The notes under the pieces are model-generated. The model saw only the letters and a list, made by a program, of their open reading frames with translations. It had not been told where the DNA came from and made no database searches. 64,000 bases of DNA from an uncultured Actinomycetota bacterium (GTDB taxonomy: Bacteria > Actinomycetota > Actinomycetes > JACCUZ01): contig CAWCFV010000002.1 in assembly GCA_963794995.1 (NCBI GenBank), positions 747,849 through 811,848 of the forward strand, given 5' to 3'. The position numbers were made by a program, and so were the translations under genes. Below are positions 1 through 64,000 of this stretch, piece after piece (within the stretch, counting starts at the first letter, position 1; every line of letters starts with the position of its first letter).

Positions 1-832
1 GCAGCGCCGCGTCCCAGTGCTCGACGAGCATCCGGGTCGCATAGCGGGCCGACTGCCAGGCCGCGCAGTCCCCGACCGCCCAGACACCCGGCAGCGACGT
101 ACGCAGCCGCGAGTCGACCGCGACCGCGCCGCGACGGTCGAGCGCGACGCCGGGTACGACCGCCGGCCGCGCACCGACCGCGAGCAGCACCAGGTCGGAG
201 TCGAGCCGGGTCCCGTCACCCAGCAGCACCCCGTCCGGCCGGACCGCTGCCACCGTGGCGCCCAGGCGGAGCTCGACCGGCGACCACCAGGGCCGCATCC
301 GCTCGCCGACCTCGGCCGGGAGGGCGCTCGCCAGCGGCGCGCCCAGCCCCTCGACGACCGTCACCTGCGCCCCCGCGGCCACGGCGGCGGTGGCGACCTC
401 GGCGCCGATCCAGCCGGCGCCCACGACGAGCAGGCGGGCTCCCGGCACCAGCGCGGCGCGCAGCGCGAGCGAGTCCGCGTGGGTCCGCAGCGTCACGCCG
501 GCCCCTGCTTCCCCGGGCAGCCGCAGCGGCTCGGCGCCGGTCGCCAGCACGCACCGGTCGAACGGCAGCTCACCCGCCTCGGTCGTCACCAGCCCGGGGG
601 CGACCGACGTGGCCCGCACCCCCAGCCGGAGGTCGACGTCGAGGGCGGCCCAGTCGGCCTCGAGCACCGAGTGGTCGGCCTGCCCGGTGAGCACCTGCTT
701 GGACAGCGGGGGCCGGTCGTAGGGCGGCTGGTCCTCCGCCCCGAGCAGCGTGAGCGGTCCGGCGTACCCCTGCTCGCGCAGGGCCCGCACCGTGTGCAGC
801 CCCGCGAGCCCCGCCCCGACCACGACGATCAC
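1..832 (-). CDS. FAD/NAD(P)-dependent oxidoreductase (ferredoxin-reductase-like), C-terminal end runs off window
   Basis: Reverse-complement translation from GTG ~832 gives VIVVVGAGLAGLHTVRALREQGYAGPLTLLGAEDQPPYDRPPLSK..., a classic GxGxxG FAD Rossmann N-terminus plus PPYDRPPLSK motif. GGAGG-like RBS upstream (revcomp). The track's +strand ORF 17..862 is the antisense artifact. Confidence 0.6.
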   Translation of the reverse strand, partial: MIVVVGAGLAGLHTVRALREQGYAGPLTLLGAEDQPPYDRPPLSKQVLTGQADHSVLEADWAALDVDLRLGVRATSVAPGLVTTEAGELPFDRCVLATGAEPLRLPGEAGAGVTLRTHADSLALRAALVPGARLLVVGAGWIGAEVATAAVAAGAQVTVVEGLGAPLASALPAEVGERMRPWWSPVELRLGATVAAVRPDGVLLGDGTRLDSDLVLLAVGARPAVVPGVALDRRGAVAVDSRLRTSLPGVWAVGDCAAWQSARYATRMLVEHWDAAL

Positions 833-919
833 GCCGTCAGCCTCCCCTGCGCGGCCTCCTGACGGCGACCGCACCGCGACGGCACCGGCCGCGCGCGACC
901 CACGGCGGCCGTCATCCTG

Positions 920-1030
920 CGTAGTCGGACGGTCACAGCCCTGCCTGAATCACACGGGTGTAGTACCACGAACTGGTAACAACCGCCCCCTGAGTCACAT
1001 CTGTCACTTCCGTCACGGCAGTATCACGTT
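920..1030. promoter_or_regulatory. Lower-GC intergenic region carrying GTCAC(A) direct repeats at ~9–11 bp spacing (candidate response-regulator/MtrA-like box) upstream of the LysM-SLT gene
   Basis: Seen in sequence: GGTCACAGCC (~925), AATCACACGG (~945), then GTCAC at 994, 1003, 1012 and ATCAC at 1023 (spacing 9, 9, 11 bp). The region is noticeably less GC-rich than its flanks. Confidence 0.3.
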
Positions 1031-1074
1031 CTCGCCCGGCGACACCGACTCCGACCGTGAGGAACCCCTCCCGC

Positions 1075-2115
1075 ATGTCTGCCTCCGCGCGCGCCCCGCG
1101 TCCCGCCCGCCCTGCCGCCCGCCCCGCCGACCACCCTGCCGACCCCACCGCCGTGCCCGCTCGCCGGAGCCGCCTGACCCCGCGCGGCCGCCGGCTGCTC
1201 CGGGCCGCCCAGGCGGTCGGCGTGCCGCTGCTGGTCGCCGGGCTGGTCACCGCGGGCTCCCCCGGCTGGGGGCTCTACACGATCAGGCAGGGCGACACCC
1301 TCGGCGACATCGCCGCCCGGTACGGCACGTCGGTCTCCCGCCTGGTGCAGGTCAACGGGCTGCCCGGCAACGGCAACCTGATCATCGCCGGCACCGCGCT
1401 CAAGGTCCCCGGCGCGAAGGGCGGCGCCGCCCGCACCACCAGCGGCCGGCGTGTGCACCTGGTGGTCCGCGGCGACACCCTGTCCGGCATCGCCGCGCGC
1501 TACGGCGTGTCGCAGGACGCCGTGGCCCGCGCGAACCGGCTGCCGCGCTCGAACGTCGTCATGCTCGGCGCGACCCTGGTGGTGCCTCGGGGGTCCGGCA
1601 GCGGGAGCGGCGGCACGACGCAGCGGTCGTCGAGCGCCAACACCTTCGCCGGACGGACCTACTCCGCCGCCGTCGTCGGCTCGGCAGCGCACAACCGGGC
1701 CCGGCTGGCGCGGCGCAACCTGCCCTCGACCTCCCAGATGCGCGACATCATCGCCGCGAAGGCGCGGGCGAACGGCGTCGACCCCGCCCTGGCCCTGGCG
1801 GTCAGCTACCAGGAGTCCGGCTGGAACATGCACGTGGTGTCGGTGGCCAACGCCGTGGGTGCGATGCAGGTGATCCCCACCACCTCGGAGTGGATCTCCG
1901 GGGTCGTGGGTCGTCGGCTCGACCCGCTGGACCCGCAGGACAACGCCACGACCGGGGTGGTGCTGCTCAAGATCCTCACCCGGACCGCCGGGGACGACCG
2001 GACGGCGATCGCCGGCTACTACCAGGGGCTGCGCAGCGTCCGGGAGAACGGGATGTTCGCCGACACCAAGCGATACGTCGCCAACGTCCAGGCCCTGCGA
2101 GCCCGGTTCCGGTGA
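1075..2115 (+). CDS. Peptidoglycan-binding LysM (x2) protein with C-terminal lytic transglycosylase (SLT) domain
   Basis: Two LysM motifs (YTIRQGDTLGDIAARYGTSVSRLVQVNGL; HLVVRGDTLSGIAARYGVSQDAVARANRL). C-terminal ...ALAVSYQESGWNMHVVSVANAVGAMQVIPTTSEWIS...GYYQG, an SLT-like catalytic region. GAGGAAC RBS before the ATG at 1075. Confidence 0.75.
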   Translation: MSASARAPRPARPAARPADHPADPTAVPARRSRLTPRGRRLLRAAQAVGVPLLVAGLVTAGSPGWGLYTIRQGDTLGDIAARYGTSVSRLVQVNGLPGNGNLIIAGTALKVPGAKGGAARTTSGRRVHLVVRGDTLSGIAARYGVSQDAVARANRLPRSNVVMLGATLVVPRGSGSGSGGTTQRSSSANTFAGRTYSAAVVGSAAHNRARLARRNLPSTSQMRDIIAAKARANGVDPALALAVSYQESGWNMHVVSVANAVGAMQVIPTTSEWISGVVGRRLDPLDPQDNATTGVVLLKILTRTAGDDRTAIAGYYQGLRSVRENGMFADTKRYVANVQALRARFR

Positions 2116-2171
2116 GGCGGCAGGGCGCGTCCGAACCGGGTCGCCGCCCTGCTCCCCCGTAGACTCCCCGC

Positions 2172-4067
2172 GTGGACACGACCGTCAGCGACGCCCTGGT
2201 CGGGCAGCAGCTCGACGGGCGCTACGTGGTCGAACGCCGCCTCGCACGGGGCGGGATGGCCACGGTCTACGAGGCCCACGACAACCGTCTCGAGCGCACC
2301 ATCGCGCTCAAGGTCATGCATCCCTCGCTGGCCGAGGACGAGGAGTTCGTCTCCCGGTTCATCCGCGAGGCGCGCTCCGCGGCCCGGCTCTCGCACCCCA
2401 ACGTCGTCGCGGTCTTCGACCAGGGCGCCGACCAGGGCCACGTGTACCTCGCCATGGAGCTGGTCCGCGGCCACACGCTGCGCGACCTGATCCGCAGCAG
2501 CGGGAACCTCTCACCCCGGCAGGCGCTCGAGCTGCTCGAGCCGGTGCTGGCCGCCCTCGGCGCCGCGCACGCGGCCGGCATCATCCACCGCGACGTGAAG
2601 CCCGAGAACGTCCTGCTCTCCGACGACGGCCGGGTCAAGGTCGCCGACTTCGGGCTGGCCCGCGCCGTCACCGGGGCCACCAGCCACACGACCACCTCCG
2701 GCGTCCTCATGGGCACGGTCGCCTACCTGTCCCCCGAGCAGGTCACCAAGGGCGTCGCCGACACGCGCTCGGACGTCTACTCCGCCGGCATCCTGCTCTA
2801 CGAGATGCTCACCGGCAGCAAGCCGTACGACGGGGAGACCGCGATCCAGGTGGCGTACCGCCACGTCCACGACGACGTCCCGCCGCCCTCCGCGCTGGTC
2901 CCCGGCCTCCCGGCCGAGCTCGACCACCTGGTGGCCCGCGCGACGAACCGCGACCCCGGCCTCCGGCCGGTCGACGCCCGGCAGTTCCGTACCGAGGTCG
3001 CCGCCGCGACCCGCGCGCTGTCCGACGGCGAGCTCGACTCGGTCGGTCCGGCGCTCGGCGCGGTCACCAGCACGCCGGACCACACCCTGGTGGTCGACCT
3101 CACCCAGCGCACCGCCCCCGGCCCGGCCCGCCGCGGCGACACCGGACCGCTGAGCGCCCCGCCCGGTGCCCGGCGCAGCGGCCCGCGCAGCCGCGGCCCG
3201 TTGGCGCTGGCCCTGGTCGTCGCCCTGGCGGTGGTGCTCTCCGGTGCCGCGTGGTTCGTCGCCTACGGGCCGCTCAGCAGGACCACGACGCCGAGCCTGC
3301 TGGGGATGACCCGCGCGCAGGCCGCGGCCGCGGCGGCCAAGGACGGGCTCTCGGTCACCGTGGTCGGCCGGGGCTTCAGCGAGGTCGTGGGCAAGGACCT
3401 CGTCCTGCGGACCGAGCCGGGCCGGGGGCAGCGCGTCGACAAGGGCGGCACCGTCGGGCTGGTCCTGTCCAAGGGCCCCGAGCGCTACGCCGTGCCCGAC
3501 GTCGTGGGCAAGACCGAGGAGGTCGCCCGCAAGGCTCTCGAGGCGAGCAACCTCGAGGTGGCGGTCGAGCGCCGGTACAGCCTCAAGGTGGACAACGGGC
3601 TGGTCATCTCGACCGACCCCGCGAGCGGTGTCGAGCTCAAGCGCGACTCCGCGGTCACGATGCTGGTCAGCGACGGTCCCAAGCCGGTGGCGGTGCCCAC
3701 GGTCACCGGCCAGCCGGTCGACGCCGCGAAGGCCGCGATCGTCGACGCCAAGCTCCAGGTCTCGGTCACCGAGCAGTTCGACGACGCCGCCCCCGCCGGC
3801 ACCGTGATCAGCCAGTCGCCCGCGGGGGGCAAGACCGCCGACAAGCAGTCGGTCGTCGAGCTGGTCGTGTCCAAGGGCCCGCCCCTCATCGACGTCCCCG
3901 GCGTCACGGGCAAGAACGTCACCGAGGCGCAGCAGCTGCTGGTCGCGGGAGGCTTCCAGCCGTCGGTGCAGCAGCTGCCGGGCGGGCCGGGCACGGTGCT
4001 CCGGCAGTCGCCCGGCGGCGGCGACAAGGCACCCAAGGGCTCGACCGTCACGCTCTACGTCTTCTGA
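2172..4067 (+). CDS. Ser/Thr protein kinase with four C-terminal PASTA domains (PknB-like)
   Basis: Kinase subdomains: GGMATVYEA, ALKV, HRDVKPENVLL, DFGLA, SPEQ. A TM segment (LALALVVALAVVLSGAAWFV) is followed by four ~65-aa PASTA repeats (VPDVVGK..., VPTVTGQ..., VPGVTGK...). Confidence 0.85.
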   Translation: MDTTVSDALVGQQLDGRYVVERRLARGGMATVYEAHDNRLERTIALKVMHPSLAEDEEFVSRFIREARSAARLSHPNVVAVFDQGADQGHVYLAMELVRGHTLRDLIRSSGNLSPRQALELLEPVLAALGAAHAAGIIHRDVKPENVLLSDDGRVKVADFGLARAVTGATSHTTTSGVLMGTVAYLSPEQVTKGVADTRSDVYSAGILLYEMLTGSKPYDGETAIQVAYRHVHDDVPPPSALVPGLPAELDHLVARATNRDPGLRPVDARQFRTEVAAATRALSDGELDSVGPALGAVTSTPDHTLVVDLTQRTAPGPARRGDTGPLSAPPGARRSGPRSRGPLALALVVALAVVLSGAAWFVAYGPLSRTTTPSLLGMTRAQAAAAAAKDGLSVTVVGRGFSEVVGKDLVLRTEPGRGQRVDKGGTVGLVLSKGPERYAVPDVVGKTEEVARKALEASNLEVAVERRYSLKVDNGLVISTDPASGVELKRDSAVTMLVSDGPKPVAVPTVTGQPVDAAKAAIVDAKLQVSVTEQFDDAAPAGTVISQSPAGGKTADKQSVVELVVSKGPPLIDVPGVTGKNVTEAQQLLVAGGFQPSVQQLPGGPGTVLRQSPGGGDKAPKGSTVTLYVF

Positions 4068-4071
4068 GCGG

Positions 4072-4710
4072 CTACTCCTGGTAGGCGTAGCGCTCGTCGC
4101 GCCACGGGTTGGCGCTGTTGTGGTAGCCGCGCTCCTCCCAGAAGCCGCGACGGTCCTCCACGAGGTACTCGATGGCGCGCACCCACTTGGCCGACTTCCA
4201 GGCGTACAACGACGGACACACCAGCCGGAGCGGGAAGCCGTGCTCGGCGGTCAGCGGACGGCCGTCGACGTGGGTGGCGAGCAGGGTGGACGGTGCCGCG
4301 AACGCCGCCATCGGCAGGTTGGCGGAGTAGCCGTACTCGGCCCACACCATGACGTGACGCACGTCGGCCGCGGGCGGAGCCATCGCCAGCAGGTCCGAGG
4401 CGGCCACTCCGGACCACTCCAGGTCGCTCACGGTCCACTTGGTGACGCAGTGCAGGTCGCCGCGCCGGCTGGCCCGGGGCAGGGCGGCGAAAGCCTCGGC
4501 ATCCAGCAGCAGCTCGGCGCCGTCGGCCGTGGCGCCGAACACCCGGAGGTCCCAGGTCTCCGGACGGTGCTTCGGGACCGGGCCGTAGTGGACCACCGGC
4601 CAGCCGTGCGCCGGCCGCTGCGCCGGCGGCAGCCCACGGGGCTGGGCGTCGCCCAGGCTCGGCAAGGCGTTGTCCCCGTCCGCCACCGTCGCATCCTGAC
4701 AGACGGACAT
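4072..4710 (-). CDS. Molybdopterin-dependent oxidoreductase (sulfite-oxidase-like / YedY-MsrP-like catalytic domain)
   Basis: Translation MSVCQD...WDLRVFGATADGAELLLDAEAFAALPR...LHCVTKWTVSDLEWSGV...GFPLRLVCPSLYAWKSAKWVRAIEYLVEDRRGFWEERGYHNSANPWRDERYA matches the conserved sulfite-oxidase-family core. Confidence 0.65.
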   Translation of the reverse strand: MSVCQDATVADGDNALPSLGDAQPRGLPPAQRPAHGWPVVHYGPVPKHRPETWDLRVFGATADGAELLLDAEAFAALPRASRRGDLHCVTKWTVSDLEWSGVAASDLLAMAPPAADVRHVMVWAEYGYSANLPMAAFAAPSTLLATHVDGRPLTAEHGFPLRLVCPSLYAWKSAKWVRAIEYLVEDRRGFWEERGYHNSANPWRDERYAYQE

Positions 4711-5761
4711 CTGCGGGCCGCGCCCGGCAGCCCGACTAGTCTCGCGGGCGTGGTCGTGGTCATGCAGCCCGGTGCCTCCCCCGCCGACGTCGCCGCGGTC
4801 ACCGCGCGGGTCGAGGCGGCAGGCGGCGAGGCGTTCGTCAGCCGGGGCGTGACGCGGACGATCATCGGGCTGGTCGGGGACGTCGAGACGTTCTCCGGGC
4901 TCAACCTCCGCGCGATGCCCGGAGTCGCCGACGTCATGCGGGTGTCGGCGCCGTACAAGCTGGTGTCGCGCGTGCACCACCCGCAGATGTCCACGGTCTT
5001 CGTCGGTGGGGTGCCGATCGGCCCGGACACCTTCACCCTGATCGCCGGGCCGTGCGCGGTCGAGACCCCGCAGCAGACCCTCGAGGCCGCCGAGATGGCC
5101 AAGGCCGCCGGGGCGACGCTGCTGCGCGGCGGGGCGTACAAGCCACGCACCTCGCCCTACGCCTTCCAGGGCCTCGGCGAGGCCGGGCTCGAGATCCTCG
5201 CCGACGTGCGGGAGGCGACCGGGCTGCCCGTGGTCACCGAGGTCGTCGACGCCCACGACGTCGACCTGGTGGCGTCCTACGCCGACATGCTGCAGATCGG
5301 CACCCGCAACATGGCGAACTTCGCACTGCTGCAAGCGGTCGGGCAGTGCGGCAAGCCGGTCATGCTCAAGCGCGGCATGCAGGCCACCGTCGAGGAGTGG
5401 CTGATGGCGGCGGAGTACATCGCCCAGCGCGGCAACCTGGACATCGTCCTGTGCGAGCGCGGCATCCGCACCTTCGAGCGGTCCACCCGCAACACGCTCG
5501 ACGTCAGCGCGGTCCCGGTCGCGCACGACCTGTCGCACCTGCCGGTGATCGTCGACCCGTCCCACTCCGGCGGCCGGCGCGACCTCGTCGTGCCACTGTC
5601 CCGGGCGGCGATCGCGGTCGGCGCCGACGGCATCATCGTCGACGTGCACCCGCACCCCGAGCAGGCGTTGTGCGACGGCCCGCAGGCGCTCGTCGACGAC
5701 GACCTCCGGGCCCTCGCCGCCGCGGTGCGCCAGCTGCCCCCGCTGCTCGGCCGGCGACCGG

Positions 5762-6793
<1,032 letters not shown>

Positions 6794-6828
6794 CCGCCGA
6801 CCCTATGCGGCAGGTGCCGCGGGGCCCG

Positions 6829-8298
<1,470 letters not shown>

Positions 8299-8300
8299 TC

Positions 8301-9422
8301 ATGCGCCTCGCCCGACCCGCTGCCGTGACCGCGGCCGCCCTGTCGATGTCCCTGTCCGCCCTGGCGCTCACGGGCAGCCCGGCTGCCGCCGCCACGAACG
8401 ACCCGCTCTACGCCAAGCAGTACGGCCCGCAGCAGGTGCGCGCCGAGCAGGCCTGGGCGACCAGCACCGGTGCGGGGGCGGTCATCGCGGTGGTCGACAC
8501 CGGCGTCGACCTCGCGCACGCCGACCTCCAGGGCAAGCTCGTGCCGGGCGCCACCTTCTCCGGCTGCGCCACCACCGGCCCGTGCGGGAACGGCGACTAC
8601 CGGGGCCCCGACGGCGTGAACAACGGCGACGAGCACGGCACGCACGTGGCCGGGATCGCGGCCGCGGCCACCGGCAACGGCATCGGCATCGCCGGTGTCG
8701 CCCGGGACGCCAAGATCATGCCCGTGAAGGTCCTCGAGGACGGCAGCGGCTCCTTCGAGGAGATCGCCGCCGGCATCCGCTGGGCCGCCGACCACGGCGC
8801 CGACGTGGTCAACCTGAGCCTCGGCGCGGTCCAGGGTGTGCAGGCCCTGGTGATCGCCGGTGTCATCACCGACGTCCAGGACGCCGTGAACTACGCGACG
8901 AGCAAGGGAGTGGCGGTCGTGGCCGCCGCCGGCAACGACTCGGTCCCGCTGTGCAACGAGCCCGGCTTCGACGCCAACGTGCTGTGCGTCGCGGCCACCG
9001 ACAAGCGTGAGGCCCCGGCCGCCTACAGCTCGGGTGCCATCAAGCCCGACCTGATGTCGGTCTCCGCGCCCGGCGGCTCGCTGCTGCCGGTCTGCGGCGA
9101 GGACATCGTGTCCACGGTCCCGGCCGGCACCAGCTCCTCCGGTGCCGCCTGCGGCTACGGCGACAACTACGACGAGTACGCCGGGACCTCCATGGCGACC
9201 CCGCACGTCGCCGGCGTGGCAGCGCTGCTCGCCGCCCAGGGACGCAGCGTGGCGAACATCTTCGAGGCACTCACCAGCACGGCCCGCACCCCGGTCACCG
9301 GCACCCGCGGCGTCTGGGACCCGAAGTACGGCTACGGCATCGTCGACGCCGCGGCGGCGGTCGCCCACCCGGGCGCCGCCCAGGTCGCGCCCGCCAAGGG
9401 CAAGCGCGCCAAGAAGCACTGA
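8301..9422 (+). CDS. Secreted subtilisin-like serine protease (peptidase S8)
   Basis: Signal peptide (MRLARPAAVTAAALSMSLSALALTGSPAAAA). Catalytic triad contexts VAVVDTGVDLAHADL / DEHGTHVAGIAAA / GTSMATPHVAGVAALL. Confidence 0.8.
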   Translation: MRLARPAAVTAAALSMSLSALALTGSPAAAATNDPLYAKQYGPQQVRAEQAWATSTGAGAVIAVVDTGVDLAHADLQGKLVPGATFSGCATTGPCGNGDYRGPDGVNNGDEHGTHVAGIAAAATGNGIGIAGVARDAKIMPVKVLEDGSGSFEEIAAGIRWAADHGADVVNLSLGAVQGVQALVIAGVITDVQDAVNYATSKGVAVVAAAGNDSVPLCNEPGFDANVLCVAATDKREAPAAYSSGAIKPDLMSVSAPGGSLLPVCGEDIVSTVPAGTSSSGAACGYGDNYDEYAGTSMATPHVAGVAALLAAQGRSVANIFEALTSTARTPVTGTRGVWDPKYGYGIVDAAAAVAHPGAAQVAPAKGKRAKKH

Positions 9423-9485
9423 GGTCGGGTCCGGACCTCCCGGCAGGTGGTCCGGACCCGTCGCACGGGGGTCAGGAGGGCGAAG

Positions 9486-9513
9486 GGCCGGACGGGTGCA
9501 GACCCGTCCGGCC
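9486..9513. terminator. Perfect 12-bp stem / 4-nt loop hairpin between convergent S8 protease and pfkA (bidirectional terminator candidate)
   Basis: GGCCGGACGGGT-gcag-ACCCGTCCGGCC read directly. Both flanking genes end here. Confidence 0.5.
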
Positions 9514-9579
9514 ACTCGTCGTCACGCGGTCAGCCGGCCAGCTCGTCACGCAGTGTCAGCCGGTCAGCCGAAGAGCCGG

Positions 9580-10605
9580 TCAGCCGAAGAAGACCTCGGC
9601 CTCGGCGTAGAGGTGGGCGTCGACCAGCTTGAGCACGGTCGTCGCGTCCCCGAGCGGCACCCGCTCGATCTCGGTGCCCCGCAGCGCGACCATGGTGCCC
9701 CAGTCGCCGTCGTTGACCGCGTCGATGGCGTGCAGCCCGAACCGGGTGGCCAGCCAGCGGTCCCGGGCGGTCGGCGTGCCGCCGCGCTGGATGTGCCCGA
9801 GCACCGTCGTGCGCGCCTCCTTGCCGGTGCGCTTCTCGATCTCCTTCTCGAGCACCTGGCCGATCCCGCCGAGACGGACGTGGCCGAACGCGTCGATCTC
9901 GCCGTCGGCCAGCGTCATGGTGCCCTGAGCGGGGGTAGCCCCTTCCGACACGACGAGGATCGGCGAGTAGTCGCTCTCGAAGCGGGACTCGACGTACTCG
10001 CACACCTTCTCGATGTCGAACGGCACCTCGGGTATGAGGATGACGTTCGCGCCGCCCGCCATGCCGGCGTGCAGGGCGATCCAGCCTGCGTGGCGGCCCA
10101 TCACCTCGACGATCAGCGCCCGGTGGTGGGACTCGGCCGTCGTGTGCAGCCGGTCGATGGCCTCCATCGCGATGTTCACCGCGGTGTCGAAGCCGAAGGT
10201 GTAGTCGGTGGCGTTGAGGTCGTTGTCGATGGTCTTCGGCACGCCGACGACGTGGATGCCGTGCTCGTGCAGCTTGGTCGCGACGCCCAGGGTGTCCTCT
10301 CCCCCGATCGCGATGAGCGCGTCGACGCCGAGCTCCTTGAGGTTGTGCTCGATCTTCTCGACGCCACCCTCCATCTTGAACGGGTTGGTGCGCGACGAGC
10401 CGAGGATCGTGCCTCCGCGCGGCAGGATGCCCCGCACCTCGTTGACCCCGAGAGGCGTGGTGTGCCCCTCGATCGGGCCGCGCCAGCCGTCGCGGAAGCC
10501 GACGAACTCGTGGTCGTACGCCGTCACGCCCTTCCGCACGACAGCGCGGATCACGGCATTCAGACCTGGGCAGTCACCGCCACCGGTGAGGACTCCGATT
10601 CGCAT
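9580..10605 (-). CDS. pfkA: 6-phosphofructokinase
   Basis: MRIGVLTGGGDCPGLNAVIRAVV...GGEDTLG...MGRHAGWIAL...GHIQRGG, canonical PFK motifs. Confidence 0.9.
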   Translation of the reverse strand: MRIGVLTGGGDCPGLNAVIRAVVRKGVTAYDHEFVGFRDGWRGPIEGHTTPLGVNEVRGILPRGGTILGSSRTNPFKMEGGVEKIEHNLKELGVDALIAIGGEDTLGVATKLHEHGIHVVGVPKTIDNDLNATDYTFGFDTAVNIAMEAIDRLHTTAESHHRALIVEVMGRHAGWIALHAGMAGGANVILIPEVPFDIEKVCEYVESRFESDYSPILVVSEGATPAQGTMTLADGEIDAFGHVRLGGIGQVLEKEIEKRTGKEARTTVLGHIQRGGTPTARDRWLATRFGLHAIDAVNDGDWGTMVALRGTEIERVPLGDATTVLKLVDAHLYAEAEVFFG

Positions 10606-10640
10606 GGGGAGCACCCTAGGCACCCCGTTAGGGTCCCGAC

Positions 10641-11453
10641 ATGACGTTCTCAGTCGTCGGACGCTCCGATGACGGCGCCGCGCTCGGCGTCGCCGTCGCC
10701 TCGAAGTTCCTCGCCGTGGGGGCGGCGGTGCCGGCCGCCGAGGCCGGCGTCGGCGCCGTCGCCACCCAGTCGTACGCGAACCTCGCCTACCGGCCCGACG
10801 GGTTGTCGATGATGCGCACCGGCCGCAGCGCCCGGGACACGCTGGACGCGCTCGTCGGGGCGGACGGGGGCCGGGCCCAGCGCCAGGCAGGCGTGGTCGA
10901 CGCGCAGGGTGGCGCGGCCACCTACACCGGCGACGACTGCCATGCCTGGGCCGGTGGCCGCACCGGCGACGGGTACGCGGTGCAGGGCAACATCCTGGTC
11001 GGGCCCGAGGTCGTCGAGGCGATGGAGTCGGCCTGGGTCGCCTCGACCGGTTCGCCGCTGGCTGAGCGGCTGCTCGCCACGCTCGCCGCCGGCGACGACG
11101 CCGGCGGGGACCGGCGCGGGCGGCAGAGCGCGGCGCTGCTCGTCGTGCGAGCCGGCGGCGGGTACGGCGGTGAGTCCGACGTGGAGGTCGACCTGCGCTG
11201 CGACGACCACAGCGCGCCGGTCGGCGAGCTGCGACGGCTCTACGACCTGCACCAGCTGTACTTCGGGCGGCCGGACCCGGCGACCCTGCTGCCGCTCGAG
11301 GGGCCGTTGGCCGAGGAGGTCACGGCGCTGCTGGCCGCGCTCGGGCATCCGACGCTGGACGACTGGGCCGGGGTCGAGAACTTCGAGGAGCGGATGGTCG
11401 AGGGCAGCATCGACCCACTGGTGCTCGAGCAGCTGCGCGCGAAGGGGGCCTGA
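10641..11453 (+). CDS. DUF1028 family protein (Ntn-hydrolase-like)
   Basis: MTFSVVGRSDDGAALGVAVASKFLAVGAAVP..., the N-terminus typical of DUF1028. Confidence 0.6.
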   Translation: MTFSVVGRSDDGAALGVAVASKFLAVGAAVPAAEAGVGAVATQSYANLAYRPDGLSMMRTGRSARDTLDALVGADGGRAQRQAGVVDAQGGAATYTGDDCHAWAGGRTGDGYAVQGNILVGPEVVEAMESAWVASTGSPLAERLLATLAAGDDAGGDRRGRQSAALLVVRAGGGYGGESDVEVDLRCDDHSAPVGELRRLYDLHQLYFGRPDPATLLPLEGPLAEEVTALLAALGHPTLDDWAGVENFEERMVEGSIDPLVLEQLRAKGA

Positions 11454-11457
11454 GCCG

Positions 11458-12921
11458 GTGGCCGTGCTCGCGATCGACGCCGGTACCACGGGGGTGACCG
11501 CCCTGGTCGTCGACGAGTCGGGCCGGGTCGTGTCCCGCGGGTACGAGGAGTTCCCGCAGCACTTCCCGCGTCCGGGCTGGGTCGAGCACGAGCCCGAGCA
11601 GATCTGGCAGGCCACGCTGGCCGCGAGCCGGCAGGCGCTTGCCGACCGGACGGTGACCGCGGTCGGGATCACCAACCAGCGGGAGACCGCGGTGCTCTGG
11701 GACCGGTCCTCGCTGGCCGCACCGCGGCGGGCTGTGGTGTGGCAGGACCGGCGGTCGGCCGCCGTGTGCGACCAGTTGCGCGAGGGCGGGCACGAGGACC
11801 GGGTCCGCGAGCTCACCGGCCTGCGCTTCGACCCGTACTTCACCGGCACCAAGCTCGCCTGGCTGGCGGAGAACGACCCGTCGTGGGCCGGGGTCACCGA
11901 CGGGTCGGTGCTGGTCGGCACGGTGGACTCCTACCTCGTGGCCCGCCTCACCGGCGGCGCCCGGCACGTCACCGACGCCTCCAACGCCTCCCGCACGCTG
12001 CTGTTCGACCTCGCCACCGGCGACTGGTCCGACGAGCTGTGCGAGCTGCTCACGGTGCCGCGTGCGGCGCTGCCCGAGGTCGTCCCGTCCTACGGCGAGG
12101 TGGGCCGTACCTCGCCGGCTGCCTTCCTCGGTCTCGACCTGCCGGTGGCCGGCATCGCCGGGGACCAGCAGGCGGCGCTGTTCGGGCAGGCCTGTTTCGC
12201 CGAGGGCGAGTCGAAGTGCACCTACGGCACCGGCTCGTTCGTCCTGGTGAACACCGGCGACACGCCGGAGCGTTCCGACGACGGGCTGCTCACGACGGTC
12301 GCGTGGATGGCGCCGGACCGCACGCTCACCTACGCCCTCGAGGGTGCGATCTTCGTGACGGGCTCGGCCGTGCAGTGGCTGCGGGACGGGCTGCGCATCG
12401 TCGACTCCGCGGCCGAGACCGAGGCTGTCGCGGCCTCCGTCCCGGACAGCGGCGGGGTGGTCTTCGTGCCCGCGCTCACCGGGCTCGGCGCGCCCGACTG
12501 GGATCCCGCGGCGCGCGGGACGATCCTCGGCATCACCCGCGGGACGACCCGGGCCCACCTCGTGCGCGCGACGCTGGAGGCGATCGCCTTCGAGGTCCGC
12601 GACGTCGTCGAGCTGCTCCCGCGGATCACGACGCTGCGGGTCGACGGCGGCGCCGCGGCCAACGACCTGCTCCTCCAGCTGCAGGCCGACACCCTCGACA
12701 TGCCCGTCCAGCGGCCGGCACTGCTGGAGACCACCGGTCTGGGGGCTGCCTTCCTGGCCGGTCTCGGCACCGGCGTCTGGTCCTCCACCGACGAGCTCGC
12801 CTCCACCTGGGCGATGGACCGGGAGTTCACGCCGGCCGGCGTCGACGGGCAGCAGCGCGACGCCGCCTACCGCCGGTGGCGGGCGGCCGTCGAGCGCGCC
12901 AAGGGCTGGGCCGACCTCTAG
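11458..12921 (+). CDS. glpK: Glycerol kinase
   Basis: LAIDAGTTGV...GITNQRETAVLWD...FDPYFTGTKLAWL...GDQQAALFGQ...KCTYGTGSF...VDGGAAAN, FGGY-family glycerol kinase motifs. GTG start at 11458. Confidence 0.9.
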   Translation: MAVLAIDAGTTGVTALVVDESGRVVSRGYEEFPQHFPRPGWVEHEPEQIWQATLAASRQALADRTVTAVGITNQRETAVLWDRSSLAAPRRAVVWQDRRSAAVCDQLREGGHEDRVRELTGLRFDPYFTGTKLAWLAENDPSWAGVTDGSVLVGTVDSYLVARLTGGARHVTDASNASRTLLFDLATGDWSDELCELLTVPRAALPEVVPSYGEVGRTSPAAFLGLDLPVAGIAGDQQAALFGQACFAEGESKCTYGTGSFVLVNTGDTPERSDDGLLTTVAWMAPDRTLTYALEGAIFVTGSAVQWLRDGLRIVDSAAETEAVAASVPDSGGVVFVPALTGLGAPDWDPAARGTILGITRGTTRAHLVRATLEAIAFEVRDVVELLPRITTLRVDGGAAANDLLLQLQADTLDMPVQRPALLETTGLGAAFLAGLGTGVWSSTDELASTWAMDREFTPAGVDGQQRDAAYRRWRAAVERAKGWADL

Positions 12922-13092
12922 CCGGTGCCGGACACGGACGACGGCGCAACACGCCGATCAGCGCGTCGGGTCGGCCTAGCCCCTAGTACCGCCGTCGTTG
13001 GTGTCCGTGCACAGCCGACGCGCCTCACCAGCGCCGTCCACAGGTCACCGCTCGCCCGAGGCACGGCACCTGGTGCAGGGCACCGTCGACGG

Positions 13093-14004
13093 ATGGATGT
13101 GGAGGACGCGGTCCGGGCGCTCGGCGGCGCGGCTCGCTGGCGCGAGCTTCGGCGCCTCGTCGGTCGGGCGGCGATGCGACGGGCCGTCGGCGAGGGCCGA
13201 GTCGTCGTGGAGCGGGGCGTCTGGCAGCTCCCGTCTCGAGACCGCGCGCTGACGGCGGCCGTAGAGCTCAGAGGGACGCGCAGCCATCGATCGGCAGCCG
13301 CCTTCTGGGGCTTCGCCCTGCCGCCCACAGACGACCCGCGGCACGACGTCACGGTGCCGTGGAAGGCCAAGCGGGCCCACGTCCCGGAGGACGTGCAGCT
13401 GCGGTACCGCGACATCGCCGACCACGAGCGGGCGGTCGGCGTCACGTCCGCCCTGACCACCGTGGTCGACTGCCTGCGAGATCTGTCGCTGCGCGAGGCG
13501 TTCTCGATCGGCGACTCGGCCCTGCGGTCGGGGCTGGTCGAGTTCGACGAGCTGGCAGTGTCCGTGGGGCGGTTGCGTGGGCCGGGTTGCCGGCGAGCCC
13601 GCGAGCGGCTGCTGCTGCTGGATGCCCGCGCAGCCAACGCCTTCGAGTCCTCGGCACGGGCGTTGCTGGTCGAGGCCGGACATCCAGGCTTCCGGCCACA
13701 GGTGACGATCCGTCACGACGGCCGATGGATCGGACGGGTCGATCTGGCGGATCCACACCTGCGCATCGTCGTCGAGTGCGAGGGCTACGCGTTCCACAGC
13801 GACCGCGCTGCGTTCCGCAAGGACGCTGTCCGGTTCACGTCGCTGGTCGCGGCCGGCTGGCGTCCGCTGCGCTTCACCTGGGAGCAGGTGATGTTCGACC
13901 CCGACTGGGTGCGGGCCCGAGTCGCGGAGACGGTCGCGCTGGCCACGGCCGAGTCACCAAAGACGGCGAAGCGGCCCTCCGGAAGCCGTTCGAGGGCCGC
14001 TTAG
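13093..14004 (+). CDS. DUF559 (Vsr-like endonuclease fold) protein with AbiEi-like N-terminal domain
   Basis: The C-terminal GRVDLADPHLRIVVECEGYAFHSDRAAFRKDAVRFTSLVAAGWRPLRFTWEQV pattern is typical of actinobacterial DUF559 proteins. The N-terminal part resembles AbiEi-type antitoxin domains. The ORF is open from 12925; 13093 (MDVED) was chosen as the start. Confidence 0.5.
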   Translation: MDVEDAVRALGGAARWRELRRLVGRAAMRRAVGEGRVVVERGVWQLPSRDRALTAAVELRGTRSHRSAAAFWGFALPPTDDPRHDVTVPWKAKRAHVPEDVQLRYRDIADHERAVGVTSALTTVVDCLRDLSLREAFSIGDSALRSGLVEFDELAVSVGRLRGPGCRRARERLLLLDARAANAFESSARALLVEAGHPGFRPQVTIRHDGRWIGRVDLADPHLRIVVECEGYAFHSDRAAFRKDAVRFTSLVAAGWRPLRFTWEQVMFDPDWVRARVAETVALATAESPKTAKRPSGSRSRAA

Positions 14005-14036
14005 CCTGTTACGCCGTCGTCAGTGCTCGGCGAGTG

Positions 14037-14687
14037 TCAGCCGAGCTCGTCGTCGAGGCCCTGCTGGATCGCATACCGGACCAGCTCGACGCGGTTGTGC
14101 AGCTGCAGCTTGTTCAGCGTGTTCTGGACGTGGTTCTGCACGGTGCGGTGGGAGAGCACGAGCTGCTCGGCGATCTGCTTGTAGCCCATCCCCTTGGCCA
14201 CCATCCGCAGCACCTCGGTCTCCCGGTCGGTGAGCCGGGGCACGGGCGGTCCGCTCGCCGTCGCGGTCGAGAGCCGGCGGTACTCCCCCAGCACCAGTCC
14301 GGCCAGCCCGGGGGTGAAGACGGCTTCGCCGAGCGCGGTGCGGCCGACGGCGTCCAGCAGCTCCTCGCGGGACGCCGACTTGACCAGGTAGCCGGTGGCG
14401 CCCGCCTTGACTGCCTCCAGCACGTCCTCGTGCTCCCCGCTGGCGGACAGCACCAGCACGTGCACCGTCGGGTCGGCCGCAAGCAGCCGGCGGGTGACCT
14501 CCACGCCGGAGAGCACCGGCAGGTGGAGGTCGAGGACGACCACCTCCGGCCGCGCGGCCGGTGCGCGACGGACCGCCTCGCCGCCGTCGGCCGCGGTGCC
14601 GACGACCTCGTGACCGGCCTCCGCCAGGTCGCGCGCCACCGCCTCGCGCCACATCGGGTGGTCGTCGACCACCATCACCCGCGTCAT
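14037..14687 (-). CDS. Two-component response regulator, NarL/LuxR family
   Basis: Receiver (VMVVDDHPMWREAV...VVVLDLHLP) plus LuxR HTH (LTDRETEVLRMVAKGMGYKQIAEQLVLSHRTVQNHV). Confidence 0.85.
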   Translation of the reverse strand: MTRVMVVDDHPMWREAVARDLAEAGHEVVGTAADGGEAVRRAPAARPEVVVLDLHLPVLSGVEVTRRLLAADPTVHVLVLSASGEHEDVLEAVKAGATGYLVKSASREELLDAVGRTALGEAVFTPGLAGLVLGEYRRLSTATASGPPVPRLTDRETEVLRMVAKGMGYKQIAEQLVLSHRTVQNHVQNTLNKLQLHNRVELVRYAIQQGLDDELG

Positions 14688-14712
14688 CGCCCCACCCTCC
14701 CCTGTCGGCGGG

Positions 14713-15834
14713 TCACCCCGCCAGCGGCACCCGAAGCTCGATCTCCGTCCCGCGTCCGGGCGTCGAGTCGACCGCCATCGTGCCGCCCAGGTCGTGCACG
14801 CGGCCCTCGATCGAGGACGCCACCCCGAGCCGGCCCTCGGCCCGCGCCTCGGCGAGCCGGTCCGGCTCGAAGCCCCGCCCGTCGTCTCGCACGCTGACCA
14901 CCAGCTCACGGCCCTCGTCCTCCAGCAGCACCCAGGCCCGGGCCGCCTCCCCCGCGTGCGCCGCCACGTTCGCCAGCGCCGCCCCCACCGCGGCGGCCAC
15001 CTCACGTGCCCGGGCCGCCGCGAGCACGACGGGTGTCGCCGGCGTGGACACCGTCACCGACGACGAGGCGTAGGCCGCCAGCAGGGCGCGCAGGTCGATG
15101 TCGCCCGCGGTCTCCTGGGGCGGGGCGCCGATGAGCGCCCGCAGCGACTGCTCCTGCTCGGCGGCCAGCCGGCCGAGCTCCGCGGCCTCGCCCCCGGCCT
15201 CCCGCCCCCGCCTGCCGACCAGCGCGAGGACCTGCAGCACCCCGTCGTGGATGTCGCGGGACAGGCGTTCCCGCTCGCGTGCCGCGGCCTCGATGGCCAG
15301 CCCCCGCGCCAGCGCCAGCTCACCGCGCCGGGCCAGCCCCACGGTCCAGCCGACCAGGGCACCGGCGAGGAACAGCAGCACGATGTTGTTGGCCGTCGTC
15401 ACGGTCACGGCCTGGCGGTGCACCAGGTCGGCGGCGCCGGTGACCGCGGCGGCCGCCAGCCCGGCCAGCCAGCCGCCACGCAGCGCGACGGCCAGCACCG
15501 GCGCGGCCGCCCAGGTCACCGGCAGGGTCTGGGCGCCTGCGGCGATCCGCTCCGGGTCGTCGAGGAAGGCCGACGACACGATCGCGGCCGCCCCGAACGC
15601 GAGGTCGAGGCCCACCACCGGCCAGCGCCGGCCCCCCGGCCGGCTGTAGAGCCCGGCCACCACGACCGTCCAGACGGCCATCAGGGCGAGCACGACCCAG
15701 CCGCCGAGCGGGTGCAGGTACTCGTCGTACCGCCGGGCGTAGGCGACCACGGCGTAGCCGAGCCCCAGAGCGCGGAAGACGGCCAGCGCGCGCCACAGGA
15801 CGGTCTCGAACCCCACCCGCCGATCCTCCCGCAC
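14713..15834 (-). CDS. Sensor histidine kinase (HisKA_3 / HATPase_c), multi-TM N-terminus
   Basis: H-box LSRDIHDGVLQVLALV. ATPase motifs ...ANVAAHAGEA...VRDDGRGF...GLGVASSIEG...GGT. Four or five predicted TM helices N-terminally. Confidence 0.8.
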   Translation of the reverse strand: MREDRRVGFETVLWRALAVFRALGLGYAVVAYARRYDEYLHPLGGWVVLALMAVWTVVVAGLYSRPGGRRWPVVGLDLAFGAAAIVSSAFLDDPERIAAGAQTLPVTWAAAPVLAVALRGGWLAGLAAAAVTGAADLVHRQAVTVTTANNIVLLFLAGALVGWTVGLARRGELALARGLAIEAAARERERLSRDIHDGVLQVLALVGRRGREAGGEAAELGRLAAEQEQSLRALIGAPPQETAGDIDLRALLAAYASSSVTVSTPATPVVLAAARAREVAAAVGAALANVAAHAGEAARAWVLLEDEGRELVVSVRDDGRGFEPDRLAEARAEGRLGVASSIEGRVHDLGGTMAVDSTPGRGTEIELRVPLAG

Positions 15835-15861
15835 GACCCGGCCGCGGCCGGGGACCTCGGC

Positions 15862-16629
15862 TCAGGCGGCGGGGGCGTGCCCGCCCTCGCCGTCGGTCGA
15901 CCCGGAGGTCGCCTCGCCCTCGTCGGCGGGGCGCTGCTCGGTCCGGCCCGCCTTCAGCTTGTCCTTGGCGACCTGGGCGTAGACGTCGACGTACTCCTGG
16001 CCGGAGAGGTCCATCAGCTCGTACATGATCTCGTCGGTGATGGAGCGCAGCACGAACCGGTCGCCCTCCATGCCCTCGTAGCGCGAGAAGTCCAGCGGCT
16101 TGCCGATGTTGATCCCGACCCGGATCCCCAGGGTGGGCCGCTTGCGCCCCGGCGGCTGGATCTTCTCGGTGTCGATCATCGCCACCGGGAGCACGGGCAC
16201 CCCGGCCTCGAGCGACATCCGGGCCACCCCGGTCTTGCCGCGGTAGAGCCGGCCGTCGGGCGAGCGGGTGCCCTCGGGGTAGATGCCGAGGACCTCTCCG
16301 CGGCGGAGCACCCTGAGCCCGGCGTTCAGGGCCGCCTCGGACGCCTGCCCGCCGGTCCGGTCGACCGGGAGCTGCCCGACCCCACGGAAGAACCCGGCCG
16401 TGAGCCGGCCCTTGAGACCGCTGCCGGTGAAGTAGTCGGCCTTGGCCAGGAAGGTCACCCGCCGGTCCACCACGAGGGGAAGGAAGATCGAGTCGGAGAA
16501 CGACAGGTGGTTGCTGGCGAGGATCGCGCCGCCCTCGTCGGGCACGTTCTCCAGGCCGATGACGTAGGGCCGGAACACCAGGCGCAGCAGGGGGCCGAGG
16601 ACGATGCGCTTGAGGAACCAGTAGAACAC
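15862..16629 (-). CDS. plsC: 1-acyl-sn-glycerol-3-phosphate acyltransferase
   Basis: HxxxxD motif (ILASNHLSFSDSIF) and PEGTRS motif. GGGAGGAGG RBS before the GTG. Confidence 0.8.
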   Translation of the reverse strand: MFYWFLKRIVLGPLLRLVFRPYVIGLENVPDEGGAILASNHLSFSDSIFLPLVVDRRVTFLAKADYFTGSGLKGRLTAGFFRGVGQLPVDRTGGQASEAALNAGLRVLRRGEVLGIYPEGTRSPDGRLYRGKTGVARMSLEAGVPVLPVAMIDTEKIQPPGRKRPTLGIRVGINIGKPLDFSRYEGMEGDRFVLRSITDEIMYELMDLSGQEYVDVYAQVAKDKLKAGRTEQRPADEGEATSGSTDGEGGHAPAA

Positions 16630-16768
16630 CGTGCAGCCTCCTCCCTCGCGTACGACCCTGCGTGCCGGGGTCGGCACCCCGCGAACACTAGGGCACCCCC
16701 CGGGGCTCGTGCGACGATGCCGACATGCCGCTGTCGCCGCCCGTCCCGTCGCCTCCACCGGGGCCGTC

Positions 16769-17533
16769 ATGCCGCTGATGCCCGGCGCCGAACCGTTCTC
16801 CCACGAGGGTGGCCGCACCGGCGCCCTGCTCGTCCACGGCTTCACCGGGACGCCGCAGGGGATGCGCGACTGGGCACGCCACCTCGCCGACGCCGGGCTC
16901 AGCGTGGAGCTGCCCCGGCTGCCGGGCCACGGCACGTCCGTGGAGGAGGCCAACCTCACCCACTGGGAGGACTGGTACGCCGAGATCGAGCGCCACTTCG
17001 CCCTGCTGCGGGAGCGGTGCGACCACGTGTTCGTCATGGGCCTCTCGATGGGCGGCACCCTCGCCATCCGGCTGGCCGAGGAGCACGGCGACGAGGTCGC
17101 CGGCCTGGTGCTGGTGAACCCGAGCCTGCTGACCAAGCGTCCCGACCGCTTCCTGCTGCCGGTGCTGCGCTGGGTGAGGCCGACCTGGCCGGGAATCGCC
17201 AGCGACATCAAGAAGGCCGGCGTCGTGGAGCTGGCGTACGCCCACATCCCGGTCAAGGCCGCCTACCAGCTGAGCCGGCTGTGGCTGACGACCCGGGGTG
17301 ACCTCGACCGGGTCACCCAGCCGCTGCTCGTGCTGCGCTCCACCGAGGACCATGTGGTCGAGCCGGACAGCGCTCGCATGCTGCTGGCCAAGGTGTCCTC
17401 GACCGACGTCCGCGAGGTGCTGCTCGAGGACAGCTACCACGTGGCGACCCTCGACAACGACGCCCCCGTCATCTTCGACGCCAGTCTGGAGTTCGTCCGC
17501 CGACTGACCGCCCACGACCAGACGACGACGTGA
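16769..17533 (+). CDS. Alpha/beta-hydrolase (esterase/lysophospholipase-like)
   Basis: LLVHGFTGTPQGM... and the nucleophile elbow GLSMGG. Confidence 0.7.
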   Translation: MPLMPGAEPFSHEGGRTGALLVHGFTGTPQGMRDWARHLADAGLSVELPRLPGHGTSVEEANLTHWEDWYAEIERHFALLRERCDHVFVMGLSMGGTLAIRLAEEHGDEVAGLVLVNPSLLTKRPDRFLLPVLRWVRPTWPGIASDIKKAGVVELAYAHIPVKAAYQLSRLWLTTRGDLDRVTQPLLVLRSTEDHVVEPDSARMLLAKVSSTDVREVLLEDSYHVATLDNDAPVIFDASLEFVRRLTAHDQTTT

Positions 17534-18255
17534 ACGCCGTCCCACCGCGCCGCGACAACGGCCTGCGCGCGCCGTCGTACGCCCGGCTCGACGACGTCGA
17601 GACCCACCTCGTCGACGAGTTGCTCTCCAGGCTGCGCGACTCCGGCGTCGCCGCGTACAGCGCCCCGACGCCCGGCCGGCGAGGGCCGTACGGCGAGACG
17701 GTGCCGCCGCTGGGACCCAGCGACTCCGTCTACGTCGACGCCGCGCAGCGCGACGTGGCCAAGGACGTGCGCGACGGCTACCTGCGCGAGGTGAACGACG
17801 ACCTCGCGTGGTCGGACATCGTCGCCGGCTACGACCGCGACGACACCGACGCGGTGCCGCGCTGGCCGGTCAGCGAGGACGTGGAGCCCGACGCCGGAGG
17901 TCGCGCCGGGGAGGCCGGCGAGGTGGAGCCCGCGGGCGGGCCGACCGTCGGCTTCGGTGCCCTGCGCGACCACGTCGAACCGGCGAAGCCCGCCAGGGTC
18001 GGCGACCCCGACGACCACTACCGGCCGCCGCCGCCACCCCCGCTGCCACAGATGGACCGGGTGACCCGCTTCGCCTGGGCCGGCGCGCTGGGGGGTCCGC
18101 TGGCGCTCGTCCTGGCCGCGCTGACCGGCCTCCGGCTGGAGGGGTGGGTCGGGCTGCTGGCGGTGACGGCCTTCGTGGCAGGCTTCGTCACGCTCGTCGC
18201 CCGGATGAAGGACCGATCCCAGGACTCCGGCCCGGACGACGGCGCCGTCGTCTGA
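17530..18255 (+). CDS. Hypothetical protein, acidic/Pro-rich with C-terminal TM segment
   Basis: ORF overlaps the upstream stop by 4 bp (ATGA). PPPPPPLP linker, then a TM segment (LGGPLALVLAALTGL...LLAVTAFVAGFVTLV). No recognisable catalytic motif. Confidence 0.45.
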   Translation: MNAVPPRRDNGLRAPSYARLDDVETHLVDELLSRLRDSGVAAYSAPTPGRRGPYGETVPPLGPSDSVYVDAAQRDVAKDVRDGYLREVNDDLAWSDIVAGYDRDDTDAVPRWPVSEDVEPDAGGRAGEAGEVEPAGGPTVGFGALRDHVEPAKPARVGDPDDHYRPPPPPPLPQMDRVTRFAWAGALGGPLALVLAALTGLRLEGWVGLLAVTAFVAGFVTLVARMKDRSQDSGPDDGAVV

Positions 18256-18281
18256 CCCGGACCAGCCCTGGAGGTACCCCC

Positions 18282-19529
18282 GTGACCAGCGAGACCGTCG
18301 AGGTTCGTGGCCACCTGATCGACTCCGGGGTGCTCTCCCGGGTTCTCGACGACATCCTCGAGTACAGCGGCGACTACTCCATCGACAAGTTCGAGGTCGG
18401 CAAGACACCCACCGACGAGTCCTACGCGCGGCTGACCGTCCGGTCGGAGAACCACGACGAGCTGGCGCGGCTCATCATGCGGCTGCAGACCCACGGCGTG
18501 AACCCCACCGACCCCGGCGAGGCGATGCTGCGCGAGGTCGAGAAGGACGGTGTCTTCCCCGACGACTTCTACTCGACCACGAACCTCGAGACGGTCGTGC
18601 GGCTCAGCGGGCACTGGGTGCCGCTGGAGAACCCGGAGATGGACTGCGGGATCCTCGTGGTCGGCGATCGCGCCCGGACGATCGCCGTGAGCGAGATCAG
18701 GGCGGGCGACCAGGTGGTCTGCGGCGCCAGCGGCGTCAAGGTCGTGCCGCTGCCCGCCATCGACCGCAGCACCGGCGGCTTCGAGTTCATGAACTCCGAG
18801 GTCTCCTCCGAGAAGCCGCAGGCCCTGCTGGTCCGCCAGATCGCCCAGCAGATGCGTGACGTCAAGGCCGAGGGCCGCAAGATCCTGTGGGTGGGCGGCC
18901 CGGCCGTCGTGCACACGGGCGCGGCGCCGGCGATGGTCGCTCTGGTGGAGGCCGGCTACGTCGACGTCCTGTTCGCCGGCAACGCCCTCGCGACCCACGA
19001 CATCGAGGCGTCGCTGTTCGGCACGTCGCTGGGCGTCGACCTCAAGCAGGGCCGCGGCGTCGAGCACGGCCACGAGCACCACATCCGGGCCATCAACCAG
19101 ATCCGCAAGGCCGGCTCGATCGCGGCGGCGGTGGAGAGCGGCGTGCTGACCAGCGGCGTCATGCACTCGCTGGTGCAGCACGGCAAGCACTTCGTGCTGG
19201 TCGGCTCGGTGCGCGACGACGGCCCCCTGCCCGACGTCTACACCGATGTCCTCGTCGGCCAGCAGGCGATGCGGGCCGGACTCAAGGACGTCGGCTTCGC
19301 GATCATGGTCGCCACCATGCTGCACTCGGTCGCGACGGGGAACATCCTCCCGGCCTCCATCCCGCTGGTCTGCGTCGACATCAACCCGGCCACCGTGACC
19401 AAGCTGGCCGACCGGGGCTCCGCCCAGGCACGCGGCATCGTCACCGACATCGGACTGTTCCTCGAGCAGCTCGCACTCGAGCTCGCCCCGGCCTACCGCG
19501 AGGGCGAGCGACCCGGCGAGGACGTCTGA
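18282..19529 (+). CDS. TIGR00300 / LOR-SDH-like family protein (putative ornithine cyclodeaminase-like)
   Basis: VTSETVEVRGHLIDSGVLSRVLDDILEYSGDYSIDKFEVGKT... with a conserved C-terminal NAD-binding-like region. GGAGGT RBS before the GTG. Confidence 0.55.
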   Translation: MTSETVEVRGHLIDSGVLSRVLDDILEYSGDYSIDKFEVGKTPTDESYARLTVRSENHDELARLIMRLQTHGVNPTDPGEAMLREVEKDGVFPDDFYSTTNLETVVRLSGHWVPLENPEMDCGILVVGDRARTIAVSEIRAGDQVVCGASGVKVVPLPAIDRSTGGFEFMNSEVSSEKPQALLVRQIAQQMRDVKAEGRKILWVGGPAVVHTGAAPAMVALVEAGYVDVLFAGNALATHDIEASLFGTSLGVDLKQGRGVEHGHEHHIRAINQIRKAGSIAAAVESGVLTSGVMHSLVQHGKHFVLVGSVRDDGPLPDVYTDVLVGQQAMRAGLKDVGFAIMVATMLHSVATGNILPASIPLVCVDINPATVTKLADRGSAQARGIVTDIGLFLEQLALELAPAYREGERPGEDV

Positions 19530-19548
19530 CCCTCCCCGGTCCCCGCCG

Positions 19549-20229
19549 TCAGGGGACGCGCACGGTGACGAGGACCGGGCGGTGGTCGCTGCCGACCACC
19601 GCGCGGCGGTCGTCGACGACCGTGTAGTCGAGGACCTCGACCTGCGCGGTGGCGAACGCGCCGTCGATGCGACGGTCCGGCCGGCCGGCGGGGAACGTGT
19701 GCCCGCTGTCCGGCCCGAGGTCGCACAGGCCGTGCTCCTCGAAGAACGACCACGCCGCACGGCCAGGTCGCTCGTTGAGGTCACCGGCCGCGAAGACGTG
19801 CTCCGCGCCGGAGGCCCGGAGCACCTCGACGGCCCGGCGGGCGTGGGTGAGCCGCTCGGTCTCCGGCAGCGGCAGGTGCACGCTCGCGACCGCCAGCCGG
19901 GCGCCGGACCTGCGGACGACCGCCGCGGCCACGCCCCGGTCCGGCCACCCGGCCCGGTAGAACGACAGCGGCAGCTCGGCGCTGCGCTCCACGTCGACCC
20001 GCAGGTGGGCGAGCAGCGCGGTGCCGCCGGTCGTCCCCCCGCCGGTGACGTAGAGCAGGCCGCACTCGCGCGCCAGGTGGGCGGCTCTGGCCCGCCAGCG
20101 GAGGAACTTGGGCGCCTCCTGGACGCACATGACGTCCGGGTCGAGGTCCCGGACCAGCGACGTCAGTGCTGCGCGGTCGTCCTGCAGCCCGTGCAGGTTC
20201 CACGAAAGGATCTTGAGCTCAGCGGTCAC
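19549..20229 (-). CDS. Endonuclease/exonuclease/phosphatase (EEP) family protein
   Basis: ILSWNLHGL...VMCVQEA...GDLN...SDHRPVLVTV, EEP signature motifs. Confidence 0.75.
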   Translation of the reverse strand: MTAELKILSWNLHGLQDDRAALTSLVRDLDPDVMCVQEAPKFLRWRARAAHLARECGLLYVTGGGTTGGTALLAHLRVDVERSAELPLSFYRAGWPDRGVAAAVVRRSGARLAVASVHLPLPETERLTHARRAVEVLRASGAEHVFAAGDLNERPGRAAWSFFEEHGLCDLGPDSGHTFPAGRPDRRIDGAFATAQVEVLDYTVVDDRRAVVGSDHRPVLVTVRVP

Positions 20230-20304
20230 CCCAGGACGCTACTGAACCGCCGGCGCACGTCATCGACCGCAGCCCGGTCTGCTCGGTCCGGTCCCGTGGC
20301 CCGG

Positions 20305-21576
20305 TCAGTCCGTGACGCGGGACAGCCGCACGTCCAAGGGGCCCGCAGTGGTCGGCGCCCCCGAGGTGGCCACCACCGCGGTGCTCTCCTTGTCGAGCTT
20401 CAGCGCTCCGACCACCACCCGCCCGGCCACCGACAGGGTCGCCTTCTTCAGGTCGACCTCGGCGCGCTTCGCGTAGACGTGGCCGGTGAGCCGCACCGGC
20501 CCGTCGACCTCCACGGTGCTGGTGTTGTTGGGGCTGACGTAGAGCACGAACTGCGACGCTGCGCTGGCGCTGATGTCGACACTGCCCTCCTTGGCGACCT
20601 TGAGCTTCGCGCCGCTCTCGCCGCTGGACGCGCAGGCACGTGGCGCGGCGCGGTCGCCGCAGATGAGGTAGATCGTGCTACCGGAGGTGAACCCCGTGAC
20701 CAGCCGCCCGTCCTTCTTGACGTCCAGCTCGTCCGTGACGAACACCCCCCCGCCTGCTGTGCAGAGGCCCTTCACCTCGATCTTGTCGTACACACCCTCG
20801 GGAAGCGCGCCGCCGTCGCAGGTGACCTTGTTGTCCGCGACCGCGGCGGGGTAGGGAAGTGGCGGGACCTGGCCGGCGAACGGGTCCGTCGGCAGCGGGC
20901 TGGTCACGGGGTCGACGGAGTAGGGCCCGGTGGGTGGATCGGGCTGGCTCGCGAAGCTGATCACTGCGGGGGAGTCCACCCGCAGGAAGCCGGAGTCCTT
21001 GATCTTGCCGCTGGACGCGGCGAGGGAGTCCCCGCCGGTGACGGTGACCGGTCCCTTCGCGTCGACGCTGCCGAACACGCACAGACCGCAGCCGGGGACG
21101 TCCTGGCGCCGGACCTGTGCCTGGGTGGTGGCGGTGACCTCGATCCCGCCGAAGCCGAAGATCGCGCCGAAGCCCGCCACCGACCGCCGGGTCGGCAGGG
21201 TCACCCGCACCCGGTCCGGCCCGCTGGCCCCGTCGTGCACGGCGATGCAGCGGGTGCCGCCACCGGTCGCCTCCCGCCACCCGGCGGGCAGGCTTGTCAC
21301 GGGGCAGGACGAGACCCAGTCCGACAGCCCGGTGTTCTTCAGCACCGAGGACTTCACCGTCGTGGCCAGGGTCGCGTCGGAGGTCCCGCCGGCATCGGCG
21401 ACCGCGCCCGCCCCGGCCAGGGCCGCGGCGTCGGCCCCGCTGCGGCTGTCCGCCCGCAGCATCCGGGCCTGGCCGAGGTCCACGACGATGGCCGCCAGCC
21501 CGAACATGACGGTCGCGAAGACGGCGACCAGGATCGCGACCGCGCCGTCGTCGGTGCCGAGCGTCCTCAGCCGCAC
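20305..21576 (-). CDS. TadG-like Tad pilus pseudopilin/assembly protein
   Basis: The N-terminus (DDGAVAILVAVFATVMFGLAAIVVDLGQARMLRADSRSGADAAALAGA) matches the TadE/G-like (PF13400) pattern. The large secreted C-terminal domain is Gly/Thr-rich. The GTG start overlaps the tadE stop. Confidence 0.6.
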   Translation of the reverse strand: MRLRTLGTDDGAVAILVAVFATVMFGLAAIVVDLGQARMLRADSRSGADAAALAGAGAVADAGGTSDATLATTVKSSVLKNTGLSDWVSSCPVTSLPAGWREATGGGTRCIAVHDGASGPDRVRVTLPTRRSVAGFGAIFGFGGIEVTATTQAQVRRQDVPGCGLCVFGSVDAKGPVTVTGGDSLAASSGKIKDSGFLRVDSPAVISFASQPDPPTGPYSVDPVTSPLPTDPFAGQVPPLPYPAAVADNKVTCDGGALPEGVYDKIEVKGLCTAGGGVFVTDELDVKKDGRLVTGFTSGSTIYLICGDRAAPRACASSGESGAKLKVAKEGSVDISASAASQFVLYVSPNNTSTVEVDGPVRLTGHVYAKRAEVDLKKATLSVAGRVVVGALKLDKESTAVVATSGAPTTAGPLDVRLSRVTD

Positions 21577-22097
21577 CAGCCCCACCCCCCCGGAGGGGTC
21601 GTGCTGCCGGCGCTCGTGCGCGCCTCCGCGCTTCCCGACGGCGCCTTGGTGTCCTGCTCGATCCGCATGCTCAGCCTGGTCCGGAAGCGGCCGGAGTCCG
21701 GGAGGGGGACGAAGTTCGTGACCGACTGCCCGTCGACCACAAGGCAGACGCGCACGTCCTGCCCCTTGGCCCAGCTCGCCGGCGGCGGCGGCGCAACCAC
21801 CCGCGCGAAGGCGGTGCCCGAGACGGGGGACGCTGCCGTCACGGCGAGGCACGCCGTCTTCTGGAGGTCGGGATCGCCGCTCTTTGCGGACACGCCGCTG
21901 CAGGCACCGGCCGGGAACTCCTCGACGGCGGCCCGACGCGACGCCTCACGCACCCCGGACTCGGCACCCAGGGTGTTGGCGAAGTAGATGCCGTAGTCGA
22001 GGATCCCGAACACCAGGAGCAGCAGGACCGGCACCACCAGGGCGAACTCGAGCGCGGACGCTCCGCTGTCGCGGCCGGGTCCCGGCTTCCTCGTCAT
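21567..22097 (-). CDS. TadE-like pseudopilin
   Basis: GASALEFALVVPVLLLLVFGILDYGIYF, a TadE-like N-terminus with a G/ASxxEF processing-type motif. Confidence 0.65.
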   Translation of the reverse strand: MTRKPGPGRDSGASALEFALVVPVLLLLVFGILDYGIYFANTLGAESGVREASRRAAVEEFPAGACSGVSAKSGDPDLQKTACLAVTAASPVSGTAFARVVAPPPPASWAKGQDVRVCLVVDGQSVTNFVPLPDSGRFRTRLSMRIEQDTKAPSGSAEARTSAGSTTPPGGWGWCG

Positions 22098-22220
22098 GTC
22101 GTCCCGACCCCAAAGCTGAGCTCGCGCTGCCCCGCACGCTGCGGACCATACTCCGGACACGCCGTGTCGGCGGCGTCCACTCTGCTCCATCGACGCGGGC
22201 AGCGCGCGGGTTTAGCGGGA

Positions 22221-23168
22221 TTACCGGTGGCGGGCGAGGTCGGCGGCGCCGACCAGCCCGGCGTCGTTGCCCAGCTCGGCCGACAGCACGCGAGCCGTCG
22301 GGCGGCGGCCACGGCCGGTCAGCAGCTCCTCGAAGGCCGCCCGGGTCGGCTCCAGCACCAGGTCGCCGGCCTCGGACACGCCGCCGCCGAGCACGAAGCA
22401 CTCAGGGTCGAGGACCGCGGCGAGGTCGGCCAGGCCCTGGCCCAGCCAGTGACCGAGCTGGTCGAAGGCGGCCCTCGCCACCGGGTCCCCCTGCTGGGCG
22501 GCCGTGGTCACGTGCTCCCCCGCGATCCCCTCGGGCGTGCCGTCGCCGAGCCCGAGCAGGATCTCGGCGTCGGCCCGACGGTCAGCGGCCCGGGTCCGGG
22601 CGTCGCGGACGAGGGCACCCCCGCTCGCGTACTGCTCCCAGCATCCACGCTGACCGCAGCCGCACTGACGCCCGGCCTCGACCATCTGGATGTGGCCGAT
22701 CTCAGCGCCCACCCCGAAGCCCCCGCGGTAGAGCTCCCCGTCGACGACGATGCCGCCCCCCACCCCGGTGCCGACCGTGACGCACACGATGAACCGCGCC
22801 TCCCGCCCCGCGCCGAACCGCGCCTCGCCCCAGGCGGCGGCGTTCGCGTCGTTCTCGACCACGACCGGGAGCCCCACGCGCTGCTCGACCTCGGCCCGCA
22901 GGGGCCCGTCGCGCCAGCCGAGCAGGTTGGGGGCGAAGTACACGGTCGACCGGCCGGCGTCGACGAACCCCGCGATGCCGATGCCGACCGCCTCGACCTC
23001 GTGCCCGGTGTGCAGCGCGTCGATCACCGACGTGATCGCCGACGTCGTGGCCTCCGCGTCGCGCGCCGGCGTCTCGACCCGGTGCTGCGCGAGGATGGTG
23101 CCGTCCTCGGCGACGACACCGCCTGCGACCTTCGTGCCCCCGACGTCGACCCCGATCGTGAGGCTCAT
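22221..23168 (-). CDS. ROK-family glucokinase
   Basis: IGVDVGGTKVAGGVV...ENDANAAAWGE...GTGVGGGIV...GHIQM...CGCGQRGCWEQYASG (ROK zinc motif). Confidence 0.8.
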   Translation of the reverse strand: MSLTIGVDVGGTKVAGGVVAEDGTILAQHRVETPARDAEATTSAITSVIDALHTGHEVEAVGIGIAGFVDAGRSTVYFAPNLLGWRDGPLRAEVEQRVGLPVVVENDANAAAWGEARFGAGREARFIVCVTVGTGVGGGIVVDGELYRGGFGVGAEIGHIQMVEAGRQCGCGQRGCWEQYASGGALVRDARTRAADRRADAEILLGLGDGTPEGIAGEHVTTAAQQGDPVARAAFDQLGHWLGQGLADLAAVLDPECFVLGGGVSEAGDLVLEPTRAAFEELLTGRGRRPTARVLSAELGNDAGLVGAADLARHR

Positions 23169-23485
23169 CGACGCCGATCTGCGTCGAGCGCCCGCAGGGC
23201 GGCCCCCAGCGAGGAGACCGCGTCCGCGAGGTGCTCGTAGACCTCCGGGCTCACGCCGATTACGGCACGACGGACCCGGCACACGGGGCAGCCGCGGCAC
23301 TCGGGCGGGCTCGCGTCGGCCGTGGCCTCCGCCCACACGTCACCCGCGTCCGGGCCACCTGACCTTGCGGACTGCGAGGCCAGCCACAGGTGTGCCACCT
23401 CGGCCAGCTTGGCCGCCTCCTCGGCGATCGACCCGTGCTGGCCGTTCCGGTCGTCGCGGTCGTGGGACCGGGCGTTCTCGGACAT
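23165..23485 (-). CDS. Small hypothetical protein with CRGCPVC motif
   Basis: 106-aa ORF whose stop overlaps the glucokinase start (ATGA). Contains ECRGCPVCRV. No identifiable domain. Confidence 0.4.
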   Translation of the reverse strand: MSENARSHDRDDRNGQHGSIAEEAAKLAEVAHLWLASQSARSGGPDAGDVWAEATADASPPECRGCPVCRVRRAVIGVSPEVYEHLADAVSSLGAALRALDADRRR

Positions 23486-23489
23486 CCCG

Positions 23490-23928
23490 CTACCCCTCGA
23501 CCCGCTTCTTGAGCTCCTTCAGGGCGGTGTCGATGATGACCTTCTCGGCCTTGCGCTTGATCATCCCGAGCATGGGGATCTTGACGTCGACCACGAGCTG
23601 GTAGGTCACCGTGGTGGTGCCGTCGCCGTTGTCTGCGAGCAGGTACGCGCCGTCCATGGTCTTCACGATCTGCTCGGCCTCGACCAGGCTCCAGCGCACC
23701 TCCTTGGCGGCCTTCCAGGTGTACGCGAGCGTGTAGGAGTCCTTGATCGCTCCGGCATCGAGCTGGAACCAGACCTCCTTGGCGCGCCCGCCGGCGCCGC
23801 GCGAGCGGACGTCCACCTGCTTCACGGCACCGGTCCAGTCCGGGTACGCCTCGAAGTCGGCGATGACGTCCATGACGTCGGCAGGGGCGGCATCGACGGT
23901 GATGCTGGACTCGGTGCGCTCAGCCATG
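23490..23928 (-). CDS. SRPBCC (polyketide cyclase/dehydrase-like) family protein
   Basis: MAERTESSITVDAAPADVMDVIADFEAYPDWTGAVKQVDV...VTYQLVVDVKIPMLGMIKRKAEKVI. I recall a mycobacterial SRPBCC protein (Rv2185c/TB16.3) in the syntenic position. Confidence 0.65.
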
Positions 23929-23959
23929 CGGCAGAGGCTACTGGAGCGGCTGCCGGTCG

Positions 23960-24391
23960 CTAGACGAGCGCCCCGAGGGCGGCCAGCACGAGGAACAGGA
24001 CCGTCATCGCGGCGACGGCGCCGCCGATCATGACCGCGACCCGCTTGCCGGTGCTGTCGACCAGGCCCGCGGCCCGACCGAAGGGGTTGCCCGCCTCCCC
24101 GGCAGCGAGCTCGGCCAGCAGCTGGTCGGCCAGCTGCTCGACGTCGGTCGGCGCCGGCGCGGCCTCGGCGGGCGGCGTGGCCCGGGCGTGCTTGCCCCGC
24201 CCGCGTGCAGCGGCGGGGGGCGGCTCGGCCCCGGCCTCCGCCTGGGCGGTCGGTGCGACCCCGGCGGGCCCGACAGGCTCGGCGGCGCGGGCCCGCAGGT
24301 CGGCGTAGCACAGGGTGCACCAGTCGCTTCCCGGGCGGGCGGCGGCCGCGCAGCGCGGACAGCGCACCGAAGGCTCGGTCGAGGTGCTCAC
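23960..24391 (-). CDS. Zinc-ribbon (CPRC...CTLC) protein with C-terminal TM helix
   Basis: VSTSTEPSVRCPRCAAAARPGSDWCTLCYADL... then a C-terminal VAVMIGGAVAAMTVLFLVLAALGALV. AAGGGG RBS before the GTG. The start overlaps the upstream gene's stop. Confidence 0.5.
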   Translation of the reverse strand: MSTSTEPSVRCPRCAAAARPGSDWCTLCYADLRARAAEPVGPAGVAPTAQAEAGAEPPPAAARGRGKHARATPPAEAAPAPTDVEQLADQLLAELAAGEAGNPFGRAAGLVDSTGKRVAVMIGGAVAAMTVLFLVLAALGALV

Positions 24392-24761
24392 GTCACCCCT
24401 TCGGCCCCCTCCAGCCGGTCCTTGAGCGCGAACGCGTCCGCCTTCCACGACCGGACCAGCCGCTCGCGCAGGTTCCGGAGCCGCCGCGGGCGCAGCGGCG
24501 CCGGCGGGTCGGCCCGCAGGTACCAGTGGACGACCGTGCCGGACCCGACCGGCTCGAGCCACAGCTCCATGCTGCCGCGGAGGTCCCCGCGCACCGCCCA
24601 CTGCACGCCCTTGATCCCCCGGTCGCGGGTCACCTCGAGCGCGAGGTCGGGCCACCACCTGCGCCAGCGGGCCGGGTCGGCCACGGCGGCCGCGACCTCG
24701 GCGGGCGGCCGGGCGACATAGGTGTCGTCGGCGATGTCGACGGCGGGCACGCCCACCAGCA
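24388..24761 (-). CDS. SRPBCC-like small protein
   Basis: MLVGVPAVDIADDTYVARPPAEVAAAVADPARWRRWWPDL...GTVVHWYLR. Its stop overlaps the next gene's start. Confidence 0.5.
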
Positions 24762-24863
24762 TGACGGGACGCCGGGAGGGGCTGACTCGGAGGGCTACTG
24801 ACAAGTAAGGTTCCGGCAAAGTTACCTGGAAGCAACCGGGACGACCCGAGGAGCGCACCAACC

Positions 24864-26669
24864 GTGGACGAGTACACCTCCCCTGTGCTGGTACCGGCGG
24901 CGACGTCGGGCAACCTCGCCGACATCGTGGTCGACAACGCGGTGCAGGCCCCGCACAAGGTGGTGTTCAAGCGGCGCTCCGGGGACCGCTGGCTGGATGT
25001 CACCTGCAGCGAGTTCCTGACCCAGGTCAACGGCGTCGCCAAGGGGCTGGTCGCGGCGGGCGTGGGTGTCGGGGACCGGGTCGGGCTGATGTCCAAGACC
25101 CGCTACGAGTGGACCCTCGTCGACTTCGCCATCTGGACCGCCGGCGCGGTCACGGTGCCGCTCTACGAGACCTCGTCGGCCGAGCAGGTGCAGTGGATCC
25201 TGAGCGACTCCGGCGCGGTGGCGTGCGTCGTCGAGGGGTCCGAGCACCTGGAGGTCGTCAACGAGGTGCGGGGCACGCTCAGCGCCCTCGACAACGTCTG
25301 GACGATCGAGGCCGGCGGCATCGACGACCTCACCGCTGCCGGTCGCGACGTCGCCGACACCGACCTCGAGGCGCGGCGCACCGCCGCGACACCGGACGAC
25401 CTCGCCACCATCATCTACACCTCGGGCACGACCGGCCGGCCGAAGGGCTGCGAGCTCACCCACGGCAACTTCCTCTACGAGGCCGCCAACGTCATCAGCG
25501 ACAAGGACGCCGACGCCACGCTGGCCAGGGTCTTCCAGGACGACGGGGCCTCGACGCTGCTGTTCCTCCCGCTGGCGCACGTGTTCGCGCGCATGATCGA
25601 GGTCGGGGTCGTCATGGCCCGCGCGGAGGTCGGGCACACGGCGGACGTCAAGAACCTGCTCGCCGACCTCGGGTCGTTCAAGCCGACGTTCATCCTCTCG
25701 GTGCCCCGCGTCTTCGAGAAGGTCTACAACTCCTCGGCGCAGAAGGCCGAGGCGGCCGGCAAGGGCAAGATCTTCCACGCTGCCGCGGACACCGCGATCG
25801 CCTACAGCGAGTCGCTCGACCACGGCGGTCCGGGTATCGCGCTGCGCGCCAAGCACGCTCTGTTCGACAAGCTCGTCTACACCAAGCTGCGGACGGCTCT
25901 CGGCGGCCGGGTCAAGTGGGCGGTCTCCGGCGGGGCCCCCCTCGGCGCACGGCTCGGTCACTTCTACCGGGGCATCGGCCTCACCGTGCTCGAGGGCTAC
26001 GGCCTGACCGAGACCACGGCGGCGTCCACGGTGTGCACGCCCGGCATGGTCAAGATCGGGACCGTCGGCCGCCCGCTGCCCGGCGTCTCGATCCGGATCG
26101 CCGACGACGGCGAGATCCTCATCAAGGGTGGCCAGGTGTTCCGGGGCTACTACAACAACGAGGCGGCTTCGACCGAGGCGCTGCGTGACGGCTGGTTCTC
26201 CACCGGCGACATCGGCGAGCTCGACGAGGACGGCTGCCTGCGCATCACCGGCCGCAAGAAGGAGCTCATCGTCACGGCGGGCGGCAAGAACGTCGCACCT
26301 GCCGTGCTCGAGGACCGGCTGCGCGCCCACCGGCTGGTCAGCCAGTGCATGGTGGTGGGCGACGCCCAGCCTTACATCGCCTGCCTCATCACCCTCGACG
26401 AGGAGGCACTGCCGCCCTGGCTCGAGCAGCACGGCAAGGGCGGGCAGTCGCTGGCCGACGCTGCCGACGACCCAGAGCTGGTCGCCGAGATCCAGTCCGC
26501 CGTCGACGACGCGAACAAGGCGGTGTCCAAGGCCGAGGCGATCAAGAAGTTCAAGATCCTCCCCGTCGAGTGGACCGAGGAGAGCGGCGCACTCACCCCG
26601 TCGATGAAGCTCAAGCGTGGCGTCGTCATGAAGGAGCACGCGGCCGAGGTCGACGCGCTCTACTCGTAA
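24864..26669 (+). CDS. Long-chain fatty-acid--CoA ligase (AMP-binding, FadD15-like)
   Basis: AMP-binding motif IIYTSGTTGRPKG. ...YGLTETT...GWFSTGDIG...ITGRKKELIVTAGGKNVAP. Confidence 0.85.
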   Translation: MDEYTSPVLVPAATSGNLADIVVDNAVQAPHKVVFKRRSGDRWLDVTCSEFLTQVNGVAKGLVAAGVGVGDRVGLMSKTRYEWTLVDFAIWTAGAVTVPLYETSSAEQVQWILSDSGAVACVVEGSEHLEVVNEVRGTLSALDNVWTIEAGGIDDLTAAGRDVADTDLEARRTAATPDDLATIIYTSGTTGRPKGCELTHGNFLYEAANVISDKDADATLARVFQDDGASTLLFLPLAHVFARMIEVGVVMARAEVGHTADVKNLLADLGSFKPTFILSVPRVFEKVYNSSAQKAEAAGKGKIFHAAADTAIAYSESLDHGGPGIALRAKHALFDKLVYTKLRTALGGRVKWAVSGGAPLGARLGHFYRGIGLTVLEGYGLTETTAASTVCTPGMVKIGTVGRPLPGVSIRIADDGEILIKGGQVFRGYYNNEAASTEALRDGWFSTGDIGELDEDGCLRITGRKKELIVTAGGKNVAPAVLEDRLRAHRLVSQCMVVGDAQPYIACLITLDEEALPPWLEQHGKGGQSLADAADDPELVAEIQSAVDDANKAVSKAEAIKKFKILPVEWTEESGALTPSMKLKRGVVMKEHAAEVDALYS

Positions 26670-26694
26670 CCGCGGACACCCGGTCCGCGGGCGG

Positions 26695-27417
26695 GTGACA
26701 ATCGGTCCCATGTCCCCCGTGGTCGAGGTGCGCGACCTCACCGTGCGCTTCGACGACGTGGTGGCGGTCGACCGGCTCGACCTCACGCTCGCCGCGGGCG
26801 CCTCCGTGGCGCTGGTGGGGCGCAACGGCGCGGGCAAGTCCACCTCGCTCCGGGTCCTGGCCGGTGTCCTGCCTCCGAGCAGCGGCACCGTCCGGGTCGC
26901 CGGCGTCGACGCCGTCAAGGACCCCTCCGGAGTCAAGGCGCGGGTGGGCTACTGCCCCGACGTCGGGGGGCTGGTGCCACGGGCCACGGCCTGGGAGCAC
27001 CTCCAGCTCGCGGCGACCCTGCGTGGCATGGGCCCCGGGTGGCAGGCGCGCGCGACCGACCTGCTCGAGCGCTTCGAGCTGGCTGGTGCAGCCGACCGCG
27101 TCACCGCCGGGTTCAGCCACGGGATGGGACGGCGGATGTCGGTGGTCCTCGCCGCCTTCCACCGGCCGGACGTGCTGCTGCTCGACGAGCCGTTCGACGG
27201 TGTCGACCCGGCAGGCGTCGACGCCACGATGGAGGTGATCCGCGAGCTGCGGCTGGCCGGCTCCGCCGTCCTCGTGTCGACCCACCTCCTGGGCCTGGCC
27301 GTCGCGGCCTGCGAGGAGGCCGTGGTCCTGCGGCGCGGTGGCGTCGCCGCCGCCGCGCCCACGGCCGAGCTGACCGGCGCCGAGGGCGCGGCCCGCTACC
27401 GGAGCCTGCTCGGATGA
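26695..27417 (+). CDS. ABC transporter ATP-binding protein
   Basis: Walker A GRNGAGKST. Signature FSHGMGRRMSV. Walker B LLLDEPFDGVD. Confidence 0.85.
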   Translation: MTIGPMSPVVEVRDLTVRFDDVVAVDRLDLTLAAGASVALVGRNGAGKSTSLRVLAGVLPPSSGTVRVAGVDAVKDPSGVKARVGYCPDVGGLVPRATAWEHLQLAATLRGMGPGWQARATDLLERFELAGAADRVTAGFSHGMGRRMSVVLAAFHRPDVLLLDEPFDGVDPAGVDATMEVIRELRLAGSAVLVSTHLLGLAVAACEEAVVLRRGGVAAAAPTAELTGAEGAARYRSLLG

Positions 27418-28913
27418 GCGGGCAGCTCGGGCCGCTGGTCCGGTTGCGCTGGCGGATGGTGCGCGGCGTCCGGGCCCGGCTCGGCTTCGCGCTCCTGTCG
27501 GCGGCGGTACCCGCCCTCTGCCTCGCGACGGTCGTCGCCGGACGCCTGCTCCCCCAGGACCGCAGCATCGACGTCCTGCTCCTGGCCCCGACCGCCTACC
27601 TGTCCGTGGCCGTCCTCGCGGCGCTGGCGCCGCTGGTGGCCGGCGGCGGGAACGAGCTCTTCCCGTCCGAGCAGCTGGCCGCGTACCCGGTGACCGCCCG
27701 CACGCAGTACCTCGCGTCCTTGGCGCTGACCCCGCTGAACCTTGCCTGGACCACGCAGGTGGCGGCCCTGCTCGGCCTCACGGCCTACGTGACGCCCGCG
27801 CCGGCCCGGCTCTCGCTGGCCCTGGCGACCTGCCTGGCGTACGTCGCCGTCGTCACCGTGGTGGGGCAGGCGGTCGGGTGGGCAGTCGTCGGAACCCGCA
27901 CCCGCCGCCGCGGCCGACAGGCGACCTGGGGCCTGGCCGGCGCCCTGCTGGGCCTGGCTCTCGCGACGGTCGCGACCGGGCAGGTGGGCGAGCTCCTCGA
28001 CCGCTCCCCCACGACCTGGGTCGTGATCGGTGCCGCCTCGGGGCGTCCCGGCCTGTACCACCAGTGGGCGCTCATCACGGTCGCCCTGGTGCTCCTCGCC
28101 TTCGTCGGCGACCGGCTGGGCCGGCTGGCCTGCGCCTGGGCGCTGCGTCAGCCGGGAGAGGCCACCGGTCGGCTCGACGCCCGGCCGCTGCGCCGCCGCT
28201 CGCCGGCCGCAAGCACCCACCGGGCCCTGCTCGCGCTCGACCGCGCCAGTGTCTGGCGCTCCGGGTCGCTGCGGCGCGGGCTGCTGGTGCTCAGCGTGCT
28301 GCCGGGCGGGGTCGCGGCCGTCGCCGGGCTGGACTGGGCCTCGATGGTCCTGCTCCCGGGACTCGTCGCCTCGGGTGCCGGCCTCCTGTTCGGAGTGAAC
28401 GCCTTCTGCCTCGACGGCGCCGGCGCGGTCTGGCTCGGCTCGCTGCCCGGCCGCCCGGCGGACGCGTTCTGGTCCAAGGCGCGGGTCACCGCCGAGACCT
28501 GCCTGGCCGCGGTCGTCCTCACCCTGCTGGCCGGCTCGGCCCGGGCCGGCGCGGCTCCGACCGCGGCAGAGGTGACAGCGCTGGTGGCATGCACGGCGGT
28601 CGTCCTGCTGCGCGTGGTCGCCCTGTCGATGGAGCTGTCCGTGCGGCGGCCGCACCGCGCCGACCTGCGCGGGCCCCGCGACACGCCCGCCCCGCCGGGC
28701 GTGATGGCCGCCTACTCCGCCCGGCTGGCCCTCACGACGACCCTGGTGGCCGTGCTCTTCTCCGCGCTGGCCGAGGTGGCGCCGTGGCAGTGGCCGCTCT
28801 ACGTGGCCGTGCCGTTCCTCCTGCTCAGCGCGCGCCGCCTGCTCGTGGCCGGCCGCGCCTGGGCGAGCCCCGCGGTGCGCGCACGGGTCATCTCGGTGGT
28901 GGCCGCAGGCTGA
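27414..28913 (+). CDS. Multi-TM ABC-2-type permease (putative), coupled to upstream ATPase
   Basis: The start overlaps the ATPase stop (ATGA). ~10–12 hydrophobic segments. No sequence motif beyond topology. Confidence 0.5.
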   Translation: MSGQLGPLVRLRWRMVRGVRARLGFALLSAAVPALCLATVVAGRLLPQDRSIDVLLLAPTAYLSVAVLAALAPLVAGGGNELFPSEQLAAYPVTARTQYLASLALTPLNLAWTTQVAALLGLTAYVTPAPARLSLALATCLAYVAVVTVVGQAVGWAVVGTRTRRRGRQATWGLAGALLGLALATVATGQVGELLDRSPTTWVVIGAASGRPGLYHQWALITVALVLLAFVGDRLGRLACAWALRQPGEATGRLDARPLRRRSPAASTHRALLALDRASVWRSGSLRRGLLVLSVLPGGVAAVAGLDWASMVLLPGLVASGAGLLFGVNAFCLDGAGAVWLGSLPGRPADAFWSKARVTAETCLAAVVLTLLAGSARAGAAPTAAEVTALVACTAVVLLRVVALSMELSVRRPHRADLRGPRDTPAPPGVMAAYSARLALTTTLVAVLFSALAEVAPWQWPLYVAVPFLLLSARRLLVAGRAWASPAVRARVISVVAAG

Positions 28914-29061
28914 GCGCGGGCCGCCGATCCGGGCATTCAGCCCCCAATCGGCCACCGGCTCGCCTACGGTCGGTGTGTCGATCGCCCCGTTGGACGCTCG
29001 ACCGACAAGACTGTCACGGCTCCGGCTCAACTCGGCCGCGAACGTACCGATTGAAGGACCT

Positions 29062-29793
29062 ATGGGACGTCGCACGCTCCTCCTGATCGCCGCGCTCGTC
29101 GTCGCCGCCCTCGGGACCACCGGCGTCTTCCTGTACGTCAACGGCGTCGACGAGCGTGCAGGTGCCGACTTCGAGCTCGTCGAGATCCTCGTCGCCACCG
29201 CGCCCATCGACGCGGGGACCACGGCCCAGTCGGCCAGCGAGCTCGGCGCGATGGACCTGCGGGAGTACCTCGCGAAGAGCATCGAGGGCCTGCCCGCCCT
29301 CAGCGACATCTCGTCCATCGCCACCCAGGTGGCGCTCGCACCGATCGTCCCCGGAGAGCCCATCCTGGCGTCCCAGTTCGGCGAGTCGGCCGACACCAGC
29401 TCGCTGCCCATCCCGGACGGCAAGCTGGCCGTCAGCGTCGAGCTCGGGAACCCGGCCCGGGTCGCCGGCTTCGTCGGGCCCGGCGACGAGGTCGCCATCA
29501 TGCTCACGACCGGTGACGAGAGCGGCGACAACGGGGGCGCGACCCTGGTGACCCGGGTGCTGCTGCCGAACGTGCAGGTCATCGCGGCGGGCGCCACGAC
29601 CGTGGTGCCGGCCGCCGGCGCGCAGGCCGAGCAGGTGCCCAGGACCATCCTCACGCTGGCGGTCGACCAGGACCAGGCCCAGAAGGTCGTGTACGGCTCC
29701 CAGAACGGCACCATGTACTTCGCCCTCCGGGGCAAGGACGCCCGGGTCGACCCGAACGACACCGGTACCACGGCCAGGAACCTGTTCGACTGA
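29062..29793 (+). CDS. cpaB: Flp pilus assembly protein CpaB (SAF/RcpC domains)
   Basis: N-terminal TM (LLLIAALVVAALGTTGVFLYV). SAF-like region. Position at the head of the tad operon. Confidence 0.8.
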   Translation: MGRRTLLLIAALVVAALGTTGVFLYVNGVDERAGADFELVEILVATAPIDAGTTAQSASELGAMDLREYLAKSIEGLPALSDISSIATQVALAPIVPGEPILASQFGESADTSSLPIPDGKLAVSVELGNPARVAGFVGPGDEVAIMLTTGDESGDNGGATLVTRVLLPNVQVIAAGATTVVPAAGAQAEQVPRTILTLAVDQDQAQKVVYGSQNGTMYFALRGKDARVDPNDTGTTARNLFD

Positions 29794-31001
29794 TGACCGC
29801 GATCGTCGACCTCGACCCGAACGTCTCCGGCGCCCTGCAGGCGGCCCTGGGGCCCGAGAGCCTGCTGCTGCCCTCCCTCGACGCGCTGCGCCGGCACCTC
29901 GAGACCCACTTCGCCGAGGACGTCGTCGTGCTCGGCCCGACGGTCGACCAGGCGGCGGCGCTCGCTCTCGCCGCAGCGATGCGGGTGACCCGTCCGAGCC
30001 TTGCCGTCATCCTCGTCCGGCGCCGGGTCGACACCTCCGTGCTCACCGACGCGCTGCGTTCAGGCGTCTTCGAGGTCATCGAGGAACGCGACCTCGCCGG
30101 TCTCAACAGCGCGGTGCGACGTGCGCGCGACCTGGCCCGGCAGCTGCGCGAGACGGTCGAGGGCGCGACGGCCCCGAGCGAGTCGGTCAGCCGCGGCCAG
30201 CTGATCACGGTGTTCTCGGCGAAGGGCGGGTGCGGCAAGACCACGCTCGCCACCAACCTCGCCGCGGCGCTGGCCGACCGTGGGCGCCGCGAGGTCTGCC
30301 TCGTGGACCTCGACCTGGCCTTCGGCGACGTGGCCATCGCCCTGCAGCTGTTCCCGGCGCACACGATCGCCGACGCCGTGCCGCTCGCGGACAGCCTCGA
30401 CGCCTCCGCACTGATGTCCTTGCTGACCCCGCACTCACCCGGGCTGACGACGCTCGTCGCCCCGATCGAGCCGGGAACGGCCGAGTCGATCCCCGCCTCG
30501 CTGGTGTCGACCGTCCTCACGCTGCTCAAGCAGCAGTTCGACTTCGTGGTCGTCGACACCCCGCCGGCGTTCGACGACCACGTGCTCGCGGCCTTCGACC
30601 AGAGCGACATGGTCGCCCTGCTCGCCACGCTCGACATCCCGGCGCTGAAGAACCTCAAGCTCACGCTGGAGACCCTCGACCTGCTCAACTACCCCCGCGA
30701 ACGGTGGCGGCTGGTGCTCAACCGGGCCGACTCGAAGGTCGGCCTGGCCGTCGGCGAGGTGGAGAAGACGCTCAAGGCACCGATCGCGGCCCAGATCCCC
30801 AGCTCGCGCGACGTCCCCGCGTCCATCAACCGCGGGGTGCCCATCGTGCTCGACGACCCGAAGCACCCGGTCAGCCTCGCGATCAAGGCCTTCGGCGAGA
30901 GCAACGTCGCGGCCAGCAGCGCCACGAGCAGCGGGGACATCCCGGCCGAGCTGCGCACCGACCGGCGCGGCCTGCTCCGCCGCAGGGCGAGGACGACATG
31001 A
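29793..31001 (+). CDS. tadZ: TadZ/CpaE pilus-assembly ATPase (pseudo-receiver N-domain + MinD/ParA-like ATPase)
   Basis: Deviant Walker A ITVFSAKGGCGKTTLATNLA. ...VVDTPPAFDDHVLAAFDQSD. Confidence 0.8.
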   Translation: MTAIVDLDPNVSGALQAALGPESLLLPSLDALRRHLETHFAEDVVVLGPTVDQAAALALAAAMRVTRPSLAVILVRRRVDTSVLTDALRSGVFEVIEERDLAGLNSAVRRARDLARQLRETVEGATAPSESVSRGQLITVFSAKGGCGKTTLATNLAAALADRGRREVCLVDLDLAFGDVAIALQLFPAHTIADAVPLADSLDASALMSLLTPHSPGLTTLVAPIEPGTAESIPASLVSTVLTLLKQQFDFVVVDTPPAFDDHVLAAFDQSDMVALLATLDIPALKNLKLTLETLDLLNYPRERWRLVLNRADSKVGLAVGEVEKTLKAPIAAQIPSSRDVPASINRGVPIVLDDPKHPVSLAIKAFGESNVAASSATSSGDIPAELRTDRRGLLRRRARTT

Positions 31002-32398
31002 GCCTGGCCGACCGCCTCGCCGCCGCCAAGCGCGAGCGCGGCGACACACCGTCGGAGGGCAGGCCCGGCGCCAACGAGGGCAGCTTCGTCTCCGCCGCGC
31101 CGCGGGCCCGCCGCAGCGTCGACCCGTTCGGCGACCTCAAGCGCACCGTCCACCAGACCCTGCTGGACAGCCTCGGACCCAAGCTCTACGACTCGCGGCT
31201 CACCCAGTCCGACCTGGAGCAGAAGGTCCGCCAGACGCTGCAGGAGGTGCTGGCGCAGGAGGAGACCCCGCTGACGGTCGTCGACCGCGCACGGATCGCC
31301 CAGGAGATCGCCGACGACATCCTGGGCTACGGGCCGCTGGAGCCCTACCTGCGCGACCCGGACATCACCGAGGTCATGGTCAACGGCTTCGACGCGATCT
31401 TCATCGAGCGCAGCGGCCGGGTGCACCCGGTCGAGGGCACCTTCACCGACGAGGCGCACCTCCGGCGCACCATCGACAAGATCGTGGCCCGGGTCGGTCG
31501 ACGCGTCGACGAGTCCAGCCCCATGGTCGACGCCCGCCTGCCCGACGGCAGCCGCGTGAACGCCGTCATCCCCCCACTGGCGATCGACGGCTCGCTGCTC
31601 ACGATCCGCAAGTTCTCCGCCGACCCGTACATGGTCGAGGACCTCATCGGCTTCGGCACGATGAGCCGCGGTGTGGCGGACTTCCTCGAGAAGTGCGTGC
31701 GCGGCAAGCTCAACATCCTCGTCGCAGGCGGTACCGGCGCCGGCAAGACCACCACGCTGAACGTCCTGTCGTCCTTCATCCCCGGCGACGAGCGCGTCAT
31801 CACCATCGAGGACGCCGCCGAGCTGCAGCTGCACCAGGAGCACGTCCTTCGCCTGGAGGCCCGCCCGCCCAACATCGAGGGACGCGGTGAGGTCAAGATC
31901 CGCGACCTCGTCCGCAACTCGCTTCGCATGCGGCCCGACCGCATCGTCGTCGGCGAGATCCGCGACGCCGCGGCACTGGACATGCTCCAGGCCATGAACA
32001 CCGGCCACGACGGCTCCATCTGCACCGTCCACGCCAACGCCCCGCGCGACGTGCTGTCCCGCGTCGAGACCATGGTGCTCATGGCGGGTGTCGACCTGCC
32101 CGTGCGCGCCATCCGCGAGCAGGTGTCCAGCGCCATCGACCTGATCGTGCAGCAGGCGCGCTTCAAGGACGGCACCCGGCACCTCACCCACGTCACCGAG
32201 GTGGTCGGCATGGAGGGTGAGGTCATCACCATGCAGGACCTGTTCCTCTTCGACCACACCGCCGGCTTCGACGAGGCCGGCCGAGCGCTGGGAACGCTGA
32301 AGTCGACCGGGCTCCGGCCGAAGTTCCTCGACAAGCTGGCTGCCTCCGGCGTCACGGTCGACCCGACGATCTTCGCGTTCGAGAAGTTCGGGCGATGA
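30998..32398 (+). CDS. cpaF: CpaF/TadA secretion ATPase (VirB11/T2SS-E family)
   Basis: Walker A NILVAGGTGAGKTTTLNVL. ...ITIEDAAELQL...RPDRIVVGEIRD...MNTGHDGSICTVHAN. Start overlaps the tadZ stop. Confidence 0.9.
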   Translation: MSLADRLAAAKRERGDTPSEGRPGANEGSFVSAAPRARRSVDPFGDLKRTVHQTLLDSLGPKLYDSRLTQSDLEQKVRQTLQEVLAQEETPLTVVDRARIAQEIADDILGYGPLEPYLRDPDITEVMVNGFDAIFIERSGRVHPVEGTFTDEAHLRRTIDKIVARVGRRVDESSPMVDARLPDGSRVNAVIPPLAIDGSLLTIRKFSADPYMVEDLIGFGTMSRGVADFLEKCVRGKLNILVAGGTGAGKTTTLNVLSSFIPGDERVITIEDAAELQLHQEHVLRLEARPPNIEGRGEVKIRDLVRNSLRMRPDRIVVGEIRDAAALDMLQAMNTGHDGSICTVHANAPRDVLSRVETMVLMAGVDLPVRAIREQVSSAIDLIVQQARFKDGTRHLTHVTEVVGMEGEVITMQDLFLFDHTAGFDEAGRALGTLKSTGLRPKFLDKLAASGVTVDPTIFAFEKFGR

Positions 32399-34398
32399 CC
32401 GGGGGCCGTCCCCTCGCCGCGCTCGCCCTTCTCGGCCTCGCGGGACTGCTGGCCCCGGCCGCGGCCGCGACCCCCAGCGCATCCCCCACCGCGACCCCGG
32501 CCGCCTCGTCCACCGGGGCCCCGGCCGCGGTGCCGTCAGGCAGCATCGCCCTGGCGACCCGCGACGACGGGCAGCTGCGGGTCGTGTTCCAGGCCGAGGG
32601 CCTTCCTCGGGGCACCACGATCGACCCCGCCAGCGTCACGGTCACGATCGGCGGCACGAGCATCGGCACTCTCGACGTGCAGCCGGTCGACGACGGCGAG
32701 CCGCTCGACCAGACCACGGTGCTGGCCATCGACACCAGCAAGAGCATGGGCCGGCTGGACAAGCTGGCCTCCGCCCAGAACGCGGCCAAGGAGTTCGTGG
32801 ACCTGCTCCCGGCCGACGTCATGGTCGGCCTGGTCACCTTCGCCGACGTCGTCGAGGCCCCGCTGGCACCCACCGGCGACCACGCGGCCGTCAAGGCCGC
32901 GATCGACGCCCTGCAGGTGAGCACGGTGACCGGGACCGCGTTGTTCGACGGTGCCGCGCGCGCGGTCGACCAGACCGGGGCCGGGGGTGTCCGCAGCGTG
33001 CTGCTGCTGTCCGACGGCAACGACTTCGGCACCAGCGCCACGACGCCCGACGCCGTCGTCGGCACGGCCACCGAGGCCGGCGTGCTGATCGACGCGGTCT
33101 ACATCGGCTCGTCCGCCGTCGCCCCGGACCCGCTCGCCGTCATGGTCGACGGCACCCGGGGCACGGTGGCGAAGGCCGGGACCGCCGACCTGTCAGCAGT
33201 GTTCCGGCAGGTCGCGCAGGACATCGCGACCCGCATCAGCATCTCTGCGACGCTGCCCGACGGGTTGCCCGACTCGGCCCAGGTGGTGGTCACGGCCCTC
33301 GCGGGTGACGTGCGGCTCGACGACAGCGTGACGTCCTTCGCGTCCGGGGAGCCCGCGCAGCCCCGGATCGTCGGGCCGAGGAGGGTGCCGGTCCCCTCGT
33401 CACTGTTCCCGGCCGCCGCCCTGCCCTTCCTGCTCGGAGCGATGTTCCTCGGCCTGCTCGTCATCGTCTACGTCGCGCTGGGCACCGTGCGCCGCGACGA
33501 GAAGCAGGGCCGGCTGCGGCGTCGGCTCTCGCTCTACACCCTCAGCGGGCGGACACCGGCGAAGCAGCAGCAGGACACCACGGTGCTGGGCAGCAGCCAG
33601 GTCGCCAGGTCGGCTGTCGAGCTCGCCGGCAAGGTCGTGGAGAAGCGCGACTTCGAGGGCGCGCTCTCCCTGCGCCTGGACGCGGCCGGCGTCCCGCTGC
33701 GGGCGGCGGAGTGGATGATCATCCATATCGGCGTCGCGATCTCGACCGCCTTCCTGCTCCTCCTCGTGTCCGGCGGAGCGCTGCTGCCGACCCTGCTCGG
33801 GCTGGCCCTCGGGCTGGGCCTGCCGTGGGCCTACCTGCGGACCAAGGAGACCCGTCGGACCTCGTCCTTCCTCGCGCAGCTGCCCGACACCCTCCAGATG
33901 GTGGCCGGCAGCCTGTCCGCCGGCTACTCGGTGCCGCAGGCGATGGACACCGTCGTGCGCGAGGGTCAGCAGCCGATCACGGGCGAGTTCAACCGGGCGT
34001 TGATCGAGGCCAGGCTCGGCGTGCCGATGGACGACGCTCTCGACGGCATCGCCGAGCGGATGCACAGCAAGGACTTCGCCTGGGTCGTCATGGCCATCCG
34101 GATCCAGCGTGACGTGGGTGGCAACCTCGCCGAGCTGCTCACCACCGTGGCCGCGACGCTTCGCGAACGGGAGACGCTGCGCCGCCAGGTCCGGGTGCTG
34201 TCCGCCGAGGGCCGGCTCTCGGCGTGGATCCTCGGTCTGCTCCCCCCGGTGTTCGCGCTGTACCTCGTGCTGGCCCAGCCGGACTACCTGCGGCCGCTGG
34301 TGACCCAGGCGATGGGCTGGCTGCTGCTCGGCGTCGGCGGGGTGCTGCTCGCGGTCGGTGCCCTGTGGATGCGCAAGGCCGTACGGGTGGAGGTCTAG
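32395..34398 (+). CDS. tadB: Fusion protein: signal peptide + extracytoplasmic von Willebrand factor A domain + TadB (T2SS-F) platform domain
   Basis: Signal peptide LAALALLGLAGLLAPAAAA. VWA MIDAS motif (LAIDTSKSMG ... LLSDGND). Then TM helices and a T2SS-F region (LPDTLQMVAGSLSAGYSVPQAMD...DALDGIAERM). Confidence 0.75.
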   Translation: MTGGRPLAALALLGLAGLLAPAAAATPSASPTATPAASSTGAPAAVPSGSIALATRDDGQLRVVFQAEGLPRGTTIDPASVTVTIGGTSIGTLDVQPVDDGEPLDQTTVLAIDTSKSMGRLDKLASAQNAAKEFVDLLPADVMVGLVTFADVVEAPLAPTGDHAAVKAAIDALQVSTVTGTALFDGAARAVDQTGAGGVRSVLLLSDGNDFGTSATTPDAVVGTATEAGVLIDAVYIGSSAVAPDPLAVMVDGTRGTVAKAGTADLSAVFRQVAQDIATRISISATLPDGLPDSAQVVVTALAGDVRLDDSVTSFASGEPAQPRIVGPRRVPVPSSLFPAAALPFLLGAMFLGLLVIVYVALGTVRRDEKQGRLRRRLSLYTLSGRTPAKQQQDTTVLGSSQVARSAVELAGKVVEKRDFEGALSLRLDAAGVPLRAAEWMIIHIGVAISTAFLLLLVSGGALLPTLLGLALGLGLPWAYLRTKETRRTSSFLAQLPDTLQMVAGSLSAGYSVPQAMDTVVREGQQPITGEFNRALIEARLGVPMDDALDGIAERMHSKDFAWVVMAIRIQRDVGGNLAELLTTVAATLRERETLRRQVRVLSAEGRLSAWILGLLPPVFALYLVLAQPDYLRPLVTQAMGWLLLGVGGVLLAVGALWMRKAVRVEV

Positions 34399-35343
34399 AT
34401 GCAGGCGGAGCTGCTCCTGGTGCTGGGCCTCGGTGGCATCTTCCTCGCCATCGCGATCGCCCTGGCCACCATGGGCGCCATCACGACCGAACGCCAGCAG
34501 GTCTCGCGGTCGCTCGCCGCCGTCGAGGCGGTCAGGGCCGCACCGCGGGAGATGCAGAACGAGCTCAGCAGGCCGTTCGGCGAGCGCGTCGTCGTCCCGA
34601 TGATGGCCCGGTTCACCCAGGTCGGCCGACGGCTCACCGCGGGCGACCAGGTGGCCCGGATCAGGCACCGGCTGCAGCTGGCGGGCAACCCGCCGCAGTG
34701 GGACGTGGACCGCGTCATCGCGTTCAAGATGCTCGGGCTGCTCGGCGGCCTGGCGCTGGGCATCGCCCTGCCCGTCCTGCTGGGCACCGGCGTCCTGCCC
34801 GTGCTGGGCTTCGCGTTGATCTTCTCCGTGGTCGGCTTCTTCGGGCCGAACATGGCCATCTACCAGCTTGGCTACAACCGCCGCGAGCAGATCCGGCGGG
34901 AGCTGCCCGACGCCATGGACCTGCTGACGATCTCCGTCGAGGCCGGACTGGCGTTCGACTCCGCGCTCTCCCAGGTGGCGCGCAACACGACCGGTCCGCT
35001 GGCCGAGGAGTTCTTCCGGGTGCTCCAGGAGATGCAGATCGGCCTCGGCCGGATCGAGGCGCTGCGGGCCCTCGGCGAGCGGTCGGACCTGCCCGAGCTC
35101 CGTGGGTTCATCACCTCGATGGTGCAGGCCGACGCGTTCGGCATCCCCATCGCGGCCGTCCTGCGGGTCCAGGCGAAGGAGATGCGCACCAAGCGGCGCC
35201 AGCGCGCCGAGGAGCTGGCGCAGAAGGTGCCGGTCAAGATCCTGTTCCCGCTGATCTTCTGCATCCTGCCGTCGCTGTTCGTCGTGATCCTCGGCCCGGC
35301 AGCCATCACGATCTTCCAGTCGTTCAGCGGGCGCCTCGGCTGA
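34399..35343 (+). CDS. tadC: TadC (T2SS-F family platform protein)
   Basis: ELPDAMDLLTISVEAGLAFDSALSQVARNT...FITSMVQADAFGIPIAAVLRVQAKEMR, a T2SS-F signature. Confidence 0.8.
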   Translation: MQAELLLVLGLGGIFLAIAIALATMGAITTERQQVSRSLAAVEAVRAAPREMQNELSRPFGERVVVPMMARFTQVGRRLTAGDQVARIRHRLQLAGNPPQWDVDRVIAFKMLGLLGGLALGIALPVLLGTGVLPVLGFALIFSVVGFFGPNMAIYQLGYNRREQIRRELPDAMDLLTISVEAGLAFDSALSQVARNTTGPLAEEFFRVLQEMQIGLGRIEALRALGERSDLPELRGFITSMVQADAFGIPIAAVLRVQAKEMRTKRRQRAEELAQKVPVKILFPLIFCILPSLFVVILGPAAITIFQSFSGRLG

Positions 35344-35436
35344 CCGGGCGCGGGCGGCACCGGGACGACACGCCCGGCGAGGGCGATCCCCCCGAGAACC
35401 GGGCCTGCGCCCGCCCGCTGTGACAGCGTCGCGCCC

Positions 35437-37038
35437 ATGGCTGTGTCGACCCTGAAGGCGCTGCGGCTGGACCAGCGCGTGGTCCTCGCCGTCCGGGGCA
35501 GCCTGCTCCTCGTCGGGTGCGTCCTCGCTCTCGTCCAGCGTCGCGAGCCGGCCGACGTCGCCTCGGTGGTGCTGCTCGTCGCGGTGGCGGTGGCCGCCAC
35601 CGCCCCCCTGCCCCGGGCCTGGCAGCAGGCGGCGCCGTTCCAGCCGGTCGCCGAAGCGGTGCTGGCCTGCTGCGTGATGCTCCTCGTCGAGCCGCTTCCG
35701 GAGACCCTGCTGCCCTACCTCCTCGCCCCGGCCCTGGCGGCGGGGCTGTGGGGCGGGGTGCGCACCGCGGTGACCGCCGCCGGCCTCGGTGCACTCGTGC
35801 TCATGCTCGGCAAGCTGCTGGGTGACGAGCCGCTGTCCTGGACCAGCTACCTCGGGCTGGTGAGCAGGTGGGCGCTGATCACGCTCGCGGTGGGGCTGCT
35901 CGGCGCCTGGGTCGGACGGCTGCAGACCGCCGGAGCCGCGCAGACGGAGAACGTCGCCTATGCCGCCGCGTACCGGCTGATCTCGCAGCTGAGGCTGGTC
36001 GCCCGCCAGCTCTCCGGCGGGCTCGACCCGGTCAGCCTCGGCCAGCAGATGCTCGAGCAGGTGAACCGCGCGGCCCCCTTCGACCGCGGCGCGGTCTACG
36101 TGCGCTCCAGCGGCAGCCGGCTCTCCCCGGTCACCTTCCTCGGTGCCGACCGGCTCGAGTGGGACGTCGAGAACCCGTTGTTCGACGAGGCGTGGGCCTC
36201 CAGCACCGTGATGCGCTCGGCGCACCCGCTGACGAGTGGGGGCACCGGCTGCTCGGCCGTGCTGCCGCTTCGGATCGGTCTGCGGACCTTCGGCCTGATC
36301 GCTGTCGAGCGCTCCGGCGCCGCCGCACAGTTCGAGCAGGCTCAGCTCGAGGCAGCCGAGAGCGTGCTCGAGGAGCTCGGCCTACGGCTCGAGACCGCGC
36401 TGCTGTTCAGCGAGGTCCGCAGCCTCGCCACCGCCGAGGAGCGCCGCCGCCTGGCGCGCGAGATCCACGACGGCATCGCCCAGGAGCTGGCGTCGATGGG
36501 CTACATCGTCGACGACCTCGCCGCGCGCGCCCGCTACCTGCCCGACCTCGAGGCCGACCTCAAGACTCTGCGCGGCGAGCTGACCCGGGTGATCAGCGAG
36601 CTGCGCCTGTCGATCTTCGACCTGCGCAGCGAGGTGCAGACCACGACAGGCCTCGGCACCGCCCTGTCGGACTACGTGCGCCAGGTGGGCGCCAGCTCGA
36701 ACCTCACCGTGCACCTGGTGCTCGACGAGACACCGGTACGGCTCCCGGTCGACTCCGAGACCGAGCTGCTGCGCATCGCGCAGGAGGCCGTGACCAACGC
36801 CCGCAAGCACGCCAACGCCCACAACCTGTGGGTCACCTGCCGGATCGACCCGCCGAGCGCCTACCTCGCGGTGTCCGACGACGGAGCGGGGCTCGGCACC
36901 CCCCGCAACGACAGCTTCGGCCTCGAGGTCATGCGCGAGCGGGCCGAGCGGATCGGGGCCCGGCTCGCCGTGGGGAACCGCCCGGAGGGCGGCACGACGG
37001 TCGAGGTGACGCTAGGTAGCCCCCGGTTCGCCGACTAG
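35437..37038 (+). CDS. Sensor histidine kinase (multi-TM N-term, GAF-like middle, HisKA_3 + HATPase_c)
   Basis: H-box LAREIHDGIAQELASMGY. ATPase ...EAVTNARKHANAHNLWVTCRIDPPSAYLAVSDDGAGLG...GLEVMRERAERIGARL. Confidence 0.75.
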   Translation: MAVSTLKALRLDQRVVLAVRGSLLLVGCVLALVQRREPADVASVVLLVAVAVAATAPLPRAWQQAAPFQPVAEAVLACCVMLLVEPLPETLLPYLLAPALAAGLWGGVRTAVTAAGLGALVLMLGKLLGDEPLSWTSYLGLVSRWALITLAVGLLGAWVGRLQTAGAAQTENVAYAAAYRLISQLRLVARQLSGGLDPVSLGQQMLEQVNRAAPFDRGAVYVRSSGSRLSPVTFLGADRLEWDVENPLFDEAWASSTVMRSAHPLTSGGTGCSAVLPLRIGLRTFGLIAVERSGAAAQFEQAQLEAAESVLEELGLRLETALLFSEVRSLATAEERRRLAREIHDGIAQELASMGYIVDDLAARARYLPDLEADLKTLRGELTRVISELRLSIFDLRSEVQTTTGLGTALSDYVRQVGASSNLTVHLVLDETPVRLPVDSETELLRIAQEAVTNARKHANAHNLWVTCRIDPPSAYLAVSDDGAGLGTPRNDSFGLEVMRERAERIGARLAVGNRPEGGTTVEVTLGSPRFAD

Positions 37039-37039
37039 G

Positions 37040-37693
37040 GTGACGCACGTGTCCACCACCGTCGTGCTGGTCGATGACCACGAGCTGATCCGACAGGGCC
37101 TGCGTCGCGCCTTCGAGCGCACCGGCGACTTCAGCGTCGTCGGCGAGGCCGGAAGTGTCGCCGAGGCGCTGGAGGTCATCGCGTCGACCGAGCCGGACGT
37201 CGTGATCTTCGACGTGCGGCTGCCCGACGGCAGCGGGCTCGACGCGGCCAAGAAGATCCGCGAGGGCTTCCCCACCATGGGCATCGTGGTCCTGACGATG
37301 TACGCCGGCGACGAGCAGCTGTTCGGCGCGCTCGAGGCCGGCGCCTCCGCCTTCGTCCCGAAGGACGCCCCGGCGGACGACGTGATCTCCGCAGCCCGGC
37401 ACGCCGCGGTCTCGCCGCGCGCCTTCACCGCGAACGACCTGGCCGGCGCCATGCAGCGTCGGCTCACCCCCTCCGGCCCGCAGCTCAGCCCGCGCGAGCG
37501 TGAGGTGCTCACCCTGCTGGCCGACGGCCTCGGCGTGGCGGCGATCTCCAAGCAGCTCTACATCAGCGAGTCGACCACCAAGACCCACATCTCCAAGGTC
37601 TACGAGAAGCTCGGGGCGGCCAACCGTGCGCAGGCCCTGATGACCGCGATGCGGCTCGGCCTGATCAAGAATCCGGCGGAACCCGGCTACTGA
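37040..37693 (+). CDS. NarL/LuxR-family response regulator
   Basis: Receiver VVLVDDHELIRQGL...VVIFDVRLPDGSG. LuxR HTH LSPREREVLTLLADGLGVAAISKQLYISESTTKTHISKVYEKL. Confidence 0.85.
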   Translation: MTHVSTTVVLVDDHELIRQGLRRAFERTGDFSVVGEAGSVAEALEVIASTEPDVVIFDVRLPDGSGLDAAKKIREGFPTMGIVVLTMYAGDEQLFGALEAGASAFVPKDAPADDVISAARHAAVSPRAFTANDLAGAMQRRLTPSGPQLSPREREVLTLLADGLGVAAISKQLYISESTTKTHISKVYEKLGAANRAQALMTAMRLGLIKNPAEPGY

Positions 37694-37699
37694 CCCCAC

Positions 37700-37869
37700 C
37701 CCCGCGGCAGTTCTTTGCCAAGATTTGGGGTCAGCCGTTCGTACCATCTACGTCGATCCGGACGAGCCATGCGCGAAGAATGTGCCACGGTCGATCATTG
37801 GTAGTGCACCGCTCGGGCTCGCGTGGGTCCCGGCACCGTCGTCACGGGCCATAACCGGAGGAAAAGCAC
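37700..37869. promoter_or_regulatory. Relatively AT-rich intergenic region upstream of the flp pilin genes (probable strong promoter region)
   Basis: GC content drops visibly (e.g. ttctttgccaagatttgggg...cgaagaatgtgccacggtcgatcattggtag). Contains a TTGCCA -35-like hexamer. Ends in the AGGAAAAGCACATG RBS/start of flp1. Confidence 0.3.
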
Positions 37870-38064
37870 ATGCTCGCCTACATCCGCAAGGTGACCGCCG
37901 AGAAGGACAGCGGCGCGTCTGCCGTGGAGTACGGCCTCCTCGTCGCTGCCATCGCCGCGCTCATCGTCATCATCGTCTTCGCGCTCGGCGGCCTCGTCCG
38001 GGACGTGTTCAAGGACACCTGCTCGAAGATCGACGCGCAGTCCTCGGCCAGCGCCAGCTGCTGA
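37870..38064 (+). CDS. flp: Flp/Fap family type IVc pilin (prepilin)
   Basis: 64 aa. Leader + G/ASAVEYGLLVAAIAALIVIIVFALGG, the G/XXXXEY Flp processing motif and hydrophobic stem. C-terminal tail KDTCSKIDAQSSASASC. Confidence 0.8.
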   Translation: MLAYIRKVTAEKDSGASAVEYGLLVAAIAALIVIIVFALGGLVRDVFKDTCSKIDAQSSASASC

Positions 38065-38070
38065 CCGACG

Positions 38071-38103
38071 CCGGGTGGTGGTCGCGCGGCGGCCACCACC
38101 GGG
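38071..38103. terminator. Imperfect hairpin between flp1 and flp2 (possible intra-operon attenuator)
   Basis: CCGGGTGGTGG-tcgcgcggcgg-CCACCACCGGG: 11-bp arms with one mismatch and an 11-nt loop, read directly. Confidence 0.3.
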
Positions 38104-38127
38104 TGAGCAGACGAAGGACGTGACGGA

Positions 38128-38301
38128 TTGCCCTCGCGCGACGACCGCGGTGCCTCGAGCGTCGAGTACGCCTTGCTGCTCACGGCCATCGCCGCGGTGA
38201 TCGTCATCGCCGTCTTCGCGCTCGGCGGCACGGTGCGGGCGATGTTCACGGACACGTGCTCCCAGATCCAGTCCCAGGTCCCCTCCGCCACCAGCTGCTA
38301 G
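38128..38301 (+). CDS. flp: Second Flp family pilin (TTG start inferred)
   Basis: LPSRDDRG/ASSVEYALLLTAIAAVIVIAVFALGGTVRAMFTDTCSQIQSQVPSATSC, same architecture as flp1. AAGGA RBS 9 nt upstream of the TTG. No in-frame ATG/GTG upstream before the stop at 38104. Confidence 0.6.
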   Translation: MPSRDDRGASSVEYALLLTAIAAVIVIAVFALGGTVRAMFTDTCSQIQSQVPSATSC

Positions 38302-38303
38302 TC

Positions 38304-39950
38304 GTGGCAACCGGCCCGCAGCTCGTCACCCCGACAGCTCCCGCGGCGGCCAGCGGGCCGGCCGGACAGAGCAGCACCCGGCTGGGCTGGTCCTCCCTGC
38401 TGGTCGTGCTCGGCGTCTCGGCGGCGCTGTCGCTGCTCCTCGGGCAGGACGCCAACGGCGACCAACGCCTGGCGCACGTGCCCGCCGTCTGGCTCGCCCT
38501 GCACCCCGGACTCGACCCCCTGCTCAGCCCCGGGTCGTACTCCGGCCTGTTCCCCAGCACCTGGAACATCCCGTGGTTCCTGCTGACCCAGCATGCGCCC
38601 GCCTGGGTCGCCGTCGTCTACCTGGGGGTCCTGCACGGCGTGGCCGTGTGGCTGTCCGCGGCGATCACCTGGACCCTGCTCCGAGCCACGTCCCGTGGGC
38701 TGCGCCTCGGGCTCACCTGCCTTGCGACCTTGTTCGCCTTCATCGCCCCCGCGACCCTTGCCGAGTTCGGCACCACGTTCGGCGACATCGCTACCGCCGT
38801 TCCGATCCAGGCCGCGTTGCTGGTGTACCTGCGCAGGCCGGAGCACGAACCGGTGGCCCGTGGTCGAGCGCTCCTCGTCGGGCTCCTCGTCGGGACCGCC
38901 TTCGGCCTCAAGTTCACCAACGTGACCGCGGTGGTCGCCCTTGTCGTCGCCGTCGCCGCGGTCGAGGTCCGGTACCGCAACCTGGTCCGATCAGGTGCGG
39001 CTCTCGCGCTCGGGACCGCTCTGGGCACGCTCGCCGGAGCGGGGTGGTGGGGCTGGCTGATGTGGGACCGCTTCGGCAACCCCCTCTTCCCTCTGTACAA
39101 CGGCATCTTCCGCTCGCCCTTCCTCCCGGCCGTCAACCCCCATGACCCGCACTTCATGGACCTGTCGTGGCTCGAGCGCCTGTCGATGCCGCTGCGGATG
39201 CTGTCGCTCGAGACGTACCCGAGCGAGTGGTGGGGCAGGGATGCCCGCTGGTTCCTGCTCGCGCTGCTTGCCGCCGCGGTGGTGGCCCACCGCCTCGTCC
39301 TGCGGCGTCGCGACCGAGGAGCAGCACGACCCGGGATCGTCAGCAGTGACCATCGGCGCCTCGTGCTCGTCTACGTGGCCACCGGGTGGGTGGTCTGGCT
39401 GGCGCTGTTCGACATCGCCCGCTACCTGGTGGCCTTCGAGCTCCTGAGCGGCGCCCTGCTCGTGCTGCTCGTCGACTTCTTCCCGCTCCCGAAGGTCCGC
39501 GTCCTCCTCGCCGTCGCCATGGCCTGCATCATCACGGCTGCAGCGGTCGCCGTCCCCGGCTGGACCCGACGCGACAACCAGGGCGACTGGTTCGCGTTCT
39601 CGCCGAACAGCCTGGTCGAGCAGCCGGACCTGCTCGTGGTCTATCCCGGCACCGGCATGCTCAACTTCACGGTGATCGCGCTACCGCCCGACGCAGTCTC
39701 GGTCCGGGTGCCGGCCGCCTTCGGCGACCCGCGCAGCGACTGGCCGTCCCCCTGGCAGGGTGACCGTGAGATCACCGACCTGGTGGCCGAGCACGACGGG
39801 CCGGTCGTCTCCGTCAGCTGGCGGTCGCAGTTCCGCCTGGTGACGCGAAACGCGACGCGGTACGGCTTCGCCGTGGACCGCAAGGAGTGCCGGCCCTGGC
39901 GCAACAAGTTCGACACCGCCCTGGTCTGCCCGTGGGTGCGCCGGCGTTGA
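38304..39950 (+). CDS. GT-C fold membrane glycosyltransferase, GT87/DUF2029-like (polyprenyl-phosphate-sugar dependent, mannosyltransferase-like)
   Basis: ~11 TM segments with conserved loop motifs (NIPWFLL, FGLKFTN, WDRFGNPLFPLYNGIFRSP, ARYLVAFELL). Paralog of the next gene. The GTG starts 2 bp after the flp2 stop. Confidence 0.6.
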   Translation: MATGPQLVTPTAPAAASGPAGQSSTRLGWSSLLVVLGVSAALSLLLGQDANGDQRLAHVPAVWLALHPGLDPLLSPGSYSGLFPSTWNIPWFLLTQHAPAWVAVVYLGVLHGVAVWLSAAITWTLLRATSRGLRLGLTCLATLFAFIAPATLAEFGTTFGDIATAVPIQAALLVYLRRPEHEPVARGRALLVGLLVGTAFGLKFTNVTAVVALVVAVAAVEVRYRNLVRSGAALALGTALGTLAGAGWWGWLMWDRFGNPLFPLYNGIFRSPFLPAVNPHDPHFMDLSWLERLSMPLRMLSLETYPSEWWGRDARWFLLALLAAAVVAHRLVLRRRDRGAARPGIVSSDHRRLVLVYVATGWVVWLALFDIARYLVAFELLSGALLVLLVDFFPLPKVRVLLAVAMACIITAAAVAVPGWTRRDNQGDWFAFSPNSLVEQPDLLVVYPGTGMLNFTVIALPPDAVSVRVPAAFGDPRSDWPSPWQGDREITDLVAEHDGPVVSVSWRSQFRLVTRNATRYGFAVDRKECRPWRNKFDTALVCPWVRRR

Positions 39951-39952
39951 GC

Positions 39953-41530
39953 ATGGCTCCGGCGCGGGAGAGCGTCACCGGCTCCCCGGCAGGGGGCGCT
40001 GCCGTCGGCTCGCGGACCCAGGTCCTGGTCGCCGCGGTCGCCCTGCTCGCGCTCTGGACTCTGGGGGCGCTCCTGTCACTGCTGCGCGGCCAGGACGCCA
40101 GCGGTGACCATCGCGGCTCGCACGTGTCAGCCGTCTGGACGCTGCTGCACCCCGACCAGGACGTCGCCCTCAGCCCGGACGCGTGGATCCCGGGCACCGT
40201 CAACATCCCGTGGTTCCTCCTGGCACTGCACGCTCCAGCCTGGGCGGCGACCGCCTACCTCGGTGCCCTGCACGCCACCGCGATCTGGCTGGTGATGCTT
40301 CTCGCCTGGCGACTGCTGGACCGGCCCGACCTCGCGGCGAGGTGCGCGCTGACAGTCATGTGCGGTGCCTTCGCCGTCGTCGGCGCCACGTTCCGCACCG
40401 AGTTCGCGACGACCTTCTCCGACGTCTCGACCGCTCTGCCCCTCCTGGGTGCGCTGCTCTGCCTGCTGTGGGGAGGAACGGTGGGACCCAGGCGCCTGAC
40501 GGCTGCGGGGCTGTTGCTCGGCGTGGCCTTCGGGCTCAAGATGACGAACCTGCTCTACGTCCTCGCCTGCCTGACCGCCGTGGTGACCCTGCCCCTGGCC
40601 GACTCGCGGCCGCGCGCCCTCCTGCGCACGTCCGCTGCCGCAGCCGTCGGCGCGGCGGTGTCCGTCGGGTACGTCTGGTGGGAGTTCCTGGGGCGGTTCG
40701 GCAGCCCGATGTTCCCGTTCTTCAACCAGCTCTGGCGCTCGCCCTACGCGCCGCCGGTGAACTACCACGACGGGCGCTTCCTGCCCGAGACGCCGGCCGA
40801 GCTCCTGCTGCTTCCCTGGCGGATGGCCTCGGTGAGCGGGTTCCCGAGCGAGCTTCCCGGCCGGGACCCTCGCTGGGCGGTCCTCGCCTCGCTGCTCGTT
40901 CTTGCCCTGGTCGTCCGAGGCGCCCGGCGTCGACACGACCTCGCCGTGGCGCCGCCGGACCCGCGCGTGCGGTTCCTGCTGGTCTTCCTCGGGTCTGCCT
41001 GGGCCGTCTGGGTGGTGATGTTCGGCATCGCCCGCTACCTGCTGGCGATCGAGCTCGTGGTCGGCGTCGTCGTCGTCGCTGTGGCAGCACCCCTGGTCCA
41101 GCGGCAGCGGTGGGTGGTGACGGCCATGGCCGTCCTGCTCGTCGCGGCGACCGCCTCGACCACGGTGCCCTCGTTCGCCAGGCAGCCGGTGCCCGACGGG
41201 AGCTGGTTCGCCTTCTCCACCTCGCCGGTCACCGACCAGCCTCGGACGCTCGTCGTCTTCCTCGGGGGGTCGACGACCTACCTCATCGCGGCCTTCCCCG
41301 ACGACGCACGTCTGGTCGAGCTGCCGACCCTCCCCGGACGGCTCACCAGGGAGAGCTACCGCGTGATCGCCGCCCACCGCGGCCCGGTGGTGACCGTCCA
41401 GCGGTCCGGCGCCGGCGCGGGACGGGCGCTGCTGGCCCCAACCGGTCTCACCGGGACGCCCGAGTGCACCGTCGTGTCCAGCAACCTCGGCAGCGTCCGT
41501 GCGTGCGCGTGGCCTAGCCGAGCAGACTGA
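39953..41530 (+). CDS. GT-C fold membrane glycosyltransferase, GT87/DUF2029-like (paralog)
   Basis: Same motif positions as the previous gene (NIPWFLL, FGLKMTN, WEFLGRFGSPMFPFFNQLWRSP, ARYLLAIELV). Starts 2 bp after its stop. Confidence 0.6.
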   Translation: MAPARESVTGSPAGGAAVGSRTQVLVAAVALLALWTLGALLSLLRGQDASGDHRGSHVSAVWTLLHPDQDVALSPDAWIPGTVNIPWFLLALHAPAWAATAYLGALHATAIWLVMLLAWRLLDRPDLAARCALTVMCGAFAVVGATFRTEFATTFSDVSTALPLLGALLCLLWGGTVGPRRLTAAGLLLGVAFGLKMTNLLYVLACLTAVVTLPLADSRPRALLRTSAAAAVGAAVSVGYVWWEFLGRFGSPMFPFFNQLWRSPYAPPVNYHDGRFLPETPAELLLLPWRMASVSGFPSELPGRDPRWAVLASLLVLALVVRGARRRHDLAVAPPDPRVRFLLVFLGSAWAVWVVMFGIARYLLAIELVVGVVVVAVAAPLVQRQRWVVTAMAVLLVAATASTTVPSFARQPVPDGSWFAFSTSPVTDQPRTLVVFLGGSTTYLIAAFPDDARLVELPTLPGRLTRESYRVIAAHRGPVVTVQRSGAGAGRALLAPTGLTGTPECTVVSSNLGSVRACAWPSRAD

Positions 41531-42644
41531 CCAGGCGCGCGGCAGCGGCCGTCCAGGTCCAGCGCTCCGCCACCCAGGTGCACCCGGCGGTGCCGAGCCT
41601 GCGGCGCTGCGCCTCCGAGGACAGCAGCGGGACCAGCGCCGCCGCCACCGCGGCCGGGTCGCCGCCGTCGACGACCGCACCCGTCTCGCCGTCCCGGACG
41701 GCGTCGACCGCGCCGCCGGAGTTGCCGGCGACGACGGGGAGGCCGGTCGCGGAAGCCTCGAGGAAGACGATGCCGAGGCCCTCGACCTCGAAGCCCAGCC
41801 TGCGGGTCCGGCAGGGCATGGCGAAGACGTCACCGGCCGCGAAGTACGGCGGCAGCTCGGCCCACGGCTTGGCGCCGGCGAGCACCACATCAGCGGCGAT
41901 CCCGAGCTCGGCAGCGAGCCGCTCGAGCTTCGGGCGCATCGGGCCGTCGCCGACGAGCAGCAGGGCGGCGTCGGGCACCGAACGCTGCACCAGCGGTAGG
42001 GCCTTGACCAGGGTGTCCTGGCCCTTGCGTTCGACCATCCGCGAGACGCAGACGACCACCGGACGGTCGCCGAGCCCGTATCGCTCGCGCACCGGTCCCC
42101 CGTCGACCGACGGGTTGAAGGCGTCGGTGTCGACACCCGGCGTGAGCTGGACCATCCGGCCGGCCGCAGCCGGCGACAGCGCTCTGGCGATCTGCGAGCG
42201 CGTGTACTCCCCCAGGTAGGTCAGCACGTCGTTGGTCTCACCGATCCGACGCAGCAGCGCCCGGGTGCCGGGTGCCTTCGCCCACCAGACCTCGTGACCG
42301 TGCGTCGTGGCCACGGTGCGGCGCACCCCGGCACGTGCGCGCAGCGCCGGGGCCATCAGCCCCAACGGCGCTGCGGCGCCGAACCAGACCGTGTCGCAGC
42401 CGTGGGAGCGGGCCAGCGAGACCGCCCGCCGGGTGATCGCCGGGGTGGGCAGCATCAGCCGGGCCGGGTCCCGGACCACCGGGAAGGGCAGCGTGGCGTC
42501 GAACTCGGCGTCGCCGGGCTGCCGGGCCGTGTGCACCACCACGCGGTCAGGGTCCATCCGCTGCACCATCGCGAGCACGAACGACTCGATGCCGCCGACC
42601 CGCGGGGGGAAGTCGTTGGTGACGACAAGGGTGCGACCGGCCAC
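41514..42644 (-). CDS. GT4 (GT-B) glycosyltransferase, PimB-like mannosyltransferase
   Basis: ...VERKGQDTLVKAL...FAMPCRTRRLGFEVEGLGIVFLEASATGLPVVAGNSGGAVDAV, the GT4 EX7E region. Its 3' end overlaps the convergent GT87 paralog by ~17 bp. Confidence 0.75.
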   Translation of the reverse strand: MAGRTLVVTNDFPPRVGGIESFVLAMVQRMDPDRVVVHTARQPGDAEFDATLPFPVVRDPARLMLPTPAITRRAVSLARSHGCDTVWFGAAAPLGLMAPALRARAGVRRTVATTHGHEVWWAKAPGTRALLRRIGETNDVLTYLGEYTRSQIARALSPAAAGRMVQLTPGVDTDAFNPSVDGGPVRERYGLGDRPVVVCVSRMVERKGQDTLVKALPLVQRSVPDAALLLVGDGPMRPKLERLAAELGIAADVVLAGAKPWAELPPYFAAGDVFAMPCRTRRLGFEVEGLGIVFLEASATGLPVVAGNSGGAVDAVRDGETGAVVDGGDPAAVAAALVPLLSSEAQRRRLGTAGCTWVAERWTWTAAAARLVSLLG

Positions 42645-42670
42645 GGTCGCGGAGCCTACGCGGCGACCGC

Positions 42671-43538
42671 TCAGCCGCCGACGAGGTGCGAGCGGGCCTC
42701 GCGCACCGGCACCGCGAGCGGGCCGGCGGTCTTGGTCAGCGGCGGCCCGGGGACGGCGTAGGGGCCGTTGCCGGCGACGGTGAACGAGCCCTGCCAGGAC
42801 GTCGTCACCGTCACGGCGCGCGCTCCGGAGCTGGCGTAGGTGTGGGAGACCGAGTCGTCCGGGTAGCGGCCGCCCGGCACGGTGAACGCCCGGGTGACGC
42901 CCTCGTCGAAGGTCCAGTCCCAGGTGGCCGTGGCGGTCACCACGACGGGGAGCCCCAGCACGTCGAACGACGGCGTCTCGAACGACCCGGGCTCGCCGGC
43001 GTCGAAGATGGTCGGGAGGTTGACGATGCCCCCCGCGGCCGGCTGGAACGACGGCGACGCGTCCGGGAGCCGGCTGACCACCTGTTCGCGCACGGCCTGC
43101 GCGATGTCCGCGATCGGCACCGGCTGGTCGCCCGGCCCGATGCAGACGGTCTGCAGCATCCGCCAGCCCGGGTCGGCGTTGTCCCGGTAGTAGACCCGGT
43201 AGAGGATCCCGTCCTGACCGCGCAGCGCACAGGACTGGACCGCGACCCCGCACAGCGCGTCGTCCGGGTTCTCCGGACCGTTCGCCAGGCAGGCGATGAC
43301 CAGCTTCCACTCGCAGCCGTCGCACGGCCGGCCGGAGACCTGGCCGAGCGGGGTGTCCGGCCCCTGGCCGGGCCACACGACGCCGCTCGTGACGATCGCG
43401 CCGCCCGCCTGGTCACCGTCGGAGTGCACGCAGTCGATCTCCTGGCGCTGACAGTGGTCCGCCTGCGCCGCGGACGGGACCGACACCAGGGCCGCCACCA
43501 GGGCGAGGGCGAGCAGCAGCGCTCGGGCGGGTCTCATC
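42671..43538 (-). CDS. Secreted Cys-rich hypothetical protein
   Basis: Signal peptide MRPARALLLALALVAALVSVPSAAQA. An 8-Cys N-terminal domain. A beta-rich C-terminus. Confidence 0.45.
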
Positions 43539-44103
43539 CGGCCTCCAGGTCGGTCACGTTCGTGATCACCCAGGCGCCGTCGTCCGACCGCACCAGGGAC
43601 AGGTCCAGGTGACGACGCCGGGAGCGGATCGTGGTGACCACGTCGCCGGACTCGTCGAGCACGTCGTAGGCGGAGGCCCGGTAGGCCACCTCGGCCACCG
43701 CGACGCCGCCCTCGACGTCGTGCGCCCGGACCGACGCGACGGTGAAGGTGGCCTCCGGCGTGGTCTCCCCGTTGCGCGCGTTGCGCCGGATGACCTTCAT
43801 CGCCTCGGCGCACGGGCAGCCGGGTGCGACCAGGTCGGCGAGAAGTGCCGGGTCGTTCGTCCGGGACGCCCGGGTCAGGGTGTCGTAGTAGCCGCGCACC
43901 GCGGCCTCGACCTCGGCGGACGCACCGGTCGCCGCGGGACCGCTCGCGCTGCCCGGGCTGCTCGGGGTGCCCGGCGTGCTCGCGTCCGCCGACCGGGTCG
44001 GCAGCGTCGTCGGCTGCTCGCCCTCGCCCCCGCAGGCGGCCAGCGGCAGGACCAGCACCGCGGCGAGCGCCAGCCGCGGCGCCGACGTCGCCGGGGCCCG
44101 CAT
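43534..44103 (-). CDS. Putative lipoprotein
   Basis: MRAPATSAPRLALAAVLVLPLAACGG, a lipobox. Ser/Pro/Thr-rich linker. Confidence 0.5.
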   Translation of the reverse strand: MRAPATSAPRLALAAVLVLPLAACGGEGEQPTTLPTRSADASTPGTPSSPGSASGPAATGASAEVEAAVRGYYDTLTRASRTNDPALLADLVAPGCPCAEAMKVIRRNARNGETTPEATFTVASVRAHDVEGGVAVAEVAYRASAYDVLDESGDVVTTIRSRRRHLDLSLVRSDDGAWVITNVTDLEAG

Positions 44104-44177
44104 GGTCGGCGATCCTACGGGACGAATCGCCCACGACGGCACCCTCGCGTCCCCGCCGAGGCGGCCGTCCGGCCGCA

Positions 44178-45476
44178 TCACGGCAGGTCGGCGCCGAGGT
44201 CGGGCGGTACCGGACGGCCGTGCCGGCGCGCCCAGTCCCGGGCCAGCGCGGTCCGCTGCGGGCCGGTCGGGTGGCTCGCGAACAGACCGAACACCAGCGG
44301 GGACGGGTCGAGGTCGGACAGGTTCGTCACCGACAGCCGGCGCTGCATCGCCACCATCGCCGCCGGCTCCCGGGTCAGGTCGAGCGCGTGGACGTCGGCC
44401 CGCGTCTCGACCCGCCGGGACAGCAGGTTCTGCGCCGGACCGGCCACGGCCGAGAGCAGCGCCACCAGCGCCAGCACCAGGGCGACCGCGCGGGCGTCCC
44501 CCAGGGACGGGACACCGGCCCGGCCCAGCAGCCACGACGAGCGGCCGAGCAGCCCGAGCACGCACACGAGCAGCGCGACCGACACCGCACCCAGGAGCGT
44601 GCCCCACACCACGTCGCGCGACTTCGCGTGCCCGAGCTCGTGCGCGACGATGAGCCGCACCTCGCCCGGCGGCGCGCTGTCGACGAGCGTGTCGTAGACG
44701 ACGATCCGGCGGGTGGCCCCGATCCCGGAGACGTAGGCGTTCAGCGACGAGGTCCGCCGGCTGGCGTCGGCGACCAGCACGTCCTCGACCGGTACGCCGT
44801 CCTCGCGCGCGAGCTGCAGCAACGAGCTGCGCAGCGGCCCGTCGGCCATCGAGGTGAACCTGTTGAAGACGGGCTCCACCACGACCGGGTAGGCGAACGA
44901 GGTCAGGACGACCAGCCCGGCGCCCAGCGCCGCGCCGACCGTCCACCACCACTGCGGCTGCCAGCGCGCCAGGCCGACGACCAGCAGCAGCACCAGCAGG
45001 GTGAGCACCAGGCCCACGCCGTAGGACTTCGCGAGGTCCAGCGCCCAGGCGCCCCAGGTGCGCGTCGAGAGGCCGTAGCGCCGGCGGACGGACTCGCTCC
45101 ACGCGTCCCACGGCAGCGTCAGGACCCGACCCACGACCGTCAGCGCGACGGTGCCGAGAATCACCCGCCACAGCCAGCCGCCGCCCAGCGGTGCCGCGAC
45201 CCGCTCGACCAGCCGGGCGCCCGCCGGCGTGAGGCCCAGCACGCCCGCCACCACGAGGCCGAGCAGGTACGACGTGTACGCCGGGAGCCGCACCGCGACG
45301 TGGTAGGCCTCCTCACGCGCGACCTGCGCAGCGGTGAAGTCTCGCGAGGGGTCCACCGGGGTCGGGGTCAGCCCGTGCAGCGGCAGCGGCCGCCAGGGGA
45401 TCAGGACGGCCACCGCCACCGCGAGGAGGACGACGAGCGTGGCGGTCGTGACCAGCAGCGTCGTGCGCGGGCTCAC
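44178..45476 (-). CDS. Membrane M48-family zinc metallopeptidase (Ste24/HtpX-like)
   Basis: Multi-TM N-terminal half. HELGHAKSRD (HExxH), with a downstream Glu context. The GTG start overlaps the upstream stop (GTGA). Confidence 0.7.
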   Translation of the reverse strand: MSPRTTLLVTTATLVVLLAVAVAVLIPWRPLPLHGLTPTPVDPSRDFTAAQVAREEAYHVAVRLPAYTSYLLGLVVAGVLGLTPAGARLVERVAAPLGGGWLWRVILGTVALTVVGRVLTLPWDAWSESVRRRYGLSTRTWGAWALDLAKSYGVGLVLTLLVLLLVVGLARWQPQWWWTVGAALGAGLVVLTSFAYPVVVEPVFNRFTSMADGPLRSSLLQLAREDGVPVEDVLVADASRRTSSLNAYVSGIGATRRIVVYDTLVDSAPPGEVRLIVAHELGHAKSRDVVWGTLLGAVSVALLVCVLGLLGRSSWLLGRAGVPSLGDARAVALVLALVALLSAVAGPAQNLLSRRVETRADVHALDLTREPAAMVAMQRRLSVTNLSDLDPSPLVFGLFASHPTGPQRTALARDWARRHGRPVPPDLGADLP

Positions 45477-46918
45477 GCCGCGGCCTTGGCCCGCAGGTAG
45501 GCCCGCCAGTCCCGCTCCAGCCGGCGCTCGTCGACTCCGAGCACCTCCGCGGTCTCCTCCGGCCAGCCCGGGCCGCTGCTGTCGGACAGCGCCATGTAGA
45601 GCCGCAGCAGCCGCTTCTGCCCGTACTCCTCCGCGATCATGCGGCAGGCCAGCCAGGCGCCCTCGTAGGCCGCGGCGATGTCCCCGCGCGACGCGTCGAA
45701 GTCGTCGTCCTGCGGCAGGTGCCGCGGTGGGCCGTCGTCGCGGACCTCGTCCAGGATGTCCGCCGCGACGATCGACAACGGGACGGGCGTCGCCCGGTAG
45801 GCGACGTAGTCGGCGAACCCCTCCGACAGCCAGATGGGAGGTGCCAGCACGCTGGACGAGCGGGTGGCGACGTGGGTCATCTCGTGGGTGAGCACCACCC
45901 GCCGGCCGACCGCACCGAGCGTGCCCCAGGCCCCGGGGTTGAGCACGATGCGGTCCCCCCTGCTGAGCCCGGACTCGAAGGTGCCGGTCGTCACGGCGGC
46001 GATCTGGGCGAGCCCGTCGCCGTCGCTTCCGATGAGGGTCGCCATGTCCTGCTGGCTGCGCGGCATGACGAGAACGGGGTGCCGTGACCAGTCCCCGGTC
46101 CACACCTCGTCGACGTCACCGACCGCCAGGTCCGCCTCGTCCGCGACCCGCCGGGCCTGGCGCGCGCTGGTGCCGCGGCGGTCGGCGACGACCAGGCTGT
46201 GGTCGCCGCGCACGGCACGGACCGGCCCGAGGTCCCACAGGTCGCGCTGGGTGTCGAACCCGCTCGCCGAGGCATCGGTGTCCGAGGCCAGCAGCCAGCC
46301 GCCGCCGGACGGCACCACGGTGAGGTACTGCTCCCGGTCGGTGGTGGTGTCCGTGCCGGCCAGGCGGTAGGTGAGCCGCACCCGGACGATGGCCGAGCCC
46401 GGGGGCAGCGCGGCGGCCCGCTCGGGCGCCAGGCCCGGGCCCTCGCCGGTCACCAGGTAGGACCACTGGGCGAGCCCCAGCGAGGTGACCCGGTCGAACA
46501 GCTCGGCCTGCGTCGCGAGGAACTCGGTGGCGCCCGGAGCCACGGTGCCGAGGAACGCCGTCCGGTCAGCGGCGGTCACGGCGGCGGCGCGGGTGACCAG
46601 CAGGTCGGTCACCGCCCGGTCCCGTGCCGCGACGGCGGCCCCGGGGGGCGTGGAGCCGCTCGCCGAGGGCCCCGGCTCACCGCCGGCGGCCGTGGTCCCC
46701 GCCCGGGGCCCCCCAGCAGGCCCGGGCCCGGGCCCGGTGCCCTGCCCGGGCAGGAGCACCCGGCCGACCACCAGCGCGACGCCGAGGCCTAGCGCGACGG
46801 CGACGGTGACGACCAGCCAGACGGCAGCAGGACGTCGCCGGGAGCGGTCCCCCGGAGGCCGTGCGGCCGACGACGGGGGCGGCTCGACGGCCGCGCCCGG
46901 GTCGTCGTACTGCTGCAC
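45473..46918 (-). CDS. Putative zinc metallopeptidase (HEMTH motif) with N-terminal TM anchor
   Basis: VVLTHEMTHVATRSS...LSEGFADYVAYRA. N-terminal TM AAVWLVVTVAVALGLGVALVV. Confidence 0.5.
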   Translation of the reverse strand: MQQYDDPGAAVEPPPSSAARPPGDRSRRRPAAVWLVVTVAVALGLGVALVVGRVLLPGQGTGPGPGPAGGPRAGTTAAGGEPGPSASGSTPPGAAVAARDRAVTDLLVTRAAAVTAADRTAFLGTVAPGATEFLATQAELFDRVTSLGLAQWSYLVTGEGPGLAPERAAALPPGSAIVRVRLTYRLAGTDTTTDREQYLTVVPSGGGWLLASDTDASASGFDTQRDLWDLGPVRAVRGDHSLVVADRRGTSARQARRVADEADLAVGDVDEVWTGDWSRHPVLVMPRSQQDMATLIGSDGDGLAQIAAVTTGTFESGLSRGDRIVLNPGAWGTLGAVGRRVVLTHEMTHVATRSSSVLAPPIWLSEGFADYVAYRATPVPLSIVAADILDEVRDDGPPRHLPQDDDFDASRGDIAAAYEGAWLACRMIAEEYGQKRLLRLYMALSDSSGPGWPEETAEVLGVDERRLERDWRAYLRAKAAA

Positions 46919-46983
46919 CCGGCCAGACTAGGCGGCGGTGCTGCCGGCGACCGACCGCCGCGGCGCCGGCCGGGAGGCGGAGC

Positions 46984-48111
46984 CTACGGTCGGCCGGCTC
47001 CGACGAGGGGCATCGAGTGCAGTCCGGTGATGTGCACGCTGCGGCCGGGGTAGGGCGCGTCGATGACCCGCCCGCCACCGATGTAGAGGGCCACGTGGCT
47101 GATCGGGCTGTAGTAGAAGACGAGGTCGCCCGGCTGCAGGTCGGACACCGGTACCCGCCGCACGGCGTTGTACTGCGCCGAGGAGGAGTGCGGCAGCGAC
47201 ACACCCGCCGCCGCCCACGCGTACATGGTGAGCCCCGAGCAGTCGAAGGCGTTGGGCCCGGCCGCACCCCACGAGTACGGGTCGCCGAGCTGGGCGAACG
47301 CGACCCGCACCGCCTCGGCGGCCCGACCGGAGGCCGGGACGTCGGCAGGTCCGTCGGAGCGGGCTGCGCCGCCACCTCCCCCGCCACCCTCGTCAGAGCC
47401 GCTGGAGCCGCTGGAGCCGGGGGCCGTGGGCTGCGGGTCGCGCTCGGAGCGGGAGGCGCGCGGTGCGTCGGCCCGGGCAGCCAGGGCCCTGCGGGTCGCC
47501 GCCTGCTGCTGGGCCAGCAGCCGGGCCCGCTGCGCCGCCTCGAGGCCCGCCAGCACGTCCCGCGCGTCGCGCAGGCGCTTCTCGATGGTGCCCCGCTCGG
47601 CCGCCAGGCGCTCCCGCAGGGCCGCGGCGCGGGCCTTCTTGTCGGCGACGGCCTTGCGGTCGACCGCAGCCCGCAGCCGGGCCGCCGCCATGCCGTCGAG
47701 CATCGCGGCCTGGCGCCGGTTGAGCTGGGAGAGGTCGGCCGCCTGCCGCAGGAAGGACGTCGGGTCCTCCGAGAGCACCAGGGCCACGGTGGGGTCGACA
47801 CCCCCGGACTTGTAGGAGGCCACGGCGATCCGACCGACGACCGCGGTGAGGGCGTCCAGGTGACGCCTGGCCACGGTGTACCGGTTCTGTGCCGAGCGCA
47901 TCTGCCGGGTCGTCTCGGTGAGCTCGACCTTGGCGGCGTTGTACCGCTCGGCGGCGTCGGCCGCCTCGTGGTTGAGCGCGTCGACCCGACGCTGGACCTC
48001 GGCGAGGGACGCCCCGGGCTCGGCAGCGGCCACCCCGGGCAGCACGGCGAGGCTCAGGGTCGTCAGGAGCAGACCCACGAGCAGGCGGAGGGGGGAGGTC
48101 GGGAAGGCCAT
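46984..48111 (-). CDS. NlpC/P60 peptidoglycan endopeptidase with N-terminal coiled-coil (RipA/RipC-like)
   Basis: Signal peptide. Long Ala/Arg/Glu/Gln-rich coiled coil. C-terminal NlpC/P60 (PYSWGAAGPNAFDCSGLTMYAWAAAGVSLPHSSSAQY...GDLVFY...HVALYIG). Confidence 0.8.
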   Translation of the reverse strand: MAFPTSPLRLLVGLLLTTLSLAVLPGVAAAEPGASLAEVQRRVDALNHEAADAAERYNAAKVELTETTRQMRSAQNRYTVARRHLDALTAVVGRIAVASYKSGGVDPTVALVLSEDPTSFLRQAADLSQLNRRQAAMLDGMAAARLRAAVDRKAVADKKARAAALRERLAAERGTIEKRLRDARDVLAGLEAAQRARLLAQQQAATRRALAARADAPRASRSERDPQPTAPGSSGSSGSDEGGGGGGGAARSDGPADVPASGRAAEAVRVAFAQLGDPYSWGAAGPNAFDCSGLTMYAWAAAGVSLPHSSSAQYNAVRRVPVSDLQPGDLVFYYSPISHVALYIGGGRVIDAPYPGRSVHITGLHSMPLVGAGRP

Positions 48112-48326
48112 CTGCGCGCGAACCCTACGTGACCGTTTCGTGATGTCAAACGGTACGCGGCGCGCCTGCGGGATACCTGACGTCACGTCTGGTAATCGAC
48201 GCTGGTCGCCGACCCTTGAGCCCCGCCTGTCGGACCGGAGCGTGAACCGGCCACCGGGCGTCCGCATGCTGGACTCCCGGGGCGGCGCCCGCGCGGCGAC
48301 CCGCAGCCCGTCAGCCGGTCAGCCGG

Positions 48327-48614
48327 TCAGCCGGCGGCAGCGCGCCCCGCATGACCGGCTCGCCCGTCGCCGGAGCGCCGGACGACCTCCACGGGCAGCA
48401 CCAGCCGCAGCGGCGGCACGAGTCCGGAGCCGGCGAGGGCGTCGAACGCCGCCGCCTCGTCGTCGCCGATCTCACCCGGCGGGCCGCCGAGCAGCGCGGT
48501 GACGACGCAGTCGCCGCAGGCGGGCCCGCGCACCTCGCACGAGTCGCAGTCGATGATCACGAAGTCCTCCCAGATGTCCGTCGCCGCCGACGCTAGGAGC
48601 GACCCCGGACACAA
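48327..48614 (-). CDS. Small hypothetical C4 (CDSC...CGDC) protein
   Basis: 95-aa ORF with DCDSCEVRGPACGDC. Lies between the NYN gene and the RipA-like gene on the same strand. Coding status uncertain. Confidence 0.3.
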   Translation of the reverse strand: MCPGSLLASAATDIWEDFVIIDCDSCEVRGPACGDCVVTALLGGPPGEIGDDEAAAFDALAGSGLVPPLRLVLPVEVVRRSGDGRAGHAGRAAAG

Positions 48615-48674
48615 CCTCCCCTCACTCGCGCCGGCCGGCCTCCGGTCCGCCGAGGGGTGACGCGTCCGGTCGGG

Positions 48675-50018
48675 TCAGCCGCGGTCGAGGCGGCGCACCA
48701 GCGCGAGGGCCGACACGGGACGGGCACCGGAGCGCCGCACGCCGTCGGCGACCTCCCGGTCGCTGGAGACGACGCACAGCGGCCGGCCCTGCGGCTCGGC
48801 GCGCACCAGGCGACGGATGAGCTCGTCGGCGGTCTCGCCCGCCTTGCTGAACAGCACCCGGACCCCCCGTGCGCTCGCCGCCGGCACCCGCCCCTCGAGC
48901 GCCGCACCGTCGAAGCAGCAGGTGACCTCGGCCCCCGAGCGCGCGGCGAGGTTCGACAGGCCCCGGAGCAGCCGGTCCCGCTGCTTGTCCAGCGGCAGCT
49001 CGGGGAACCCGGTCTTGGTGACGTTGTAGCCGTCGACGAGCAGGTGCGCCTGCGGCAGTGACAGCAGCTGGTCGAGCAGTGCCGGGTCGTCCGGACCCAG
49101 TGCCCGCTCGGACGTCGCGGCCGCGGCGTCGCCGGGCGCGGCGGCGTCGACGAGGTCGGCAGGACGGGTCTGCACCGGTGGCAGGGCGAGCTCCCGCCGC
49201 AGCGCGGACGCCGCGTCGACCACCGTGTCGAGCAGCAGCCGCACGCGGGTGTCCTCGAGCGAGCGTCCCTCGCGGACCGCGCGACGCGAGGCCTCGAGCC
49301 CGGACTCGACCTCCGACACCCGGGTCCGTGCCACGGCCACCTCCGCGGCCGCCTCGGCGGCCGCCTCGGCGGCCGCGACCCGCGCCGCCTCGACCTGTGC
49401 CGCGGCGTCCGCCGACAGCCGCTCGGCCCGCCGGCGGGCTCCCTTCTCCTCCCGCAGCGCACGGGCCACGGTGGCCGCCTCGGCGGCGGCGGCCTCGACC
49501 TGTGCGGCCATCGCCGCGAGCTGATCGCGGTGCCGGGCCCGCTCCTCGGCCAGCAGCCGCTCGAGCCGCGCGGCGTGCGCGCCCGCCCGGGCGGTGTCCT
49601 CGTCCGCACGGTCCCGGTCGGCCGCCTGACCCGCGGCGGCGACCAGCCCGGCCCAGCCGGGGGCCCGGGCGAGGTAGGCCAGCGCGGCCACGTCGGACGG
49701 GTCGGCTGCCGGCGGGGGCGTCCCCGCGTCCAGCGCCTCGGCGAGGTCCGGCATCGCCGTCCGTGCGGCGGCGGCGACCCGCTGCCGGAAGGCCACGTCG
49801 CGCTCCACGGCCACCGCCAGCGGGGTGGCCGCGCGGGTCCGCCGGTGCTGCGGCGCCCACCCGCGGAACCGTCGCAGCGCCGGCGCCACCTCGTCCTCGG
49901 CGAGCGCGCCGAGGGTGTCGGCGGCGAGGGCGACGACCCGGCTGCGCACGGCCTCGGGCAGCGGCCCGTCCCAGCCGGGCTCCGCCGGCTGGGCCGCGCT
50001 CTCGGCGGGGGCGCTCAT
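48675..50018 (-). CDS. NYN (PIN-like) domain protein with long Ala/Glu/Arg-rich N-terminal region
   Basis: C-terminal ...HLLVDGYNV...LSNLAARSGAEVTCCFDG...VRVLFSKAGETADELI...LCVVSSDREV, the NYN/YacP-like nuclease fold pattern. Confidence 0.55.
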   Translation of the reverse strand: MSAPAESAAQPAEPGWDGPLPEAVRSRVVALAADTLGALAEDEVAPALRRFRGWAPQHRRTRAATPLAVAVERDVAFRQRVAAAARTAMPDLAEALDAGTPPPAADPSDVAALAYLARAPGWAGLVAAAGQAADRDRADEDTARAGAHAARLERLLAEERARHRDQLAAMAAQVEAAAAEAATVARALREEKGARRRAERLSADAAAQVEAARVAAAEAAAEAAAEVAVARTRVSEVESGLEASRRAVREGRSLEDTRVRLLLDTVVDAASALRRELALPPVQTRPADLVDAAAPGDAAAATSERALGPDDPALLDQLLSLPQAHLLVDGYNVTKTGFPELPLDKQRDRLLRGLSNLAARSGAEVTCCFDGAALEGRVPAASARGVRVLFSKAGETADELIRRLVRAEPQGRPLCVVSSDREVADGVRRSGARPVSALALVRRLDRG

Positions 50019-50022
50019 CGCC

Positions 50023-50292
50023 TCAGGTCCTCCCCGGCGGGTCCCCGAGGGGCGCGCCGTCGGAGGGGCGCGCCACCAGCTCGACCGTGCCCACCCCGTC
50101 ACACCACCGGCACCGGACGCTCTCGACGACCTCCTCGACGACCTCGCGCTCCTCGACGGCGGGCTCCCCCGCGAGGTCGACGTGCACGAACTCGCGGGTC
50201 AGGGCACGCCGGGTGACGTCGAAGCGGGTGAGGTTGCCGCAGCCCGTGCAGCGCCAGCGTGTGGTGCTGGTGGGCAGTGGCGTCGCGGTCAC
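50023..50292 (-). CDS. Small zinc-ribbon protein (CTGC...CRWC)
   Basis: WRCTGCGNLTRFDV ... VRCRWCDGVG. Immediately upstream of, and tightly packed with, the NYN gene. Confidence 0.5.
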   Translation of the reverse strand: MTATPLPTSTTRWRCTGCGNLTRFDVTRRALTREFVHVDLAGEPAVEEREVVEEVVESVRCRWCDGVGTVELVARPSDGAPLGDPPGRT

Positions 50293-50667
50293 CTCCCGAG
50301 CGTACGGCGCGCCCGGCGGCCTGACCCGCGCGTTCCGGTGACGCGCGGGACGAAGCGGGGCAGACGCCGCGGCCCGCGCGGCGCGGGCAATCCGGCGGGC
50401 CGACCGCGTCGAACGGGGACTCGGGCCCGGTCACCCAGTCCTCGCCCGCGGCCCAGACCGGCGAGACGCTGGTCACCGGGGGCGACGGGCGCGGCCCGTC
50501 CGGGGGCCTGCCGGCGCCGCCCTGGCCCGCCGCAGCACCCTGCGCCCGGCAGCCGCCTGACCGCCCCGGAGGGCCGGCACCGGCTGCCCGCCGGTGCCGG
50601 CCTTCCTCGGCGACGGTGCAGAAGTTTGCCCGTCGACCAATCCAGAACGGGGTCACCTGCCGAAGGA

Positions 50668-50708
50668 CCCTCAGTGCCCGTCCCTGTGACACCCGTCACG
50701 ACTGAGGG
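50668..50708. promoter_or_regulatory. Nested palindrome in the long 5' leader of the DUF4331 gene (candidate operator/regulatory hairpin)
   Basis: CCCTCAGT (50668-75) ... GTGAC-ACCC-GTCAC ... ACTGAGGG (50701-08), read directly. ~28 bp upstream of the ATG. A GAGGGAGG RBS follows. The 444-bp intergenic region is otherwise non-coding. Confidence 0.3.
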
Positions 50709-50736
50709 TGGGCCGTACCCCTCGAGGGAGGAATCC

Positions 50737-52101
50737 ATGTCTCAGTCGAGACGAACGCGCACGACTCGGGCGACTGCCCTGCTCGGCGTGGGAGCGATGG
50801 TCGTCGGTGGCGGTCTGGCGGCCCTTGCGCCGACCAGCTCCACCGCGTCCAGCCACCGTGAGGCCCCGGCCATCGCCGGCCAGCCCGCGTACGACAACAC
50901 CGATGTCTATGCCTTCGCCCAGGCGAACGGGATGGTCAACATCATCGCCAACTGGTCCCCGTTCTCGGAGCCGGCCGGCGGTCCCAACTTCTACCCGTGG
51001 GCGACCGACGCGCGGTACAAGGTCAACATCGACAACGACTACGACGCGAAGCCTGACCTGGTCTACACCTGGAAGTTCCGCACGACCCGGACTCCCAAGG
51101 CGTCGGACAGCTTCACGGGCAACGGCACCTTCCTGTACAACAACGGCCCGGTCACGTCCCTCAAGGACAAGAACCTGCTGTTCCGTCAGCGGTACACCCT
51201 GACCCGCACCGTGGTCCGCAAGGGCCCGGACAAGGTCCGCACGCTCATCAAGAGCGGCAAGGTGGCGCCGTCGCACACCGGCAGCGCCGGCATGCCGAAC
51301 TACGCGGCGCTGCGCGACGCGGCAGTCACCGGGTTCCAGGGGGCCGGTCGCAAGTCGTTCGCCGGTCAGGCCGACGACCCCTTCTTCCTGGACCTCCGGG
51401 TGTTCGACGTGCTCTACGGCGGCGACTGCATGACCGAGGCCGGCAAGGACAGCCTCAACGGCTTCAACGTCAACAGCCTCGCGCTGCAGGTGCCTCGTCG
51501 GGACCTGATCAAGAACGGCCGCGCCGTCGTGGGCATCTGGAGCACGACCGACCGGAAGAACGCCAAGGGGAACTACAAGCAGATCTCCCGCCTGGGCCAG
51601 CCCCTGGTGAACGAGGTCGTCATCCCCTACCAGGTCAAGGACACGTTCAACTCGCTCAAGCCCCGCCAGGACGCCGCGGCCCTGCCGTTCGTCCAGAACT
51701 CGGAGCTCGCTGCGACGATCAACGCGGTCTGCGGCACCGACATCAAGGTGAAGAACCGCGCCGACCTGGTGCAGGTCTTCCTCAAGGGTGTCACCGGCAT
51801 CAACAACCCGCGGGGCAAGGAGCGGGCGGCTGAGTACATCCGCCTGAACACCGCCTGGCAGGCCGGCCAGCCGAACAGCCGTCTCGGTGTCATCGGCGGC
51901 GACAACAACGGCTTCCCGAACGGCCGCCGCCTGGCGGACGACGTCCTCGACGCCGCCCTCCAGGTCGTCGGCGGGGAGCTGATCGGCAGCCCGAACGACC
52001 TCGGTGACGGGGTCGACAAGAACGACGTGGCGTTCAGCGACACGTTCCCGTTCCTGGGACTGCCGCACACCGGGTCGACCACGAAGTCGGTCAACAAGTA
52101 G
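50737..52101 (+). CDS. Secreted DUF4331 family protein
   Basis: Signal peptide (ALLGVGAMVVGGGLAALAPTSSTASSHREAP). The overall pattern (DNTDVYAF..., NIDNDYDAKPD...) matches DUF4331 proteins. Confidence 0.65.
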   Translation: MSQSRRTRTTRATALLGVGAMVVGGGLAALAPTSSTASSHREAPAIAGQPAYDNTDVYAFAQANGMVNIIANWSPFSEPAGGPNFYPWATDARYKVNIDNDYDAKPDLVYTWKFRTTRTPKASDSFTGNGTFLYNNGPVTSLKDKNLLFRQRYTLTRTVVRKGPDKVRTLIKSGKVAPSHTGSAGMPNYAALRDAAVTGFQGAGRKSFAGQADDPFFLDLRVFDVLYGGDCMTEAGKDSLNGFNVNSLALQVPRRDLIKNGRAVVGIWSTTDRKNAKGNYKQISRLGQPLVNEVVIPYQVKDTFNSLKPRQDAAALPFVQNSELAATINAVCGTDIKVKNRADLVQVFLKGVTGINNPRGKERAAEYIRLNTAWQAGQPNSRLGVIGGDNNGFPNGRRLADDVLDAALQVVGGELIGSPNDLGDGVDKNDVAFSDTFPFLGLPHTGSTTKSVNK

Positions 52102-52153
52102 CCGGAGCGTTCGACGGGCGGTCACCGCCCATCCCGAACGGCACCATCCCCGT

Positions 52154-52182
52154 CCCGACCGCGTCCTTGTGACGCGGTCGGG
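52154..52182. terminator. Perfect 12-bp stem / 5-nt loop hairpin after DUF4331 gene
   Basis: CCCGACCGCGTC-cttgt-GACGCGGTCGGG, read directly. Preceded by a smaller GGGCGG-tca-CCGCCC hairpin. Confidence 0.5.
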
Positions 52183-52217
52183 GCGGGGCCTCCGCTCCTA
52201 GCAGGAAGGCACCTCGC

Positions 52218-53546
52218 ATGCGACCGCTGCTCCGGCCCGTGCTCCTGGTTGCCGGCTCCACGGCGCTGGCAGTCCTGTTCACCCTCGCGGCCACCGGCCT
52301 CCTCGGAGGGACCGGCCCCGCCGGCCCGGCGCCCGCGACGACCGAGGGTCGCACCTCGAGGGGTCTCGACCCCGCCGCCCTGCGGGACGGGCGGGACCCG
52401 ATCCGCACCCTGCAGGACCGGCTGCGCACCACGCCCAAGGACCACCGATCCTGGTCCAACCTGGCACTCGCCTACGTCGAGCAGGCGCGCGTCACGGCCG
52501 ATCCCAGCTTCTACGCCAAGGCCGACGAGGCCCTGGCCCGGGCCGGCGCCCTCGCGCCCGGCGACTCGGTGCTGCTCACCGCCCAGGCCGCCCTGGACAC
52601 CGCCCGGCACGACTTCCCGGCCGCGCTCGCCGCCGCCCGAGAGGCGCTGGCCCGCAACCCGTACAGCGCCGCCGCGCAGGCCCTGCGCTCCGACGCCCTC
52701 ACCGAGCTGGGCCGCTACGGCCCCGCCCTCGCGGCCGCGCAGCGGGCCGACGACCTCGACCCCGGACCGTCGACGTTCGCCCGGCTCAGCTACCAGGCCG
52801 AGCTCCGCGGCGACCTCGCCGAGGCCACCAGGCTGATGCGCCTGTCCCAGGAGGCCGCGAGCACGAACGCCGCGGCGTACGCCTTCGCGACCTACCACCT
52901 CGGCGAGCTGGCGCGGACCTCCGGCCGGTCCGGCCGGGCGGCCCACCACTACCGCAACGCCCTGGACGCCGACCCCACCTACCTCCAGGCGCGCGCCGGG
53001 CTGGCGCGCCTCGCCGTGGCGCGGGGGGACCTCGAGGCCGCGGAGCGTGACTACCTGCGCGTCGTGCAGCGGCTGCCGCTCACGGAGTACGTCGTCGAGC
53101 TCGGCGAGCTCTACCAGGCGACCGGCCGCGAGACGCTGGCCGACCAGCAGTACGCGGTCGCCGCGGCCAGCGGCCGCCTGCTCGCCGCCAACGGGGTGGC
53201 CACCGACCTCGAGACCGCGCTCTTCGAGGCCGACCACGGGTCCCCGGTGGCGGCACTCGCCGCGGCGCGGGCGGAGTGGGACCGCCGGCAGTCGGTGCAC
53301 ACCGCCGACGCGCTCGGCTGGGCGCTGCACGCCAGGGGCGACGACCGGGCGGCCCTGCGCTACGTCCGCGAGGCGAACCGGCTCGGCACCCGGGACCCTC
53401 GGCTGGTGTTCCACCTCGGCGCGGTCGAGGCCGGTCTGGGCCTGCCGTCGGCGGCGACCACGCTGCGCACCGCCCGCGCCCTGGACGCCGGCGCCAGCCT
53501 CTACCGCGAGGCACAGATCGACGCACTGCTCGGCGGCCTGCGATGA
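52218..53546 (+). CDS. Tetratricopeptide-repeat protein with N-terminal TM/signal anchor
   Basis: N-terminal hydrophobic segment. Repeated A/L-rich TPR-like units (WSNLALAYVEQ..., AAAQALRSDALTELGRYGPALAAAQRADDL..., YLQARAGLARLAVARGDLEAAERDY...). Confidence 0.65.
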   Translation: MRPLLRPVLLVAGSTALAVLFTLAATGLLGGTGPAGPAPATTEGRTSRGLDPAALRDGRDPIRTLQDRLRTTPKDHRSWSNLALAYVEQARVTADPSFYAKADEALARAGALAPGDSVLLTAQAALDTARHDFPAALAAAREALARNPYSAAAQALRSDALTELGRYGPALAAAQRADDLDPGPSTFARLSYQAELRGDLAEATRLMRLSQEAASTNAAAYAFATYHLGELARTSGRSGRAAHHYRNALDADPTYLQARAGLARLAVARGDLEAAERDYLRVVQRLPLTEYVVELGELYQATGRETLADQQYAVAAASGRLLAANGVATDLETALFEADHGSPVAALAAARAEWDRRQSVHTADALGWALHARGDDRAALRYVREANRLGTRDPRLVFHLGAVEAGLGLPSAATTLRTARALDAGASLYREAQIDALLGGLR

Positions 53547-55267
53547 GCCGACGGCTGGTGCTGCGTCTCGGCGCGGTCGCCGCGGCGGCGATGGCGCTCG
53601 TCGTCGTCAACCCGGTGGCGGCCAGCGCCCACCCGCTCGGCAACTTCACCGTCAACCGCTACAGCGGGGTCGTCGTCGGTACCGACGCCGTGACCGTCGA
53701 CCACGTGCTCGACATCGCCGAGATCCCCACGGCGCAGCGGGTCCCGGCCATCGACACCTCCGGCGACGGCCGGCTCTCGCGGACCGAGCTGGCCACGTGG
53801 GGGGCCGCCGGCTGCGCCGTCGCGGCGGGCGACCTGCGACTCACCGTCGACGGGTCACCGGCCGTGCTGGCCGTGACCGCCGCGGACGCCCGCGTCCGCC
53901 CGGGCCAGGCCGGCCTGCCCACCCTGCGCGTCGAGTGCGACCTGCGCGCGCCCCTCTCGCTGACCGGCACCACCGCCCTGAGCCTGGTGGACGACGCGGC
54001 CGACGAGGAGATCGGCTGGCGCGAGGTGACCGCGCGCGGCGACGGCACCACCCTGGCCGGCTCCGACGTGCCGGTCGGCTCCCGCAGCGCGCGCCTCACG
54101 TCCTACCCGCAGGACCTGCTCGCGAGCCCGCTCGACGTCCGCTCGGTGAGCCTCACCGCGACGCCCGGCGGGCCGCGGCTCACCGCCGCCGCGGACGACT
54201 CCGCGACGGCCTTCTCGCGCGGGGGCGACCGGCTGACCCGCGCCTTCGAGGGGCTGCTCGAGCGGACGCGGGGGAACCCGTGGCTCGGCCTGGTGGCCGT
54301 GCTGGGCGCGGTGCTGCTCGGAGCCGCGCACGCGGTCGCGCCGGGACACGGCAAGACGATCATGGCGTTCTACCTGTCCGGCCGGCGCGACGGCGCCCTG
54401 CGCGCTGCCGCCACGGTGGGGGCGACGGTCACCGCCACGCACACCGCCGGCGTCCTGGCCCTCGGCCTGCTCGTCAGCGCCGGCACGGCGTTCGTGCCCG
54501 CCCGGGTCTACCCGTGGCTCAGCGTGACCAGCGGCGCGCTCGTGGTCCTGGTCGGCCTCGCGCTGCTGCGGCAGGCGGCCCGACGGTCCCGCACCCACGA
54601 CGACGGCTCGCACTCCCACGGGCTGCTCGGCCGGGCCCACACGCACGGTCCGGCAGCCGCCGACGTCAGCGCCGTCAGCGCCGTCAGCGCCGTCAGCGCC
54701 GTCAGCGACGTGGGCGACCTCGTGTCTGCCGGGCCCCGGAGGACCGTCGGGGCCACCGCGCTGGCGCCCGCCCCGGCCACGGCACCGGTCCGTCGCCACC
54801 ACGACGGCGACCACCAGCACGACCACGACCACGACCACCAGCACCAGCACCAGCACGATGCCGGGACGGAGACCACCCACCCGCACCCCCACCCGCACCC
54901 GCACCGGACGCCCGAGGCGGGCAGCGGGCCGAGCCGCGGCGGTCTGGTCGCTATCGGGCTGGCCGGTGGCATCCTGCCCAGCCCGTCCGCGCTGCTGCTG
55001 TTCCTCGGCGCCGTCGGGCTGCACCAGGCGTGGTTCGGGGTGGCCCTGGTCGTCGCGTTCGGCGTGGGCATGGCGGTGACGCTGGCCGGTGCGGGTCTGG
55101 CGGTGATGTACCTGCGGGACCGGGTGGAACGGCGCGTCGGCGCGTCGGGCCGTCGCCACGCCCAGACCCTGCTCGGGGTCTCCTCCACGCTCATCGCGGC
55201 CGCGGTGGTCGTGCTCGGGCTCGTCGTGGCGCTGGGCGGGCTGCGGGCGACCGGGCTGCTGGGCTGA
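53543..55267 (+). CDS. NicO/RcnA-like nickel/cobalt permease with N-terminal extracytoplasmic domain and His-rich loop
   Basis: The start overlaps the TPR stop (ATGA). Signal peptide plus ~260-aa extracytoplasmic domain. TM core with HAVAPGHGKT motif. His-rich loop HHDGDHQHDHDHDHQHQHQHD...HPHPHPHPHR. Confidence 0.6.
   Translation: MSRRLVLRLGAVAAAAMALVVVNPVAASAHPLGNFTVNRYSGVVVGTDAVTVDHVLDIAEIPTAQRVPAIDTSGDGRLSRTELATWGAAGCAVAAGDLRLTVDGSPAVLAVTAADARVRPGQAGLPTLRVECDLRAPLSLTGTTALSLVDDAADEEIGWREVTARGDGTTLAGSDVPVGSRSARLTSYPQDLLASPLDVRSVSLTATPGGPRLTAAADDSATAFSRGGDRLTRAFEGLLERTRGNPWLGLVAVLGAVLLGAAHAVAPGHGKTIMAFYLSGRRDGALRAAATVGATVTATHTAGVLALGLLVSAGTAFVPARVYPWLSVTSGALVVLVGLALLRQAARRSRTHDDGSHSHGLLGRAHTHGPAAADVSAVSAVSAVSAVSDVGDLVSAGPRRTVGATALAPAPATAPVRRHHDGDHQHDHDHDHQHQHQHDAGTETTHPHPHPHPHRTPEAGSGPSRGGLVAIGLAGGILPSPSALLLFLGAVGLHQAWFGVALVVAFGVGMAVTLAGAGLAVMYLRDRVERRVGASGRRHAQTLLGVSSTLIAAAVVVLGLVVALGGLRATGLLG
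54665..54709. repeat. Tandem 9-bp repeat (GTCAGCGCC)x4 + 1 imperfect copy inside the permease gene, encoding (VSA)n
   Basis: gtcagcgccgtcagcgccgtcagcgccgtcagcgccgtcagcgac, read directly. In-frame (9 bp). Confidence 0.8.
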
Positions 55268-55340
55268 CCGGGATCACGGGCGGCACCCCGGTCGGTGCGC
55301 CTGCGGGGTTGTGTCCACGGTCCTGCCTACCGTCAGGTCC

Positions 55341-57122
55341 ATGCCCTCGCCTCCGGTCGCCGTCCAGGCGACCTTCGACGAGCTGGGCACCCCGCTGCAC
55401 GCGGTGACCTTCGTCGTGGTCGACCTCGAGACCACCGGCGGGTCGCCGCACAGCTGCGAGATCACCGAGATCGGCGCGGTCAAGGTCCGCGGTGGCGAGC
55501 TCCTGGGCGAGTTCCAGACCCTCGTCAACCCCGGCGTCCCCATCCCGCCGTTCATCTCGGTGCTCACCGGCATCAGCGACTCCATGGTCTCCACGGCTCC
55601 GCGGCTGGGCACCGTGCTGCCGGCCTTCCTCGAGTTCACCGGAGCCGACTCGGTGCTCGTGGCCCACAACGCGCCGTTCGACGTCGGCTTCCTCAAGGCG
55701 GCCTGCGCCGTCACCGGCCACGAGTGGCCCGGCCCGCGGGTGCTCGACACCGCTCGGCTGGCCCGCCAGGTCGTGACCCGCGACGAGGCACCCAACTGCA
55801 AGCTGTCCAGCCTGGCCCGGCTGTTCCGGGCCGGCACCACCCCCGACCACCGGGCACTGTCCGACGCCCGCGCCACCGTCGACGTCCTGCACGGGATGCT
55901 CGAGCGGCTGGGCAACCTGGGCGTGCGGTCCCTCGACGAGCTCGCGACCTTCTCCTCCCGGGTGTCGCCGCAGCAGCGCGCCAAGCGGCACCTCGCCGAG
56001 CCACTCCCGCACCTGCCCGGCGTCTACCAGTTCGTCGACGACCGCGGCGAGGTCCTCTACGTCGGCAAGAGCAAGGACCTGCGCAGCCGGGTCCGCAGCT
56101 ACTTCACCGCCGGCGAGACGCGGGGCCGGATGGCCGAGATGGTCGGGCTCGCGACCAGGGTCGTGCCGATCGTCTGCGCCACCCCGCTCGAGGCGGAGGT
56201 GCGCGAGCTGCGGCTGATCGCCGCGCACAAGCCCCGCTACAACCGCAGGTCCCGGTTCCCCGAGCGCGCGCTCTGGCTCAAGCTCACCGTCGAGCCCTTC
56301 CCCCGGCTGTCCCGGGTGCGCGAGGTCCGCGACGACGGGGCCACCTACCTCGGGCCGTTCTCCGGCACGCGGCAGGTCGAGCTGGCCACCGCCGCGCTGC
56401 ACGAGGCGTTCCGGCTGCGGCAGTGCAGCGCCCGCCTCTCGCCGCGCCGCCCGACCGCGGCCTGCGCCCTGGCCGAGATGGGCCGCTGCGGGGCGCCGTG
56501 CGACGGCAGCGAGAGCGTCGAGGCCTACGCCGGCCACGTCGACGACGTCCGTGCGGCCATGCTCGGCGACGTCCGTCCCCTGGTCGACGCGCTCGGCCGC
56601 AAGGTCGCGCGGCTCGCCGAGGTCGAGCGCTACGAGGAGGCCGCCGTCCACCGGGACCGGGTCGCCGCGTTCGTGCGGGCCGCCGCGCGGCTGCAGCGCG
56701 TCTCGGCCCTGACAGGGTGCGCGGAGGTCGTGGCCGCCCAGCAACGGCCCGACCTCGGCTGGGAGATCGTCGTGGCGCGGCACGGCCGGCTGGCCGCGAC
56801 CGCCGTGGCCGGTCGGGGCGAGGACCCGCGGCTGGTCGCCGCGGCGCTGGTCTCGACCGCGGAGGTGGTGCCGCCCGGTGCCGGCCCGACGCCGGCCGCC
56901 AGCGCCGAGGAGACCGAGTGCGTGCTGCGCTGGCTCGAGCAGCCCGGCGTCCGGCTGGTCTCGCTCACCGGCACCTGGGCCTGCCCCACCTTCGGTGCGG
57001 GCGGCGTCCGGCTCTGGGCCGACGCGGCCGAGGCGGGCCGCGACCGGCTCGACCCGTTCGGCGGGCGGCGCGACATCTCGCCGGTCCACCGCCCGGGGGC
57101 GGTCAGCCGGATCGCGGGCTGA
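55341..57122 (+). CDS. DnaQ-like 3'-5' exonuclease (DEDDh) fused to GIY-YIG (UvrC/Cho-like) nuclease domain
   Basis: Exo motifs VVVDLETTG ... HNAPFDVGFL ... HRALSDA. Then GIY-YIG (PGVYQFVDDRGEVLYVGKSKDLRSRVRSYF) and a UvrC-like Cys cluster (CALAEMGRCGAPCDG). Confidence 0.8.
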   Translation: MPSPPVAVQATFDELGTPLHAVTFVVVDLETTGGSPHSCEITEIGAVKVRGGELLGEFQTLVNPGVPIPPFISVLTGISDSMVSTAPRLGTVLPAFLEFTGADSVLVAHNAPFDVGFLKAACAVTGHEWPGPRVLDTARLARQVVTRDEAPNCKLSSLARLFRAGTTPDHRALSDARATVDVLHGMLERLGNLGVRSLDELATFSSRVSPQQRAKRHLAEPLPHLPGVYQFVDDRGEVLYVGKSKDLRSRVRSYFTAGETRGRMAEMVGLATRVVPIVCATPLEAEVRELRLIAAHKPRYNRRSRFPERALWLKLTVEPFPRLSRVREVRDDGATYLGPFSGTRQVELATAALHEAFRLRQCSARLSPRRPTAACALAEMGRCGAPCDGSESVEAYAGHVDDVRAAMLGDVRPLVDALGRKVARLAEVERYEEAAVHRDRVAAFVRAAARLQRVSALTGCAEVVAAQQRPDLGWEIVVARHGRLAATAVAGRGEDPRLVAAALVSTAEVVPPGAGPTPAASAEETECVLRWLEQPGVRLVSLTGTWACPTFGAGGVRLWADAAEAGRDRLDPFGGRRDISPVHRPGAVSRIAG

Positions 57123-57193
57123 GCGCGGGCGTCCGCCGCGGTCGCCGGTCCCGCTAGGCTCGCCGCAGTCCGACCGAGCCCCCGGAGGCCACC

Positions 57194-57481
57194 GTGATCA
57201 CCGCGATCGTGCTCGTGCACGTCGAGTCCGACCGCATCCCCGAGGTCGCCGAGACCATCGCGGCGCTCGAGGGCGTCAGCGAGGTCTACTCGGTCACCGG
57301 TGGTGCCGACCTGATCGCGATGGTGCGGGTCCGCGAGCACGAGGCCCTGGCCGACGTCATCGCCGACAGCCTCAGCAAGGTCGACGGGGTGCGCGCGACG
57401 GAGACCCACATCGCGTTCCGCACCTACTCCCAGCACGACCTCGACGCCGCCTTCTCCCTCGGCGCCGAGGGCGCCGACTGA
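57194..57481 (+). CDS. Small Lrp/AsnC-type ligand-binding (RAM) domain protein
   Basis: ITAIVLVHVESDRIPEVAETIAALEGVSEVYSVTGGADLIAMVRVREHEALADVIADSL, the AsnC C-terminal domain pattern. GGAGG RBS before the GTG. Confidence 0.6.
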   Translation: MITAIVLVHVESDRIPEVAETIAALEGVSEVYSVTGGADLIAMVRVREHEALADVIADSLSKVDGVRATETHIAFRTYSQHDLDAAFSLGAEGAD

Positions 57482-57492
57482 GCCGACCGAGC

Positions 57493-58413
57493 TCAGCCGG
57501 GCTCCGGCCCCTGCGCGGGCTCGACCTCGGCGAAGGTCAGCACCGGCACCAGCGCCAGCACCGCCGCCATGGTCGCCGCGGCCGTGCCCGCGATCACGGC
57601 CAGCCCGGCCAGGTAGGCCAGGACGTCGGACGTCGTGCCGCCCGGTCGCAGCCCGACCAGGGCGGCCAGCCCGGCCAGCAGCGTCCCGGCGACCAGCAGC
57701 GCGGCTCCGGAGATCGCCAGCCGCCGTCCGGCCCGAGCCTCACGGCCGGACCACCGTTGCAGCGCACTGGTCCGGTCCTCGACGAGCAGCACCGCGGCTG
57801 CGACCAGCGCCACCCAACCGCCCACCACGAGCACGGACACCACCGAGTCGCTCGGCCGGTGCCACCCCGCCGACATGGTGGCCGCCGCCGTGAGCCAGGC
57901 GTAGCCGACGCCGGCCACCGCCACGGCGGGGCGGACCCGCGCCGGCAGCACGACGACCAGCGCGGCGACGACCGAGAACGCCACGGTGGTGTGACCGCTC
58001 GGCATGCTGTTCAGGGTGGCCGGGGTGCGCTCGGCCAGGCCCAGGTCCGGGCGGTCCAGGACGACCCGCTTGAGCAGCTGGCCGGTGAGGTTGGCGCCGC
58101 CGAGCAGGGCGAGCGCCGCCAGCCCGACCCCCCGGCGCAGCCGCAGCAGCGCGATGACGGCCACCACCGCCGCGGCCGCCAGCAGGGCGGCCACCGACAC
58201 CACGTCCAGCGACTGCTCGACGGCGTCGTCCAGTCGCGACCTGCTCGCGAGGGCACCCCGCAGCGCGTGCCCGTCGAGGACCCGGCCGGGAACCGTCCAG
58301 ACGGCCAGCCGGTAGACGGCGAAGGCCACCAGGGCGCAGGCCAGCCCGAGGCCGGTCACCGCGAGGAGGGCAGCGGTACGGTCGCGCCGCACCCCCACGA
58401 GTCGACCGAGCAC
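57493..58413 (-). CDS. PAP2-family membrane phosphatase
   Basis: Multi-TM protein with PSGH (MPSGHTTVAF) and SAGWHRPSD motifs. Confidence 0.7.
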   Translation of the reverse strand: MLGRLVGVRRDRTAALLAVTGLGLACALVAFAVYRLAVWTVPGRVLDGHALRGALASRSRLDDAVEQSLDVVSVAALLAAAAVVAVIALLRLRRGVGLAALALLGGANLTGQLLKRVVLDRPDLGLAERTPATLNSMPSGHTTVAFSVVAALVVVLPARVRPAVAVAGVGYAWLTAAATMSAGWHRPSDSVVSVLVVGGWVALVAAAVLLVEDRTSALQRWSGREARAGRRLAISGAALLVAGTLLAGLAALVGLRPGGTTSDVLAYLAGLAVIAGTAAATMAAVLALVPVLTFAEVEPAQGPEPG

Positions 58414-58441
58414 CCGACGACCGTACGACGTCTCGGGGCCG

Positions 58442-59494
58442 TCAGCGCGCCAGCGCGCGGCTGGTCGCCACCCAGCTCGCGAGAGCCCGCTGCGCGGCCC
58501 CGCTGTCGACCGACTCCGCCGCCCGGGCCAGCCCGTCCCGCAGCCGGCCGGTCAGCTCGCCGGTGGCCGGTTCGAGCGCGACGAGCGCCGCGGCGGCGTT
58601 GAGCAGGACGGCGTCGCGCACCGGTCCGGTCTCACCCGCGAGGAACCGGCGGGCCGCCTCCGCGTTGTACGCCGGGTCGCCGCCGCCCAGGGAACCGACC
58701 TCGGCACGCGGCAGACCGACGTCCTCGGGGGCCACCTGCGCGGCGCTGACAGCTCCGTCGCGCACGACCCAGACCTGCGAGGTCGTCGTCGGTGTGAGCT
58801 CGTCGAGCCCGTCGTCGCCACGGAAGACGAGCGCCGACACACCGCGGTCGGCGAGCACCTGGGCGACGACTCCGGCCAGGCGGGCGTCGGCACAGCCGAC
58901 GGCCTGGGCCGGCGGCTGGGCGGGGTTGGCGAGCGGGCCGAGGACGTTGAAGATCGTGGGGACCCCGAGCTCGCGCCGCGGCAGCGCGGCGTGCCGCAGG
59001 GCCGGGTGGAAGCGGGGGGCGAAGCAGAAGGTCACGCCGGCCTCGTCGAGGCAGGCGACGGCCTGCTCCGGGTCGAGGTCGACGACCACACCGAGCTCCT
59101 CGAGCAGGTCGGCCGACCCGCACGCCGAGCTGGCCGACCGGTTCCCGTGCTTGACGACCCGCGCGCCGGTGCCCGCGACGACCATCGCCGACATCGTGGA
59201 GATGTTCACGGTGTTGGCCCGGTCGCCCCCGGTGCCGCAGGTGTCGACCGCCGCCCCCTCGAGGGGGAACGGGGAGGCGAGGCCGAGCATCGCGCGAACC
59301 AGCCCGGTGACCTCGTCGGGCGACTCGCCCTTGGCGCGCAGTGCGACGACGAAGCCGGCGACCTGGACAGGGGTCGCCTCGCCGCGCATCACCTGCTCCA
59401 TGGCCCACGCTGTGTCCGTGGTGGTGAGGTCGGTGCCCGCCAGCAGGGCGCCGAGCAGACCAGGCCAGGTCGGGGCCGGCTGCCCGTCGGTCAT
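58442..59494 (-). CDS. trpD: Anthranilate phosphoribosyltransferase
   Basis: ...[19 protein letters not shown]...[23 protein letters not shown]... Confidence 0.9.
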
Positions 59495-59502
59495 CCCGGC
59501 GG

Positions 59503-59885
59503 CTACGACGTCAGCCCGGCGTCGCGGCCGCGCATCAGCTCGGCCACGGCGCGCGCGAGGACGATCGGGTCGAGCGGGTGGGGCACGGCGGCCTCCGCCC
59601 GTGACCAGTTCGCCAGCCAGCTGTCCTGGACCCGGCCGGTGAGCACCACGATCGGCGGGCACTGGAAGATCTCGTCCTTCGCCTGCCGGGCGATGCCCAT
59701 CCCCCCGGTGGGGGTGGCCTCGCCGTCGAGGATCGCGACCCCGATCCCGCCCTTGTCCAGAGCGGCGATCACCGCAGGTCCGGTGGCGCACTCGAGCCAC
59801 TCGACGTTCGGCACGTCCGCGGCAGGCCGCCGGCCCACGGCCAGCTTGACCTTCTCCCGGGTGTCGACGTCGTCGCTGTAGAGCA
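59503..59885 (-). CDS. Stand-alone receiver-domain (CheY-like) protein
   Basis: [16 protein letters not shown]...[24 protein letters not shown]...PIVVLTGR. No output domain. Confidence 0.5.
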
Positions 59886-60001
59886 GCACGGTCATCGTCG
59901 CGTCCGCGGCCGGTCGGTCCACCACGACGTCGGCAGGCGGAAGAGCCCTGGTCTCGGTCGGGATCGACTGGATGTGCGGCGCGTCGGTCACGCGGGCGAT
60001 G

Positions 60002-60958
60002 CTACCGACCCGCGGCCGGTGGACGGCCGGACGGTACCGGGCCCGGTCGGGCAGCCGCCTCCGCCTCGAGCCGGTCCAGCCGACGGTCCTCGCGGACAGC
60101 CTCACGCTCGGAGGCCCGCGACCACTGGACGAACAGCGCGCCGAGCACCACGAGGGCGACCAGGTCGCCGCTGGCCCAGAGCAGCCCCCCGCCGATCTGC
60201 TGGTCCTCGAGCGGAGTGGGACCCCAGTGCCGGTCCAGCGCCAGGTACCAGTCCCCCGCGATCAGGGTCGTCTGGCTCATGATCGCCAGCCCGAGGAAGG
60301 CATGGAACGGCATCGTCGCGAAGACCGCGAGCAGCCGCAGCGGGTAGGCGATCCGGCCCGGCATCGGGTCCAGCCCCAGCACCGAGAAGAACCAGAGCGA
60401 CCCGATCAGCACGAAGTGCACGTGGTTGAGGTCGTGCAGCCACGGGTGGCGCAGCGTCTGCTCGTAGAGCCCGGTCATGTACAGCGCGAAGGGGTTGGCG
60501 ACGAACAGGGCGCCGGCCACCACGGGAAAGGTCACGACGCGGGCGAGCCGGGTGTGCAGGACCGCGAGCACCGCGCGCCGACCGCCGCCCGGCAGCGTGC
60601 GCAGGGCCAGCGTGACGGGCGCGCCCAGGGCCAGGAAGACCGGAGTGAGCATCGCCAGCACCATGTGCTGGACCATGTGGACCCAGAACAGGGTGGTGTC
60701 GTAGACCGCCAGGAACGACGAGGTCACGAACACGACGGAGCCGAGGCCGAGGCCGACGAAGAACAGCGTCCGGGTCACCGGCCAGTGGTCGCCGCGCCGC
60801 CGCAGCCGCGACACGCCGTAGAGGTACAGCCCGCCCGCGAGCAGCACCCCCAGCAGGGGGAGCCAGGCCACCTCCCAGGCGGTCAGGAGGCGTCCCGGCG
60901 ACAGCGGCGGGAGCACCTCACCGGCCCCGCCATGGAGGGGGAGGACGAGCGCGACCAC
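60002..60958 (-). CDS. Cytochrome c oxidase assembly (caa3 CtaG-like) membrane protein
   Basis: ~7 TM protein (WVHMVQHMVLAMLTPVFLALGAPVTLALR...). Divergent from ctaE, as in other actinobacteria. Start codon uncertain. Confidence 0.55.
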   Translation of the reverse strand: MVALVLPLHGGAGEVLPPLSPGRLLTAWEVAWLPLLGVLLAGGLYLYGVSRLRRRGDHWPVTRTLFFVGLGLGSVVFVTSSFLAVYDTTLFWVHMVQHMVLAMLTPVFLALGAPVTLALRTLPGGGRRAVLAVLHTRLARVVTFPVVAGALFVANPFALYMTGLYEQTLRHPWLHDLNHVHFVLIGSLWFFSVLGLDPMPGRIAYPLRLLAVFATMPFHAFLGLAIMSQTTLIAGDWYLALDRHWGPTPLEDQQIGGGLLWASGDLVALVVLGALFVQWSRASEREAVREDRRLDRLEAEAAARPGPVPSGRPPAAGR

Positions 60959-61037
60959 GCCGTGAGCGTACGGCGGCGCGACCAGTTGCGAGTCTGTCGG
61001 GGGGTCGGGGGTGCCGAGCGGGCCGCCGACCGCAATA

Positions 61038-61661
61038 ATGCGGTCCGTGGCGACAGCAGCGGCTCCTGGAGCGTCGACAAGACCGAGTCACGTCCCCGCC
61101 TCGCGGGCGGACACGACCTCGGTGGGCACGATCGTGTGGCTCTCCTCCGAGCTCATGTTCTTCGCGGCGCTGTTCGCGATGTACTTCACGATCCGCTCGG
61201 TGAGCCCCGAGCTGTGGGCCAGCGAGCCGGAACTGCTCAACATCCCGTTCTCGACGCTCAACACCACGGTCCTGGTGCTCTCGTCGGTCACCTGTCAGCT
61301 CGGGGTCTTCGCGGCCGAGAAGGGCGACGTGGTCCGGCTCCGGTCGTGGTTCGTCCTGACCTTCCTCATGGGCGCGTTCTTCATCGGCGGCCAGGTCTAC
61401 GAGTACGCCACGCTGGTCGGCACCGACGGCCTGACCCTGTCGTCGAACGCCTACGGCTCGGTCTTCTACCTCACCACCGGGTTCCACGGCCTGCACGTCA
61501 CCGGCGGCCTGCTCGCCTTCCTGCTCGTCCTCGGGCGCACGTACTCGGCCAAGCGGTTCACCCACGGCCACGCCACCAGCGCGATCGTGGTGTCGTACTA
61601 CTGGCACTTCGTCGACGTGGTCTGGATCGGCCTGTTCGCGACCATCTACCTGATCAAGTGA
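61038..61661 (+). CDS. ctaE: Cytochrome c oxidase subunit III
   Basis: [25 protein letters not shown]...[18 protein letters not shown]...[14 protein letters not shown]. Confidence 0.9.
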
Positions 61662-62497
61662 GCGAGAACGTGACCCGACCCACCACGGCGCCGGTGCTGC
61701 GCCGCACCCTCTCCGGTCTCTCGCGCCGTCGCCGCCACCGGCTGGCGCCGGCCCTGCTGCTGCTGGCTGCCCTGGCCGCAACCGGCGGGGCCTACTCGGT
61801 GCTCGCGCCGACCGGCGACGCGCAGGCCGCCCCGGGGATCTCGGCCCAGACGCTGGAGGAGGGCCGAAGCCTGTTCCTCAAGAACTGCGCCACCTGCCAC
61901 GGCCTCAACGCCGAGGGCAGCTCCGACGGGCCCAGCCTGGTCGGCGTCGGCGCGGCGTCGGTCGACTTCCAGGTGGGCACCGGCCGGATGCCGGCGGCCC
62001 AGCTGGGAGCCCAGATCGCGGCCAAGCGGGTGAAGTTCACCGAGGACGAGATCTCGGCGATGGCCGCCTACGTCGCGTCGCTCGGCCCCGGCCCCGCCAT
62101 CCCGGCCGAGTCCGAGCTCGACACCTCCGACGCCGACGTGGCCCGGGGCGGGCAGATCTACCTGCGCAACTGCGCCATGTGCCACAACTACGCCGGCTCC
62201 GGCGGCGCACTGACCCAGGGCAAGTACGCCCCGTCGCTCAAGGGGACCACCGCCAAGCACATCTACGAGGCGATGCTCACCGGCCCCCAGTCCATGCCGG
62301 TCTTCGGGGAAGCCACGATCACCCCCCAGGACAAGCGCGACATCATCGCGTTCCTGCAGACGACCCGCTCGGAGGCGTCGCCCGGCGGAGCCCGGCTGGG
62401 CAAGGTCGGCCCGGTCAGCGAGGGCGCCGTGTCCTGGATCGTCGGCATCGGCGCCCTGATCGCCTGTGCCGTCTGGCTCGGCGCGAAGGCCCGGTGA
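61658..62497 (+). CDS. qcrC: Cytochrome bc1 complex di-haem cytochrome c subunit
   Basis: Two CxxCH motifs (CATCHG, CAMCHN). C-terminal TM. The GTG start overlaps the ctaE stop (GTGA). Confidence 0.9.
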
Positions 62498-62504
62498 GGC
62501 GGCC

Positions 62505-63665
62505 ATGAGTGACCAGCGGCACACCGGACCGGGCGCGGCGCCGGGTCCGGCGAGCATCCAGGGCGGGGCAACGGGAGGAAGTAGCGACGTGCAGGACTCG
62601 CAGGTGGCCACCGGCGCGTCCCACGACGAGCTCATGGGGCCGGAGGGCACCAGCCGGCCGGGGGCGGGCTCCGAGATCGAGCGCGGCGACCGCTACGACA
62701 ACCCCGGCCTGCCCGCGCACATCTACCGCCGGTCCGACATCGACCCCAAGGCCGCCATCCGCCGGGAGCGCGAGGTCGCCGCCTTCTTCGGCCTGTCGAC
62801 GCTCGGGACGCTGCTGTTCATCGTCGCCTACTTCGCCGTGAAGCCCTCCGAGGCGACCGGCGAGGAGATGCTCGAGCAGGTCGGTCTGTCGACCCGGCTG
62901 CTCGGCATCGGCCTGGGTGTCGCGCTGTTCGCCATCGGTGCCGGCGCGATCCACTGGGCCAAGACGCTGATGCCCGACGACGAGATCGTCTCCGAGCGCA
63001 AGCCGATGCGCTCCAGCGACACCGACCGGGCCGCCGCCGTCGCCGCGATGAAGGAGGGCGCCGCCGGCGCCGGCCTGGGTCGCCGCAAGCTGATCCGCAA
63101 CAGCCTGCTCGGCGCCCTGGCGCCCCTCGGCCTGCTGGCGATCATCCCGCTGCGCGACCTCGGCCCGCTCCCGGGCGCTGCCCTCACGGCGACCCTCTGG
63201 AAGCCCGGCAAGCGCCTGGTCAGCGACCCGCAGTACCGGCCCATCAAGGCCGCCGACATCCCCATCGGGTCGGTCGTGCACGTGCTGCCCGAGGGCATCG
63301 AGAACCACGAGCACAAGCTCGAGGAGGCCGCGAAGGCCACGGCGATCGTGATCCGGCTGGAGCCGGACGAGATCAAGGACGCCAAGGAACGACGGTGGGC
63401 GGTCGACGGGATCGTCGCCTACTCCAAGATCTGCACGCACGTCGGCTGTCCGGTCGGCCTCTACGAGCAGCAGACGCACCACCTGCTCTGCCCGTGCCAC
63501 CAGTCGACGTTCGACGTGACACGGGACTGCGCAGTGATCTTCGGCCCGGCGGCCCGTCCCCTGCCCCAGCTGCCGCTGGCCGTCGACAGCGAGGGCTACC
63601 TCGTGGCCCGTGAGGACTTCCGCGAGCCGGTAGGCCCCAGCTTCTGGGAACGAGGGGAGCGCTAG
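62505..63665 (+). CDS. qcrA: Cytochrome bc1 complex Rieske iron-sulfur subunit
   Basis: Rieske boxes CTHVGCP and CPCHQS. N-terminal TM helices. Confidence 0.9.
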   Translation: MSDQRHTGPGAAPGPASIQGGATGGSSDVQDSQVATGASHDELMGPEGTSRPGAGSEIERGDRYDNPGLPAHIYRRSDIDPKAAIRREREVAAFFGLSTLGTLLFIVAYFAVKPSEATGEEMLEQVGLSTRLLGIGLGVALFAIGAGAIHWAKTLMPDDEIVSERKPMRSSDTDRAAAVAAMKEGAAGAGLGRRKLIRNSLLGALAPLGLLAIIPLRDLGPLPGAALTATLWKPGKRLVSDPQYRPIKAADIPIGSVVHVLPEGIENHEHKLEEAAKATAIVIRLEPDEIKDAKERRWAVDGIVAYSKICTHVGCPVGLYEQQTHHLLCPCHQSTFDVTRDCAVIFGPAARPLPQLPLAVDSEGYLVAREDFREPVGPSFWERGER

Positions 63666-64000
63666 ATGGCACTCGAGCGGATCGCGGGCACGACTGCGAA
63701 CGAGATCGACGAGCGGTTCGGCACGGCGAACTTCGTCAAGCGCAGCGCGCGCAAGGTCTTCCCGGACCACTGGTCGTTCATGCTGGGCGAGATCGCGCTC
63801 TACAGCTTCATCATCCTGCTGCTCACCGGGACCTTCCTCACCCTGTGGTTCAAGCCCAGCCACGCACCGGTCATCTACGAGGGCGCCTACGTCCCGCTGC
63901 ACGGCCTGGAGATGTCCGAGGCCTACGAGTCGACCCTGCGCATCTCCTTCGACGTGCGTGGTGGCCTGATCATCCGGCAGATCCACCACTGGGCCGCGCT
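63666..64000 (+). CDS. qcrB: Cytochrome bc1 complex cytochrome b subunit (5' part; continues beyond window)
   Basis: [26 protein letters not shown]...[24 protein letters not shown]...[11 protein letters not shown]. Confidence 0.9.

Follow-up and report, generated by a model that had tools for sequence, protein, structure and literature searches.

Two GT-C-fold glycosyltransferase genes linked to tandem Flp pilin genes in an actinobacterial Tad locus: candidates for Flp pilin glycosylation

In Pseudomonas, pilin glycosylation requires tfpW, a GT-C gene that directly follows pilA (10.1101/2020.04.19.049825). TfpW, with about 11 transmembrane (TM) helices, depends on an acidic motif in periplasmic loop 1 and modifies Ser/Thr residues of the pilin with a sugar from a polyprenyl-phosphate donor; in the group IV pilA-tfpW-tfpX arrangement, pilin allele and accessory gene covary from strain to strain (10.1101/2020.04.19.049825, 10.1101/150227). 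Pilin glycosylation protects against pilus-specific phages (10.1101/150227). Among Flp pilins, Flp1 of Aggregatibacter actinomycetemcomitans has been reported as glycosylated, with its mass going from 5.1 to 6.2-6.5 kDa, in a passage of PMC6182317 that cites Inoue et al. 2000. It is a major pilin of the Flp/Tad type, as in the locus described here, but its host is Gram-negative. We know of no responsible enzyme or linked gene identified for this modification. Two further groups invite comparison: the GT87/DUF2029 enzymes (PimE, Rv2181), which act on glycolipids, and the GT39 PMTs (yeast Pmt1/2/4; actinobacterial Pmt, e.g., Rv1002c), which are general and unlinked, whereas the enzymes considered here are encoded beside a putative substrate.

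We analysed a window of 64 kb (the whole stretch of DNA studied) from an uncultured, high-GC, monoderm actinobacterium, combining GC3 frame analysis with Pfam searches. The resulting map (Table 1) contains cpaB-tadZ-cpaF-(VWA)tadB-tadC, a HisKA_3/LuxR pair, flp1, a hairpin, flp2, two paralogous GT-C genes and a convergent GT4 gene. An independent public gene call gave the same four pilin and GT-C ORFs, and the gene order, coordinates and spacings of the original prediction were all confirmed. For CpaB/RcpC, the ATG start is the better fit, a GTG at 28975 being also possible. The core of a Tad/Flp system is present (TadA/CpaF, TadB, TadC and TadZ), together with TadE- and TadG-like pseudopilin genes that lie 7 kb upstream, beyond the interval originally considered. 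Since these genes fall outside that interval and no Peptidase_A24 prepilin peptidase (TadV/CpaA) was found among the ORFs scanned across the 64-kb window, calling the locus complete was an overstatement; the peptidase is presumably encoded at another genomic site.

Table 1 Features of the Tad locus and its surroundings (positions in the window).
Feature	Position	Strand	Characteristics
PlsC-type acyltransferase	15862-17256		
TadG-like pseudopilin/assembly protein	20305-21585	-	Pfam Tad (PF13400) 26.5 bits; DUF7305
TadE-like pseudopilin	21567-22097	-	Pfam TadE 51 bits; G/ASALEF prepilin motif
CpaB/RcpC	29062-29793	+	PF16976, 79 bits
TadZ (ParA/MinD-like ATPase)	29793-31001	+	AAA_31, ParA and CbiA matches
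CpaF/TadA secretion ATPase	30998-32398	+	T2SSE 207 bits
TadB platform protein, N-terminal extracytoplasmic VWA domain	32395-34398	+	VWA_2 and T2SSF
TadC platform protein	34399-35343	+	T2SSF 70 bits
GAF-HisKA_3 sensor kinase	35437-37038	+	Pfam
NarL/LuxR-type response regulator	37040-37693	+	Response_reg and GerE
Lower-GC intergenic stretch	37694-37869	+	GC 0.655-0.69 vs about 0.72-0.74 around; GGAGG ribosome-binding site
flp1, Flp prepilin	37870-38064	+	64 aa; PF04964 36.2 bits
Stem-loop after flp1	38069-38105	+	12-bp perfect core; inside 63-bp flp1-flp2 gap
flp2, Flp prepilin, short leader	38128-38301	+	57 aa; PF04964 33.4 bits
GT-C 1, GT-C fold glycosyltransferase	38304-39950	+	548 aa; 11 TM helices; GQDANGD in first outer loop
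GT-C 2, paralogue of GT-C 1	39953-41530	+	525 aa; about 11 TM helices
GT4 glycosyltransferase, convergent	41514-42644	-	Glycos_transf_1, 125 bits

The genes around the pilins and the GT-C genes form a conserved backbone, which we take to be syntenic with Rv2176-Rv2194 of Mycobacterium tuberculosis. Relatives that have this stretch on contig keep the sensor kinase gene between tadC and flp, and the response regulators are 90-93% identical. The GT4 gene, which overlaps the 3' end of GT-C 2 by 17 bp, is itself a backbone gene, in a PimB-like position outside the variable module, and it is found as well after unrelated GT-C genes in three other loci (L010, L037 and L038). Of the mycobacterium-like context that had been proposed, the supposed plsC neighbour is missing, the only PlsC-type gene of the window being 21 kb away from the GT-C genes.

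Both pilins exceed the gathering score of PF04964 (32.2) and possess a prepilin processing motif (G/ASAVEYGLL in flp1, G/ASSVEYALL in flp2) followed by a hydrophobic helix. Predicted cleavage at G/ASAVEY would leave a 49-aa mature Flp1 with the terminal loop C-SKIDAQSSASAS-C; flp2, with a TTG start and a GAAGGA ribosome-binding site 9 nt upstream, likewise encodes a mature pilin of 49 aa, ending in C-SQIQSQVPSATS-C, and both C-termini read as first quoted. All 15 Flp pilins that we collected combine a near-invariant helix with a variable Cys-x8-17-Cys C-terminal loop, whose Ser/Thr content ranges from 12 to 50% (tabulated for 14 of the 15). The window flp1 has its orthologue in the first-listed flp, or the single one, of four related loci (L010, L011, L014 and L020). 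Upstream of it, the AT-richer region noticed before is real and presumably corresponds to the flp promoter region; a sigma-70 consensus was not found in this stretch.

The stem-loop downstream of flp1 is strong (-35 kcal/mol, z = -2.5, with 4 of 200 shuffled sequences equally stable) and has no U-tract; it is probably a factor-independent terminator or an attenuator. Comparable strong hairpins occur 3' of flp in L010, L011 and L012. As spacers of only 2 bp separate the flp2 stop codon from GT-C 1 and that of GT-C 1 from GT-C 2, the tight unit is flp2-GT-C 1-GT-C 2; given the hairpin, the proposed co-transcription is uncertain from flp1 onwards. The expression of flp and GT-C genes may even be uncoupled, with strong hairpins between flp and GT-C in L010 and L012 and between flp1 and flp2 in the window.

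The two GT-C proteins share 41% identity (E = 3e-81) and their genes show coding-like GC3 values (0.91-0.92). Structural modelling, done for one member of this family (A-type) and one of the unrelated B-type described below and extended to the others by homology, assigns them with high confidence to the GT-C fold common to PMT, ArnT, OST, Alg and Emb/Aft enzymes. Foldseek ranked ArnT and ALG9 first, so that a particular closeness to PMT is not robust; PimE, suggested as a structural reference, is not the closest solved structure. At the sequence level, no Pfam family was found at E ≤ 1 except for one chance match to DUF7533 (12 bits), and there was no NCBIfam match. PMT and PMT_2 profiles and MIR, 4TMC and TPR domains were also searched without matches in the two proteins. 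The original assignment to DUF2029/GT87 (PF09594) did not survive either, as neither protein matches the profile. Nevertheless, they resemble GT87 enzymes in fold and in their actinobacterial occurrence, and in this HMMER-defined family some distant members are labelled as such or match PF09594 weakly (6 of 54 relatives, best E-value 6e-6).

The acidic motif GQDANGD follows TM1 and, going by the positive charge at the N-termini of homologues, would lie in a loop outside the membrane. Across 54 family members, D53 never varies and D49 is kept in at least 90%; within the flp-linked clade neither position varies. GT-C fold, about 11 TM helices, acidic motif in the first outer loop and a co-directional position right after a pilin gene (2 bp after flp2, and in five further loci) are all features of TfpW of P. 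aeruginosa/paraeruginosa group IV. However, compared by description, TfpW acts on a globular type IVa pilin instead of a Flp (type IVc/Tad) pilin of roughly 49 residues, has a DDX instead of a D-x3-D motif in loop 1, and ends in a periplasmic TPR domain, whereas the model of GT-C 1 ends in a small mixed alpha/beta domain (residues 420-548) with two invariant Cys; in addition, our locus encodes two paralogous enzymes in a monoderm host. The string YNGIFRSPF (Y-x6-P-F) resembles the YX6PFX7P motif of TfpW, although its Tyr varies within the family.

The window GT-C proteins belong to a distinct clade with 36-48% identity. In all five other loci of this clade with readable upstream context (L012, L013, L014, L020 and the P0147 locus), the GT-C gene directly follows two or three tandem flp genes, with a gap of 24 bp in L013; P0147, the closest relative of GT-C 2 (47.5% identity), is the sole GT-C of its own locus, where it follows two flp genes. 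The adjacency whose recurrence had been put forward as a check was hence found throughout the clade, wherever the context is readable. While backbone proteins of these loci are 76-94% identical, and GT4 61-69% (L010 and L014 counterparts), the GT-C proteins reach only 36-48%, which indicates that the slot is hypervariable and that its cassette either evolves fast or is exchanged. In fact, the two closest genomes (L010 and L011, CpaF 94% identical) lack the window GT-C family and have at the equivalent place a sequence-unrelated GT-C (B-type), seen in L011 as a homologous-looking N-terminal fragment on contig; in a more distant genome a B-type gene lies 10 bp after flp. The number of flp copies tracks the GT-C type, with two or three accompanying the A-type and one the B-type. 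All these flp-linked loci share one backbone and one actinobacterial lineage, so their recurrence is not phylogenetically independent; independent support comes only from the probably proteobacterial pilA cases (see below) and the second GT-C family. With both added to the five clade loci, the original proposal of a pilin-glycosylation module receives comparative support.

We favour, with moderate confidence, a reading in which the GT-C enzymes encoded beside pilins add glycans to the exposed loop of Flp, in the manner of TfpW on Pseudomonas PilA. In this reading, flp2, GT-C 1 and GT-C 2, with flp1 just upstream, would form a pilin-plus-modification cassette in the hypervariable slot that ends the conserved actinobacterial Tad locus on its 3' side. 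Flp prepilins would enter the membrane so that the leader stays inside and the C-terminal Cys-Cys loop, of about 15 residues, faces outwards. There, both enzymes, with D-x3-D in the first outer loop, would take a sugar most likely linked to polyprenyl phosphate and O-glycosylate Ser/Thr residues of the loop before or during pilus assembly, with the two paralogues acting in sequence or one on each pilin. As the module contains no donor-synthesis gene, the sugar donor probably comes from housekeeping genes. The outcome would be a glycan-decorated Tad pilus surface, variable between strains, paralleling pilA-tfpW in Pseudomonas group IV. The window enzymes would thereby be the first good candidates for glycosylating Flp pili.

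A different role, which we consider unlikely but the most serious competitor, would be to build or decorate an envelope glycoconjugate (lipomannan-like lipoglycan or wall polysaccharide), as PimE and Rv2181 do, the Tad locus having been inserted beside an older glycolipid slot with its PimB-like GT4. The weak GT87 matches and labels in the wider family fit this role, as do the annotation of one B-type homologue as alpha-1,2-mannosyltransferase and the terminator-like hairpins that part flp from GT-C in L010 and L012. Moreover, wherever the downstream gene is identifiable in the lineage (including L014), the GT-C gene always lies between flp and GT4, and most of the distant family members lie beside GT2 or methyltransferase genes, as is typical of glycan pathways, without a pilin. 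However, the GT-C genes run in the direction of flp at tight spacing (2, 10 and 24 bp) and, being convergent, cannot share a transcript with GT4. L012 keeps flp-flp-flp-GT-C, yet its downstream gene has no meaningful match to the window GT4 (33% over 39 aa). Together with the absence of the window GT-C family from the two closest genomes sharing the backbone, this also speaks against the suggestion that these genes simply belong to the backbone. Likewise, the covariation of flp copy number with GT-C type, the adjacency to PilA in three other, non-actinobacterial loci and the outright failure of the window proteins to match the GT87 profile argue against an envelope role.

It is clearly less probable that the enzymes glycosylate another extracytoplasmic Tad component, that is, the TadE- or TadG-like pseudopilins or the VWA domain fused to TadB. 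The Tad neighbourhood, the Ala/Pro/Ser/Thr-rich N-terminal linker of VWA-TadB and the presence of pseudopilins with the same prepilin motif would agree with such targets, but GT-C adjoins flp and not tadE, tadG or tadB, L037 has flp-GT-C despite lacking the VWA domain, and it is the pilin loops, not other Tad components, that vary together with GT-C. Finally, although the varied slot content (A-type, B-type, a PAP2_3 protein in L011) might suggest that the flp-GT4 slot is just a recombination hot spot gathering membrane-protein genes, with GT-C perhaps inactive, this is highly improbable given the purifying selection implied by coding-like GC3 and by the invariance of the loop Asp and about 60 positions across a clade diverged to about 40% identity, the presence of a GT-C-fold enzyme in every locus with the slot fully on contig, and the renewed pilin linkage, with PilA, in unrelated loci.

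Beyond the flp-linked clade, we examined 29 loci with distant members (23-36% identity). Three of them (L024, L034 and L035), at least one probably proteobacterial, contain a type IVa pilA gene. In L035 the order is pilA-GT-C-GT2, with pilA 29 bp upstream of GT-C; in L034 it is pilA-GT2-GT-C-DegT, of which pilA-GT2-GT-C are contiguous. The PilA-linked relatives score 19-23 bits on the GT87 profile, against a cutoff of 25. As the other 26 loci have no adjacent pilin, dedication to pilins is not a trait of the entire family. We propose only tentatively that this uncurated family, possibly related remotely to GT87, was recruited more than once to glycosylate pilins encoded beside it, in at least two type IV filament classes (Flp/Tad in Actinobacteria, PilA in non-actinobacterial, probably proteobacterial, genomes). 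In the actinobacterial lineage, it would make up with the duplicated flp genes a hypervariable cassette, whose site is occupied in other genomes by a second, unrelated GT-C family. If true, the slot would act as an island for switching pilin glycoforms and would supply the first genetic determinant of Flp pilin glycosylation. Indirect support for a polyprenyl-phosphate-linked sugar donor comes from the distant loci, where GT2 is the commonest neighbour and GtrA is also present. Some of these GT2 proteins, including those of L034 and L035, carry a hydrophobic C-terminal tail, which we take to mark them as GtrB/ArnC-like, and one of the tailed proteins also matches GT2_TM_C (PF26629).

We called genes in the window from third-codon-position GC, since this DNA is so GC-rich (about 72-74%), and named them with Pfam. 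The resulting frames, the Pfam matches and the public gene call, which contains the same ORFs, all bore out the gene order and the tight packing of pilin and GT-C genes expected from the original prediction. The two membrane proteins encoded after flp2 are 41% identical. The stem-loop between the pilin genes (-35 kcal/mol, z = -2.5) is built on a perfectly paired core of 12 bp. Because it follows flp1, it suggests that flp1 would be the abundant transcript, with flp2-GT-C1-GT-C2 expressed via read-through or from a weak start site within the unit. The 2-bp spacing suggests coupled translation of flp2, GT-C1 and GT-C2. Scans for sigma-70 promoters and canonical U-tract terminators have low information value in 72% GC DNA; the Rfam scan of the window gave no match, and the window contains no rRNA. 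Describing the Tad locus as complete goes too far: we found no prepilin peptidase in the window, and the TadE and TadG-like genes lie apart from the other Tad genes.

Features of the Tad locus in the window and gene orders of related flp- and pilA-linked loci
Locus	Feature or gene order	Position	Remarks
Window	TadE and TadG-like pseudopilin genes	20305-22097 (-)	7 kb upstream, beyond the interval first assigned to the locus
Window	CpaB/RcpC	29062-29793	Pfam
Window	TadZ	29793-31001	Pfam
Window	CpaF	30998-32398	Pfam
Window	VWA-TadB fusion	32395-34398	Pfam
Window	TadC	34399-35343	Pfam
Window	GAF-HisKA_3 kinase	35437-37038	Pfam
Window	LuxR-type response regulator	37040-37693	Pfam
Window	Lower-GC intergenic region		between response regulator and flp1
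Window	flp1	37870-38064	above Flp_Fap gathering score
Window	flp1/flp2 spacer		63 bp; contains stem-loop 38069-38105
Window	flp2	38128-38301	above Flp_Fap gathering score
Window	GT-C1 membrane protein	38304-39950	paralogue of GT-C2
Window	GT-C2 membrane protein	39953-41530	paralogue of GT-C1
Window	GT4	41514-42644	convergent; Pfam
L012	flp-flp-flp-GT-C		
L013	kinase-regulator-flp-flp-flp-GT-C		flp-to-GT-C gap 24 bp
P0147 locus	TadB-TadC-...-kinase-regulator-flp-flp-GT-C-GT4		
L014	flp-flp-GT-C		
L020	flp-flp-GT-C		from metagenome scan
L037, L038	CpaB...TadC-kinase-regulator-flp-GT-C-GT4-NlpC/P60		
L035	pilA, GT-C, GT2	5234-8948	GT-C 29 bp downstream of pilA; GT2 with hydrophobic C-terminal tail
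L034	pilA, GT2, split GT-C, DegT aminotransferase	1925-6823	GT2 with hydrophobic C-terminal tail; GT-C in two ORFs (3734-4510, 4507-5685)
L024	two GT-Cs, TPR-sulfotransferase, pilA	2613-10825	

No Pfam or NCBIfam model matched GT-C1 or GT-C2 with the cutoff relaxed to E <= 1, and PDB sequence searches, run from a single protein as well as from a profile of 54 sequences, returned no meaningful match, so that a fold comparison was needed. Structure prediction, which had been proposed as a check, returned a GT-C fold: the AlphaFold2 model of GT-C1 (pLDDT 81.8, pTM 0.84) combines 11 TM helices with an alpha/beta domain at the C-terminus, and its Foldseek matches were exclusively GT-C enzymes. Since ArnT and ALG9 ranked first among them, the predicted structure shows membership of the GT-C superfamily and we assign no specific subfamily. 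In the first outer loop there is a GQDANGD motif, whose D53 is invariant in the family and whose D49 occurs in at least 90% of it; two conserved C-terminal Cys fit an extracytoplasmic domain. A word-indexed search, with 11 relatives, had suggested a tiny family, an impression overturned by an exhaustive profile search that retrieved 5997 representatives (counted at 50% identity) at E <= 1e-3, 2604 of them at E <= 1e-30. No Pfam model covers the window members, weak GT87 and PMT_2 matches appeared in 6 and 4, respectively, of the 54 family members scanned, and NCBI or UniRef labels some distant ones 'glycosyltransferase 87' or 'DUF2029'. Thus, of the initial designation as GT87-like GT-C enzymes, the GT-C fold stood, whereas the GT87 kinship proved remote and sub-threshold. 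The main rival to a role in pilin glycosylation is that these enzymes owe to such GT87-like ancestry a function in envelope glycolipids or polysaccharides; we regard it as unlikely.

The adjacency of flp and GT-C genes does recur elsewhere, as seen in L012, L013, L014, L020 and the locus of the homologue P0147. In BLAST comparisons among retrieved representatives, the two window proteins form a clade of 36-48% identity with P0035, P0002, P0014, P0147 and P0099, to which representatives outside it are at most 32% identical. All clade members with readable upstream DNA lie downstream of tandem flp genes, a statement from which P0002 is excluded because its contig is too short to show upstream context. 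Among more distant family members, a motif scan of 29 loci found no Flp (0/29), and a profile search of genome contigs returned six loci, all distant, the window's own genome not being among them. As the backbone is common to all flp-linked loci, these represent one lineage. Across them, identity reaches 90-93% for the response regulator, 94% for CpaF, 76-85% for the kinase, 83-85% for TadC and 61-69% for GT4, but only 36-48% for the GT-C proteins; because the latter are far less alike than the flanking proteins, the slot after flp is hypervariable.

The nearest contigs, L010 (GCA_038246545.1) and L011 (GCA_016307145.1), with CpaF 94% identical to that of the window, are collinear with it from the ROK kinase via the Tad genes to flp, which is present as one copy followed by a strong hairpin. 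The 456-aa protein encoded after flp in L010 was considered as a diverged homologue of the window's (A-type) family and rejected (BLASTP nothing, hhalign probability 0.5%); it is a GT-C by fold despite having no sequence kinship to the window GT-Cs. The more distant L037 and L038 encode a 40%-identical homologue of this second, B-type family 10 bp after flp. In L011, a PAP2_3 family membrane protein (358 aa, 19695-20771) separates flp from a fragment that, judged by eye, resembles a B-type GT-C N-terminus; PAP2_3 adds to this slot a third type of enzyme that modifies lipids or glycans. A GT-C enzyme after flp is therefore lineage-wide, drawn from at least two unrelated sequence families and with PAP2_3 intervening in L011, and flp copies track its type (two to three with A-type, one with B-type).

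The flanking backbone comprises a PASTA kinase, two DAHP synthases (AroG), an acyltransferase, SRPBCC proteins, a FadD-like ligase (FadD15-like), GT4 (PimB-like), NlpC/P60 (RipC-like), RNase T-GIY-YIG, AsnC, TrpD, CtaG, CtaE, QcrC and QcrA, an order that we take, with the names in brackets, to parallel Rv2176-Rv2194 of M. tuberculosis; the ABC transporter/Tad/flp/GT-C block would presumably be an insertion between the FadD15-like and PimB-like genes. GT4 belongs to this backbone and the GT-C genes do not: the suggestion that they are simply backbone genes beside plsC fails, as the sole PlsC-type acyltransferase of the window is 21 kb away and L010 and L011, the closest genomes, contain no member of the window's GT-C family.

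In all 15 Flp sequences collected, leader and helix hardly vary (MLAYIRKV...G|ASAVEYGLLVAAIAALIVI.VFALG), and the C-terminus is a variable Cys-x8-17-Cys loop, the sole hypervariable part of Flp in the window, L010-L014, L020 and L037. Ser/Thr content ranged from 12 to 50% in the 14 loops tabulated, those of the window being C-SKIDAQSSASAS-C and C-SQIQSQVPSATS-C, and the second Cys is the final Flp residue in most A-type loci. The loop is probably surface-exposed and closed by a disulfide, and it recalls the D-region of type IVa pilins. With the standard type IV pilin topology, the C-terminal loop sits directly outside the membrane while Flp is a prepilin and at the filament surface once it is assembled, so that the GT-C active site could reach it. 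The best-supported reading of the flp and GT-C block, which we consider fairly probable, is a cassette for pilin-linked glycosylation, in which GT-C enzymes would move a sugar from a polyprenyl-phosphate donor onto Ser/Thr of the Flp C-terminal loop, and pilus glycoforms differing between strains would be the outcome.

A census of 28 distant family loci, with 109 neighbouring ORFs pooled and scanned together, identified GT2 as the most frequent neighbour, with 10 proteins; methyltransferases came next, GtrA was also present, and two proteins matched Pilin (PF00114) and N_methyl. By inspection, type IVa major pilins (GFTLIELMIVVAIIGILAA...) occur in three distant loci, L035, L034 and L024, all metagenome contigs. 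L034 and L035 have a common upstream gene and may be related, so we count two to three independent pilA occurrences. Named homologues of the L035 enzyme belong to Burkholderiales and other Proteobacteria; compared with the window, these pilA-linked members represent another phylum and another pilin class within the same GT-C family. Their arrangement is of the same type as pilA-tfpW of Pseudomonas, a GT-C pilin glycosyltransferase gene already known to adjoin pilA (10.1101/2020.04.19.049825), and, from their gene content, they look like undescribed pilin-glycosylation islands. A Y-x6-P-F string was dropped as evidence of kinship with TfpW because its Tyr is not conserved in the family.

Tad/Flp pili are widespread organelles for adhesion, biofilm formation and DNA uptake, also in Actinobacteria, including Mycobacterium, Bifidobacterium, Micrococcus and Cutibacterium. 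Aggregatibacter Flp1 is reported as glycosylated (PMC6182317), Flp pilin modification having been seen biochemically in Aggregatibacter, and the Tad pilus of Caulobacter is free of glycan density (PMC10710030). Our full-text literature search found neither an enzyme for Flp glycosylation nor an account of flp-GT-C cassettes. If the window GT-Cs glycosylate the exposed Cys-Cys loop, they would be the first dedicated Flp glycosyltransferases, and the pilin-gene plus glycosyltransferase-cassette logic of Pseudomonas type IVa pili would reach the Tad class and monoderms. The GT-C family as a whole, which is large (about 6000 representatives at 50% identity) and lacks annotation, would also gain a function, and strain-level variation of the Tad pilus surface would be explained, for example by evasion of pilus-binding phages.

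Several minor observations concern the surrounding genes. TadB has an N-terminal signal/linker and VWA domain fused on; its L011 counterpart is two genes (VWA, 275 aa; TadB, 378 aa), and the VWA part is missing in L037. The ~7 kb between the TadE/TadG-like genes and the main Tad operon hold backbone genes, which encode a ROK kinase, SRPBCC proteins, an ABC transporter and a FadD-like ligase, and L011 sets the TadE/TadG-like genes apart in the same layout. Immediately upstream of cpaB (26710-28913), an ABC ATPase and a 499-aa polytopic protein (no Pfam or NCBIfam match) form a pair kept in L010 and L011 that may be part of the Tad neighbourhood. The tadC-kinase gap of L010 (14294-16888), L011 (14299-16774) and the P0147 locus contains a ~500-aa GAF-domain protein and a convergent KaiC/RecA-like ATPase (DnaB_C/AAA_25), both missing from the window (35343-35437). 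Between GT4 and NlpC/P60 (42671-46918, -), the window encodes a secreted protein (weak PKD), a lipoprotein, an M48 peptidase and an MA-clan peptidase-like protein, a four-gene block without which NlpC/P60 directly follows GT4 in L037 and L038. ARAGORN called a 79-nt tRNA-Gly (anticodon ACC) at 45753-45831 (-), within the coding sequence for the 481-aa peptidase-like protein; as Rfam gives no tRNA there, this is probably a false positive. Finally, an ORF at 13099-14004, flanked by a sugar kinase and a two-component system, has lower coding bias and weak endonuclease-like matches (REase_MTES_1575/DUF559).
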